This document shows positions 1 through 64,000 of a stretch of DNA of 64,000 nucleotides, one piece after another. The position numbers and the translations under genes were made by a program. Position 1 is the stretch's first letter. Every line of letters begins with the position of its first letter. The DNA comes from Eukaryota sp. GEM-RC1. Lineage: Eukaryota. The notes beneath the pieces are model-generated. The model was not told where the DNA came from, ran no database searches, and was given only the letters and a program-made list of their open reading frames with translations. The stretch is from assembly GCA_040285855.1 (NCBI GenBank), contig JAUFOQ010000010.1, positions 1,736,001 to 1,800,000 of the forward strand. The letters run 5' to 3'.

Positions 1-492
1 ATCAACTACGGGCTGCTTTCGTACCTTAGCTTTGGCTTTTGAAGGCTTGGGCTTGGGGCGCTCGACAGCGGTTGCAATCACACATACCTCTTCCTTAATG
101 GACAAGGCCAATGTGAATTTTGGTTCGGGTTCAACGTACTTGTGCGGTGCCTTAGAGTTTGCAGGCTTTGCACTAGCGGGGGTCGGGACCTTACCATTTT
201 TGAGATTAGAGGACTTTTTGCTTTTGCGCGGTGCCGTTGATTTCTTAGGCGTTGCACTTGGCTCTTCGTCGATTGTTTGGTTGCATTCTTTCTCCGTCTG
301 GACAGCGGTCGTAGAGGAAGGCAAAATGACTTGTGATTCATCCACTCTTTCTGGCGTAACTACCCCACTTGGGGTTGAAAGAATATTAGGCAGAGGCAAG
401 CTGTTAGGCAGGGGTTCTTCATTGCGGACGATTGAAGGCGTTGAGCTGGAGGGCACAACAGACAAGGACTCAGTATCAGATACAGAAGACAT
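1..492 (-). CDS. 5' part of an ORF running off the window; low-complexity S/P/K/T-rich N-terminus (MSSVSDTESLSVVPSSSTP...KPKPSKAKAKVRKQPVVD), product unknown
   Basis: ATG at 492-490 on minus strand, 164 open codons to the window edge; higher GC than flanks; the listed + strand ORF 32..544 is its antisense shadow. Confidence 0.55.
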   Translation of the reverse strand, partial: MSSVSDTESLSVVPSSSTPSIVRNEEPLPNSLPLPNILSTPSGVVTPERVDESQVILPSSTTAVQTEKECNQTIDEEPSATPKKSTAPRKSKKSSNLKNGKVPTPASAKPANSKAPHKYVEPEPKFTLALSIKEEVCVIATAVERPKPKPSKAKAKVRKQPVVD

Positions 493-560
493 TGTCAAAA
501 CAATTACAACTTTAATCAATTTAATAAATAGTATTCATTTGTAGGGGGCTATTCACTTTT

Positions 561-1205
561 TTATGAAAAATTAATTATTTTTAAATCTATATATAATTTT
601 ATAGTAACATATGTTTGTATTTCATAAATAGATATTGCAAGTAACAAAACAGCAATAGATAATATATTGAGTTTATCTTTTTTAAAAACAAAAACAGATT
701 CATTTGTATCTCGTATTAAGAATTCATTCATTATTAAAATAATTAACAATGCTCCAGTAACTATCATATTATAAATCATAGAAGAAGAATTAACATAAAT
801 TAGATATGACATGTTAATTATAAATACCATTGTATTAGCATGATGGAATTTTATTTTTTTAGTTAGTGTAGATAATATAAAGAATATGAATGCGATGATT
901 ATATATGAAATAATATTATTAATTATCATAGTTTTATAGACTAAGTTTTTAATTATAGAATACAAAACTAATAATGAAGTCTGCATTGTGGTATATATAA
1001 TAAATATTCTACGTTCTCATATATATTTAGATTGTAATCTAAATTGTTTTAATGAGAATGAATAGAAAATAATAGTTGTAGAATAGAGAATAGATAGATC
1101 AAATACTAACATTGATATCCATATAGATGTTCCTATTACAATTGACATCACACCTAATACTGGATGCGGATTTATATTATCTAATGAATCTAAATCTATT
1201 TTCAT
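561..1205 (-). CDS. Putative small multi-pass membrane protein(s), extremely AT-rich (ORFs 1017..1205 and 561..986, possibly one gene)
   Basis: Hydrophobic I/L/F-rich ORFs; no recognisable motif; could be a compositional artefact. Confidence 0.25.
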
Positions 1206-1559
1206 CGTATATTCATGAAAACTATAAATTTTTTTCCCGGTATTAATAAAGGAATTAAAAGTAAATTAAAATATTTAATATCCAATATTTTGGATAGTCC
1301 AATTACCATTACTAAAAGATATAATCTCATTATTTAAAAAAAATATATCAACATATTTAACAAAATTGTATATATTTACACAATCTTATTTATGTAAATT
1401 TATTTTTTATTATTTATAGTTGGTACGAATTCTCTCACCAATATCATTTAAGATATCGAAAAGGATTCCAAGTCAAACATATCTACCAGGACAGGTAGTA
1501 TTGGGGATAAAAAGATTGAACTTTTAGTTGAGTTTCAAACTCAGTTTGAAAATCTTCAA

Positions 1560-2225
1560 ACACTTTGTGTACGTGATTCTTGTTATTCCATGTTTAAAGC
1601 ACATGGTTTTCACTCTAAAGTTGAACCAGTTTTGAATCATCTTTCAAAAAATGAATTTACTGATCAATAAAGAGGGGATCTACATACTCCGTGGCTTAAA
1701 TCGAGTCAATCATTAATGGATTTTACTACAGTAGATGTATGTAACAAATCTTGTGTTAGTAGGATATTAGATTCTTCTTTTAATCCATTGACAGCAGCTG
1801 AAAAGCTCAAACACACCAAGTATGACTCTCAAGTAGAAGAATTAAATAGAAACTCATAATCCAAATTTGTGTTTCAACCTTTTGATGTTTCTCTTTTTGG
1901 ATCTATTAGTCCTGTTGGTGATCAATTTTTCAAGGATTTCGAAGAATTGTGTAAAGAAAAGAAGCGTAAGTTTAGAATGGCTGAATGGAAAAACCGTATA
2001 GTGTTTTCCATATATCGGAATATGCCTTTCTATTTCTCTAGATTAATTGAGAAATTGTACAAGTTTGGTGTGAAGGTCAATGTTGATAAACGTAATCTTT
2101 TACCGGGTGGTGATGAAGTCGTTTGGATTTAATCTTAGTATTATTTGTTTGTTTTTACAATTTCTTAGTTTGTAGGAAGGTTACCTTATTGGGTGCCGAA
2201 TAAACATAACTTGTGTTTTTTTATG
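1560..2225 (+). mobile_element. Decayed 3' fragment of an RLE-type (CRE/R2-like) non-LTR retrotransposon
   Basis: Translates (with a stop) to MFKAHGFHSKVEP...RGDLHTPW...DFTTVD...AEKLKHTKY...FQPFDVSLFG, the restriction-like endonuclease C-terminus; followed by a short 3' UTR ending in a T run near 2216-2222. Confidence 0.7.
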
Positions 2226-2539
2226 AAATGCTGTTCTCTTCATTTGAATGAAAGCAATTATTATGGGTTCGTAGCGGAAAATATCCGTAGGACGAATGGT
2301 TGGGACGAATTTAATGAAAGTTTCGGTAGCACTGTGCTTGATGAATGAATACATTAGATGCGTTGTTTATATTTAATATAAAAAATCATTTTTTTTATTT
2401 ACTATCATTTTTCTACCCTAACTTAAATACAAAAAATATATTTATACTCTTTTTGAGAGTTTGTTTGCAACAATAAATTAATCCATACCAATTCAGAAAA
2501 TGAAAGAAGTAAGTACTCCACATCAGCATGAGAATTATC

Positions 2540-3050
2540 CTACTTCGAATAAATGGAATTTAAAAACATGGGAAAGCTTCTATAAAGAGCAAACAAAATT
2601 CGATTAAACCATACAGCGCCACTAACAACTTTGCCATTGGAACGACCAAAAAGACTAAATCAAAAAAAATTTCGCTTTATTAGAACTGCGGAACCAATAT
2701 AACCAAAAATTGAAATTGTAAATGGAACAAATGAAAACTTAGAACATATATACATTTTCACTAAGCTTCTTTCTCCGCTCGGCATGTTCAAGATGACCAT
2801 TTGAATCATTCAAAATGGAGTCTTTGTAGACTTTTGCAAACGGGTCAACTGTAGTAAAATCAACCACAACTTGAACTGAATCCAGGAAAGGGGCAATTAA
2901 GTCACCACACTGAGAATCAAACACGCCATTGTCACTATAATGTTTCAGAAAAGGTTTAATTTTACATCTTTGATTATAGCATTTCAACGCTTCATAAGTA
3001 ACACTACAAGCAGCATTATGTAGTAACGATCGAAATTGCCAAAACAATTG
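2540..3050 (-). mobile_element. Decayed RLE-type non-LTR retrotransposon fragment
   Basis: FRSLLHNA...GDLIAPF...VDFTTVDP...LEHAERRK, homologous to the fragments at 1560, 4200 and 35506. Confidence 0.7.
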
Positions 3051-4199
3051 TAACTAACACCATGAAGAAATGTGGCTATAGAACGGTTACCGCAAAACAC
3101 AAATTGAATTATTTAGCGAATGGTCAGAAACATGCAAAACTCAGCTCTACGTTAATGAAGTGCAGGGAGAAGGACATCATGGACACCTGTATTATAGACG
3201 ACGAGATCAAGGACAAATCGACACTTATCGAATCAGTACGATCTCTGTGAAGGACTAAGCTATACAATGAAGAATTGGTGTTCTACTACGTGACACACAA
3301 ACTACAGAGTGAACAACAAGCGAAAGTATGTGCGAAGACGGCGAGATCGTATAATTTCAAGGTTCATGTCTTTTCAAGGTCCGGATAGGGTTGAAATTTG
3401 AGGAACCTGACTGTACATTGATTATTTCAACTAAAAAGCAAGTGGTTGCTCTGCACTCACATCACTTATGAATTCTCTAAACAAAATTGTATTTATCGAA
3501 GAAAGATTAATCCATCTTATTGGATAAAAGTGTTGATCCAACTCACAAGTAATTATTTCCCATTGCACAATTAAAGAAGTATTTAGAACTAAGTTTGCAA
3601 GGGAATTGATGTCGTGTCCAAATTTTACTTTGTCGCTGGTCTACGTGGAAAGAAGCGTCTGTTGATTGAGAATTCATTTATGTAGTGTCAATTGTGGTCG
3701 AAAGTTTTTAATATTTCTCCCTGGAAAGTGTTCCTGAAATTCATGTTATTCCTTACAACTAATTTTACCGAAAAGTCTACCGAAAACACCCTTTAACAGC
3801 ACTAATCTAATTTCTGTTCCCAAATCAGATGTAGGGACACAGCTGTTCCTTTCGTTTCTTCGCTTCCCAGACGTCATGCATAGTTAATGGCTTTCAGTAA
3901 CATAAACTCTGTTCTGCAAGAGCACCAAATAGAACAATTCCTGTAAGATGGCTTTGTCCTAGAACAAAGCCGAGAGAACCATTACGTTGGATGTTGTTTA
4001 ATTGCAGAAATGATGTATATGCTGCGTTGTCCTTCATTGACCGTTTATAAAATGCTATCTGAGTATGATAGCAACATGCTCAAATCCCACTGTTGAACAT
4101 GGTGTGTTTTCCAAGTGTTTTATTATCATATAACTTGTCCACATTGTACAGTGATATGACATACGTTTGTGAAGTTTGTGTATATAAGGGAGTCATTTC

Positions 4200-4667
4200 A
4201 CCAAAACCACCAAAAATAGAAGAGCAAATGGAACAAATATAAATTTTGAATATTAATTTTGATCGAGTTTAGCAACATCTTTGGAATACAAATCAATACT
4301 ACGTTTTTCAGCTGTTTTTAGGTGATTGAAACCTTTTGAATTTAAGCCATTTACATAAGTTTGAGCACATGGATCTACTGTTGTAACATCAAGGATAATG
4401 TGACTAGAATCAATAACATGACCATGTAAGTCACCTCGACGAGAATGATAAATTAAAACAAGACCCAGCTTACTAAATAAAGATTGAACTTTGGTATGAA
4501 ATCCATGAGCTTTAAACATTTCAAATGTAACATCTCTGACAGCATTATGAAGAACTGAACGAAATTGAATAAATTTGGGTCAATTAATTACATGTCTAAA
4601 AGTTGCAATGCGACGATGACTACAAACACATTCAGAATTGTCCAACAATTCTGCAAAGAACAAACCT
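4200..4667 (-). mobile_element. Decayed RLE-type non-LTR retrotransposon fragment with CCHC finger remnant
   Basis: CVC...RHVIN*PKFIQFRSVLHNAVRD..MFKAHGF...RRGDLHG..LDVTTVDP...LKTAEKRSIDLY. Confidence 0.7.
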
Positions 4668-4776
4668 AAACGAAAAAACAGTGTATTGAACTTGTGGTAA
4701 GGGATTGAAAATAAGCGAAATCATGGAGTATACTATACTCAGTATAGTGATACAGTACTAGTTCAAGTTTCATCTC

Positions 4777-7700
4777 ATGATAAGTCACTCTTGTATAGTT
4801 TGTAAAGCAGCTGTCTTCGATGGAATCGCTGTCTGTTGTGATCAAGTTGTTTGCTCTCAGAAATGCCACAAACATTGGCAGGTATTTTCTTCTATGTGTG
4901 ACCCTTACAACGCATTGCCTTCTTCTCTTCTTTCTTCCCCCGATCTTGTATCTCACTCTATTACTTCTTCTCTGGCTTGCGAAGGCATAGCTGCTCCGAA
5001 GACTATACGTTTTCAGCAGACTCTACTAATCCTGATCAATTCTTATCTTCTCAGAACTCTATGGAAGTCTGATACTGCACGAGATCGGTCTCTTCGTCGT
5101 ATAATCAGACAATTGCCTGCATTCATGCACAAAGTTGGCTATGTCAGCCAGCGTTTCTTTGAATCTGCTCTTCTAGGACTCAAGGTACTTTTTGAATCTA
5201 ACACGTTCTCTGTCCGCTCACCTGGGCTTCCCCTTCTTCTTTCTATTAAATCTTACTTCCAAAGCAGATGTTCATGCTGTGTTCTTGAAAGTAGATAGGT
5301 CATTTAGTATTGAAGACATTCTTGAATTCACTTCAAGAATTACCCATCTAGAAGTAATCGATGACGTCACCAATTTGTCCTACTTATTTGACAGTTATTC
5401 TCCTTTTTTCTTACCTAGTCTAAGATGTGTTGACATTGAGTCTGGCGCTCTGTCAACTACCTTTTTGAAGCTCTGCTATTAAGCACGACTATCATTGAAT
5501 TAATTATCAAAGGTTTTTTTAACGCTACTTTTGTGATTGCATTAACAGAAGTCTTAAGTTCAATAGATTCATTTAAAACGATTAAACTTCTGACAACACA
5601 TCATGCACATCATGCTCAGTTCAGGTCCTTAATTGAAGATGATCAATCACTGCTTCTGTTTAATGCTTTAATGAGCAATACTTCACTGAAATCATTAGAT
5701 GTATCTGGTATTTTTATAGACCATTCAAGTGTTCTTGTCCCTCTTCTGTACAAGTCTAGTCTTAGAAGTCTAGTGTTTCCTAGTTGTTACAGTCTTGATT
5801 CTATAGTGTTTGATGATGTTAAGTGTAATTCTTTTCTTCAAGAACTAACTATTGTTGCTGACAGTATATCTCCAATTGTAGATTTAAGTAGATTTCCTTT
5901 TCTAAAGAAACTGGACCTTATTGAATGTAGATTCACAATTTTGGGTGATTTTTTGAACTAAATTCTTCTTTGTTAGAATTATCAATTAAGATGCCTGAAT
6001 ACTCATTCGAGTACACTCAATCGTTTGGTGAAGAGGAAATCAATTCACTAATTGAAATGATACAAAAGAGTCCTGGTTTGCTTGTATTAAGTTTGGATGT
6101 ATTAATTGATACAAATTTTGAAGATATTGTTGCCATGTATTCACTTCTTTCTCTTTCCTTCAAAACTTTAATGGTAAATGTCGATATTTCTCCTCATTAT
6201 ATTGACTCAGAGTCTGGTATTTTCTCCTTTTCAGCACAAGTTCACACTACAATTTTTGCTGAGAATGTTTCAGCTTTACTTTCTCTTGAAATTATTGACC
6301 TGCGTATCAACAAGTGTACTTTTACTGACGAGGCTTTTGTACTTTTGTGTCACTTAATCAAGACCAGTAATTCATTGACTTATCTTGACTTGTCATACTG
6401 CCGATTGTCTCATGTAAATTTCAATGAACTCCAGTACAACTCTAAATTAACCAATGTCAATTTAAGTAACATTTCAATTGGACTTAATGGTCTACTAACT
6501 GTTTTTGACTTAGTTTCAACTGGACAATTACCTCCAAACGTCCAAGTGTCTCCTAATGCTTTTGATTTATCGTTTGCTACGATATGTTATGAAAGTAAGG
6601 TAGATACCGCCGATTTAAGTGCACTTTTAAATGCTGTAAAATCAAATATCCCTATAAAATGTGTTAAATGTCATGGACTGAAGACTGTAAGTTTAGAAGG
6701 TTTGATTACACTACTCGAAATTCTTTCCATTCACCAATCAGTAATTGATCTCGAGGTTTCTCCTCACTGTATAGATGTTGAAAATGGGACTGTTTGCTTT
6801 TTACGGCAAAAATTTACCCAAATATCAGCTCAAGAACTTCAATCTCTACATTGTTTGTTGCAATCATGTAGTCTTCAGAAACTTACTTTTAAAAAATGTC
6901 AAATATCTGACGTTGGAATGTCTGTTTTGTGTGACGTCATCAGGACCTGTCCATCCTTGACTTCTGTTGATTTCACTCACTGTCGTCTCTTTCATTCCAA
7001 TATTCTAGAAATTATTAATGCCATTCAGTCAAATCCTACTTTAAAAAAGGTTGATCTCAGGCTGAGGACCTGTCCATCCTTGACTTCTGTTGATTTCACT
7101 CACTGTCGTCTCTTTCATTCCAATATTCTAGAAATTATTAATGCCATTCAGTCAAATCCTACTTTAAAAAAGGTTGATCAGATCAGCCACAATGACATTG
7201 AGCTCAATACTCTTTTGGCTATTTTGAAACAGTTTTCTACCCACGAATCACCACCATTTATTGAAGTGTTACCTCATTCTATTGATTTCTCTCGTGGTAT
7301 TATTAGTTACGCTGACAAGATTAAAAACATTGATTTACGGGTGCTTTTACATGTATTAATATCCAAAGTTCCTGTTAATCTTGTTGAATGTCTTGGAATG
7401 TTAGATCTAGATTTGGACAGCATTGTCACTCTTTTTCGAATTCTTTCCATCAATAATTCGTTGGTAGATGTAGATGTTTCTCCTCATCTAATCGATCCAG
7501 CTTCTGGCATTTTCTTATTTTCACCACATGATGATACTAAAACTAATGTTTCTCACCAAGAACTTGTCAAACTGACTGTCAACGAAGTTTCACTGTTAAA
7601 GTCTCTGTTACAGAACTTTTGCATCAAAGAATTGTCCATGATCAAATGTGATTTTTCCAATGTAATCACTCCTCTTTGTGATTTAATCCAGGCCAATCAG

Positions 7701-8852
7701 TCATTGACTTCTGTTGACTTCGGTCACTGTCAACTGACTGATAAACATGTTCTTGAAATTGTCAGTGCCCTTCAGTCTAAATCTTGCTTAAAAATGATTA
7801 ATCTAACTAACATGAACATTGCTTTTAAAACTCTTCTGGATATTTTTAAACAGTTTTCGACCCACCAATCACCACCAATTATCGAAGTTCATCCTCATTC
7901 TATTGATTTTTCTCTTGGTAATATCAGTTGTGTTGGTACTATTTCTAATATTGATGTAGATTTACTTGTGGATGCCTTAAATGCGAATATTCCCATTAAA
8001 AGGGTTTCATTTACTGGTTCAGGAAACGATTTGTCATTTATAGGACTTCTGAATTTGTTCACAATTCTTTTTAAATACAAAGAAATGATCGTATTTGATA
8101 ATATTTCAAATTTTGTCAATACTTCTACTGATCTGATTCATTGGCGAGACTATGTTTCCAATCACGATTTAATTTCTATTCTATCAGTGCTAAATTGGAA
8201 AGTGTCTCTTAAACGTGTTGAGTGTTTTGGACTAATTGATCCGAGTTTTGAAGGTATCGTTGCCCTTTATCAAATTCTTTCTATAAATAATTCATTGATA
8301 GATGTCGATATATCTCCTCATGTCATTGATACAGAGTCTGGAATTTTCTCATATTCTCCACAAGTTCACACTGAAGTTACTGCCAAGCATATCTCTGCTC
8401 TACTTTCTCTTGAAATCATTGATCTCCGTATTAACAAATGTACTTTTTGACGAGGCCTTTGTAGTCTTGTGTGATTTACTCAAGACCAGGACTTCATTAA
8501 CTTATCTTGACTTATCATACTGCCGATTTTCTGATGTAAATTTCTTGAGAATAATTAATTCTCTTCGACTTAATGCTGCTTTAAATGTTAGGGAACTTCG
8601 TTTTGAAGGTAATTTTTTGGTAATGTAAGTGCAAGAGCGTTAGCCGAATTATTGAAGGTTAATACTACAATTTCTAAAATTGACCTTTGGGGTAATGCTA
8701 TTACTAATGAGGGTGTTTTAGCCTTTTCAAAAGTATTGAATTTAAATTCCACAATTTCTTTAATCAACTTGGGTCATAACTCTATGACTAAAAACTGCAA
8801 ATTGAAACTCAAAAAGATTTTAAATGGACGCACTACCCTGCAAAAGAATTAG
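4777..8852 (+). CDS. Large leucine-rich-repeat protein (RNI/NLRC3-like LRRs) with Cys/His-rich N-terminus; several frameshifts (assembly error or pseudogene)
   Basis: ORFs 4777..5298, 5192..5482, 5533..5961, 5970..8450, 8302..8628, 8652..8852 are collinear with the paralog at 30509; LRR motifs SLTSVDFxHCxL, KIDLWGNAITNEG; recurring module SPHxIDxExGxFxFSP; N-terminal CIVC...CC...CSQKCH. Confidence 0.75.
6942..7179 (+). repeat. Exact in-frame tandem duplication, period 123 bp (41 aa), inside the LRR gene
   Basis: aggacctgtcc...aaggttgatc at 6942-7056 and 7065-7179; protein RTCPSLTSVDFTHC...LKKVD occurs twice. Confidence 0.95.
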
Positions 8853-9005
8853 TGAAAAATAGATGATAATTGATAACAGCTATTTATCGATTGAAATCAT
8901 AGTTCAGATATACACGGGTTGGGTTATTCAAATACTGTGTATACATACACAAATATACATATACATTTGTATATACTGTGATATACACTAAGTAACTATT
9001 GTATA

Positions 9006-10563
9006 CAGTCAACTCTCTATAAATGCACACGTTTGGGGGGGGTGTAGTTATAGAGTGTGTACACTTCTAGAATTTCCTTTCTTTCTGCCACACCTACACC
9101 CCATATCAGCGTTGCTCACTTCATTATCTTCTATATTGGTAATCAACAATACACCTATGCTATCTAGAACTACATTCACCCAATTATCTCCTAGTACTTT
9201 CTCACTCCGTCTAAAACACTGTGTTTGACTGTTCTTGACGAGACAGCTTCAAAGGAGCAGTGATGTCGTCTCTCTCTGGATGTCTATGTAAATATCGTTG
9301 AACTCTCATGATGCAATTACGAGCTTCTTGAGAGGAAACGTCATCGTTTTCATCTTCCTGTGATGACATCATCTTCATCTTCTTCAGAGGCCATAAGTCC
9401 CCATCTTACTTTCATTACATCAACAATTTCATCATCCGACATAGCTCTTCCTCCTTCTCTTTCAAATACGGGGTAACAGTAGTCTGATGCAGACAAGCCG
9501 TCATCGAGGTTGAGCTTTTGGATGTTACTATCTAGTTCTTCAATTTCACCATCTACTTGGAACATGCTATCGTCACTATGGGATTGTGGCACAAAACTCC
9601 AAATACCCACACGTTCCCAACAGTTCTTTATGGTGACTTCGGACACATTTGACAATGCTTCTGCAGACCAATTCCATGTAGAACGTTGACTTTCTCAGCA
9701 GCTTTGTGGCTATTTTCGTAGTTATTGGCCTCAACTTCGTCGATTACATGAGTCAATAACAAATTATGGTACTTCGCTTTAAAGCTCCGAATAATTCCAG
9801 CATGTAACGGTTGCAAAGCATAGCTTGAAATTATACAATTTTTCCATAATAATTTGTTATAATAATAATAATAATTTCTATAATAATAATAATAATAATC
9901 ATTTTTTCACCATATTTGTCGAAATTACATACCTACTATTGTCTTGTGCCTTGCTATATATTGCAAGTTAGAACGTTTCAGAGCATTCTGATCTCAAAGA
10001 AGAAGAAAAATCTCATTATTACCACTCGTAAACGTACATATAGATGAGTTTCGACTGTTTTCCACTACAAAATTCTGTTTGGTCTATCATTGCTATAATT
10101 ATCAATATTATGGAATTATGCTTGTAATAATAATAATCATAATAATAATAATATTTATTTTTCCAGTTCATAATTTCAAGCTATGTTGCAAAGTAGTGGT
10201 AGTGTTTGGAGGTAAATAAATAACTTTTAAGAAATGCAACTCCATAGAACCTAAGGAATGAGAAGAAGCATTATCACAAAACAATCCACCTTGTTTACCA
10301 TAAAGTTTACAATGATTATCGAGCTCTAGACAAATTTCTTGAAAGTTAAACGTGAGCATCCATGCACTTTTGTTGTTACGATAGGTATAAACAAACATTG
10401 TACATGGTTTCACGAACTTATGTGCACTATGAGCCCTAAAAACTCAATTATTTGTAGACATAGGGACTTTATAAGGCCTCAGGCACAGTTATAAGAAACA
10501 AACAGTGTAAATTTTTTGGGGGTGTGCACTTATGGGGTGTGTGCATTTATAGAGAGTTGACTG
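9006..10563 (-). mobile_element. Pogo/Tigger-like DNA transposon, internally deleted, with transposase remnant
   Basis: 25-bp TIRs cagtcaactctctataaatgcacac / gtgtgcatttatagagagttgactg flanked by TA; remnant YRNNKSAWM...CDNASSH...LPPNTTTTLQ|PLHAGIIRSFKAKY (DDE_1 family motifs). Confidence 0.9.
9819..10185. mobile_element. 367-bp hAT-like MITE inserted into the pogo transposase
   Basis: Perfect 16-bp TIR catagcttgaaattat / ataatttcaagctatg; 8-bp TSD ttgcaaag at 9811-9818 and 10186-10193; (aat)n subterminal tracts; splits the LQ|PL motif. Confidence 0.9.
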
Positions 10564-10808
10564 TATACAGTTCATACACACACATCAACAAATTCATGTA
10601 TATAAAATACTTATGTTAAAACTCAAGTGCAGAGCAGGGACAGAGAGAAGATTTTACCATTGTCGTTAGAGCTAATTTCAAATGGTCATTACTTATTTGC
10701 TTAATGACTTGAATCTTTGTCCTTGACATCAATACAGTCTGATCATCCAGTAGACTCTGACAAGTTCATAAACCTTTGTATAACATGTAACTGAACTCAT
10801 ATACAAAT

Positions 10809-11493
10809 TAGGACTGTGCAGGTTTGGGTTTCAAAAAGTTTCAAACCCCAAACCTGGTTTAGGTTTGGTTTGGTTTTCCAAAAATGGGTTTAGGTTCCGG
10901 TAGGTTTTTAAGTTTTAGGTTTAGGTTCAGCTAGGTTTTGTAAAAAAGGTTTAGGTTCAAACCTAGTAAACCCGATATGTATTATGAATTAAAAATACAC
11001 TGTAGTTTAGTGGAACACTGTCAAAATAAAGTTGTTCTTACGGTAGTACTAGATATGCTTTATTATTAATGCTCGAGTATCACAAACAACTACTAGTGGT
11101 GCTACTTTTCTTTTTCAAAAAATCGTCTCCAATCCTTAAGACTGACAAGTGCTTGGATACTTTCATGGGACAGAAAAGCTCTATATTCTGTAACTGTGCT
11201 GTGTCTTCACTCATCACTTCAATTTCAGAAGAGTTCCCGTCAATAGAAGCGTTAAGATCGTTCATATATAATGTAAGAATCAGAGGGTTATTGAAATTAA
11301 ATGTGTTTCATTTTCCTACAGTTCTGAAGCTAAAGGTTTAGGTTTGGTTTTATTGAAAAGGGTTTAGGTTTGGTTTGGTTTTATTAAAAAAGGCTTAGGT
11401 TTGGTTTGGTTTTTTTTAAAAAGGTTTAGGTTCAGCTAGGTTTAGAAAAAAAAGGTTTGGTTTGAAACCTAAACCCGAACCTGCACAGTCCTA
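10809..11493. mobile_element. 685-bp hAT-like MITE with GGTTT/GGTTTA subterminal repeats
   Basis: TIR taggactgtgcaggtt(t/c)gggttt / aaacccgaacctgcacagtccta; 8-bp TSD atacaaat at 10801-10808 and 11494-11501. Confidence 0.9.
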
Positions 11494-11737
11494 ATACAAA
11501 TATCCACCGTTAACCAACATCTTGGGTATTTTTATATACACTGTATATACAGAAAATCTGTATACACAGCATATTATGTGTATATGTAGATCTGAACTAT
11601 GATTGAAATGACAAAATATATTTCATAAAATTCTATGAAATGCAAGACTCCGAAAATACAGGATCAACAATACCAATTTTGACGTGCTTTATGTTAAACC
11701 AATAAATTGAACGAAACTACTAAATTGGGAAAATTAT

Positions 11738-14700
11738 TCAAACATGCCTCGTCTTCTTTTGACTAGTGACAATATTGGAATTGAATTTTGGATTCAGTGG
11801 AGGTAAGTTTGGAAGCGAAGCCATTGTTGGAAGTGGATTTGATAGAGTTGGTGCAATTGAATTGGGGATAAATGATGGAAGTGGATTTAGCGTGTCCATG
11901 TTTACTTTATATGAAATATTGCAGTCGTCAATAGGATGAGTTGCATTACTCTTGTTGAGTTCAAATTCCCTTACAATTGCTTTTGAAGAAAATCTTGATA
12001 AAAAGGAAGTCAATGTTTTAGACCAATGTGGGAACAACTTATTACCAATGATTAACAACATTATTAAAACAATAATTGCAATCGTTATTATGACAAAAGT
12101 TCTACGTACAATATCATCAACATCATCCACATGATCAGAATTGATAGCAATAGGAGACTGTAACAGCTTGTTGTTTAGCTCTAGTGAAACTGAATAAATG
12201 TTACTTAATTCTATTTTGGGAAGTATAAGTGAGAAAATGAAACATTTTTGACCAGTTGTTTTTGAATAAGATTCTGAAAGCAATGAAAAGAAAGAGATGT
12301 ACATGATGCATTATACTCACACAACTGAAAATTTGAAAATTCTTTCCCATCATCAGAGGTTGTCAATAAGGCAAAAACTTCATGGGTATCAGAGTATGGC
12401 CCAAAATAATGTAGATCAAAATAGTCAGAGAAATTTAAAACATCAATATTGTTAAATTCATGGTCTGATATTGAAAGAGATTGAGTGGATTCAAAGTCAA
12501 TTGGAGAAGGTAGAACTGATGGGGAAATAGTGAATGACAAAAATTCATTTTGATTGGAAGTAGAAAAATTATAAAATCCGACTAAATCAACTACTGGGTG
12601 ATCAACAAGAAGGACAATCTGTTGTGAAGTTATTGAGTAGTTGAAATGAGTAGGACTTTCTAGTATTTCTAATAAATTAATATCAAAATGTTGAGAAAAC
12701 GTTATCACAACGCTGTTATTATCAAAAGAGCATTAGATTGATAGACAATTGAACTACATTGAGCTTTACAGTCCAATAATTCAAAGTTCAGAACATTAAG
12801 GCTAGAAACAAAATTGTAATGGTGGTGGAAATTTGTAAAATTTGTAAAAGCAAATAGTTGTGAAGTTAGAAAACCATTATTGAAGAAAATGTTTGTTTGA
12901 TCAACTAAATCAAAACCTCTCAAAGTAGTTGAATTGACAAATTTTGAATTTTGACAATAATTAAATTCGACAAACGACAAGGTAACTACATACGATACTT
13001 GGCTACAACTCGAAGCTTCTACTGTCCAAATATTGGAATTCCAATAAGCAAAGTAATAGAAGTTATTCAATGCGTGTAATTGCTCAGCATGAGGTGCAGT
13101 ACTGGATACTGAGTCGTAATCAAGAGAGAAGAGATCATTTGTAAAATCGGGCATGATTCGATTGGAGCAACTAGATAGCTTGGTGATGTCATCAATAAGG
13201 TCAAAATCAATCAACCAAAACTGTCCCCCACGTACATAAGGAAGAGTGAAAGATAATGAAATTAAATCGAAGTTTGTTCGTTTCGTGGAAAATTGAATGT
13301 CACTTTTTGTTGTTGATTCAATCAATTGACATGATGTACAATCATTTACAATCCAATCGGAATATTTAAAAAATCTTGGACGTTGATTTTGATCAGCAGA
13401 GTCACATTTGTTTAAATCTAGCGACCATCCACACGCTGGATAAAACACGCATTCAGAACAAGTTTTGAGATCAGCACATGAAAAATTACAGTTATTTAAA
13501 TTATTAAAACAGTTTCCAGAGTTATTGTAGAAAACTCCATTATCTAAATATAATGTCCCACTTCCTACAACAATTCCCTTATTAAAGAATGGTCCCGGCA
13601 TAATAGCGGGGGTAGAAAGAGAAGGAATAAAGAGAATAGAATTAGAAGAATGAAGATGAAGCTCAGAAATTAGAGAAGATGAATTAATTGTAACAATTCC
13701 GGAAAGAATTGTAATATTTGAAACTTCAACATCGGAATGAATTAGTAACCCACACGTACAATAGTTTGACCAAAAATCATCATCCAAAATTGGTTGACTG
13801 ATCTCATCTAAGGGTGGTGAAGGGCAGTCAGTGTCAACAATCAAATTGCCGTAAACTTTAGTAGAAGTTAACACATGTACTTGTCCAGATAACAAGAGAA
13901 CACTTGCTGGAAATAAATCACACTTAATTAATAGATCTGAACCATTAACAATAAAAGAACCAGTAAATTTACTATAAATTTCAAATAATGTTACAGAACC
14001 ACTAGAGAGAGTAATTTCTGAATGGTCAACCAAACACGAGATTAAATGACCGTAATTGGTAAAACCATGACCATCAAAATTGATTGAAGAATTGCAAAGG
14101 TTTAATGTACCGAAGTTCAAAACAAAAGGCTCGAATACAACTGCCATGACATTTTCAAAGTAAATATTTCCATAATTTACAATTTGGCAAATACCTGAGC
14201 TAACAGTTACAAAGCTGTCCCCGTGAATTAACACTTGAGAATCTGTTGAGATCAGTAATGTAATTTCTTCATATAAATTAATAGTACCATAGTAATGGTT
14301 AACATCGGATTCGAGTATTAACTTACCTTGTCCTGATATAGAAAAATCACTCGAAAAATTGATTGGTGATGTAACGTGGACATTGCTACCAGCAGCTAGC
14401 TCAAAAGAAGAATATTCTTGCCCCAATACACGAATGTAAATGTTATAATTCTTCAATGAGATAAGTGATTCAGATAAGAATAATTCTTGAAGAACTAGTT
14501 GAGCTCTAATCGTAGAGTCACAGAAAAGTTGACTGGAATCTAAACTAATAACAGAAGCATTAAACAAAGTCTGTTCTATAATCAAACTGGAAGATTTTAT
14601 CCAGAGATGTGCTCCTAAAGCAACAGAGTTTTGAAAAACAATACTGGAGTTGGTAAAGGTACTGTTTAAAAGCAATTCAAATGTAGTGTCCATCAATTCA

Positions 14701-17700
14701 ATAGAGCTATTTCTAGTACAAATAGAGTCAAAATGAATGTGTGAGTTGATTGATATGAATTGTGACTGATGAAGAAATAATTTTTGACATTCAGAGAAGT
14801 TTTGTTTGTGATCAATTCAGCATTAGCTCCAGTGAATCCTACATGTAGCTCCAAGTCTTCAATAAAAACATCACATTCAGTATTAAATGACAAGTATCCA
14901 CCAGTAAGTTTAACATGAGGAAGAATGAGAGGACAATTAACATCTTCAAAAACAGCAATTCCATCAGAAATGATTAGATCAATAGGTCCAACAGTAGTAC
15001 CATTAAGGAATTGTACAGTTCCCGAAATGATCTGAAGACTAGAACCTTTAGTGACATTAATAATGAAATTGTTGAAGATAAGTTCAGCACCAGGTTCAAT
15101 TCTAATTTCACCCTTGTCTACAACAAACTCACCATTACCTTTAAACTCAGTAGTAGAAGTAATGGAAAGTACTCCCTTGTGGCTTAGAAAAATAGAACCA
15201 TTGAATTCGTTATCAGTCCCAGTCAAAGCAAATGTTCCGTCATTGATATTGATTCTACCAGTGGAAGACTGGTTAATACTCCAATTCATATCAAATGCAT
15301 TAGAACACGTCTTGTTAATAATACCATCGTTAATAAAAACAGAAGAGTTGCTTGTAAGAAAACCTGCGTTACCACAGATAGACATATATCCTGATCCATT
15401 GTTGTGAAAGACAGATCCTGCTTCACCCATCACGTTTCCTTCCTTGAGCTCAAGGTTACCAGCATTGGTGAGGATAGTATTGGTCATAATTGACTTGAGA
15501 CTGTGAGATTCAATGACACCTTTATCAAGATTAACAGTGTTTCCTCCAGAAAAGTGGCCATGACTCCAATCGAGGTGGACAATATAAACCATATCATTAC
15601 CACCAACAAGTGCTCCGTTAAGTATAAAATGACGAAAAAACACGGGATGACCAGTGAAAAGATTAAGCTCACCAAATCTAGCTTCGACTTTGTCCAAAGT
15701 AACTTCATGATCTCTGGGGTCAAAGTTCACACTAGTTCCACCAATAAAAAGATCCAAATTAGGGTGAATATTGGCAGTTGATCTAATGTTCATAGTACCA
15801 CTGGTTAAAAGACGAGCGAAATTCATATCTAAAAAGCCACGGACTTCGAGGAAAGATTCTTCATCACGCATTCTGACTTGAGCATGAGTTGAGGACAATG
15901 TGGAACCGATTTCAAAGACAAAGTGACTGTCAATTCCAAATACAGTGTTTGGATGAGAGTAAACAATAGAATTATTGTAACTGAATCCTCCACCAACAGC
16001 TAAGAAAGAACCGAAAGTGATATTAATTTCATTATAATTGTGGAGTTCAGGACCAAATTTGACATTTCTAGCGTCCACGTGGACAACTCCTTCATTAATA
16101 AACAATGAAGGGGGTTCATGATCTTCTGCAAGGCAAACAATATCAACATCAGAAATAATTTCAACAAAGGCTCCAGGGGCATTGAAGAAGACTGACTCAG
16201 AAGCAGCACTCATATATGACTCTGAGGTGAAATCACAGTGACCAACATTAGTAATGTTAGCATGACTGTGAAGAACTTTGTCTTCTCCTTTGAGAATTAA
16301 CATGGAGTTCAACGATATAGTAGTAGAATGTGGTCCAAAACCACCAGAAGCCCAGAGTAACGAATTCGTGACAGAAACAACATCAGTACCACCACGTAAA
16401 CCACTTTCTAAAACTAAATCTTCAATTGTTCCAGGACGTCCTGTAAGGAAATCAATTGATCCACCATGAATCTCCACATGATTCAATATAACATTAGATG
16501 AAACAGTGTGGAACCGAATAAAACCAGCATAAATTAAAATATTAAAAGGGGAAACAATAACAGTACCATCGTGGAAACTGATTTCTCCTTCAGGAACTCT
16601 AAGAAGAGCTGACGTGTCAAAAGTACCTCTGAAATCGACTGGAACCCCATGTAAAATGTTAATTGTACCTTGACCTGCTAAGTGGGCAGACGATTCAAAT
16701 AAATGAGCAGCCATTTCATCAAATACTCCACCAGAGGATAGAGACAATTGAGCAGAAGGACTGTTGATGTCAATATTACCATATATATTTCCCAACGAAA
16801 ACAATCGTAAATTGGACGAATCTTCAATATTCAGCTGAGCACCCTCACGATGAATAAAAGTGAGGTAAAAGTCAACTGCAAGAGCAGGACTTCGGATCGT
16901 GAGATATCCCTCGTTGATGAATTGGGAAGGATAGGAACCATCAGATCTAAATTCTACAGAGCGTTCTACATCAAAGACATGTCGATTAATGAAAGTTGCA
17001 TTGTCATGGAATTCAAAAAATCCTCTTCCTTCAATCAAAGTAACATTAGAATTAATAATAGTAGATGAAGTCAATCGTTTCGGATTATGTCCTTGAATTA
17101 TTAATGAGCTTGTAACGTTGATTGTAAGACCACCAGAAACTTCACCGTCTAGCCAGTAGTGTCGTTCAGCCATCAACGTATCTATACCACTGAGAGTTCC
17201 ACCCAAGTGTTGAATTGATTTGAAGAAAAATGGCTGAGTTGACCCGGATATGAATCTAACATGACCTTTCATAATATTCAAGTAAGGTAAATCAAGAGCG
17301 GGGTTTAGCTTATTGAAGATTAATACACCACCAGACACTGAGACAGAACGAGCAATTAGACTTGCACCGGTCATAAACTCTAATTTTCCAACTGGAACCA
17401 AAAACCCATTGGGAAGGTCCAGAATACCAAACACTCTGACATGTGCAGGGGTAGGCTGTCTTTCACACTCAAATTTTTCACCAGTTCTAAAGTTACGATC
17501 AAAGTCATTCCAATGAGGGTCAAAGTACGTGTATCTTCCAACACTACGAAGTTCTAAAAGGGCATCATCTTTCCCAGCAACAACAATCTGATTGACAACG
17601 GAAGAGTCCTCAAACGTGTAAGGTCTAGATCCTATAGCTAAAATAGAACCTTGATGAACTGACCAATTACCAGTAGACGAGCCACCACCATTAAGAAGAA

Positions 17701-20700
17701 CTTCACCTTGTTTGATTTGAATGGTACCTCGATTAATTAAGTTCACTGCAAATTCGGGTCTGGTATTAAAACCATCAAAGACTAAATCACCAAAGTTGGT
17801 GATAGTGAGAGCAGAAGAATGTCTATTACAACGGTATCCACTGCTTGTAAAAGCACCACCAGTAACCCACCGAGCAGTCCGTACCCATCTAACGAATCCA
17901 AAGGTATAAAAGCGCTGCTGATAATTATGTTCAGTACAATGTTCTCCACAATTACAACTGATAATATGATAGCTATTACTGCAACAAGATGAGACCGCAT
18001 GTACTTTGGAACTTAAGCTAGATATTTGTCCTGAAGCGTAAATGTTGATATAACTCTTAGTAAGAGCGGTGGGATTACAATTGAACAAGAATCCAGATCC
18101 ATTCCAGTTGATAGTACCATCTAAATTTAGGACAGTATTACCTCCAATCATTTTGTCTCGTTGATCAGAAAGAAGACCCCCATCTTCAATGAAACTCTCG
18201 ACCGTGACATCAAAATTACCATTAAGTACAGCACCAGCATGCCAGACAAATTTCTTAACTCTAATGTTATCAACTGAATAAATGGCACCGCCGTATAAAT
18301 GTAGTTCATCAAGCTCAATCGTTTTACCAGTGTGAATGAACACAGTTCCACCGTGAACATACAACACATCAATTACAGAAACATCATCAAAATCGATCAT
18401 ACTGGTGTAAGCATTACCTTCAATTGTATAAACTCGAGTAGCAAATCCATCTATACCATCAATCTCAATAGTTCCATCACCTTCTTGGTGACTGGAATCT
18501 AGAGACCACCTTCCAGAAACGTGATAAGCACCATCGATAAAGATTTTACCAGCATTTGAATACAATGAAGTGCAGTTGATCACAGACTCGGGTTTAAAAA
18601 TAAGAGTTCCTCCATCAACCATTCGAATTTCAGGATTCATTTGATATTCACCATAAAAATTGACAGTAACACAATTATCAAATTTCCATTGACCGTGATT
18701 ACCTGACAAAGTAGATTGAGGATGGAAGTTAACAATAGTAGCAACACAGTTAGAACCAAAATATGGCTTGTTTCTAAACCAGAGAGTTGAACCTTCAGAT
18801 ACATACATATCAGAATAAACATCACTTTCAGATAGGAAAACAGTGCCTGTAGGTTCTATAAGTGTATCAGAAGCTGTTGTAAATACAGAAGAAATAACAT
18901 TAAGACCAGCAGACACCCCTGGTCGAACAACTAACTCGTCATTTTGAATAAAGTGACCAGTTACAACATAAGGATGATTTCGGATACTGATTGTACCATT
19001 GACCTCCATGAATTTATCATTTCTGATAGTACCAAAGATATCCATGTCATTAGTTCGGACGAACGTAAATTTACCAGTATTTTTCAAAGTGGCACCAGAA
19101 TCGATCCTAATCCCTTGGCTAGTACTACTGTCAACAAAGCCTGAACCAGCAACATTAAGAATTCCCTGTTCAAGTACACCATTATAAAACTCAAATTCAT
19201 CTACGATTAACTCCAACAGATCCATTTCTAAAACCATTGTTCATTGAGAGATAGCGAATGTACACGGGGTCAGGAGATTGGTTGAACTCAATACCTGAGT
19301 CAGAATGACCCAAGATTATAGTGTCAATTGTTGGTTGTTGAGCGAAGTTATGAAAGCTTACGAGACCACCATGAGGATTATCAATAAGTGGAATGTTGAC
19401 GTGACCATTAGCGGTAAAGTCTCTGAACAAAACACGTGATGTGGACGCCATTACAGGATCAGGCACATTCATAGTAGTCGCAAGGATTGCAAAAACAATG
19501 TTTGAAGGACCAGAAGAGGCAATTGTAATATTCCACGTGGGAGAAGCGTATTCTAGGCCAAAAGTAGATTGTATAAAGTGAAGATTTCCATTAGAAGTAG
19601 TAGTGAGAGTAACAGTTTGATGTCTAGATAGACTCAGATACCGTGCTCTTCCGCCAGAGACTGAGATAGAAGTAGGAAAGATCTCTCCTTGTAAATCCAA
19701 TTGGCCACTTGAAGAGAACCCAATAGTACTTGGTCCAAATGTTCCATTTTCCATTATCAAATGACGCCGATGAAGACTTCCAGAGAAATGTACATGACAT
19801 GTATCACAAGTCCAAACGATACCAGATAAATCTCCTCCACCTGCACCAAACGTCATTGTTTCAGACTCAATAATAAATCTGTGATGAGAAACAACTCTCC
19901 AATCCAAGGAAAATCCACGAACAGCTGTGATATTTCCGGCGGAATAAAGAACGGGGGTATTCCCCCAGATTGGGAAATAAGGAGAATCTTTAATAAGAAG
20001 GTAATTTCCTTCATTTACAGCAAAGAACGCATTGTTATAACCATAAAAAGCAAACGTATCGGATATTTCACAATTATTATGGAACCAAAACATCGCTGAC
20101 TGTGCCCAGGCTGAACCCAATGACTTTGTTGACGTACTTCTAATGTCAACAAAAGCATGTACTTCAGTTTTACCAGAACCAATTTGACCTGCAGTCCAAT
20201 GGAAATAATCATGAATAATTAAATGATCCATGCCAAATCTTGAACCGCCCTCCATTCTGTAAGTCTTAATATTTACGAAATTAGTTGTGTCAAAGATAAA
20301 AGATCCATGCGTAATGGTTACATTATGCAAGTTCAGGTCTTGTCCAAACTGTCTAAGTTCAAGGATAGCTCCGGGAATAACTATATCAATAGGGAAAATA
20401 ACCAATTGAGATATATCTTGGAATAACAAATATCCAGAATTCATGGTTAGGAACGTAAGATTAATAGTCTTGGTATTCGCAACAGAAGTTTCTCCTCCAG
20501 ACATGGTCATGTGACGGATGATAACGTCATCAATTGATTGGAATCTGACAGGCCTTCCTGAAGTAGTGAAGGTATCAGCAGTGAATAAAGGACATGTGTG
20601 GAATGTCACCTCAGTAGAAAGAGCTAACGTACTTAAGGAATCAAACCAAAAGTAATCTTGGATATTTTGAATAAGTACTTTGGCTCCACTTTCAGCTAGG

Positions 20701-23700
20701 AAGTTGGTAGAATTGAAGAAACCCTCAACATTGAGAATGTCTACGGTTCCAGATTGGATTACAACATTTTCAAAGATCATGGAACAATCAATGGGGTTAA
20801 AGACAGTCTTACCGCCAATGAGAGTGAAAGAGTCAAGGTAAAAAGAAGGAGTTTGTTCACAAGTTTGGACATCCAAAAGGCCAGTTGACACAGTAATCGT
20901 ATCCCAATCAAAGATAGCATTTTTCAAGAAACGAAAATAACCAACACTGTTAATGAACAAATCTCTTCCCAAGTCGTAAACACCGTCAAACGTCACACCA
21001 GAAGTTGACGTTTCACATACAAAAAGAGATTGGGGTCCAGTAACACTAGATGAAGTGTCAAACAAGATCTCAGCCTGGTTTAATCTAAAGGCAGAACTAG
21101 AATCCATGTATAAATCACCTTCAAATAGATGGTCACGTGCGTTTCGTAGGTAAATATGAGCACCTGAAAGTGAAACATGAGCATGTTCGTCAGCAATGAG
21201 ATTCCACATGATTAGATGAAGATTAGAAGTGACAGTAACAGAGTGATTGAAAAACAAAACTGGTTTAGTTTGGCCTCCATTTGAATCATGTTCAAAGTAA
21301 AATTGAGTGAAGTCAGAGATTTCCGTATCTCCACTAAAAGAAAACTGATTATCATGAGGTACCCAAAAGACAGGTCCAGAGATGAGGTTAGCCTCAAAGA
21401 GAGAACGTTGGAAGGGTGGACCATCAATAATTGTAGAGTTGGTCACTGAAACATGTACAGAAGAACGGAAATGTCTCCAATAAGCACCAAAAACTGATAG
21501 ATGACTAATGACTGCATCAGTGATGAAGACTCCCTCTTGCCAATTCAATGAATCATACGTGGCAACAGAAGTACCTGCAATGGCACCAGACAGTAAGTTG
21601 AAGTTATGGAAAAGAACAGAGTCATCGTTAACAAAGACGTAAGACTCTTTTGATACAACAGAGCTCACATCGAAGGGAACTTCAAAGTGACCTCGAGAAT
21701 ACTGCAAGGACAATTCATCAAGATGATTTCCTTCATCTAATCCCTCAAAATCAATCATTCCCTGATAGATATCTAATTTTTCCCAATGGACTTTAGCCGT
21801 GGACTTTGTACAGAGAGTTCCTTGATGATTATGAAAGTAGGAATGATCGACAGTACCATGAACTAAAACTGTCCCCAGGAATCCAGAAGATAAAAACCCT
21901 AGTCCAAAGACACGACCGGTAGTCTCAACAGTGAGTGTAGATCTAAATGCTTGAAGAGTAGTCTGATTTTTGATTTCAAGGTCTCCCTTTTCAAACCATC
22001 CACCCTTTACAGTAGTATTACCATACACAAACCAGTTATTGTTGTTGTAGACTTCAAATTCCAGTTCTAAGTCATGGCTGTGAGAGAAGTGTACCATACC
22101 CTCATTAACGAAGACAGTTCTGACGACACCAAAATCTTTCTCAACAAAATAAGGCCTGTAGACAGAGGTGTAGAACTGGAAGCTTGTAGTACAACCAATA
22201 ACATCCAGCTCAGCAGTACTTCTTATTTTAAATGTAGTGTGATCATCACCAGAGAAGAAACCTTCATCGAACAGAACATATTCAGAGACAACCAAAGAAG
22301 TAGCATTACGGATTGTTTTTTCCCATGAAGAAGAAATATGTGCTCGGCGAATAGTGTTAATAGAAGGATCGGAAAATCCACCACCATAAAAGTCAAGAAT
22401 ATCGATGTAAATATCATCTGAACCATTTCGAACACCTCCCTGCAAGAAAAGATAGGGAATAGTGATTTGAACAGTGCTATCGAAAAAGATTGAGGTGTTT
22501 TTATCAAACGAAGATGTTCCAGAGATATTTAGAAAAACTGGGGATTCTCGAAGATCAACAAAGCGAACGACACTGCCACTAGCGTTAATTCTAGTGAAAC
22601 CAAACTCAACATTGTCATCAAACTCAATTAAACAATCTACAGAAACAAAATCAATAAATATGTTCTTAACAGAGAATGATTCGAAACGAACATGTGAGTC
22701 AAAAGAAGGAACATATGAGGGAAAGAACAGCGTTTTACCAATATTTACGAAGTGAACAAAAGAATCTTTGAACAAAACAGTTCCAATACTTAAAGTATCC
22801 TTAGGATTGTCAATAATTAAGGTGGCATTATCGGTAAGGATGTTCTCTAATACCCAAGGAGTTGGAAAAGGTTCAAGGAAAACCATTGAAGTGGAATCTA
22901 GAGAAATATTGGCCCAATTATGATAAAAGTCTGGTGTTAAAGAGAAAGAACCACCGAAGAACTTGGGAGACTTATTCAGAATAACTGTACACGAGAGGTT
23001 GGCAATAATGTCTCCAGTAGATGTAACAGCGGTATCTGAACCAGAAGAAACGCCATCAATTAAAGCAGTTTCAGTCATAACTAAAACACCGTCAAAAAAG
23101 TCAATGACACCAGCAGATAGGAACTGAATGTGAGAATAAATGAAACCACCACCTCCAATAGAAAGATAGGATTCATTGAAGACAGTAAGTATACCAGAAT
23201 GCTCAAGGTAAAACCCAATGTAAAATTGATCACCATAGACATTAACAGTTCCTTCAACAATAAGTCGTGTAACGATGGAATCATTTTGATTGGAACATCA
23301 GTCATATTTGTTACCAGCGACACGTCATCATAGACAGAAAGAACACCTTGAGAAGCTACCACAAGACTTCCTTCATTCAAACCTTCGATGTAAGAATGGG
23401 GATGGAGAACAAAGTTAGTCTCAGTTCTAATAGAACCAAATGATCCAATGGTACAAAAGTTACAATAAGAGTCAGCTGTAGTAGTGGATTCCAAAACAAG
23501 ACTGTAAGGAGAAAGTTCTCCATTATACCAGACAAAAGAAGTATTAACATAAATGGCATCATTACCGTCAATAACAGAAGGACCGTCAATTACAAGGTTT
23601 TGAATGTAAACAGGCCAATTGGTGTTGAAAGAGACTCTAGATCCATTAACAACTAAATTCTTGAAGTACAATGGTTCATCTAAAGCACCAAAGGAAATCA

Positions 23701-26700
23701 CACCTCCTTCTAAAATAAGAGACTGAATATCAATAGAATTGGGCAAGTCTAGGAACTGTACATCACCATCAGATACATGTAATAAATCAATGAACAGAGG
23801 TAAATCGAAGTGAGAAAACACAACATGACCACCAATGATACGAACTCTATCAATATACCAAGCATCAACACCAACTGGAGCAACAGAGAATCTTGCATCA
23901 CCTCCTTGAACCTCAATATCATTAAAATCATGGACAGCGTCTTCCATAAAGTAGATTGTACCAGCGTTCATTATAAATAATCGACTCATCTCCCACCTAC
24001 CTGCAAATAAAACAACAGCTGAGTCAGTAAATAAGAAACAGGTAGTACATTCACCACGAACAACAGAGGACTTTTCAAACACAAAAGGAGAAGAAATAAC
24101 AAAAGCAGATCCTTCACTGACATAGAGGTCAGCGACAAGTTTTCCAGAACCATTTAGATAAATGTGAGACCCATGAGCCAATTCTAAGTCTTGAGTAAAG
24201 GAAACTTGCCAATCGATAACGAAATCTCCAACAAAAGTAAAGTTATGACCAGCAACAACATGAGGCCAAGGGTGGACAGAGCCAGGTAAAGTAATATCAG
24301 CTGAATAACTAGCACCATAATAGTCATCAAAGGGTTCAGCAATAGAAGGGTAACTACAAGGATCAGGACATTCAACAGTTAAATCTCCAGTTCCAAACCA
24401 ATGAGTATCTGGATGAGTGGTAATGGTAGCACCAGTGGAACCAAAGAGAGGAGCAATCGTGTCAAATTCAACAAGACCTTGCATATCAGTAGAGACAGAG
24501 TACATCAAGAACTTATTGACTGACCCAAAGATCTTGGATTTTACATTTCCATCAACAAATCTGATGGAGTTGTCCTGGCCAAACCCTCCTCCGGAGAACA
24601 ATAGTTCTTCACGAAGATCAATGTTTGTCATTCCAGTGGACATTCCTCCAGTTACATTTAATAAATCAACAACAACAGTATTTACCGAAGTAGTGGTGAA
24701 CTCTGGTCCTTGAAAGTGAATAGAAAGGTAAAGGTTTTTCCATCTAGTCATTAATTGATGACCTGGGGTTAAGGGGATAACTTCTACATCATCAGAAATG
24801 ATTGGTTCCCAATTGAAGGAAGCAGTGGAGACGGGACCAAGATGAAATTCAGTGATAACAACATGAGTATAACCAGAGAGTTCAAACAGTCCAGAATCTA
24901 ATTTAATAGAGTCAAATTCAGCATTAGCAGCGGAACCTCCAAGTTGTACTGCAGACTTAAAATACAGTAATCCCATATCTGTAACATGTACATTTTTCAT
25001 TGAGATTCTTGCGGTTGAAGTGAAAGTCATAATACCTTTGGAGTGTTTCAACACCTCTGGACCTATAAACAAACCCTTAACAAATACATTGGCAAAGTAA
25101 CTATCAGAATAGAAGTGATTAGAGTCCACATTTAGAGATGAAGACGTGGAAAAGTCATGGTCAGAGTACATTTTAAACACAGCAGCGTCAGAAAATATGT
25201 TAAGAGTACCAGTGAACAAAGAATATCCGTAAACTGCAACAACTCCTGAGTCAATAGCGAATGTCGAGATAGTAGTTGTAGTAAAAGGAAGATAGAAAGC
25301 AGAAGGGGTGGGACTATCGAAATACAGAGTTCCTTTAAGAGTGAAAACATCAGCTGGATTGGCTGAAGGAAGAAAAGTAAACCCATGAGTGACATTTAGT
25401 CTACCAAACACCTCAAACTTTGCACAGGAGATCAGAATACTGACAGGTGAGTCTTTTGAAGAGTATACCACACCAGAACCTCTAAAGTCCAAGAAGTGTC
25501 CTTCGGTTACGGAAATGTTATTAGCAGAATCATGAATAAAACAATGATTTACACAAGTAGTGGTAGAGTTCTGTTTAAAAGTAGATCCAGCCATATCAAA
25601 GTGATTTACAGTCAAGATATCAAAACCAGTTCTAATGGAATCAATCAAGATGAGTTTGTAAATAGTAGTAGTTGAGAGATTTGAATTCAACGTGATGGTT
25701 GAATCATAGAGGGTTAAATTTTGCAAAACATATGGAGCTTCAACATTATCAATGCGTGGGAACTTTTCAAACACAAAGTGGCCAAAAGAAGAGACAAAAT
25801 TGTGTAATTCCAATCTATTAAGTCTTTCGACACGCAGTAAAGCTGGCTCTTGTTCAGTAGCATCTATAACAAAGTCATGCACAATGAACCCAGTATCTGC
25901 CACAATGATATTACCTCCAAACATCTGAACAAAAGGGAACTCTAAGAGAAACAGAGCCCCTCTGTCGTAAACAGCTGATCGTTGGAAGTAAATAGACCCA
26001 GAATGTACCGTAATAGTCTGAATGGGTCCCCAGACAAAACAAGAAGGAGTAAAGAAAAGTTTTCCAATAGAGTGGTTGATATCGACTGACAACTCATAAT
26101 CACAGCGTAAGTGAATCTCACCAGAAGGATGGGTAAATCTATAACCACCCAATCCAACAACAGAACTAGAACTAGTTAGTGTAAGTTTGTTTGAATCAAC
26201 TCTGATGAAAGAGGTTTCACTGAGAGTTTCGATATCTAAGGTCAAGGTGTTGTTCATTCCCAAATGAAGAACAGAGTCAGTTCTAATGTAAATCTTGTGA
26301 GAATTAGTGAGGAGAGTTCCTCTAGCTAACTCTAGTTTGGCGTGATTGATATCAATAATACCATTGTTCTCAATCAAAGAAGGTTTAGAGGTGATATCTG
26401 AGCAGTTACACCACATCTGCCATTCAACTTCTTTTGGAGCAGTAGTGCTATTATCAGGACCTAACACATACACATTTGTAGCAGAAAGTGGAACAACAGA
26501 ACCACTAGGGCAAGATGCACCACTAAAAAGTTTGTGGCAATGCCAAGTATTCCCTTTCAAATACTTAAGACCATGTGCAGGATCATCAGAGTGAAACCAA
26601 GGAACAGGGGTAGAACTACGTAAAGTCATAGCTCGATGTACATCAGTGATCCTCCACCTAGTATATTCAGGATCTAAGGCATCATTAATGGACTGGAACT

Positions 26701-28539
26701 CATCCGTGTATTTAATCAGACACTTATCCTCACAAAAAGGCCAGGTATTGGTACCAGAGACTGTAGGAAGACATCCTTGGTGTCTCAACTGGTGGTTTGT
26801 AGACAGATTCTTATTCTCAAGACACACGTGATGAGAGGATGCAGTATACACCCACTCACTGGAAAAAGAATCAGCAGAGTACTTACCACTATTAGTAGGA
26901 CAACCTTTACAACAAGGAGAGTTAGTGATATCATTACATTTGGTACGATCAACCAAGAACTGAACAATTGAAGGAGTAGAATCAGCTAAAACACAGCAAG
27001 AGGCTATTCCGGGACCAACGTGAAGTAAAACATCAGCAGTAACATTGATTATGGCACCAGGATGATTCGTGAAGTGGAAATCCACATAAGAAAACAAATC
27101 ACTGGTATCATTAAAATGGACAACATCGTGATTATCAATGGAAGAATTCTGTCCAAATTTAAAATTACCTTGAATCATGAGGTGACCTTCATTCACGAGA
27201 GAAGATTTCACAGTGAAAACCTTTTCAGTTCCTTTTTGAATATAACCTCCTTGCTGAAGTACTGTAGTACCAGAGATTCGACCCCCACTCCAAGCAAAGT
27301 CGTTCTCCACAACAAGGGTATCTCCACCCAGTCTGTTGGATGTACCATGCATAAGTAGAAAGTCAGTAATGACCTCAGCATTAGTTTCAAGAGTTACAGT
27401 ACCATCAAACAGATACATTTCAGCAAATCTAGCAGGTTTATCAGCATTCTTAAAATGAGCATTACCAGTTTGAATTGATAAGTAAAACCGTTGTGTGAAT
27501 AAGCGAACATAATCCTCAATTAAGAAAAGCCCTCCAGTAACTGTAACATTAAAATGAGTTACTCTAATTTGAGATTGACCTTTAAAGACAATAGAGCCAC
27601 CAGTATTTACCGACCCAACGACCATATCAAACACGCGAGAGGATTCGTCAAAGATAGCCGTTCCTGTATTAACAAATACATTTCCAAATAGTCTAAAACT
27701 GTTAATGGATAGAACAACAGTACCAGATTCAAAGAGTAAATCACCAGGACCTTCAATAGCACAAGATCTGTGAATTCTGTAGTCAGAATCAAGTACTAAC
27801 ATGGAATCAGCATCATTCATTCGGAAATCACCGTATGCTTCTGCATATCTAGTGATTTTGAACTGAGTATCCGGAGCGTTGAAAATCAGAGAGCCATAAT
27901 GTTCGAACTGGAGGTCCATGGAAATGTGAGAAGGAGCATCAAGATAAATGTCACCCATGTTAGAGAATTCAGCATGACTGTCTTCAGCAACAGAGGTGAA
28001 AGTAACATCAGCGAAGAAGTGAGTGGTACAAAAGATATCAGTCTGAAAGATAGAGAGACGGTGAGCATCGATGAATTGAGGATCGAAGAAGCGAAGAGTA
28101 CCGAGGGTATGGAAGGTAGTTCCCTCTCCAATAGTTTTGTTTTGGGATGAGGTGAAGAGGAAGTCAAAAGAGGAAGTAATGGAGCCGTCGCCTGATATTG
28201 TACCAGAGATCCAGGTTAAGTTAGTAGCACGAAGAGCCCGTCCACTAGTAATACAGAGATCAGGTATGGTCTCAGAAGAATCGGAACCCAATGTGAGACT
28301 TCCAATAGTATGATGGGTGGAGAGGATTACGGAATAATGTCCCTCTTTTGTGATAAAGGCATTGTCGTTAGTCCCAGGGATTGAATTAGGGATCCAATTA
28401 GAGGCATCGTAAAAAGAAGAAGAAGAAGTACCCGTCCAATAAACATCTTAGATAAGAAGGATCGATTATAGTAGATACCAGCAGCATAGGACACCAAAAG
28501 GAGCAAACTCAACAACAAGAGCATCCTAGTTATTGCCAT
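11738..28539 (-). CDS. Giant (~5,600 codons) type-I membrane/cell-surface protein: signal peptide, long beta-helix-like repeat region, PSI-like Cys domain, single TM, Pro-rich tail
   Basis: Signal peptide MAITRMLLLLSLLLLVSYAA; 32-nt intron 28447-28478; ORFs 23081..28291, 19197..23078, 14693..19237, 12705..14696, 12211..12708, 11738..12304 abut or overlap via 1-nt shifts; recurring WxGG / FxNxG motifs; CADLKTCSECVFYPACGWSLDLNKC near 13404-13478; TM FVIITIAIIVLIMLLIIG near 12044-12100. Confidence 0.8.
28447..28478 (-). other. 32-nt spliceosomal intron (GT...AG)
   Basis: Removing gtatctactataatcgatccttcttatctaag joins signal peptide ...YAA to DVYWTGTSSSSFYDASNWIPNSIP, which is open into the 1736-aa ORF. 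Confidence 0.75.
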
Positions 28540-28719
28540 GAGTAAACGAAACTATAAAGTTTCGAATCGGGTAAGGAAACGCTAAAAGGAGAAAAATTGA
28601 TAAAGGAAATATTAACAATTTCAAATTATTGTTTTCAATTACATGTATATTGACTACTAGTAGTACATTATCATACCAGTACATCATTTAAAAATCTATT
28701 GAACATAAGTGTGTTGTAC

Positions 28720-29335
28720 AATTCTGCTGAGAATATCTCCTTTTTAATCTCACACACCGTCAACAATGTTGACTCAACATCCACAAATGTACTTTCACTG
28801 ACGAGGCTTTTGCTGAGATGTGTGACTTAATCACGACCAGTACTTCATTGACATATTTTGACCTATCTTATTGTTGCCTAAGCGACGAAAATTTTCTGAG
28901 AAGTATTGATCCCTTTCAGCGTGATTCTTCTGTAAATTCAATATTAAAGAGCCTCGTTTTGAGTGTAATTGTATTTGGAATGAAAGTGCAAAACCATTAG
29001 CTCAATTGTTGAAAGTAGATTCTACAATTTCCAAAAATTGATTTTTGGGGACACTCTATTAGTTATGACGGTGCGTTGATACTCTCAAACAAGCTAAAGT
29101 TCAATTCATCAATTTCTGTCATCAATTTGAACAATTACTCTTTCTCCAAGAAACATCATGTAAAACTGCAAAAGACGTCAAAAGAATGATATTTTCTGAA
29201 ACAAATTGGTATTGTGGACTTATTTTTCTAATTATTAACTTACACGCTGGTGGACAACGTCTTATTTTAATATAAACTCAAAAAACTGCCCACGTATTGC
29301 TTCATATTGAAATAGTTTTGAAGTTCAAAATTACA
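28720..29335 (+). pseudogene. LRR-gene C-terminal fragment plus 3' flank, paralogous to 36395-36997
   Basis: MCDLITTSTSLTYFDLSYC...; downstream ttaacttacacgctggtg...aaatagttttga is shared with the 3' flank of the second LRR gene. Confidence 0.7.
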
Positions 29336-31272
29336 TAAGTTTGTAGTTATCAGTTATCAGTTTTGCAAATTCCACTGGTGGTGTAACATTTTGGGTAACT
29401 GTGCCCAATTTTTAGTGCTCATTGTGCACATGACGAACTAGATGTTGACGAAGATTGAGTTTGCAAATAGGATATATTCATCTTCTGCGGTACATATATG
29501 TAAATTGACACTTAATCATCATCATCATTGTTTTGTTATCCTTGTTCAGCATCAACAAGTGTAGAAATATCTGTTTGTGCATTTCGTGCAGCACTGTTTT
29601 CAAATACAAATATACAATATTTCATAATAGAACTATTCGTTCTTGCACGAAAATACGCGTATGGCCGTATGGATTTAGTAAAGATTTAGTGGCCAAATAA
29701 TCACAAAAAAATATGGAGTATTAACGCTTTTAAGGATGAGTCATTGAGTATGGGGCAATTGTATGTTCTCGAGAATTGGTAGATGTCCAACAAAAGTTCA
29801 AGGTTGATCTCCACTAATTCACTGATTCTGGAGTCTACGTCCTGCATCACGTCCTCTTTGTTATACTCGAGAAGTAACTTCGTGGATTGTTAGTATGAAT
29901 TGAGGAAGCGACTAAATCATGGAGGGGTTGATGAACAAAATTTGTTCAGTTTCACTGAATTAGTTTGATAAGGGGCCGCCAAGGATATACACCATTTGAT
30001 TGAAAAATTCAAAATAAATGATTGTTCTTCTGTTTGTTATTTGACTCTCTGATTTTTTTTTGTGATGACATTATGTCACTGAGTCATGACAACACCCCTT
30101 TCTTTTTCAATGTAAATATTTTTATTAAAACTAAAGACACTGAGAACAACTACTGTACAGGAGTTTTTACTTGCTTTATTGATGTCGAAAATGAAGTGTT
30201 TTGCTTTTCACCTAAAACTTCTACTCAAATTTTCTAACAAAATCTCATTTCTAAAGAGTTTTTAGATATGCCCTGAACAATTGTTCAAATATTCGGAACA
30301 TGTGTTGGCAAATGGATCAAAGAGAGAGAGAAATGGGAGTTGGATGGATTCATCTTCCACTATCACAACTATAGTAATCGCAGTCAGGGATATTTTGTTA
30401 TCACTGTGGGTTGCAATATATTAGAACCATCTTCAATTCGCAAGAAAGTTGCTTTAGAAGATTCCAAACATGTGTTTTTCAAAGTGATATTAGCTCAAAT
30501 TTCATCTCATGATAAGTCACTCTTGTATAGTTTGTAAAGCAGCTGTCTTCGATGGAATCGCTGTCTGTTGTGATCGAGTTGTTTGCTCTCAGAAATGCCA
30601 CCAACAATGGCACAAAAGTTATTGTTCGTGTGACTCTTGCAACGCCACGCCTTCTTCTCTTAATTCCACTCACAATCTTGCATCTGAGTCTGTCTCTTCT
30701 TCTCTTGGCTGTAAGAACATATATGATCCGAAGCACATCCATTTTCAGCAGACTTTACTAGCACTGATAAGCTCTCATCTCGTAGTAAGTCTCTGGAAGT
30801 CTGAAATTGCACGTGATCTGTCTCTTCGTCGTTTGACCAACATACTACCTGCATTTTTCCACCACGTTGGCTATGTTAGTCAACGTTTCCTTGAATCTGC
30901 TTACCTAGGAGTTAAACTCTTTTTGATTCAAACACTATCGTTACTTCAGCTTCTGATCTTTCTCTTCTTCTTTCCATCACGTCTTACTTCAAAGCAGATC
31001 TTCAGTCTGTGTTATTGAAAATAGATAGTCCATTTAATATCGACGACATTCTTGATCATACTTCCAGAATTACTAGTCTAAAAGTAAATGATCACGTCAC
31101 CAATTTGACCCATCTACTTGACAAATCTTCTCCTCTTTTCTTACCCAGACTAAGATGTATTGATTTGACCATACTGGGGATTTCATTTTGGGTGCTTAAT
31201 TCACAAATGGGCAACTAACTCCCAAACTTTTAAACTCCCACACTCTGATATCCCCTTTCTTTTCATTTTACC

Positions 31273-32409
31273 ATGGTTGGCTATAGATTGGGTTTCTTAA
31301 TGGACTATGAAGAACTATCTCAACTTCGGCGAGCATTAATGGCTATGGATGACTCGGCAAAAGCTGCTTTGAAAGCCTGTCGATTTCATGCCACCGAAGA
31401 CACGAAGGTCCGAGCTCTGTATACCTACTTTTTCCTCGGTAAAACACAATCTCAGGTAGCTTCTTTCTTTTGGATACACCAAACTCTCCTTGGGAAATGG
31501 ATTAAGAAGCTATTCACCCAGCAACTTGATAATCCTGATGATGGTGAAGGTAGTAGTCGCTCTCTGCTTACTAGTGAAGATGGTGACTTCATTGAAGGCA
31601 TTCTTTCAAGACACCCTCTTCTGTTTTTGCGGGAAATAAAGCGGATTGTCCTGTCTCAGCTCAATAAGAACGTTTCTGTCTCTACTATTCATCGTTTTTT
31701 AGTGCAAAAACGAGGATGGACCCGTAAAAGGTGCCAAGTAATAGTCAGAAAAGCAAAAGCTGAGCTTATTCATTCATTTAGTATTATGTTTCGTAGAAAC
31801 TTTGGTGTAGTGATGCAAGAACAACTGGTGTTTATAGACGAACTTAGTTTTAGGGTTGAACATCTACAAAGAAGATATGGAAGATCACCAAAAGGGCAAC
31901 CTGTTAGCGAAGAACGACCTCAATTCCGAGAACGTCAATTAAGCTTCGTGGTAGCTATCTCGGTCCACGGATTCTTAGCTTGTTCTTTGCGTAAAGGTCA
32001 TTACAACAGAATTGCATTCACAGATTTTCTGATGAACCTACTTGAAGGAGGTGTCCTTGGGGTTGCAGGAACAGCGCGATCCATAATCGTAATGGATGGC
32101 TGTAGAATACATCGCCACAGGCGCATTCAAGAAGGTTTGCGTTTGGCTGGTGTCCACAGCTTGATCTTGCCCCCTTACTGTCCCGAAATGAACCCGATTG
32201 AGGCGTTCTTTGGGCAATGGAGAAAACGTGTAAGAGATGTTTGTTACACTAATCTAGAGGAAACGTCTTTGTCGGTAATCAAACGAATTCTCGAAACTGA
32301 AATGAGAATGGATTGTAGTCGATTGTTCGATCATGCAGGATGGAAGCATGGTAAAGTCTACAAATCTCCTTACCTCACTGAACCTCATTTGAGAAAGTTT
32401 GTTGAATGA
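31273..32409 (+). CDS. DD34E transposase (IS630/Tc1-like), apparently intact
   Basis: N-terminal HTH-like region, VSVSTIHRFL, catalytic FIDE...MDGCRIH...LPPYCPEMNPIE with 34 residues between the second D and E. Confidence 0.92.
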   Translation: MVGYRLGFLMDYEELSQLRRALMAMDDSAKAALKACRFHATEDTKVRALYTYFFLGKTQSQVASFFWIHQTLLGKWIKKLFTQQLDNPDDGEGSSRSLLTSEDGDFIEGILSRHPLLFLREIKRIVLSQLNKNVSVSTIHRFLVQKRGWTRKRCQVIVRKAKAELIHSFSIMFRRNFGVVMQEQLVFIDELSFRVEHLQRRYGRSPKGQPVSEERPQFRERQLSFVVAISVHGFLACSLRKGHYNRIAFTDFLMNLLEGGVLGVAGTARSIIVMDGCRIHRHRRIQEGLRLAGVHSLILPPYCPEMNPIEAFFGQWRKRVRDVCYTNLEETSLSVIKRILETEMRMDCSRLFDHAGWKHGKVYKSPYLTEPHLRKFVE

Positions 32410-32439
32410 AGAATCAGTTGTTTTATTAATAAATGAAAC

Positions 32440-33395
32440 CTAGTCCGTTTCAGAACCAGAGGACATATGGGCATTATCATCTGCTTGATCAACATTCGCA
32501 AACGCACGTCGGCTGTAAGGTGGAAGTCCTGCTTGGCTACTTGAACGCGAGCCAGCCAACAAAATTTTTCTTTCTAATTCCAAGATTAGTAAATCTTTTT
32601 GTGTGGTCAAGCTTTCTATAACATTTTCCAGAATTCTATCCATTTTCCTAGCGACCCACTGGGTAGTTTCTGCTGCAAGGTCTTTTAGTTTTTCTTCCAT
32701 TGCGCTGTCAGAGGGGAGAATAATACGAGTAAACCAGTCATCGATGGTAAATGGTGGTACATCAGAATTGACTCCTTTTTGTTAATCAAACCCAACCACG
32801 TCTGCCAGTGAATTTTGTCTGCAGTATATTTTGTCTTATTTTTATCCATCAGCTCCTCCAGTGTCATAGCACCTGCTTCCACGAGTTCTACTGGCTTAAT
32901 AAAAGAATCGTATTCAGTTTTCGACACATTTTCCACAGAGACCCTAGCTACAATTAGAAAGTTTCCTGTAGGTCTCTGTATCTCAGCATTGATTTTTTTC
33001 AAAAGGTGAGTTGCTGAGATATTGTCCTTTTGTTTGTACCACTAATCCAAAAAAAAAGACTTAATAGAATTAGGGTGAAGCAGGATATTTTGGTTGGAAC
33101 AAGCTGTGTCAAAGTGTGACAGGAAGAGATCTTTGATGGCGACTGGCTGACAGTCTTTAGCGTCATTAAAAAAGATCTTTAAGCCAGGTAATTCTATCTT
33201 CTTCCTAGACATAGAATATGTGTGGTACTCCGCCTTGACATCAAAAGCATGTCGAAAAGCAGGAGTGTCAGAACCTTCCAGGAGGGGTACAGAGGTACTA
33301 AGAGCAATGGGAACGTCGTCAGCAACTCGAGTTATGGGAAGTGAAGGGTCGTTATCCATGATGGCGCGAGAAGGAGAACCTATAGGTGAAGACAT
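32440..33395 (-). CDS. Second (cargo) ORF of the IS630/Tc1 element, ~320 aa, unknown function; one in-frame TAG and one frameshift
   Basis: ORFs 33042..33425, 32685..33002 and 32440..32700 join into one reading (MSSPIGSPS...FFLD*WYKQKDN...DDWFTRIILPSDSAMEEK...). Confidence 0.55.
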
Positions 33396-35505
33396 GTTGA
33401 AAAAGTACAATACTGAAAGCAGCATCGTATTTATTCAACGATTACATCAACTAAGAGGAATGATATCTCTACAGTGCAACTCATCAACAGAAGAATACCA
33501 GGCTTATATGTATTGAGCAAAGAAAACACAAAGATCGAGCAGAAACAGTAAGAACATTGTGCTAGTTTCGGTGAATCAAGTAAGCCATGCCAATCAGAGG
33601 AGATCGAAGGCCAAAAAGGTATGTTGGTGTTATGAGATCGATCTAAGGTGTGGGAATTTAGCTGTTCTGAAATTCGGGAATTAAGAACCTTGAGTGAAAT
33701 CCCCAGTATCGTCTGATTTTAAATTACCTACCTTCTGTAAAGCTCTACTATTAAGTACTACTATTGTTGAATTAAGTATTACTGTAGATTTAACCGCTAC
33801 TGTTGTGTTTGCGCTAACAGAAGTTTTCCGCATGGTACATTCATTTAGAAAGATTAAACTTAGTGTTCCTTGTTCTAACTCTCGGTTTCCTATTAATGAT
33901 TACCATTCGATGCTTCTGTTTACTGCTTTAGCTAGTAGTACTTCCCTTAAATCATTAGATTTATCTGGCATTGTTATAGAAAATTCAAGTGTTCTCGTCC
34001 CTCTTCTAGTCTTAGAAGTCTAGTTTTTCCTTGTTGTAGAAGTCTTGATTCTACAGTGATTGAGGCTCTAAACTATAATCGTTCTCTTCAAGAACTAACT
34101 TTTGTAGATACTGAAATCAATACTGAAGAACTTTCAAAAGCTTTAAAGTCTAATAATTCTTTAAAAAACTGGAGATGCTTCGATGTCGAATTATTCATTT
34201 TACTAATTTTCTTGAACTAAATCCTTCGTTGTTAGAATTATCAATATCTAAGCCTAAGGACACACTCGGTTACCGACAGGTCCAGGTATTAATTGAAATG
34301 GTACAACAAAGCTCTGACTTGCGTGTTCTAAGATTGAATGCATTCACTTTATACTTTCTCCAGTTTCGACTTCTTCTCAATGCATGTAAGCTAAATTCAG
34401 GTCTTAAAACAGTTTTGTTTCCTGGAAAGGACTAACATTAACTTCTTTAAATGAAGTTCATCATATTTTCAATTTTGTAAAACTAAGATCAACTTCAGAT
34501 GTTTTTCATCACGTAACTGACGTTGATAATGGAGTTTTCTGCTTTTCACCAGAGAGTTTAACTAGTTTTAATGTCGAGGAAATCTCATTTAAACGGACTT
34601 CTTTAACTCATTTTAATTTACAAAAGCTTACACTTAAAAGATGTTTGTTTACTGATTTTGGGATTTCTGTACTTTGTGACGTCATCAAGACTCATAATTC
34701 ATTGACTTCTGTTGACCTCAGCTACTGTGATTTAAATGAATCAAGTATTCTTGAAGTTACACATGCTATTCATTTCAATTCTTGCTTAAAATTGGTTAAT
34801 CTCAGTCACAATCAATTTGTGTTTAAAACTCTCTTAACTATTTTTAAACAGTTTTCGACTCATCAATCACCACCAATTGTTGAAGTATATCCTCATGCTA
34901 TTGACGTTTTTCTTGGTACTATTTTTTATTCGAATATGATGGAAAATAAGGAGCTAATGCAACTTTTAAACGTTTTAAAAGAAAATATACATATTAATTT
35001 TGTGAAGTGTCGCGGTTTAACGAATTGCGATTTTGATACAATTCTAATTCTTTTAGAAATTTTTTCCATTAACAAATCAGTTATCAGTGTTGATGCTTCT
35101 TGTCTTATTTTAGATATCGAAAATGGTTTGATTAAATACTCTGCTCACAAACTTGTCAAACCAACTTTGGAAGAAGTTTCGTCATTAAAGTCTTTGTTAC
35201 CGAACTTTAACATTAAAGAATTGTCCTTGATCAAATGTGATTTTTCCAATGCAATCACCCCTCTTTGTGACTTAATCAAGGCCAGTCAGTCATTGACTTC
35301 TGTTGACTTCAGTCACTGTCAACTGACTGATAAACATGTTCTTGAAATTGTTAGTGTCCTTGAGTCTAAATCTTGCGTAAAAATGATTAATCTAACTAAC
35401 GTGAACATTGGATTTCACACTCTTTTGGCTACTTTTAAACAGTTTTCTACCCACCAATCACCACCAATCCTTGACATGTCTCCACATTGTTTTAATATTC
35501 CACTT

Positions 35506-35907
35506 TTTAATTTTCCGCTGAAAGACGCTGAGAACGCCAAAGTGTCTAAGTACGGACATCAAGTTGCTGCATTGAATTCACGAAGACACAATAATATCGT
35601 CTTTCAGCCTTTTGCAGTTTCATTGTACGGAAATTTCGGTTCTTCTACCAAGGAGTTTTTAAGTTTATTTGAAAATTTGTGTTCAGAATTTGGCAAGAAG
35701 TTTAACAGATCGTACTGGAAGAGTAAATTTGCTTTTTCGATTTTTAGGTCTATGTATAGATATGTTGATTCCATTTTGTCCAAGTTGTTTGGAGGCAACT
35801 ACTTTTCGGAATTAGGTAGTTCGTTTGATAATTTGTTTTAATAGTGTTTATTTATTTGTACTTATCTTATTATGTGTTTTTGTCCGCACATAAATCCGTT
35901 TTTTTTT
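35506..35907 (+). mobile_element. 5'-truncated RLE non-LTR retrotransposon insertion with 11-bp TSD and oligo(T) 3' end
   Basis: TSD atattccactt at 35495-35505 and 35908-35918; KDAENAKVSKY...FQPFAVSLYG...YWKSKFAFSIFR; T9 immediately before the right TSD. Confidence 0.85.
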
Positions 35908-37185
35908 ATATTCCACTTGGAATTATAAGTTGTGTTAACACTATTTCAGATAATGATGTATTTTCTCTGAGAGCTGCCTTAAATTCAAAAGTACCCATCA
36001 AAGCGGTTTCATTTTTTGGTCCGGCAAATTACTTGTCTTTTTCTGGTCTTCTAAATGTATTCAATATTTTTTTTCAGTACAAAGAAATAATCGAAATTGA
36101 TAATATTTCAAATTTTGTCAATATTCCTACTGGACTGATTCAGTGCCGAGAATACATTTCCAATCACGATTTAATTTCTATTTTATCTGATTTAAACCAT
36201 AACTTACCTTTAAGATGCGTTGAGTGTCTTGGATTAATTGATCTAAATTTTGATGGTATCGTTGCTCTTTATCAAATTCTTTCCATCAATAATTCATTGA
36301 TCGATCTTGATATTTCTCCCCATGTCAATGATACGGAGTCTGGCATTTTTGCTTTTCGCCACTAAACTACAGTGAAATTGCTGATGACAGTATCTCTACT
36401 GAGAATATCTCTGTTTTACGTTCTTTTAATCTCACACATGTCAGCATCCACAAATGTGCTTTTACTAACGAGGCTTTTGCAGAGATGTGTGACTTAATCA
36501 GGACCAGTTCTATATTAACGAATATTGACTTATCTTACTGCCGATTAAGTGATGAACATTTACTGAAAATTATTGCTTCTCTTCAGCTTAATTCTTCTGT
36601 AAATATTAAAGAGCTTCATTTTGAGGGGAATTATATCGCAGATGAAAGTGCAAAATCATTAGCTGAATTTTTGAAAGCAAATTCTACAATTTCCAAAATT
36701 GACCTTTGGGGAAACTCTATCAGTTATGATGGCGCCTTAGTACTCTCAAAAAAGTTAAAGTATAATTCATCAATTTCCGTCATCAATATGAGCAATAACC
36801 CCATATCCAAAAACCACCAAGTAAAACTACAGAAGAAGTCAAAAGGAACGATAATATTTTTAACAAATTAGTAGATGTACGTATTTTGTTAATTATTAAT
36901 TAACTTACACGCTGGTGAACAAAATCTTATATTAAAATAAGCTCAAAAAACTGCACAGGCAATGCTACACATTTAAATAGTTTTGATGTTCAAAATGTTT
37001 TAATTTTTCGGTGTCAATTTTGAATTGTTTTTTGCGAGTAAAGATTGTTCTACATTTTGTGTGCATCTTATTCTATCGATACGCACTGTAGCTATCTCCT
37101 TGTTTATGATCCTATTTACTTACTTCTCTTAGACTATAAGAACTGCTACAAATAAATGTGAAAAAACTATAAATAAAACAAAATA

Positions 37186-37871
37186 CAGTAAACTCTCTCT
37201 AATTGCAACCCCTGTAATTGAAAACTCTCTGAAATTGCAATAAAAACCCATGCCACCGAGTAAAACAATACCAAATTGAAAATTGAAACAATTGAAACAC
37301 TTTTTGAGACCTAATTGAAACATTGAAGTCAATGTTAGGCCGTATTCTAGGGGTTATGATTGAAGCTAGCTGCACTATATTGATGTTAGTGCGGAAAAGG
37401 AATACAACATTGGTGACCCAGTACAATCTTCTTCCAATTTTTCCCACAATGCCTTATACAAGACTAAACAACGTTAAAAGTCAAATACAAAATCATGCTA
37501 ATGACCACCCCTCTCTCATTCTTGAAGACTTATCTTTCTGGGTGATTAAAGAACTGGAGGATTCTTTAAGAATTCTCTCTAGATGTGTTCAAAATCACGA
37601 ATTCGATGACATCAAAGCTGTAAATCAAGTAATAAGAGACATTGAAGTAGCAACGGGAGAAAAGAGACGTACAAGTTTAAGACAGGCAAACATACGTTCA
37701 TTCTTCCAGCAACACTAACGAAATAATTGATGTTATGGAATAAATATGCGTAGTACACATGTGTATGTTAAGTTAAGGGTAGGTTTATACAAGCTCTCTG
37801 TAATTGAAAACTCTCTGTAATTGAAACGAAACTCCATTCACCAAGTCGTTTCAATTAGAGAGAGTTTACTG
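37186..37871. mobile_element. Pogo-like non-autonomous element/MITE (686 bp)
   Basis: TIRs cagtaaactctctctaattg / caattagagagagtttactg flanked by TA; subterminal ctctctgtaattgaaa repeats; remnant ending LRQANIRSFF. Confidence 0.85.
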
Positions 37872-38149
37872 TACATTTATACAAGTTTTCAAATCGTTTT
37901 ATGGGAAAATGAAATCCATTGGGGAGTTTTTGGCTCATCTTAACGTGTTTGATCATTTTAATCTTATGTTTGTACCAATGTTGTTGTTATTTTGTCAAGA
38001 CCCATGAAGATAAATGATGGTGACAGCACTTTTTGAGACGCGCTCGTTATAGTACTCATGTACTGTAGTAAACCATATAGATTTCACATATAGTAAAAGT
38101 GAAATCTAGAATACACTACTGTTGAATTCATTTGGGGTGCATACATTTG

Positions 38150-41100
38150 GACCAGAGCGCTGGTCCAAAGAAGCAATGGAGCAATGATGAGTGTCGAGAA
38201 GGTCATCTGCATCAGTTTGCTTTGACAAACCACAGTCAATGACAAATTTGACCCCATCAATAGTCAAGGAAGATTCTGCTATATTGGTAGCAATGACAAT
38301 TTTAAATTGTTTTTTCGCTGGTTTAGCCACAGCTGCATCTTGTTGGACTGAATCCAGACTTGAATACAACGGATACACACCTGGCTTCTCAGAAGAAGCT
38401 GGGATGTATAGACCACCAGATCGACTGTTTTTCTGACTCTCAAACTCATTCTCAATAGTATTACTGAGAGTTGTAATTTCTGGACTTCCAGGAAGAAACA
38501 CGAGCAAAGTAAATCCTGTACATTCTGGTTCAAACAGGAAAAGTTTCTGAGACAGGGAGTAATGACAGAGACATAGTCGGGCTAACGCTTTGAAATTGAT
38601 ACTTTTATATGAAAGAGGATTACTGTATTGAGTGAAATAGTCGTAGTATGAGTTCACATTGAAGACAAAATAAGTGTAAATATCAATAAAATGATCGTTG
38701 AAAACCTGTTGAAGTGTAGGTTCAAAAATCGGAGTTATCACAAGTTTTGATATTAAGGGACTATAATGAAATTCATTTTGACGAACAAAATTCACATCAA
38801 GGACAATCAGTGGATTGGTTCTTCCAGCTGCATGGATAGTATAGGAGGGTTCGGTATCTAAATAATTTCCTTGTGTAAGGTAATTAAAACAAGGATTAGG
38901 TTTGTCCATAGTTGCCGAACAGATTACCACTCTCAATTTTGAATCAGTTTGGGAAATTATTCTCATTTGTGCTAATAAAATGTCAATGTCACATTTTCTT
39001 TCATGAACTTCATCCACCATGATAGTTGCAAATCGAGACAGATTGCTATTGTTTGTCAGAAATTTAGAAGTGAAGGCTGCGGTTTGAACTTCGATAAATC
39101 TTGGTGAATGTACTGGAATGTTCGTATTCTTGTTGCCTGTTCGGTATCCAGACAGAGGAAAATCACTATGACATAAATCATTGATAAAATCGGAGAGTTT
39201 TGTGGCTGGTAGAACTCTAGGTTGACACACAATGATTGGTTTCAAAGTAAACATAACCACAACAACACCAGTTAAGACAGATTTCCCGGAACCTGTTTGA
39301 CCAGAAACAATAAACGGAATAATATTGTTGTCTTTGACATGATTTTGACCAATAACACGAAACAATTGATAAAAAGTGTCTTTTCCTTCATTAACAAATG
39401 CAATACGGCAGTTACGTGCTTTTGAAATCAACTGAAAGCAAGAAAACACCAAGTCGAAGTAGGCGTCATTACTGTCAACAGTATGATTCCACTGTTCATT
39501 TAGTGTCAAAATTTCAAGAATTTGTGTTAGTAAATCACTTTCGCGGACATAAGATTTCAAATGTGCTAATTTAGAGCATACTTTAGGAAAATCAATTGAT
39601 GTAAATTCCGACGTTGGTTCCTCTGGTGAAGCCACAGTTGCAGTGCTTGGGAAACTGTAAACATAGCGGGCAGGTCGTTTCCATTGAAGGTAATGATCTA
39701 ACAACATCTTGTAATAACTATGATTGGGCGCCAAACATGACAATGAGACTAAGTATTCCATTGCCTGTAAACAGAAAGACATTAAAGAGAGATCTTTTTT
39801 TTCATTTGAATGGTAATGGGCACAAAATGACAGTTGGAACATGAGCATGCTCATAGTTTCAATTTTGTTTTCGAAAAAATCTTGATATACAGTAAACTGA
39901 TGTCGGTAAACTTCTTTCCGTTCTACAACTTGTTTAGTTTCAGGGTCTTTAATTTCGACAATGCGGCTTTCTTCATCTGTATCCACAAAAGTATAGTGCT
40001 CGAGAAAATGACAAAAGTTAAAAAATCTTGAAAGTAATTGAGAAGTGTATGACGAATCTCTGATATTATTAAAATCATCCCACAAAATACTAAGAGAAGT
40101 TTGATTATATAGATTATCAAATTCGTCATCATTTAAAGGATCGTCTGTAGGATCGTCAGTATGTTCAAAATCAGAATCTTTGACATCAACATCAGGTTTT
40201 TTGGGGGCTTCTTTTCAATTAATTCAATAACATGAGCAATATCAAAGATTAACATTTTGAGTTTATAACCAGCTTTTGACTTTGCGAACTTTTCAATCAC
40301 TTTTTGGTTTTCTTTGAACATTTCCAAAGTAAAATGATTATTCGTACGATCATACACTTGAAGGTTGAGTTTCTTCTCATCCACAACAAATTGCAGATGG
40401 AGCATTGTTAATAAAATGTCCAGCATAACCTCAGGACGTACCAAAACTTTAGGGTTGATATTTTGATACAAGGATGTGATACTTAATGAAACATCACTAA
40501 GTCTAAAAGTTTGGAAGGGACAATCATTATAACTGTGACCAGGAAGAAGGCAGAAGAGACATGGAGCAATAAAAAGGCAAAACGATTCACGAAAAGAAGG
40601 TTGTTTTTGAGGACAATGGGGAGAAATCTCATATTTGAATCCAAGAGGCATAATCGGTAAACTCACAGTAGATTCTCGATTAGGGTCACACAATTGACAC
40701 CAATATTTATGGAGGGATTCCAACGCTCCATCATAACTGAGCAAGTAATGATTAGCATCTTGTTGACATTCAATCAACTCCGATTCATAGTGTTTGGCCA
40801 TGATGTAATTTTCAATTCTCCAATTACTTGGCGTGTCACCAGGTTTACAACACTCTTGCATAATTTGGGCCAGGAACGAGCGTCGTGATTCATTGTCTGG
40901 ATTGGGAATGACATCTGGAGCGAGATCAGTTAAGTTTTCGGATTCATCTATAAAAACATGATTCATACATGAACAAACTTGGAAACCAGGTGTTCTTCCA
41001 GATCTTAGCACTGGATGGGCAAAAGTTTCATGTGGAATACGGCAGTAACGATGCAATATGCCCATGTGGTATTTAGTTCTTTGATTATGTTTCTTTTGTT

Positions 41101-41836
41101 TTAGCTGAGTTTCTTCTGTTGGCGGTTCTTCTGTTAGAGTTTCTTCTGTTAGAGTTTCTTCTGTTAGAGTTTCTTCTGTTGGCAGTTCTTCTGGTAGCGT
41201 TTCTGGCAGAGATGGAGGAGGCGATGGTGACACAGAAGTTCTTCTGGGTCTCTTTACTTCTGGCGATGGTAAACGATTATGGGGACCTGGATTCTGTTCA
41301 ACGTCTCCATCGATAGAGAGATCACGTTTCCATGATGTTGACGAGAGGATAGAGCACAGAATAAGCGGAGACGACATCTTAGGACGAGGAGGGAAGCACG
41401 TATCCACACATTTCTTCAACCCACCATCCATATCCCGTGACCGTGCTATGGAAACAGTGTTTGGGTGATGTGATGAAGCAATGGCGGATGTGGACGAGAG
41501 GATAGAGCACAGAATAAGAGGAGACGACATCTTAGGACGAGGAGGGAAGCACGTATCCACACATTTCTTCAACCCACCATCCATATCCCGTGACCGTGCT
41601 ATGGAAACAGTGTTTGGATGATGAGATGAAGCAATGGCGGATGTGGACGAGAGGATAGAGCACAGAATAAGAGGAGACGACATCTTAGGACGAGGAGGGA
41701 AGCACGTATCCACACATTTCTTCAACCCACCATCCATATCCCGTGACCGTGCTATGGAAACAGTGTTTGGATGATGAGATGAAGCAATGGCGGATGTGGA
41801 CGAGGCGAGGGGTGTTAGCAGTATAATAGAAGACAT
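38150..41836 (-). pseudogene. Truncated inverted copy of the 2A-DEAH helicase polyprotein gene (ends inside motif VI, DQRSG|)
   Basis: Mirror of 48659-52346; homology stops at 38150 before RAGR. Confidence 0.85.
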
Positions 41837-41999
41837 TGGAGTGGGAAAATTATGGAGCTGTAAACAACTATACTGTACAGATAGAACAAGGAATTCTCAT
41901 GACTTCACAAATACATTTACAAGGATCGTTTTGTGTACACTTGTATTTTCTCTTAGATACAAGTAGAACAATTTATTACTGTGCGTTTATTCTAAATAT

Positions 42000-43697
42000 T
42001 TATTGTAAAGAATGATGTTGATAAAGTAAAACATAACCATTTAAAGAAATCTCAGTTAATACTGTCTGTTCGTCTACACCTTTCTTGCAATCACTATTGG
42101 TATCATGTAACCACCAAGAACCTTCTTTTTCCTTTGCATATGTCACACAGTGACCGTCAGCAAGGGAATCGTAATGACAGATCGCAGACAGCAGTCTGTA
42201 TGTGTATTTTTCTTCAACACTACTTTTGGTCTTGGTTGACACTTTGGCGGTTGAGGTTCGACTGGTACTTCTTTCCCAATCACCACCTCTAACAAAATGC
42301 TGACTCCCACACTTTCTTTCATTTTCATTAGAAATGTCAAAGACAGACAATTCTTCTGATGTTGGATAATGAGACAATGTGTAAATGTCCTTAAGTGGCA
42401 GTTGTGAGTTGATTTCATTGGTAGGGGAAAACTCAATCGATTCTGAACCCATCTGTCCTTCAGAAGACAGGAATAGATAGAGTGATAGATTTGAAGAAAT
42501 AGTAACTGGTTGAGGATGTCCAGTCAGTCTAATGATAAGAGCTTTTGGAAGAGAAGCAAAAGTTTCAGTAATTTCTGATTTTTGTTCAGGACAAGTAGCA
42601 CAAATTATTTCTTTTCGAAAAGGTAGATGAGCTTGCAACAATGATTCGAGATCGGTTGGTCTAGAAGGATACCGCCTTTGGATACTTTCCTGGTTAATAT
42701 CCAAGGCGAAGTGAATTTTAGATGTCGGATTAGTCCCACACCAAGAACATTTTGTTGTTGTTTTAATACAGAAACAAAATGCATTAACAGCACAAGAATG
42801 CTTTAATTTTTGAGTTATCAACAATTGATCTAAATCTTGCTGAAGTGATGATTTGACATCTAACTGAGTCTGAACTTTTTTTGGTGATGGTTTCTCATCT
42901 AAATCATATCCATAATATTGGAAGTCTGTAGTATCAGTTTCTTCTGATTCAGACTGTGGTTCAAATTTTTGACAAAGAGTGTAATTCATCATTTGATGAA
43001 GATGGCAAGATGGTGCGGAATTCCTTGTCAAGTGTTTTTAAAAGTTTGGCAAGGAAATTGAAAGGATCGTGTTGACCCGCCGCAAAACAGGATAAATGTC
43101 AGCGATTTGCGCACGAACACCTTCAATATCTTTCGTATAAAAACAATTGAAGAGAGGAGTAGCAGAAGTATCAAAATCTAGTTCTATGAAATGATTTACA
43201 TTGAGTTCGAAGAAACGTTCAATGTGACGTATAATAAAATGGATAACTGAATAGACATAACAACAATCAGATGAAGTAGAAATTGAAGGAGTAGTAGTTT
43301 TAATAGGAATAGCAAGAGCCTCGTTAACTGTTTTAGTCAAACTGGAAAGAGAAGAAGGGGATACAATCAGGTTATGAGATGAGAGGGTGGTTTTTACGAT
43401 GAAAGATATCACGTCGCTAATACACTGTGTATCTTCAAGGGGAGTGATTGCACGAAGATTAGAGGATGATGTTAAGCTGAAAAGGAACTTTGTTTGTGCA
43501 ACGTCTGATGTTACAAGAACGAGATTGAAATGGTATTGAATATGTCCATTATACACTACGACAATGAAGAAGTCGCCCGCAGTGTCTTGGACGATGACAA
43601 TTTCAACATCTGTAACTTCCGCAGGAATGTCATTTACGAAGTCTAGTTGCATCTGTTGTTTGGGAAAACGTTGGCGGACACGGAATGATGTTGACAT
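42000..43697 (-). CDS. USP-like (peptidase C19) deubiquitinase, inverted copy, frameshifted
   Basis: Mirror of 46798-48495; His box YRLLSAICHYDSLADGHCVTYAKEKEGSWWLHD. Confidence 0.75.
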
Positions 43698-46600
43698 GTT
43701 TGTGCAGAGAGGAAAATTTATGTCCTAGTCTATTATTACAACAAAGATTCCATTTTTGACTTTCAATCAATACAATAGGGTGGGTTTATTCATTCCGTGA
43801 TGAATTTGTCATTCACGAGGATTAATGTTTTACTATAACTAACTAATACAGGATTAATAAAGGAACCAGTGAAGTAGAAATTGAAGGAGTAGTAGTTTTA
43901 ACAGAAATAGCAAGAGCCTCGTTAACTGTTTCAGTTAGTCTGTTGCTGGGTTGAGTACAAACAAAGGATGGCCCAGAACAATGAGCCTTAACTTTATTAA
44001 TTATCTTGTGACTGGTTCTTTTCATGATGAGAACTACAGATTTACTTGAAGATACTAAAACAATTTTTTAGTAACGAAAAGTTTAAATCAAAAACATTCT
44101 GTATGAAGAGTTTCGACAACGTCGTTGTCTATATTCAACGTTCCAATGGCAAGTTTTTGATTCATGTGAAAATCTGGATCACCATATTGGAGAGCAAATC
44201 TGTGGACCAAGTTTTGTTCACTTCGTTCTTTTCTTGAATACTGGGTAAGGCGTCTACGTCTAAAAATTTCTCTTCATAGAAACAAGCATTGAAAGTTTTT
44301 GGAACTGAATCATTTGTAATTAAAACTTTTTGTAACTCAAATACAACTGCACTTGTTGATAAACAGTAGATTTTCAACCTCCACTGCCGTAGCTTTGATG
44401 ATACAGCCTCCCTATCCTTATCTAACTCAACTCGAGACTGACTCCATTGCAGGGTTTCGGGTTCAGTTGAGGTGACAGGTTTGACAGTAGTGAACTAACA
44501 AATTCGGATTCTTCAATAGTTGAGAGTTGTTTTAGCAAAGGAAACATACATTAGAATCTTCCATATCCACGAAACGTGAAACTAAAGATCTTAGTTCATT
44601 TAAATATCGCTCTAGTTTTTTCAAAAAAACTAATTTAGATAAACAAATCGTAAAAAGACAGAAAAGTTGTACGAGAGCAACGAATGAACGACATTCTCCA
44701 CTGTTATTCTCAGAACTCATGACATCATTCCATTGTTTTGAACGTGTGTTTTACAATTTTATACACGTTTTTTCTTTCTTGAAAATCATTATCACATAAA
44801 TCATTGATAAAATCGGAGAGTTTTGTGGCTGGTAGAACTATGTGCTTGGGAAACTGTAAACATAGCGGGCAGGTCGTTTCCATTGAAGGTAATGATCCAA
44901 CAACGCCGTGTAATGACTATGATTGGACGCCAAACATGACAATGAGACTAAGTATTCCATTGCCTGGAAACAGAAAGACATTAAAGAGAGATCTTTTTTT
45001 CATTTGAATGGTAATGGAGTTGATTTCTCCCGCAGTCTTGGATTGAGAAGTCCCAGTATGAAAGGCCTTATTACTTTATGCAAAATTCTGTCTATTAACA
45101 GGACAGTGATTGATCTGGATATCTCCCAACTTAATTAATATTGAAAGTCACATTTTCTGTTTTTCACCAACGAATTTTGTTCCCAAAGAAGCGGGGGTGG
45201 CAGGTTTTGAAGAGGTGATGTATATGACATAAAGACCATTTACATCTGTTGATCTACTCTACTTCTGAATTGTATAGAGGAACGAAGATACTAGTAAACC
45301 TGCCACCCCCGCTTCTTTGGGAACAAAATTCGTTGGTGAAAACAGAAAATGTGACTTTCAATATCAATTAAGTTGGGAGATATCCAGATCAATCACTGTC
45401 CTGTTAATAGACAGAATTTTGCATAAAGTAATAAGGCCTTTCATACTGGGACTTCTCAATCCAAGACTGCGGGAGAAATCAACTCCATTACCATTCAAAT
45501 GAAAAAAAAGATCTCTTTAATGTCTTTCTGTTTCCAGGCAATGGAATACTTAGTCTCATTGTCATGTTTGGCGTCCAATCATAGTCATTACACGGCGTTG
45601 TTAGATCATTACCTTCAATGGAAACGACCTGCCCGCTATGTTTACAGTTTCCCAAGCACATAGTTCTACCAGCCACAAAACTCTCCGATTTTATCAATGA
45701 TTTATGTGATAATGATTTTCAAGAAAGAAAAAACGTGTATAAAATTGTAAAACACACGTTCAAAACAATGGAATGATGTCATGAGTTCTGAGAATAACAG
45801 TGGAGAATGTCGTTCATTCGTTGCTCTCGTACAACTTTTCTGTCTTTTACGATTTGTTTATCTAAATTAGTTTTTGAAAAACTAGAGCGATATTTAAATG
45901 AACTAAGATCTTTAGTTTCACGTTTCGTGGATATGGAAGATTCTAATGTATGTTTCCCTTTGCCAAAACAACTCTCAACCATTGAAGAATCCGAATTTGT
46001 TAGTTCACTACTGTCAAACCTGTCACCTCAACTGAACCCGAAACCCTGCAATGGAGTCAGTCTCGAGTTGAGTTAGATAAGGATAGGGAGGCTGTATCAT
46101 CAAAGCTACGGCAGTGGAGGTTGAAAATCTACTGTTTATCAACAAGTGCAGTTGTATTTGAGTTACAAAAGTTTTAATTACAACTGATTCAGTTCCAAAA
46201 ACTTTCAAGGCTTGTTTCTATGAAGAGAAATTTTTAGACGTAGACGCCTTACCCAGTATTCAAGAAAAGAACGAAGTGAACAAAACTTGGTCCACAGATT
46301 TGCTCTCCAATATGGTGATCCAGATTTTCACATGAATCAAAAACTTGCCATTGAACGTTGAATATAGACAACGACGTTGTCGAAACTCTTCATACAGAAT
46401 GTTTTTGATTTAAACTTTTCGTTACTAAAAAATTGTTTTAGTATCTTCAAGTAAATCTGTAGTTCTCATCATGAAAAGAACCAGTCACAAGATAATTAAT
46501 AAAGTTAAGGCTCATTGTTCTGGGCCATCCTTTGTTTGTACTCAACCCAGCAACAGACTAACTGAAACAGTTAACGAGGCTCTTGCTATTTCTGTTAAAA

Positions 46601-46797
46601 CTACTACTCCTTCAATTTCTACTTCACTGGTTCCTTTATTAATCCTGTATTAGTTAGTTATAGTAAAACATTAATCCTCGTGAATGACAAATTCATCACG
46701 GAATGAATAAACCCACCCTATTGTATTGATTGAAAGTCAAAATGGAATCTTTGTTGTAATAATAGACTAGGACATAAATTTTCCTCTCTGCACAAAC

Positions 46798-48495
46798 ATG
46801 TCAACATCATTCCGTGTCCGCCAACGTTTTCCCAAACAACAGATGCAACTAGACTTCGTAAATGACATTCCTGCGGAAGTTACAGATGTTGAAATTGTCA
46901 TCGTCCAAGACACTGCGGGCGACTTCTTCATTGTCGTAGTGTATAATGGACATATTCAATACCACTTCAATCTCGTTCTTGTAACATCAGACGTTGCACA
47001 AACAAAGTTCCTTTTCAGCTTAACATCATCCTCTAATCTTCGTGCAATCACTCCCCTTGAAGATACACAGTGTATTAGCGACGTGATATCTTTCATCGTA
47101 AAAACCACCCTCTCATCTCATAACCTGATTGTATCCCCTTCTTCTCTTCCAGTTTGACTAAAACAGTTAACGAGGCTCTTGCTATTCCTGTTAAAACTAC
47201 TACTCCTTCAATTTCTACTTCATCTGATTGTTGTTATGTCTATTCAGTTATCCATTTTATTATACGTCACATTGAACGTTTCTTCGAACTCAATGTAAAT
47301 CATTTCATAGAACTAGATTTTGATACTTCTGCTACTCCTCTCTTCAATTGTTTTTATACGAAAGATATTGAAGGTGTTCGTGCGCAAATCGCTGACATTT
47401 ATCCTGTTTTTGCGGCGGGTCAACACGATCCTTTCAATTTCCTTGCCAAACTTTTTAAAAACACTTGACAAGGAATTCCGCACCATCTTGCCATCTTCAT
47501 CAAATGATGAATTACACTCTTTGTCAAAAATTTGAACCACAGTCTGAATCAGAAGAAACTGATACTACAGACTTCCAATATTATGGATATGATTTAGATG
47601 AGAAACCATCACCAAAAAAAGTTCAGACTCAGTTAGATGTCAAATCATCACTTCAGCAAGATTTAGATCAATTGTTGATAACTCAAAAATTAAAGCATTC
47701 TTGTGCTGTTAATGCATTTTGTTTCTGTATTAAAACAACAACAAAATGTTCTTGGTGTGGGACTAATCCGACATCTAAAATTCACTTCGCCTTGGATATT
47801 AACCAGGAAAGTATCCAAAGGCGGTATCCTTCTAGACCAACCGATCTCGAATCATTGTTGCAAGCTCATCTACCTTTTCGAAAAGAAATAATTTGTGCTA
47901 CTTGTCCTGAACAAAAATCAGAAATTACTGAAACTTTTGCTTCTCTTCCAAAAGCTCTTATCATTAGACTGACTGGACATCCTCAACCAGTTACTATTTC
48001 TTCAAATCTATCACTCTATCTATTCCTGTCTTCTGAAGGACAGATGGGTTCAGAATCGATTGAGTTTTCCCCTACCAATGAAATCAACTCACAACTGCCA
48101 CTTAAGGACATTTACACATTGTCTCATTATCCAACATCAGAAGAATTGTCTGTCTTTGACATTTCTAATGAACATGAAAGAAAGTGTGGGAGTCAGCATT
48201 TTGTTAGAGGTAGTGATTGGGAAAGAAGTACCAGTCGAACCTCAACCGCCAAAGTGTCAACCAAGACCAAAAGTAGTGTTGAAGAAAAATACACATACAG
48301 ACTGCTGTCTGCGATCTGTCATTACGATTCCCTTGCTGACGGTCACTGTGTGACATATGCAAAGGAAAAGAAGGTTCTTGGTGGTTACATGATACCAATA
48401 GTGATTGCAAGAAAGGTGTAGACGAACAGACAGTATTAACTGAGATTTCTTTAAATGGTTATGTTTTACTTTATCAACATCATTCTTTACAATAA
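46798..48495 (+). CDS. USP-like (peptidase C19) deubiquitinase, ~565 codons after correcting 1-nt shifts
   Basis: Cys box DCCYVYSVIHFI, GQHDPFNFL, CxxC pairs (CSWC, CATC), LPKALIIRL, His box HY...GHCVTY..W..D, final GYVLLY. Confidence 0.75.
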
Positions 48496-48658
48496 ATATT
48501 TAGAATAAACGCACAGTAATAAATTGTTCTACTTGTATCTAAGAGAAAATACAAGTGTACACAAAACGATCCTTGTAAATGTATTTGTGAAGTCATGAGA
48601 ATTCCTTGTTCTATCTGTACAGTATAGTTGTTTACAGCTCCATAATTTTCCCACTCCA

Positions 48659-51600
48659 ATGTCTTCTATTATACTGCTAACACCCCTCGCCTCGTCCACA
48701 TCCGCCATTGCTTCATCTCATCATCCAAACACTGTTTCCATAGCACGGTCACGGGATATGGATGGTGGGTTGAAGAAATGTGTGGATACGTGCTTCCCTC
48801 CTCGTCCTAAGATGTCGTCTCCTCTTATTCTGTGCTCTATCCTCTCGTCCACATCCGCCATTGCTTCATCTCATCATCCAAACACTGTTTCCATAGCACG
48901 GTCACGGGATATGGATGGTGGGTTGAAGAAATGTGTGGATACGTGCTTCCCTCCTCGTCCTAAGATGTCGTCTCCTCTTATTCTGTGCTCTATCCTCTCG
49001 TCCACATCCGCCATTGCTTCATCACATCACCCAAACACTGTTTCCATAGCACGGTCACGGGATATGGATGGTGGGTTGAAGAAATGTGTGGATACGTGCT
49101 TCCCTCCTCGTCCTAAGATGTCGTCTCCGCTTATTCTGTGCTCTATCCTCTCGTCAACATCATGGAAACGTGATCTCTCTATCGATGGAGACGTTGAACA
49201 GAATCCAGGTCCCCATAATCGTTTACCATCGCCAGAAGTAAAGAGACCCAGAAGAACTTCTGTGTCACCATCGCCTCCTCCATCTCTGCCAGAAACGCTA
49301 CCAGAAGAACTGCCAACAGAAGAAACTCTAACAGAAGAAACTCTAACAGAAGAAACTCTAACAGAAGAACCGCCAACAGAAGAAACTCAGCTAAAACAAA
49401 AGAAACATAATCAAAGAACTAAATACCACATGGGCATATTGCATCGTTACTGCCGTATTCCACATGAAACTTTTGCCCATCCAGTGCTAAGATCTGGAAG
49501 AACACCTGGTTTCCAAGTTTGTTCATGTATGAATCATGTTTTTATAGATGAATCCGAAAACTTAACTGATCTCGCTCCAGATGTCATTCCCAATCCAGAC
49601 AATGAATCACGACGCTCGTTCCTGGCCCAAATTATGCAAGAGTGTTGTAAACCTGGTGACACGCCAAGTAATTGGAGAATTGAAAATTACATCATGGCCA
49701 AACACTATGAATCGGAGTTGATTGAATGTCAACAAGATGCTAATCATTACTTGCTCAGTTATGATGGAGCGTTGGAATCCCTCCATAAATATTGGTGTCA
49801 ATTGTGTGACCCTAATCGAGAATCTACTGTGAGTTTACCGATTATGCCTCTTGGATTCAAATATGAGATGCCTCCCCATTGTCCTCAAAAACAACCTTCT
49901 TTTCGTGAATCGTTTTGCCTTTTTATTGCTCCATGTCTCTTCTGCCTTCTTCCTGGTCACAGTTATAATGATTGTCCCTTCCAAACTTTTAGACTTAGTG
50001 ATGTTTCATTAAGTATCACATCCTTGTATCAAAATATCAACCCTAAAGTTTTGGTACGTCCTGAGGTTATGCTGGACATTTTATTAACAATGCTCCATCT
50101 GCAATTTGTTGTGGATGAGAAGAAACTCAACCTTCAAGTGTATGATCGTACGAATAATCATTTTACTTTGGAAATGTTCAAAGAAAACCAAAAAGTGATT
50201 GAAAAGTTCGCAAAGTCAAAAGCTGGTTATAAACTCAAAATGTTAATCTTTGATATTGCTCATGTTATTGAATTAATTGAAAAAGAAGCCCCCAAAAAAC
50301 CTGATGTTGATGTCAAAGATTCTGATTTTGAACATACTGACGATCCTACAGACGATCCTTTAAATGATGACGAATTTGATAATCTATATAATCAAACTTC
50401 TCTTAGTATTTTGTGGGATGATTTTAATAATATCAGAGATTCGTCATACACTTCTCAATTACTTTCAAGATTTTTTAACTTTTGTCATTTTCTCGAGCAC
50501 TATACTTTTGTGGATACAGATGAAGAAAGCCGCATTGTCGAAATTAAAGACCCTGAAACTAAACAAGTTGTAGAACGGAAAGAAGTTTACCGACATCAGT
50601 TTACTGTATATCAAGATTTTTTCGAAAACAAAATTGAAACTATGAGTATGCTCATGTTCCAACTGTCATTTTGTGCCCATTACCATTCAAATGAAAAAAA
50701 AGATCTCTCTTTAATGTCTTTCTGTTTACAGGCAATGGAATACTTAGTCTCATTGTCATGTTTGGCGCCCAATCATAGTTATTACAAGATGTTGTTAGAT
50801 CATTACCTTCAATGGAAACGACCTGCCCGCTATGTTTACAGTTTCCCAAGCACTGCAACTGTGGCTTCACCAGAGGAACCAACGTCGGAATTTACATCAA
50901 TTGATTTTCCTAAAGTATGCTCTAAATTAGCACATTTGAAATCTTATGTCCGCGAAAGTGATTTACTAACACAAATTCTTGAAATTTTGACACTAAATGA
51001 ACAGTGGAATCATACTGTTGACAGTAATGACGCCTACTTCGACTTGGTGTTTTCTTGCTTTCAGTTGATTTCAAAAGCACGTAACTGCCGTATTGCATTT
51101 GTTAATGAAGGAAAAGACACTTTTTATCAATTGTTTCGTGTTATTGGTCAAAATCATGTCAAAGACAACAATATTATTCCGTTTATTGTTTCTGGTCAAA
51201 CAGGTTCCGGGAAATCTGTCTTAACTGGTGTTGTTGTGGTTATGGTTACTTTGAAACCAATCATTGTGTGTCAACCTAGAGTTCTACCAGCCACAAAACT
51301 CTCCGATTTTATCAATGATTTATGTCATAGTGATTTTCCTCTGTCTGGATACCGAACAGGCAACAAGAATACGAACATTCCAGTACATTCACCAAGATTT
51401 ATCGAAGTTCAAACCGCAGCCTTCACTTCTAAATTTCTGACAAACAATAGCAATCTGTCTCGATTTGCAACTATCATGGTGGATGAAGTTCATGAAAGAA
51501 AATGTGACATTGACATTTTATTAGCACAAATGAGAATAATTTCCCAAACTGATTCAAAATTGAGAGTGGTAATCTGTTCGGCAACTATGGACAAACCTAA

Positions 51601-53684
51601 TCCTTGTTTTAATTACCTTACACAAGGAAATTATTTAGATACCGAACCCTCCTATACTATCCATGCAGCTGGAAGAACCAATCCACTGATTGTCCTTGAT
51701 GTGAATTTTGTTCGTCAAAATGAATTTCATTATAGTCCCTTAATATCAAAACTTGTGATAACTCCGATTTTTGAACCTACACTTCAACAGGTTTTCAACG
51801 ATCATTTTATTGATATTTACACTTATTTTGTCTTCAATGTGAACTCATACTACGACTATTTCACTCAATACAGTAATCCTCTTTCATATAAAAGTATCAA
51901 TTTCAAAGCGTTAGCCCGACTATGTCTCTGTTATTACTCCCTGTCTCAGAAACTTTTCCTGTTTGAACCAGAATGTACAGGATTTACTTTGCTCGTGTTT
52001 CTTCCTGGAAGTCCAGAAATTACAACTCTCAGTAATACTATTGAGAATGAGTTTGAGAGTCAGAAAAAAAGTCGATCTGGTGGTCTATACATCCCAGCTT
52101 CTTCTGAGAAGCCAGGTGTGTATCCGTTGTATTCAAGTCTGGATTCAGTCCAACAAGATGCAGCTGTGGCTAAACCAGCGAAAAAACAATTTAAAATTGT
52201 CATTGCTACCAATATAGCAGAATCTTCCTTGACTATTGATGGGGTCCAATTTGTCATTGACTGTGGTTTGTCAAAGCAAACTGATGCAGATGACCTTCTC
52301 GACACTCATCATTGCTCCATTGCTTCTTTGGACCAGCGCTCTGGTCGTGCTGGAAGAAATTCTCCTGGACTTTCGTTACGTCTTGTGCAGACAAACTTAT
52401 ATCCGGATGGAACTTTGAGATTGCATTATGATAAACCAGAAATTCTAACTTGTTCGTTGATTGAGCCATTGTTAACAATCAAACAGATCGCTGAAAATCC
52501 TCAATTTTTAATCAGTAATCTTCCAAATCCCCCTGAATTTTTTTATCAGTCAACTGCCTGATGTTTCTTCTAGTGACAACATCATATCTTCGGTTGATGT
52601 TCTTTTCCGCACTAATGTTCTTTCAAGAAACCAACTAAATTCTCCCCTTACTTATCTCGGAAAGATTTGCACCAATGCCAATATTTCATTCTACAACTTC
52701 AAGTTTTTATTTTTCTGTTTAACAAACAATTACCTGTGTCCTGGATTAATTCTTCTTGCGGGTATCAATTCTATGTCGTTCATTCGTTGCTCTCGAACAA
52801 CTTTTATGTCATTTTACGATTTGTATACCTTTTCACAATCGATTCCTTTACTCAAACAACTCTCTACTATTGAAGAATCTAAAGTTGTACGTTCAGACAT
52901 GTTTTTCAAATTATCCTTGGTTCATTACATTTTATGTGGCGAATTTATTAAAAATCTGGATATTGTCCCAACACGTAATCAAACCCTTCATGATCAAGCC
53001 CTTAAGAATTTATCTAAATTAGTTTTTCTGAAAAAACTAGAGCGATATTTAAATGAATTAAGATCTTTAATTTCACGTTTCGTGGATATGGAAGATTCTA
53101 ATGCTCATCTCAAAAATCAATTAAATGTATTGGAAGGCATTGCTCTAAAGCTTGTCAATTTCATATCAAGTCCTTCTGAAGTTACACTCAATAAGTTTCA
53201 AAATGAATCAACAATCTTCTCTTCTCTTTTTGAACCTCCAAATTCAACGACGTCTCTCTTTCAAGCCATTGTGGCTTCTTATCCCAATAAGTCATTCCAT
53301 TCAACTGTAGTAGACAATTCATTCTCAGTTAGGTTGAAGTTGGAAGGTTATGTCAATGGAGAAAAATTTAACAACTTTATAAAGAAATTGTTTGATGAAC
53401 AAAATATTGTCAAATCTTCCAAATCTCTAAAAGTTAATGACAGTGGTGATGACAGTACTCGTTCAGAGACATTATGTTCAAAAGTTAAAATTACTTCAGA
53501 TCTAGCTCCAGGTGAAACCCAAAGCACTGTTGTTATGTTGCATTCAGAGAATACAACTGAAATTGAAAATCTACTGTTTGTCAACAAGTGCCGTGGAACT
53601 CTTGATTCATTAAAAATTTTTCTCTTACGTTCCATCTTGATTGGCATAGATTCATTATCAATTTACGATTCAATTTATCAATGA
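48659..53684 (+). CDS. 2A-containing polyprotein: repeat leader - 2A - P/E/T-rich linker - CCHC knuckle - DEAH/RHA-family RNA helicase with HA2-like region
   Basis: GQTGSGKS, CQPRVLPA, DEVHER, SAT, LVFLPG, ATNIAESSLTIDGV, QRSGRAGR; a shift in the T run at ~52538-52544 continues into LTYLGK (HA2-like) and ORF 52773..53684; knuckle CLFCLLPGHSYNDC at 49934-49975. Confidence 0.88.
48691..49160 (+). repeat. 3 x 153-bp tandem repeat (51 aa) in the helicase leader, each with a long hairpin
   Basis: Units start 48691, 48844, 48997; ttcatctcatcatcca pairs with tggatggtgggttgaa around actgt-ttccatagc-acggt. Confidence 0.95.
49163..49213 (+). other. 2A/StopGo ribosomal skipping peptide WKRDLSIDGDVEQNPG|P (mirror copy at 41282-41332, minus strand)
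   Basis: Exact D(V/I)ExNPGP consensus preceded by RDLxxDG. Confidence 0.88.
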
Positions 53685-56251
53685 CATTGAAAGTTGTCAA
53701 TGCCCGAGAATTTTGGAACATGTACAAGCAATTGTTACAGTGGGGTAATATCGTACATTTGACTATACCAAGAAATTCTATTAAATTAACTTTCGACATT
53801 ATGTCAAGTCCTTGTAGTGATTTGACTCAATACACTCGTATTGATAATGAGTGGTCCAAGGAAGTTAAATGTGCCAAATCACTGTTCCCTGTACCTACAG
53901 ATCTAGGTTATCATAATGGTATTTCTGTTGGTGATAAGTTTCCACAATTCTTGTCTCATATTCCTTCTTCATGTCAATACTTGTTCATCGTATGGCTAAT
54001 GAACTTCAATATCAATTTGGTTTCGGAAATGGCAAAGCCATCTATCAAGGTTGGTACACCAATGCATTGTCAAGATTCGAGGGTCAAACAATTAATTGTA
54101 TACAGTAATGAGCTGGATATTCATGGATCTTTTGAGGTAAAACGTGTCTGGAATGTTTACTGGCCTTATCAAGAGTTACCAATCGAATCCACCTTTGGAT
54201 GTATCAATCGATTACGTATTTTGGTTTATTTAACGGAACAAGGTGAGGTTCCCATAACTGTGTTGAAAGCATGGTATGACAACCTTATTATTCTTGATTT
54301 CAACTTACTGAAAAGTAACAGTCCACCAGTTACCGTGGATTATGTGAATGGAAGGAAACATCATTTCCAGTTACTAAATTTCCAAGTCAATGATGAACAG
54401 GACCTGTTGATGTGCTTTGATCCTGCGTGTCCTTTATGTGCATCATCATGTACTACACTTAATGAAGTCGTATATTCTGAAATTACCTTAGCCCAACACA
54501 AGGTTGAAGAACCTATGATCCCCGAAAACGCTGACCTTCCTGAACCCATGATTAGTGAAACTACTGCATTGCCCCAGTCACCAGTAGCTACAAGTACTTT
54601 GGATTTGTCATCTTGGACTAAGTCGTATTGTACTGCCTCTTCTCATACTGCTAAATATTTAGGACAAAATGTTCAAATCTTAAATTTTACACGTGAAGAA
54701 ATGAGAACTTTCTTATCAACAATTGCCATTGGAACGTTGAATATAGACAACGATGTTGTCGAAACTCTTCATACAGAATGTTTTTCTGCTATTACTCCTA
54801 CTCCTACTCCTGTGTTGAATGTTACATTACGATCTGTAGTCTACAACATTGATAAAGAACTCCGAAGGTTCAGTCGCAGTATTGATCAAGATAGACAACA
54901 TTGTTTACCATTTGACAATCAATTGACTATGTTTGCACTTCATCATCAATTACTTTCCAAGGCCATACTAATTGCTTTTGAAGGGCCCAAATTTATGCTT
55001 CAATACCAGCCAAAAACAGACAAACAAAAGACTATTCGACAAGTATTACCGTTGCCGTTGGCCAGAGACAGTTTTGATTCTCAATGTATTGACATGGCTG
55101 CTGCAAAAATTGTTTTGTTGTCGCAACGAAGACTCTGTTGTTGATCATTTTTGTGCAGGAAGATGAAAAAATTGTGTTAATTGTTCAGAATTATCAACAT
55201 TCATGGATTTAAACCTGTCTGAAAATGATCGTGATGAAGAATTCAAAAGTTTGAAGTGCTATGACGATTTCGTTCTAGTTGTCGGCACTTGTACAATCCG
55301 AAAGCTAAATTTGTTTGAAAGGGAGCTGCTTGGTGAACAACATGTATGGGAATTTTGCTCCTGCCACAAAGATGACAGAATTATAGATGCAGTGTATGTT
55401 AAACATTATGACACAATAATGTACATCACGGAATTTGGGTTCTGTATTGGTTTCGGATTGAAACTACCAAAGAAAGAGATTCAATTTATAATTAATTGTT
55501 CATGTGGTGAGTTAACAGGTCAACTGTTAAAAATCGATTTTTACAATGATTTAAATTCTTTCATTGTTTTGAAAAGGATGGAACACTGTTAATGCTTTCA
55601 GCATTATCTGTGATGGGTATTTCTGGTGTACCATTAGAAGTTCATGATGTTCGTTATTGTGATTCAAAAATATTTACGAACAACGAAGTCTTGATCTACA
55701 TGCTTTAACTGTTCAATCGACTCAACACGTTCAACAAGTTGAGATTCCTGTTGTTGAAGAAAGTGCTCATGCCATCGACATTGATACGACAAAAGACTTC
55801 AGTTTCTTTCATCTAAATGGAATTTTGATGAAAAAATCAACAATGTGAAGCATTTGTTGACTATATTTGAGTTACAAAAGTTGTAATTACAACTGATTCA
55901 GTTGACAAAGTAAGGAAACTTTCAAGGCTTCGTCCTGAGATTTCGTTTAAAGTTGTGTCAATAGAGGGTGGAAAACACCGAAAGATTACATCAAGTCTGA
56001 AAACATTCGATGAACAGACTGGTCCTGTTTTATTGATCAGTACTACTCAATTAGCGGTTAACCATTCTGTTCGGGCTGATCTTTGTATAATCTTTGATCT
56101 GCCAAATGATGCCAGACATGTTTACAATTTGTATGAGAATAATCAAAAAATCGTTGTCTTTTACGATTCTATCAGTGATAAGGACAAAATGCAAAATTTA
56201 GAAAAACACTTCTTTAGACCCTCAGGATTGCAAGCACTTCATTTTATATAG
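53681..56251 (+). CDS. Downstream ORF chain (53681..55144, 55203..55592, ~55880..56251), possibly the C-terminal part of the helicase polyprotein; ends in a degenerate DEAD-box RecA2-like domain
   Basis: ATGA overlap with the upstream ORF; KVVITTDSVDKVRKL...FKVVSIEGG...VLLISTTQLA...CIIFDLP...DKMQNLEKHF resembles an eIF4A/Dbp5 C-terminal domain lacking motif VI. Confidence 0.5.
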
Positions 56252-56717
56252 TCTTTCAATAATTCATTGATGTTTTTTTATTATGTAGAACAATATACTT
56301 TATAACTATTTTTCTTTATTTATCAATCAACGAAGAAGTTGATTGATTGGGTTTATCTGGTCTAAATTTATAATTTATACCATGATTTTTCACATAAACT
56401 ATGCTACCACATCTACACTGAATATGTAACAAATTGGTCTGGTTTAATATGTCACATTTTCTGACATACTAAATCTGTAACAAATTTCTGTCAGATTTCA
56501 GGTGGATGAAATTCACGGATTGTTCTGTATGTAATAACTATGTAACAAAACATTGGTATTCAGACTACGTCTGACACAGTTCAAACTGCAAAATTGAACA
56601 TTGTAATATTGTACAATTATTATTGTTTATTCGTTGTGGTATTCTTACCTGTTATACAAAATTATAAATACATCTATATTGTACTATTTATTCTCTATCA
56701 CTATCAATTCATTTTTT

Positions 56718-58234
56718 TTAAAGTCTTTTTGATTCCAAAAGCACTTGCAGTGGTTTTAATTCTTCGTTTTCCTGTTTTTTCCCTAAAACGTCATTTTCGT
56801 CTTTTGTCTTTGACGATTTGTTTTCAAATTTTGTTGTTGAAACATCAATTACATTTTGTTCTGTCATCAAATCAGGTTGTACACTCTGAAGTAGATCATA
56901 CATAACAAGACATAGATTTTTTCTTGATCTGTTAGTGTATAATTTTGTCTGATTTTGTTCCTGACGTGCATCAACCATTAATCCTTGTAAAATTAAAGTA
57001 ACATTCAAACAGACAATCCATCCACAGATAAGAGACGATGTTGACTGTGCAAAAGGTATATAGTAGTCCACCTTATACTCTGGTAATCTTGCAAACAGAT
57101 TTGTTTCCCCACATCCATAAACAGTTCTAAAAGGATTAACGATTAATTCAGTGGTTAATGAGTAATCCAAAGAATCATAAATATTGAATAATAAAACATT
57201 TGCTTCATTTAGAAACAATTCAATAAGAATCCAATGACCAGATCCTGCATCACCAGGAACATGTTCTTTCACCAAACATAATGGGGCAAGAATTCTTTTC
57301 CTGATTTTAGTGTATCGACAATAGCCTTACCAGAATGTAAGGCATAGCATATTGGATCACCTACCAACTGTTGAGTTTCTTGAGATTGCAGGAACTTGTA
57401 CCTACTTGATTTAAATTTTTGGAATGCAAGCATCACAATGAAATCAAGTTCAGAACTCAACAAGAGTTGTGTTTTACCTTCTCTATCATCCTTTGTCAAC
57501 ATTTTTTCAATATCACAAAATCCAAATTTTAATTTTGAATTTATGTAAAACTGATCACTGATTAAATCTACAGAAAGAAACAACGGGTTACGTTGTTTTT
57601 TGCGTTTCATAGGTTTAGATAAATTAGCATTATCAATGACCGGAACAGGAACTATTTCAGATGGTTCAGAGAAAATAGAATGAATATGATTGATTGCGAA
57701 GTTATCAATACGACGTTTTGGTGAAGGAAAAACGACTTGAGATGGAGTATCGTCAATGCGAGTATTGTCACAATCATGGAAAAGATTAGGAGATTGAGGC
57801 TGAGGAGGAGGAGGAGAAAGAGCAATTGTAACTCGTTTAACGTCTTTGAGTAGATCCTTGAGATGATTTAGAGTTGAAGTTGTTGAAGGAAGTGGAAGAG
57901 ATATGTCACGCTTCTCATAAGAACCATCAAAAGGAAAGAGATGAACAGTTTCTAGATCAACATCTAGCACAATGGCAACGGCTCATTTGTAGTTGAGGCA
58001 AAAATCCATGGTACCCTTTTTAAGATCATCTGGTAAGTCAGATGTTGACACTTCCGTTATGTGGATGGATTTAGTTCTCCATGAATTGTATGTTCCATAA
58101 GGAAGAAGAACAAGTGACAAGTTAACTGCATGCTTATCAGCAAGCTTTACAACAAGTTTCATATATGTTTTGATGGTACGGGAACGACTTTCTTGTTCAG
58201 AAGTATTTCTGAGTTTGAAGATTGAGTAGGACAT
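56718..58234 (-). CDS. Ulp1-like (peptidase C48) SUMO/ubiquitin-like protease, frameshifted
   Basis: ORFs 57983..58234, 57269..57970, 56718..57275; catalytic order GHWILI...IYDSL...AQ(STSSL)ICGWIVC. Confidence 0.75.
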
Positions 58235-58348
58235 GGGAAATTCTGATATAGACTTTATTACAGATTTCGTTTTTTAACACGTGAATTCACACACACATGT
58301 CCATTACAGTCTGTGTGGGATTTCATTTTCCTTCCTCCTACAGTATAA

Positions 58349-61300
58349 ATGTCGTTTGTTCTGCATCCAAACAGATGTTGTCCGCCATCCTGTCCTTATC
58401 TGACTCAACTTGTGACTGTTTCCATTGCACGGTTTCGGGCTCAGTTGAGTTTAGATAAGGACAGTTCTTTCCCCTCCACTGCCTCCACTGCTGTTGCTTC
58501 TCCCTCTACTGCCGTTGCTTTCCCCACTGCCGTTGCTTCGATAATGCCGCCATCCTGTCCTTATCTGACTCAACTTGTGACTGTTTCCATTGCACGGTTT
58601 CGGGCTCAGTTGAGTTTAGATAAGGACAGTTCTTTCCCTCCACTGCCTCCACTGCTGTTGCTTCTCCCTCTACTGCCGTTGCTGTAATGACTGCCGTTGC
58701 TTCGATAATGCCGCCATCCTGTCCTTATCTGACTCAACTTGTGACTGTTTCCATTGCACGGTTTCGGGCTCAGTTGAGTTTAGATAAGGACAGTTCATTC
58801 TGTGTTTTATCAACACATACATTTGTTGCCATGAAGTACTCGTCTCCCCTGTTTATCCCTTCCCATCCTCCGTTCCCAAAAGACCTCACCGCTGATGGTG
58901 ATATTGAATCCAATCCAGGACCCGTAACTCAAGAAGCCATAAACTCAGTTTATCCTCATCAATGGGTTGATGACGAAGCGATAGTGGAGTACTGTAAAGT
59001 GATATTTCAAGAAGCAGAGTTAGACTTTGAAAGCATGTTTATCCATCCGACCACATTGCTTCAATATATTGTTTCACCAGATGCCCCGCTAGATCAATGG
59101 TTGTTGACGAAACTTGAGAAAAATCAAAGAACAAACTCCAAATATCTCTTTGTTCCCCTTAGTGATACCATGACTAGAAATACTAATTATTCCAGAGAAG
59201 GTGTCACTGGTTATCATTGGGGTTTAGCCATTATAGACTGTTCTGAAAAGGAATGGATCTTCATTGATCCAATGTTAACTAGTGAAGATATGAGTAAGTC
59301 TATGGTAAAATCAGCTGTAGACATATTATCCGAAGTACTTGTGCCATGGGGGTATGATTTCCGTTATGTGCATGTGACTAAAAGTCAGTCTGCTAACGAC
59401 TGTGGAGTTTATGTCATTGCGTATATTCATAAATATGTTGAACTTTTTAAAACACTCATGTATGTTCCGTCTCTGATGTATATGGAGTCTGATTTGGTCC
59501 AAGTGAACAATGAACTTCAAGCAGACATATTTCGTGAAAAAATTCGGGATGTATTGTCTCAACAAAGGACACTTTATCTACAACAACGTCAAACCACAGT
59601 AGCTCCTATTGTACCATCGTTACCCATTCAACCTCCTGCCGGTAAAGAACATCCAACCACTTCAATTCCTCTCACAGGTTCACGTCTTGCTAGCACTAAA
59701 ACATCTACTGGTTTTAGCACTAAAAAAAGTAAGCCCAAAATTTCTGATATTCCATCACCACGAGGTTCACCTTTAATTCAACGAAATAAATTTAGAACTA
59801 CCAGCTCCCTTGTTTCAACTGGTGACACTCCAATACGAAAGACTCACCGCCGTATGTCCACATTGGAATCATCTGAAGTACCACCATCTGAATTGCCTCC
59901 ATCACCATCTGAAGTACCACCATCTGAACTACCACCAAAATCACAGGCCTCCATTATGTCGTATCCATCGCCAATTCAAGAAGAAATCCAAAAAATGGAA
60001 GTAAATCTACACACTGAGCCTATAGAAGAAGAAATACAAATTCAAGACTTTCTTAAATCCCCTCTACTTTGGAACAATCTACCAACTTTTTGTTTAATTC
60101 ATGTTCAAAGTGATTTTGCCAAAAAGAAAGAATTATTGGCAGAAATGTTCAACTTGTTCAAGAAGATGATGATTACATTGAAACTGTTGAAGGTGAAGCT
60201 GAAGATCAATTAGAAGTTAAACGTGATTCTTCTGTTGATCCGATTGTATCAATTTCCATCCAGATCATTGATCACAATGAGTTTAATGAAAAGCATTTAT
60301 TTTCTCATGGTAATTTTGATACTACAAACTTGGATTTGTGTACTTTACATATTTCAGATAGTGAATCCAGTATGCTTAAAAACTTCATTTCCTTCATTAC
60401 TCAACATTGTCCACGATTGTTTGTGAGTTATGACTTTCACTTAGATACATTTCCCTTTCTTGTATCACGTTGTCAAGTCCTCAAAATCAATACAACGTTT
60501 ACTTTTCCAGAATTTAAACCCTACATTCCCTTTTGGTTCAACAAATGGTGTAAGGAAACAACTTTTGGTCCGTTTTTTAGTCTTGATTTGAATGCTGTAC
60601 TGAAGAATTTTTATGTCTTTACTGGTGGCCGTTTTTTGGAAAATGTTGTTCAAATTTTTCTTGAAATGAATAATTTTTCTAAAAATGAAACTGTCAAACG
60701 CTTGGAAGAACTTAATCATGACTCTGATCCTGATGAAGTTCAATTGGTCAATAATGTCCAAAACTTGCATGGCATAATTGACAGTATTAATGTTTTAGTT
60801 CCAGACAATCCCAAAGTGAAGGTCGATAAGATTAAAAAGAAATTTGTAAGAAATTTGGAGAAAGTAAATGAACTTTGGGCCAAGGAATCGACAAGACCGC
60901 TATTGTTGATCAACTCAATTCAACAATTACCTCTGATTGAGTACTTGTTGGCTGACCTATTGGATCCCAAAAAACAAACATTACGTTCAAGGTCACCAAT
61001 GAAAGTGGTTAAGAAACGACTAGACAATGTTGTATCCAAAGCGAAGGTTAAATTTATTGAATCTCGTGTTAGGAGAGCTCATCAAGTACGAGTCCGTGGT
61101 ACTCTCTTTTTGAAACATTTTTTTGTTCATAATTTTCACCATTCTGGTATTTTAGGTTACATTCAGAAGTTACTGCCTGCTACTGTTCCAAATGTAACTG
61201 TTAAGCAAGAAATGAATTCTGATACAGATGAGTCAACTGAAGAAGAAACAGATGTACATTCAGAGTCTATCAATGATACTCCACCTATTAAATTAGAAAA

Positions 61301-63875
61301 TATTGAAGATGCGAGAGATGAACCTGAACCTGACCTTTGGACTAAAATTCAAACTACTAAAATTGAATTGCCAGACTGGAAGAATTTTTTTACGTTGAAA
61401 TCAATGGAACAAGTGTTATCTATGATGACGATTAGGGACGGAAGACTTGTAAACAATCAGAATCATATTAGGACTGTACAAGAATCGTTAACAAACATAA
61501 TTTCTAACACAAATGATGGCTCAACTCAAAATCAGTTTGCTCAACATTTCTTGATGCATTACATTCCTCGTTTAGAACTAGCTGCTGATTCCGTTGGACT
61601 TGATAGGATTGTGTTTCCCAGTAGTCATCGTTTATCTCGTATATTGCATTACATGGCTACTGAAATTATAACAAATTACAAGACTAACATGAGTGAACAC
61701 TTTCACGAATATGTTTTTCAGGTATTAAATTTGGTTACCCTGAAAAAAGATAGACTTAACAAGCTTACTGATAAGAATCAACGACAAGAGTTGTGTACAA
61801 AGCTTAATGAAGTCAGACAGTTGATCATTAATGGGGAAATTTCAAAAATTAATTTTCAAGATGTTGAAGTGTTTCCTGATCCCAATTCTAGACTGAGTTT
61901 ACTATTTTTTAACTATTTGTTTACTTTTTTTGAAGGTAAAATGGAGAAAACAATCTATTATGCTGAAAAAGTAGATCCTTTGAAATTCTTAAGTCATGCA
62001 GTGTATTTGAAACGTCTTGTTGAGGACTCTTGTCCTGGTGTTACTGCCAATAATCCTTTTCCTCTAACAAAATCACTGATTCCTAATCATATCAGATTGG
62101 ATACTACATGGTTTAAAGAAGTTTATGCATCAGAAATGAAAGGTAGCTTTGATGACGTTCGAAAAGATATTTGGCACTCAGTTTTGAAACCAAAGTGTCT
62201 TCCAAAGTCATTGTCTCATGACTTCAAATACAGTTCTATTTCTACAGATGGAGTTAGCTGTAGTTTAATGATGATGCGGAAAGATCTGCTTGATGGGAGA
62301 GGAAATCCTCATAAGAAGGTGAAAGCAGTTGACTACACAGCTACTGAAAGGTACATTGATTCTTTGAGTTCCACAGAAATTCAAAACTTAAATTTGAAAT
62401 CCAAAAGAATTGTTGCTATTGATCCTAATCAGCATGATTTGATGTATTGTGCTTCTTTAAAATCTGAGGAGGAAAAGAAAATCGAAGGTTTCGATACATC
62501 AGCCAATCTCAGAAGAAGAAAGATTTCTCCAAAATCATCAAAGAAAAAAGGAAGCTTGAAAAAATTAAAAAAAGAATTGAAGGATTGGAAAGACGCACCC
62601 ACTATTGACAAACCATCAACTGTCAAGTTGAAAAATCGTGATGATTGGAAAGTATTCAGATACACTGCTGGGGAGCGCAAAGCAGATATGAACAAGTCTC
62701 CATGGAAAAGAAAAAAACAAAGAAGGAAAGAAAAAGAGCTAAGAGAAAGAAGAGGAAGCTGGAGAAGAAAATAAGACGATATAATCTCCACCGTTTGACT
62801 GAATCTGAACGGTTACAACAATACTCTACCCAATTTATTCACATTCCAGATGGCAGACGCATTGACATAAATGGGCAACAAATTTTAGATCAATGGGGCT
62901 CTAACTCGCCAGGTAGTAAATCTTGTGATTTGACTCTGTATTCTGCTTTTGTTCTTGGTAAAGAAATTACCTGTTCTTTACTACGATCACCCACTACTGA
63001 TCAAAGAACTACAGAAGGAATTTACGAAGAAAAGTGGTTTAGGAGGAATCGTCTCACACAATATTCAAGAAAGGAACGAAGTGAGAAAAACATGCTTCAC
63101 AGATTTGCTCTCCAGTTTGGAAACCCAGATGAAGTCGTTGTTGGGTATGGAGACTGGAACGACACTGCTTTTCGTCGAAGAAGAGGTAAAGCATCGACTG
63201 TAAAAGGTGCTTCAATTCGGAAATTACTGAGAAAATTTGGATTTAAAGTGTTCCTAGTTGATGAATTTAAGACCAGCAAATGTTGCTCTGCATGTGTTTC
63301 CAGAAACGACGAAGGTATCTGTTCCAATCCTGAAAGGATAAAAGTCACTGATCCTCATTGGAAGAAGAAGTTACAGAAGGAAGAGAAAAGAATTAAAAAA
63401 GGAAATTATGGAACACAATCTATTAGAAGAAAATGAAAATCGAAATTTTACCGAAGAATGGACAGACCAGTTGCAATTTTCGAAAGACAGATTAAAGAAC
63501 AACAAAGTCTCACCATGGGGCTTAGTTGAATGTGCTAAATGTCATGTCCTCTGGAATAGAGACTTCAATTCTGCTATTAATATTTACAATATTGTAAATG
63601 GAACCATTCAAGGTCAAGGTAGACCTGCCATCCTCGAGAGACCAAAATCTCAAACAACACCTGTCGTGGATGGCGGGAATACAGATCAGATTCCTAAGAA
63701 AAAGACTGTGAGTAAGGGTAAGGGTAAAGCAAAACGTCCTCTAACAAAAGTCAGAGGTCCTAACAAGTGTCGTATATGTTCTCAACCTGGACATAACAAA
63801 ACAACTTGTCCAAATAAGCCTAAGAAAGATGTACCCAAGGACTCACACGTAAACCAGAAAGATCAGGAATCTTGA
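58349..63875 (+). CDS. Polyprotein (~1,840 codons): repeat leader - 2A - Ulp1 (C48) protease - linker - Fanzor1-type RuvC nuclease - CCHC knuckle; four 1-nt shifts
   Basis: Overlapping ORFs 58349..58687, 58687..60213, frame open 60114..62774, 62645..63436, 63408..63875; Ulp1 YHWGLAIID...FIDPM...QSANDCGVYV; Fanzor motifs listed in the next feature. Confidence 0.75.
58382..58796 (+). repeat. 3 x ~165-bp tandem repeat in the Fanzor leader, each with a ~20-bp hairpin stem
   Basis: Units start 58382, 58547, 58711; ctgtccttatctgactcaact pairs with agttgagtttagataaggacag around actgt-ttccattgc-acggt. Confidence 0.95.
58873..58923 (+). other. 2A/StopGo ribosomal skipping peptide FPKDLTADGDIESNPG|P
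   Basis: Exact D(V/I)ExNPGP consensus, in frame immediately before the Ulp1 domain. Confidence 0.88.
60999..63640 (+). CDS. Fz1: Fanzor1 (eukaryotic TnpB homolog) nuclease core within the polyprotein
   Basis: MKVVKKRL...V.RAH....TLFLK; FPLTKSLIPNHIRLDT; ISTDGVSCS; RuvC-I VAIDPN (D at 62421); FRYT; GYGDW; rearranged RuvC-II VDEFKTSKCCSAC (E at 63263); CAKC..WNRDFNSAINI (D at 63561); GRPAILER. Confidence 0.9.
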
Positions 63876-63943
63876 ATCTATGAAGTTAGCTCGTCTTAAA
63901 AGACTTTGCGAATGAGGACATTTATTTGTTCAAACTGTGAGTT

Positions 63944-63979
63944 TTGCTCATGAGTTTGCTTACGAGCTTGCTCATGAGA
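63944..63979. repeat. Three 12-bp tandem units (ttgctcatgagt / ttgcttacgagc / ttgctcatgaga) containing the palindrome ctcatgag, 3' of the Fanzor ORF
   Basis: Read directly from the sequence. Confidence 0.7.
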
Positions 63980-64000
63980 TCATGAAAATGTGAAGGGTTA

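What the first reader, a model, noticed from the sequence alone, without database searches (positions are those of the whole stretch)
45296..64000. Large cargo element of a possibly new type: helicase + USP + two Ulp1 + Fanzor, two 2A polyproteins, no visible transposase
Seen: a compact, apparently intron-poor gene set USP(+), 2A-DEAH helicase(+), Ulp1(-), 2A-Ulp1-Fanzor(+). The two polyproteins share a homologous leader and each carries a C-x2-C-x4-H-x4-C knuckle, and the upstream collage contains pieces of both, so they behave as one unit. Established: Ulp1 proteases and such knuckles occur in MULE-type and other DNA transposons; Fanzor1 rides in several transposon superfamilies; 2A occurs in RNA viruses and some non-LTR elements. 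Inference: a giant selfish element carrying an anti-silencing toolkit (Ubl proteases, RNA helicase) plus an RNA-guided nuclease; its mobilising enzyme may lie beyond 64000.
Basis: partly seen in the sequence, partly recalled or inferred. Interest (0 to 1): 0.85.

Follow-up and report, generated by a model that had tools for sequence, protein, structure and literature searches.

The report
Fanzor polyprotein cassette with swappable cargo
In a single-celled eukaryote, a multicopy repeat joins a virus-like ribosome-skip motif, a SUMO-type protease, a polymerase-type exonuclease domain and a Fanzor RNA-guided nuclease in what is likely one long protein, and here it sits behind three other repeated genes that elsewhere appear to lie apart, so it is likely a mix-and-match mobile family moved by another element's enzyme rather than one fixed giant transposon.

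Summary
The genes are real and all four are dispersed repeats, but they do not look like one fixed unit. Named relatives occur at 42 or more gene tags in Eukaryota sp. GEM-RC1 and, without Ulp1 but with an intact exonuclease, in a second species. USP, the 2A-DEAH helicase and the minus-strand gene are repeats too, yet 0 of 8 other USP copies and 0 of 15 minus-strand copies lie within 10 tags of a listed helicase copy. The shared leader is a tandem RNA hairpin with a conserved loop; no known ribozyme. Position 45296 is the mirror point of a 14.2-kb palindrome. The collage is built from paralogous copies, 10 of 11 pieces sense. No transposase or reverse transcriptase was found; a weak Plavaka-like signal follows the helicase. 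Best reading (0.4): a non-autonomous Fanzor1 family copied via RNA by a borrowed reverse transcriptase that template-jumps. Ends, target duplications and guide RNA could not be seen. I found no paper on this architecture.

The parts
38150..45207 (-). Left arm of a 14.2-kb palindrome: inverted copy of 45296-52346, cut off inside the helicase gene
   Evidence: 99.5% identity, 17 substitutions and 17 indel bases in 7063 columns; blunt join to unrelated DNA at 38150
45208..45295 (+). 88-bp spacer of the palindrome; continues the host LRR-gene remnant of the left arm
   Evidence: LRR likeness of the spacer itself read by eye from the translation
45296..45484 (-). Piece of a host leucine-rich-repeat gene family, antisense to the element genes
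   Evidence: 68-72% match to LRR genes at 6697-6783, 8272-8331, 36274-36361
45485..46626 (+). Collage of 11 assigned pieces (32-175 bp) of helicase, leader, Fanzor and USP genes, with unassigned stretches between
   Evidence: 80-97% identity to the downstream genes, 10 of 11 sense, order not collinear; Fanzor piece 81% identical with conservative amino-acid changes, so from a paralogue
46798..48495 (+). USP-type deubiquitinase gene (module U), split by three frameshifts in this copy
   Evidence: Pfam UCH; 520-624-aa relatives span the breaks; 8 named close copies
48691..49161 (+). Three 153-bp leader units, each a long hairpin with apical loop motif, translated in frame ahead of 2A
   Evidence: TRF; fold z -3.13, 0 of 200 shuffles; other copies carry 2 to 7 units
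48659..53684 (+). 2A, CCHC knuckle, DEAH/RHA helicase polyprotein (module H); one frameshift near 52540 read through by other copies
   Evidence: 12 named copies
53681..55144 (+). Unknown 487-aa ORF after the helicase (its ATG overlaps the upstream TGA as ATGA, or it is a frameshifted continuation); weak Plavaka-like signal, C(2)C motif at 54428
   Evidence: Atlas features 0.92-0.93, one cluster with PF18759 in 19% of members, shared features 138-160 of 256; no Pfam, NCBIfam or PDB hit
55167..56251 (+). Further frameshifted coding pieces ending in a second RecA-like (Helicase_C) domain
   Evidence: Pfam Helicase_C E 1.5e-4, below cut-off; breaks lie at A-runs; link to the helicase gene inferred
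56416..56580 (.). Possible element end: starts CACTG, three copies of a 9-mer; weak
   Evidence: 21 of 500 shuffles give as many copies of some 9-mer; a 10-bp inverted match near 63984 is within chance
56718..58234 (-). Module X: about 505-aa gene, Ulp1-like by motif order only; in-frame stop near 57985 and a frameshift near 57290 in this copy
   Evidence: cluster of 16 named members, some full length; no profile support
58382..58800 (+). Leader of the Fanzor gene: three hairpin units (period 164) with the same loop motif
   Evidence: TRF; fold z -5.29, 0 of 200 shuffles; covariance model finds 11 leader copies in the window, none at U or X
58349..63875 (+). Module F: 2A (58900), Ulp1 (about 58960-59540), low-complexity linker, PolB-type exonuclease with lost catalytic acids (about 60090-60660), Fanzor1 (about 61600-63600), CCHC knuckle (63768); four frameshifts
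   Evidence: P0189 reads through the break near 60130 and the 1473-aa P0045 spans the Fanzor breaks
63876..64000 (+). Expected place of the Fanzor guide RNA and of the right end; cut by the window
   Evidence: fold of 63840-64000 z -1.80, 12 of 200 shuffles as good; no credible Rfam hit

Best explanation
This stretch is a chain of four repeated genes that ends in a multicopy Fanzor1 cassette with no recognisable mobilising enzyme, and the cassette is likely copied through RNA by a reverse transcriptase borrowed from a LINE-type element that jumps between templates and so strings other repeats in front of it. Shown: gene content, copy numbers, hairpin leader, collage, palindrome. Inferred: the leader hairpin is the cis mark (promoter or RNA-processing signal) and is translated as a throw-away peptide that 2A removes, the layout of the trypanosome L1Tc 5' end; the released protein would be Ulp1-exonuclease-Fanzor, with Fanzor cutting empty or rival sites under a guide from the 3' end, and the proteases and helicase as optional cargo that may counter SUMO/ubiquitin- or RNA-based silencing. 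Insertion would be anchored at the Fanzor end, with a variable 5' part; the collage would be the record of jumps onto short RNA pieces of family members and the palindrome a fold-back at the same 5' junction.
For: Cassette is variable at the 5' side and constant at the Fanzor side: leaders of different sequence and repeat number, and zero, one or two Ulp1 domains, precede exonuclease-Fanzor (P0045, P0189, P0047, P0036). Modules mostly lie apart in the named proteome, while cargo-next-to-Fanzor is slightly enriched, 4 pairs against 1.24 expected, p 0.04. Structured leader plus in-frame 2A: (3 of 18 pairs with changes on both sides, three sequences only); the same layout in L1Tc (PMC5814959, passages) and 2A in non-LTR elements (PMC3708506, abstract). 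Collage pieces come from paralogues, 10 of 11 are sense (p 0.006; 10 of 12, p 0.019 by hand, if the antisense LRR piece is counted), are not collinear, and the four joins where assigned pieces abut show 0-3 bases of overlap or filler (by eye), which fits RNA templates better than double-stranded DNA. Precedent for 3'-constant, 5'-variable, TIR-less Fanzor1 families with variable-length target duplications: MCi-2 and CRe-1/2/3 (PMC3627910, parts 3-4 read). An RLE-type retroelement tail may lie at 35500-35840 (motif recalled; Pfam gave no hit).
Against: No reverse transcriptase is in the window and none was linked to the family. No poly(A) tail, target duplication or separate terminus was seen at any module border. 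The leader fits neither an HDV-like nor a hammerhead pattern nor any Rfam family. Module X is antisense to F, and 18.7 kb is long for one retrocopy. The fold-back geometry (spacer continues the left arm, right arm is the longer) is not what self-priming of one cDNA would give. The collage copy of the leader folds no better than chance (z -1.35). Fragment capture and co-orientation also occur in DNA transposons (established for Helitrons; PMC6431247 passages). Tag lists are incomplete samples.
Confidence: 0.4

Rival explanations
1. One large cut-and-paste DNA transposon, possibly of the CMCT/Plavaka kind, whose transposase is the diverged ORF after the helicase or lies beyond 64000; the scattered single genes are internal-deletion derivatives and the collage is captured filler.
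For: Atlas feature match of 53681-55144 to clusters that include Plavaka members (0.92); a C(2)C motif after an Asp, as in CMCT transposases (PMC12730594 passages); CACTG start and short repeats at 56416-56580; Fanzor1 rides in many DNA transposons, CMC included (PMC10530073 passages); unchecked earlier notes describe 20-kb Plavaka elements with helicases; the named genome is 48% repetitive (PMC11316075 section 6).
Against: Atlas score is in the range that shuffled proteins reach 4-10 times in 100 and shares under 170 features; no Pfam hit even at E 10 on sub-regions; no H(3-4)H motif after C(2)C; the residue where the first Asp would fall is Asn in both copies seen (window and P0002; position judged from recalled motifs); no TIR pair within 45296-64000; adjacent genes are almost never kept together elsewhere.
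Confidence: 0.24
2. A non-autonomous Helitron2-type (one-ended rolling-circle) element that starts at the Fanzor end, overruns its 5' end and captures neighbouring genes and fragments.
For: CRe-1/2/3 are Fanzor1-only Helitron2 elements with intact 3' ends, truncated 5' ends and captured 5' sequence (PMC3627910 part 3); co-oriented fragment chains fit; Helitrons carry cysteine proteases (PMC6431247 passages).
Against: The helicase is DEAH/RHA, not a Helitron helicase; no Rep domain; no terminal hairpin or asymmetric inverted repeat was identified; a hairpin-plus-2A leader is not a reported Helitron trait in the papers read.
Confidence: 0.14
3. The exonuclease-Fanzor protein spreads the cassette itself: it cuts DNA under RNA guidance and host repair copies the cassette in, switching among family copies; collage and fold-back palindrome are repair scars.
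For: High copy number without any partner enzyme found; RuvC acids kept; exonuclease catalytic in the second species; chimeric copies such as P0036; collage and fold-back coincide at one junction.
Against: TnpB/Fanzor are not known to transpose alone (PMC3627910 part 4); the exonuclease has lost its acids in all GEM-RC1 subfamilies aligned; DNA template switching should not favour sense pieces.
Confidence: 0.1
4. Remnant of an integrated DNA virus or Polinton-like element.
For: Ubl proteases, SF2 helicases, PolB domains and Fanzors all occur in large DNA viruses (established; PMC3627910 table 1 for Fanzor).
Against: No capsid, packaging ATPase, integrase or polymerase domain; exonuclease is closest to Pol delta (for P0059); three scans of viral contigs found no relative; genes disperse separately.
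Confidence: 0.04
5. Side question: the palindrome, and perhaps the joining of modules, is an assembly artefact of long reads.
For: Arm differences crowd near the centre, 23 of 34 in the first 2.2 kb, p 1.4e-5, mostly missing bases, as seen when nanopore reads cross an inverted duplication (PMC7229812 passages); library fold-back reads would do the same.
Against: That pattern is also what a true genomic inverted duplication gives (same paper); arms are 99.5% alike, far above single-read accuracy, each with private changes; the left arm joins unique host DNA. The U-H-X-F chain itself lies within one arm direction and does not depend on the palindrome.
Confidence: 0.3

Closest known systems
Unclassified and Helitron2-type Fanzor1 elements MCi-2 (Mucor) and CRe-1/2/3 (Chlamydomonas), Bao and Jurka 2013, PMC3627910 (parts 1-4 of 7 read)
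   Same: Fanzor1 at a constant 3' end, variable 5' parts, no TIRs seen, no working transposase of their own, captured 5' sequence.
   Different: Here Fanzor is the end of a likely 1800-aa polyprotein with hairpin leader, 2A, Ulp1 and PolB-type exonuclease; cargo includes whole USP and DEAH helicase genes; ends and target duplications unknown.
Spizellomyces and Parasitella Fanzor1 (PDB 8gkh, 9cf0)
   Same: Best solved-structure matches (E 8e-5 and 2e-4; 2e-8 for the relative P0210); TDG motif, RuvC-II Glu next to the zinc finger, RD motif.
   Different: DPN in place of DPG; long insertions; N-terminal fusions; C-terminal CCHC knuckle; guide RNA not identified.
L1Tc/Ingi non-LTR retrotransposons of trypanosomes (PMC5814959 passages; PMC3708506 abstract)
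   Same: Structured 5' hallmark followed by an in-frame 2A; hallmark shared among different family members.
   Different: No RT or AP endonuclease; the hairpin is tandemly repeated and does not fit the HDV-like fold.
Terminons, giant Penelope-like retroelements (PMC6431247 passages)
   Same: Long chains of co-oriented accessory ORFs including a DEDD 3'-exonuclease; structured RNA motifs.
   Different: No Athena RT, no hammerhead core, no telomeric repeats at this locus; Fanzor instead of GIY-YIG.
CMCT clade (EnSpm, Plavaka) DNA transposons (PMC12730594 passages)
   Same: Weak feature match and a C(2)C motif in the ORF after the helicase; a CACTG start at 56416.
   Different: H(3-4)H motif absent, first Asp doubtful, no profile hit, no TIR pair seen.

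Membership tests
Fanzor1 | RuvC D-E-D with the Glu just before the C4 zinc finger and RD after it | tested here: met
   AIDPN 62415, LVDEFKTSKCCSAC 63254, CAKC 63531, WNRD 63552; definition from PMC3627910 and PMC10711439
Fanzor1 | TDG motif in the WED domain; closest solved structures are Fanzor1 | tested here: met
   STDGVS 62241; 8gkh and 9cf0
Fanzor1 | DPG in RuvC-I (near exclusive) | tested here: not met
   DPN in the window and in relatives from two other named species; the catalytic Asp is kept
Fanzor1 | Guide RNA at the element's 3' end; RNA-guided cutting | not testable with these tools
   window ends 125 bases after the stop; fold z -1.80; no run was listed
2A/StopGo | Core (D/G/C/N)(V/I)ExNPGP with a known upstream hexamer class | tested here: met
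   DLTADG-DIESNPGP and DLSIDG-DVEQNPGP; DLTxDG-like class in PMC12846837 passages
2A/StopGo | Ribosome skipping activity | not testable with these tools
   needs a reporter assay
DEAH/RHA helicase | Motifs I, II (DExH), III, VI and best matches in the family | tested here: met
Ulp1 (C48) protease, module F | Profile match and His-Asp-Gln-Cys | tested here: met
   Pfam above cut-off; residues at 59215, 59260, 59386
Ulp1 (C48) protease, module X | Profile match and His-Asp-Gln-Cys | tested here: inconclusive
   motif order present but no Pfam, PDB or local-profile support; 2.4 bits against shuffles up to 9.5
PolB proofreading exonuclease | Acidic residues in Exo I, II, III | tested here: not met
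   lost in the window's subfamily (IHVQS, YDFHLDTF); kept in P0045 (FDVET, FD, Y..ND); domain match above cut-off
Non-LTR retrotransposon (autonomous) | Reverse transcriptase and endonuclease | tested here: not met
   no RT domain in the ORFs scanned; Fanzor is the only nuclease seen
Non-LTR retrotransposon (non-autonomous) | 3' tail shared with a LINE, variable target duplication, 5' truncation | not testable with these tools
   right end outside the window; no genome held
L1Tc Pr77-type leader | HDV-like ribozyme fold | tested here: not met
   relaxed descriptor found no fit on the hairpin; Rfam none
CMCT/Plavaka transposase | C(2)C after the second Asp | tested here: met
   CPLC at aa 275 of the 53606 ORF
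CMCT/Plavaka transposase | H(3-4)H before the last Glu | tested here: not met
   absent downstream of CPLC within 53606-55144
CMCT/Plavaka transposase | RNase H fold with DDE triad | tested here: inconclusive
   model pLDDT 35 and fold search uninformative; no Pfam hit; Atlas lead only
CMCT/Plavaka transposon | CA..TG termini and 2-5-bp target duplication | not testable with these tools
   right end beyond 64000; no TIR pair inside
Helitron/Helitron2 | RepHel protein | tested here: not met
Helitron/Helitron2 | Terminal hairpins and ATIRs | not testable with these tools
   ends unknown
Terminon/Penelope-like | PLE reverse transcriptase and hammerhead ribozyme | tested here: not met
   no RT; no hammerhead core in the leaders
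Polinton or integrated virus | Protein-primed PolB, integrase, ATPase, capsid | tested here: not met

The most novel reading that the evidence does not exclude
A new class of eukaryotic mobile element that needs no transposase or RT of its own: a 2A-released exonuclease-Fanzor protein cuts DNA under RNA guidance and the cassette is copied in by host repair, while a tandem RNA hairpin plus 2A acts as a portable expression head that lets captured enzymes (SUMO and ubiquitin proteases, a DEAH helicase) be swapped in as cargo; the hairpin would be an undescribed RNA motif.
Probability: 0.1. Interest if true: 0.92.

Novelty: new variant of a known kind. Interest (0 to 1): 0.63.

Why it matters
Fanzor1 is known as a stand-alone protein of about 600 aa. 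Here it is the C-terminal part of a likely 1500-1800-aa 2A polyprotein with a proofreading-type exonuclease domain, in tens of young copies in a metamonad lineage: a natural exonuclease-nuclease fusion of the sort editing tools are built to imitate, and a family large enough to read off guide RNA, target motif and insertion mechanism once the copies are aligned. That makes the open question of how TIR-less, transposase-less Fanzor1 families (MCi-2, CMe-1A) move directly testable. The shared hairpin-2A head is a candidate new RNA motif. Searches for Fanzor with 2A peptide, with exonuclease fusion, with Ulp1 or metamonad and Skoliomonas with transposon gave no paper on it; subscription papers, Repbase and supplementary tables of the 2A and Fanzor surveys were not seen and could list these proteins.

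Tried and rejected
No genome is held for the window, so ends, empty sites and copy alignment could not be done. No sequencing run was listed; this says nothing on expression or on the palindrome. Related loci: none in viral contigs or metagenome contigs. Earlier findings on this genome or look-alikes: none. Structure models of 52512-53681 and 54041-54470 had pLDDT 35; the fold search on the second gave Z at most 2.2 and is no evidence either way. Atlas search with P0045 gave no usable hit. Known ribozymes in the leader: not found (the two descriptor hits at 49171 are outside the hairpin and were taken as chance). TIRs around modules: not found. Single-copy host genes: rejected. Collage copied from the adjacent genes: rejected, since pieces differ by 3-20% with conservative changes. 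One weak collage hit (45838-45879 to 56802-56842, 83%, AT-rich, overlapping two helicase pieces) was dropped before counting orientation. Long helicases from other organisms are ordinary cellular DEAH-type proteins without 2A. Among all stored proteins, including the 150 listed of 239 Fanzor hits, 2A and the exonuclease occur only in this lineage (one exonuclease hit, P0048, was not looked up by name).

Full report
What is there. All are broken by frameshifts. Most breaks sit at homopolymer runs and other copies read through those near 47450, 48365, 52540, 57290 and 60130 (for 47450), so most are probably sequencing errors; the stop in X near 57985 is in frame and may be real. Whether the ORF at 53681 continues H or restarts at an ATGA overlap is open. 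Fanzor has the Fanzor1 marks of PMC10711439 (passages) except DPN for DPG, and its best PDB matches are Fanzor1. The helicase is DEAH/RHA. X has a Ulp1-like motif order but no statistical support.

The start coordinate. 45296 is where the right arm of a palindrome begins: 38150-45207 is its inverted copy, 99.5% identical, cut inside the helicase, with an 88-bp spacer that continues a host LRR-gene remnant. Differences between arms crowd near the centre (23 of 34 in 2.2 of 7.05 kb, p 1.4e-5), as reported for nanopore reads that cross inverted duplications (PMC7229812, passages). This fits a genomic fold-back or a library one; I put 0.7 on genomic.

Host and copy number. The closest proteins (91-97% identity) carry the source name Eukaryota sp. 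GEM-RC1, so the host is likely that organism or a close relative; PMC11316075 (passages and section 6) describes it as the free-living metamonad Skoliomonas sp. GEM-RC, 33.5 Mb, 48% repetitive, 14,268 predicted proteins. Named copies: H 12 tags; U 8 close and 3 divergent; X 16 members, 15 listed; F 25 tags (24 from five clusters with representatives 91-97% identical to the window, plus P0047) and 17 tags of divergent subfamilies. I looked up 10 of the top hits and 7 more, out of 150 listed and 239 found, so F counts are lower bounds. Eukaryota sp. TZLM3-RCL has a cluster of 4 with an intact 1473-aa 2A-exonuclease-Fanzor protein without Ulp1 and with catalytic exonuclease acids; one Fanzor piece comes from a third species. 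GEM-RC1 copies have different leaders and one or two Ulp1 domains, and one is a chimera (P0189, P0047, P0036).

One unit or several? Taking locus tags as gene order (assumption), 0 of 8 U and 0 of 15 X tags are within 10 of an H tag, 0 of 8 U within 15 of X, 0 of 12 H within 15 of a close F tag. Pairs among H, U, X and F within 15 tags number 3 against 2.67 by chance; a one-unit model needs at least 145 copies, but the U search, which covered all clusters of 189-604 aa, found 12 close sequences, 4 of them the window's own. With 20 copies the chance of at most one U-H neighbour is 0.009, with 50 it is 0.39, so the test leans on the U census and on gene calling being fair. Against my reading: X next to F is seen once (004517/004514) and, as the F list is thin, an X-F pair sharing the 114-bp divergent gap may be a regular unit. 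Cargo within 6 tags of any Fanzor gene: 4 against 1.24, p 0.04, in differing arrangements.

The leader. H and F begin with tandem units of 153 and 164 bp, each a long hairpin (z -3.13 and -5.29, 0 of 200 shuffles each) with a shared apical motif found 11 times in the window against 0.02 expected. Outer stems differ in sequence yet pair; 3 of 18 pairs change on both sides among three variants, 36 of 500 shuffles reach that, so covariation is suggestive only. A model finds no copy at U or X. It is not an Rfam family, HDV-like or hammerhead. The units are translated in frame ahead of 2A; both 2A cores fit the motif and upstream class of PMC12846837 (passages). L1Tc has the same plan, a structured 5' hallmark and an in-frame 2A (PMC5814959, passages).

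The collage. 45485-46626 holds 11 assigned pieces of 32-175 bp, 80-97% identical to H, F and U. The Fanzor piece differs at 19% of bases with conservative amino-acid changes, so it came from a paralogue. Ten of 11 are sense (p 0.006), order jumps backwards three times, and abutting joins are nearly blunt. It shows that H, F and U sequences meet in one copying process; it does not show that they are one element.

The mobiliser. None was identified. The only lead is the ORF 53681-55144, whose language-model features resemble unnamed clusters, one with Plavaka in 19% of members (0.92, 145 of 256 features). It has C(2)C but lacks H(3-4)H (criteria from PMC12730594, passages), folds were unusable. 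I give it about 0.3 of being transposase-derived and less of being active.

Mechanism. I commit to a non-autonomous Fanzor1 family, anchored at its 3' end and copied through RNA by a borrowed reverse transcriptase that jumps templates (0.4). Shown: parts, dispersal, 5' variability, hairpin-2A head, sense-biased collage. Inferred: RNA intermediate, the enzyme, 2A skipping, Fanzor activity, any anti-silencing role. Rivals: a large DNA transposon with deletion derivatives (0.24), Helitron2-type one-ended copying (0.14), Fanzor-driven self-copying (0.1), virus remnant (0.04). The nearest described cases are MCi-2 and CRe-1/2/3 (PMC3627910, parts 1-4 of 7 read), 3'-constant Fanzor1 families without their own transposase; PMC10530073 (passages) lists LINE and CMC among Fanzor1 neighbours; Terminons (PMC6431247, passages) are the retroelement precedent for chains with a DEDD exonuclease.

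Novelty. It is a member of Fanzor1 by sequence, in an architecture I did not find in print (term searches in three 2A surveys, show no mention of Fanzor; PMC3708506 abstract only). Supplementary tables of those surveys and Repbase were not seen. Verdict: new variant of a known kind, interest 0.63; the fixed giant element is disfavoured, not excluded.

Noticed in passing
window 9007-10565: Decayed pogo-like transposon: CAGT-start inverted ends, TA flanks, two weak DDE_1 remnants.
   Followed up: partly
window 10811-11494: hAT-like gene-less element with inverted ends, 31-bp subterminal repeats and an 8-bp duplication on both sides.
   Followed up: partly
window 31249-32409 (+): Open 386-aa Tc1/IS630-type transposase ORF (DDE_3 E 2e-22) inserted in an LRR gene; no link to the finding seen.
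   Followed up: partly
window 37187-37871: Short pogo-like element with 20-bp inverted ends and TA flanks, 280 bp left of the palindrome's left end.
   Followed up: no
window 35500-35840 (+): An LRR ORF runs in frame into what looks like the C-terminal endonuclease tail of an RLE-type non-LTR retrotransposon (motif recalled; no Pfam hit): a possible 5'-truncated insertion.
   Followed up: partly
window 11738-28551 (-): Very long host gene (several ORFs of 700-1790 aa, beta-strand-rich repeats, Cys-rich inserts, likely signal peptide and membrane anchor) with no Pfam hit in the two ORFs tested.
   Followed up: no
window 4762-8850, 28773-29330, 30494-36871: Expanded family of LRR genes with an N-terminal Cys-rich (MYND-like, recalled) region, riddled with insertions; a piece of it forms the palindrome centre.
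   Followed up: partly
protein P0230 (divergent USP): Its N-terminus has a twice-repeated peptide resembling the translated leader motif of H and F, so a USP subfamily may carry the same hairpin; DNA not available.
   Followed up: no
window 53681-53684: Stop of one ORF and start of the next overlap as ATGA, the form used for stop-restart translation in some viruses (recalled); could be chance, as a frameshift-prone run lies 70 bases upstream.
   Followed up: partly

Follow-up and report, generated by a model that had tools for sequence, protein, structure and literature searches.

Tandem hairpins in 2A-terminated leaders of mobile-element-like genes from Eukaryota sp. GEM-RC1: a candidate translation-control cassette

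Why should two genes open with a translated leader that holds three tandem hairpins and ends in a 2A motif? The question is raised by a 64,000-nt stretch of Eukaryota sp. GEM-RC1 DNA, hereafter the window: AT-rich, eukaryote-type DNA with LRR genes and very long genes, in which mobile-element-like genes (UCH protease, DEAH helicase, Ulp1 protease, exonuclease-like domain and Fanzor1-like nuclease) stand in a run from about position 46000. Leader A precedes the helicase gene and leader B a Ulp1-Fanzor fusion gene (Table 1), and these are two unrelated mobile-element genes. An earlier note on this DNA had proposed a structured RNA element embedded in a translated leader that the 2A removes. The present analysis supports that proposal as a prediction: judged from sequence, the cassette appears to be real, RNA-level and lineage-restricted.

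Table 1. Positions of the leader features and downstream genes in the window
Feature	Position	Strand	Remarks
Leader A	48659..49213	+	ATG, three in-frame 153-nt units, then 2A
Hairpin A1	48700..48787	+	about 88 nt; tip 48731-48755, loop AUAGCAC
Hairpin A2	48853-48940	+	
Hairpin A3	49006-49093	+	weakened by two synonymous changes
CCGCCAT in leader A	48702, 48855, 49008	+	predicted to be paired
2A of leader A	49163-49213	+	W at -16
CCHC-like knuckle and DEAH/RHA-type helicase	49214..52561	+	downstream of leader A 2A
Gap upstream of leader B	58235..58348		114 nt between leader B ATG and divergent minus-strand frame starting at 58234
Leader B	58349..58923	+	ATG, three hairpin repeats, SSPL, 2A (repeat and ORF analysis)
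CCGCCAT in leader B	58382..58388; also 58547, 58711	+	immediately 5' of the stems
Hairpin B1	58390..58464	+	75 nt, 28 predicted pairs; base 41 nt past A of first ATG
Hairpin B2	58555..58629	+	identical to B1
Hairpin B3	58719..58793	+	identical to B1
Shared tip in leader B	58415..58439; also 58580-58604, 58744-58768	+	A.G mismatch, CUG/CGG helix, pyrimidine internal loop, CC/GG, 7-nt loop AUUGCAC
Starts of 25-nt core	58415/58580/58744 (B); 48731/48884/49037 (A)		
B spacer	58465..58554	+	pyrimidine-rich, 77% C+T, 9/18-nt sub-repeats, in-frame ATG 58544
2A/StopGo motif of leader B	58873..58923	+	F at -16
Ulp1 (peptidase C48) region	58924..60213	+	downstream of leader B 2A; Pfam PF02902, E 2.3e-06
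PolB-exonuclease-like domain and Fanzor1-like nuclease	60372..63875	+	three overlapping pieces; CCHC knuckle at end
Inverted duplicate of leader A	41282..41836	-	identical; within large palindrome centred near 45250
Variant C	44381..44471	+	truncated B-type hairpin, loop AUUGCAG; six substitutions in 47 nt, no pair broken
Variant C mirror copy	46027-46117	-	

Architecture of the leaders and their common tip

As first described, each leader carries three repeats (TRF periods 153 and 164) followed by SSPL and a 2A with the D(V/I)ExNPGP motif. Every repeat holds one hairpin of 75-90 nt with 28-36 predicted pairs, and stem energies across the leader hairpins range from -34 to -43 kcal/mol. The base of the first stem lies 38 or 41 nt past the first ATG in leader A, in which every unit has an ATG 38-41 nt ahead of its own stem, and 41 nt past it in leader B, whose start is ATG 58349, upstream of the 58382 given previously. 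CCGCCAT accompanies all six stems in two codon phases, which bears out the reported difference in phase. The gap upstream of the leader B ATG leaves little room for a 5' UTR; very short 5' UTRs are also a feature of Giardia.

In the window copy, the second unit of leader B is 164 nt long and thus one base short (in the C-run 58636-58638), so that the frame of the first ATG differs from that of the 2A and meets a stop at 58687. The paralogues P0013 and P0020 read through three leader-B units in frame, and the frameshift in the window may be either a sequencing error in the C-run or decay. The inverted duplicate of leader A adds no independent evidence. Separately, TACAGTATA occurs on the forward strand at 48618 and 58339, 41 and 10 nt before the leader ATGs; within the window it is found only upstream of both leader ATGs and in the inverted duplicate, and it is a possible promoter or initiator motif.

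The outer stems had been described as unrelated in sequence and yet paired, and both parts of this statement hold. On the sense strand, the hairpins fold with z-scores of -4.55 (B), -4.92 (A1) and -2.12 (A3), compared with -3.17 (B) and -0.90 (A) on the opposite strand. Alignment of the A and B arms is no better than chance, the scores being reached by 33% and 93% of 2000 shuffles; MAFFT gave no alignment of the 3' arms, and the spacers do not align beyond chance, unlike the block preceding the 2A. Over their first 150 nt, the two leaders reach folding energies of -44.3 and -40.9 kcal/mol. The corresponding segments at 14 other starts gave -12.4 to -38.3, in a comparison where the leaders are also richer in G+C and one of the controls was placed 2 nt off.

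Across these unrelated arms, the 25-nt cores of A and B agree at 22 positions, the best of 30 shuffles reaching 19. Allowing up to three mismatches, the core pattern matches the window 11 times and 100 shuffles not once; the matches are the six leader copies, three in the inverted duplicate, variant C and its mirror. Six of the seven comparable third positions are identical between the A and B cores, including two rare CGG codons: as the earlier note had pointed out, CGG is used for Arg twice in each core, and it accounts for only 3 of 136 Arg codons in the five downstream ORFs. The same note saw the core as almost invariant and the third helicase-leader copy as weakened. The latter is confirmed (A3, -34.1 vs -42.7 kcal/mol); the former is true of A and B, not of the wider family, as family D (see below) keeps only part of the core. 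The predicted tip is therefore common to A and B, partly found in D and not universal to the cassette.

How the tip folds had to be revised. Whole-leader partition functions assign the previously proposed ACUGU/ACGGU stem (5 bp, with a 9-nt loop and 9-nt bulge) a probability of 0.00 in A and 0.08-0.11 in B, and a UCC/GGG pairing, taken as plain secondary structure, has probability 0. The CC/GG pairs closing a 7-nt loop reach 0.95-0.97 in A and 0.30-0.38 in B, whose tip is thus only loosely folded. Modelling favours one imperfect helix that ends in CC/GG and the loop AU(U/A)GCA(C/G). In this register, A, B and C have five pairs and an A.G mismatch in common, and one position reads U-A in A, U.U in B and A-U in C. 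The earlier register costs variant C two of five pairs, and its stem is also broken by the commonest paralogue variant, which fits the CC/GG fold. The six substitutions (in 47 bases) that set variant C apart from B break no pair, and C folds at -16.7 vs -11.7; of 5000 random variants with six changes, 2.8% are as stable. The change that C shows at the U-A/A-U position is common rather than decay, because it is the TDS variant, which 11 of 21 B units carry.

A single tip on unrelated arms could mean that selection maintains it for a ligand whose specificity can be swapped, or that a patch was recently spread by recombination. By eye, the 7-nt loop fits the consensus of a tRNA-Ala anticodon arm (NGC anticodon and A37), with just two firm closing pairs where a 5-bp stem is expected, and ARAGORN found no tRNA. 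Readings as IRE, SECIS, IRE1, BHB, MITE or kissing loop were dropped by eye against consensus sequences.

Peptide and RNA among the paralogues

The comparison covered 76 proteins, those of the window itself included; after exclusion of two virus-type matches, 74 remained, 39 of which bear a 2A. For 36 of these 39, the leader could be assigned to one of seven repeat families: eight to A, 13 to B, eight to D, two to E, three to F and one each to G and H. The repeat peptides differ between families, with one to seven copies per leader and variable spacer lengths. Two further 2A proteins look like what is left of a D and an F leader after truncation, and near-identical Ulp1 domains are headed by different leaders. 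P0073, a helicase-family fragment, carries an eighth, unrepeated leader ahead of a W-type 2A.

The 2A is the constant part. Its D(V/I)ExNPGP core is in frame with the downstream ORF in both leaders and in the 39 proteins, and position -16 is F in 28 and W in 11 of the 39; the core is class-A-like, GD(V/I)E, and yet has the -16 register of class B. Active 2As are described as having W, or tolerated F, at this position (PMC12338488), and the motif likely cuts the leader away from the downstream protein. The same source reports that eukaryotic 2As tend toward ORF starts and calls their purpose unclear (PMC12338488).

Is it the peptide that is being kept? The earlier note had conceded that the peptide TVSIARxR might be under selection, a reservation that is largely removed by the replacement of TVS by TDS in 11 of 21 B units and by the existence of seven peptide families, five of which lack the motif. 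The used frame is free of stops and the other two contain 1-5 stops per unit, although the leaders were seen through annotated proteins, which favours open frames. The families, the stops per frame, F or W at -16 and the fit of family D together suggest that 2A, open frame and RNA fold are kept and the peptide is left free, the fold being kept at least in A, B and C and probably also in D. Selection at the level of the peptide thus appears unlikely.

Families D-H are known from protein only, and tests of their RNA have to run through back-translation. Family D is colinear with B and differs at 16 of 29 residues; it shares the arms with B and lacks most of the tip. It fits 27 of 34 stem positions of the B register (random, 23.1 +/- 2.0), a borderline result reached by 4.2% of 1000 random controls and by 8.3% of 300 with free codon choice, and its best apex falls at the same place as that of B, with a predicted loop CCNGCNU. 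For E-H, protein-only, codon-optimised folding gave no significant hairpin signal (reached by 47, 32, 12 and 23 of 60 shuffles), in a test of such low power that the real hairpin A is itself reached by 6 of 60. The 20 amino-acid variants within A and B units are divided between unpaired sites (10, four of which could close a mismatch by inspection), changes that keep a pair (4) and changes that break one (6). The excess of pair-breaking over pair-keeping variants, together with the weakened A3, speaks against a tight constraint on the fold.

Outside this lineage, nothing comparable was recovered. Rfam gave no match at the gathering threshold, and the strict core pattern was absent from the viral contigs and prokaryote genomes scanned. 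Relaxed patterns matched 7 metagenome and 121 viral loci (23 of 64 parts of the viral set scanned) once each. No 2A lay within 900 nt of any of the 128, and these loci were judged to be chance. Protein-led scans for outside homologues found none, and protein searches returned only Eukaryota sp. GEM-RC1 proteins and two viral-type polyproteins that match via the 2A. Every close relative bearing a name is labelled Eukaryota sp. GEM-RC1, which by likeness of name may be Skoliomonas sp. GEMRC, a free-living metamonad from a group described as sister to Fornicata (PMC11316075).

A possible role in translation and its competitors

Our preferred reading, held tentatively and somewhat short of an even chance, is that the leader is a translation-control cassette whose first stem lies 38-41 nt past the AUG and whose tip is read by a protein. 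The ribosome would start at the AUG ahead of the hairpins, which on the mRNA would set the frequency of starting or proceeding. A host RNA-binding protein, or the knuckle or helicase of the element itself, would read the common tip, and the 2A would remove the leader peptide, leaving the helicase or the Ulp1-Fanzor protein with a clean N terminus. With the AUG first and the 2A last, an RNA element could exist while the protein stays unaltered. The effect could be that of an enhancer, like the alphavirus downstream loop, or of a brake tuned by copy numbers of one to seven. The computational basis consists of the repeats, the sense-strand folding potential, the nucleotide-level conservation of the tip, the interchangeable peptides and the intact 2A motif in every leader; we infer transcription, folding in the cell, 2A skipping, the effect on translation with its sign, and the reader of the tip.

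Translation control is favoured because the first stem falls within the active range of the alphavirus loops, which naturally lie 27-31 nt after the AUG, are active at 25-50 nt and peak at 34-40 nt, according to PMC4872096. Like these loops, the leaders place a predicted stable hairpin in the coding region at a set distance past the AUG, and the +38/+41 and +41 stems of the two leaders lie within 25-50 nt. The spacing in B units 2 and 3, where an AUG stands just 11 nt ahead of the stem, is a misfit and speaks against this reading, since an 11-nt spacing is reported to lower translation (PMC4872096). In the same study, a -50 stem in the 5' UTR abolished scanning and a -30 stem was also tested (PMC4872096); a stem as strong as those of the leaders, if placed in the 5' UTR, would block scanning. 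Unlike alphavirus loops, which are single and need no conserved tip, the leaders belong to a nuclear DNA element and combine one to seven tandem copies, longer stems and a conserved tip with a natural 2A. Engineered vectors place a 2A after the alphavirus capsid enhancer.

Two further systems offer partial precedents. In L1Tc and APE-type non-LTR elements, D(V/I)ExNPGP likewise stands near the start of the element ORF; here, the 2A follows a hairpin array and not an HDV ribozyme in the 5' UTR, the genes encode a Fanzor1 fusion and a DEAH helicase, and no reverse transcriptase was seen in the window. The Giardiavirus IRES, in which initiation RNA structures are reported to reach 264 nt into the ORF (PMC2757703), resembles the leaders, as read here, in placing a structured initiation signal inside an ORF and in its related host group; it differs in being viral, uncapped and non-repetitive and in its dependence on an extended, structured 5' UTR. 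The separate parts have precedents: 2As at the N terminus of eukaryotic element proteins, the L1Tc 5' ribozyme with 2A and in-ORF initiation signals of alphaviruses and Giardiavirus. In the literature searched, PMC12846837 and PMC13405545 among it, arrays of tandem hairpins with exchangeable tips ahead of the 2A of Fanzor or helicase genes are not described, and the 2A lists that go with such papers might include these peptides.

The purpose of such a leader is probably that coding sequence can host an RNA control signal while the protein is left unchanged, which would give N-terminal eukaryotic 2As a concrete, testable reason: an RNA signal in translated sequence that is free to vary. If true, the cassette would be a first candidate for translational limiting or boosting of the nuclease by a Fanzor-carrying element. 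It would also be nature's counterpart of expression designs that combine an enhancer with a 2A, and its seven natural variants could be compared. One could go further, in a speculation we consider improbable, and regard the arrays with their family-specific tips as address codes that the element's knuckle-bearing DEAH helicase reads, switching on the Fanzor nuclease and its own translation, with copy number as a rheostat and the 2A erasing the trace from the protein.

Alternatively, the hairpins might be processed. A small-RNA precursor (a polycistron of the pri-miRNA kind that a Dicer-type enzyme would cut, either limiting the element itself or yielding guides) or a dsRNA decoy for RNA-silencing proteins, with translation incidental, is the competitor that fares best, although we think it rather unlikely. 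Tandem hairpins of 75-90 nt with 28-36 pairs between unstructured, pyrimidine-rich spacers look the part, seven of the eight matches in Rfam, all of them weak (E 1.6-9) and well short of the thresholds, are to miRNA precursors, and a miRNA from a viral coding region has been reported in Giardia (PMC7719678). On such a model, however, A and B would not be expected to have the tip rather than the arms in common; within the window, the arms have no antisense target; and cutting would destroy the very mRNA that the 2A serves.

It is also conceivable, if unlikely, that the array is an RNP tag, i.e. tandem sites for the element's own protein or a host RRM protein that serve cis-assembly, localisation, stability or suppression of premature polyadenylation without directly affecting initiation. 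One tip on unrelated stems, arrayed like operators, would suit this, as would the CCHC-type knuckles in both genes, matched below cut-off at the Fanzor end (zf-CCHC_2, E 0.005) and in the helicase paralogue P0066 (zf-CCHC, E 0.04). The loops of B (AUUGCAC) and C (AUUGCAG) are moreover the U1A/U2B'' heptamers of U1 stem-loop II and U2 stem-loop IV, with a C-G closing pair. Those sites have loops of 10-11 nt, and U1A is reported to need at least 10 nt (PMC4114683), against 7 nt in the favoured fold here; the heptamer has one change in A (position 3) and two or more in D (positions 1-2 included), and a tag would have no need to stand directly after the AUG.

Less probable again is a neutral or DNA-level by-product, in which inverted repeats arose by template switching, were amplified by slippage, shuffled among paralogues and tolerated since the 2A discards the peptide, or in which hairpins or sites act on DNA. 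Free variation in copy number and spacer length, the mixing of leaders with different Ulp1 bodies, the six stem-breaking variants and the rearranged fragments in the window are consistent with it, and B as DNA folds equally on both strands (-17.9 / -17.5). It does not account for two unrelated stems that end in one and the same tip, nor for the U-A/A-U swap, the frame-keeping units and the sense-strand bias of A (-17.1 vs -10.0 as DNA).

Self-cleavage, one of the functions suggested initially, is highly improbable: the core is compact and conserved and L1Tc has a 5' ribozyme in an element that also carries a 2A (PMC3185411), but neither Rfam nor a search of both strands for hammerhead, HDV, pistol, twister and hairpin core motifs gave a match, the proposed pseudoknot lacks support, and cleavage past the AUG would separate the start codon from the gene. 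Just as improbable is selection of the TVSIARxR repeat itself, for example as a signal or small effector; although A and B are alike in peptide and open frame, the A3 changes are synonymous and a sea urchin signal peptide ahead of a 2A is known (PMC12846837), the TDS variant, the five families without the motif and the conserved synonymous sites and rare CGG codons all argue against it.

Downstream genes and other features of the window

Both genes belong to multicopy families, as indicated by their many relatives in Eukaryota sp. GEM-RC1. The Fanzor1-like region matches the Fanzor chain 8gkh of S. punctatus (E 2.7e-14 and 8e-05), a similarity to a solved Fanzor1 that includes the RuvC region. 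Known Fanzor1 proteins (S. punctatus, G. theta, P. parasitica) match the downstream protein in their solved chains; here, in contrast, Ulp1 and an exonuclease-like domain stand ahead of the nuclease in one fusion, which opens with a hairpin leader. Paralogues likewise have Ulp1 fused to the exonuclease-like/Fanzor1-like part, and the fusion (58924-63875, +), multicopy among relatives, is an unusual Fanzor architecture. Just past the Fanzor stop, 63876-64000 (+) is the place expected for an omega-RNA; it contains a 12-nt tandem repeat (63938-63978) and is cut by the window edge. The helicase continues into 52773-53684 in the paralogue P0051.

Around leader A, 38100-52350 is an inverted duplication with nearly identical arms of about 7 kb each and its centre near 45250. 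It may have arisen by genuine rearrangement or be an artefact of fold-back assembly. The middle of the palindrome (44300-46200) is a patchwork of short pieces from neighbouring element genes. Upstream of leader B, the divergent, interrupted frame at 56718-58234 (-) shows a protease-like HW motif by eye, and its pieces have no Pfam match.

Further upstream, about 15 kb of consecutive same-strand ORFs (12705-28291, -) look like pieces of one very large, beta-rich surface protein; the one piece searched had no Pfam match. Degenerate 31-nt tandem repeats of the GGTTTAGG type at 10856-11464 are reminiscent of interstitial telomere-like sequence. Finally, an intact-looking DDE_3 (Tc1/IS630-type) transposase lies at 31273-32409 (+) among duplicated LRR-gene blocks.
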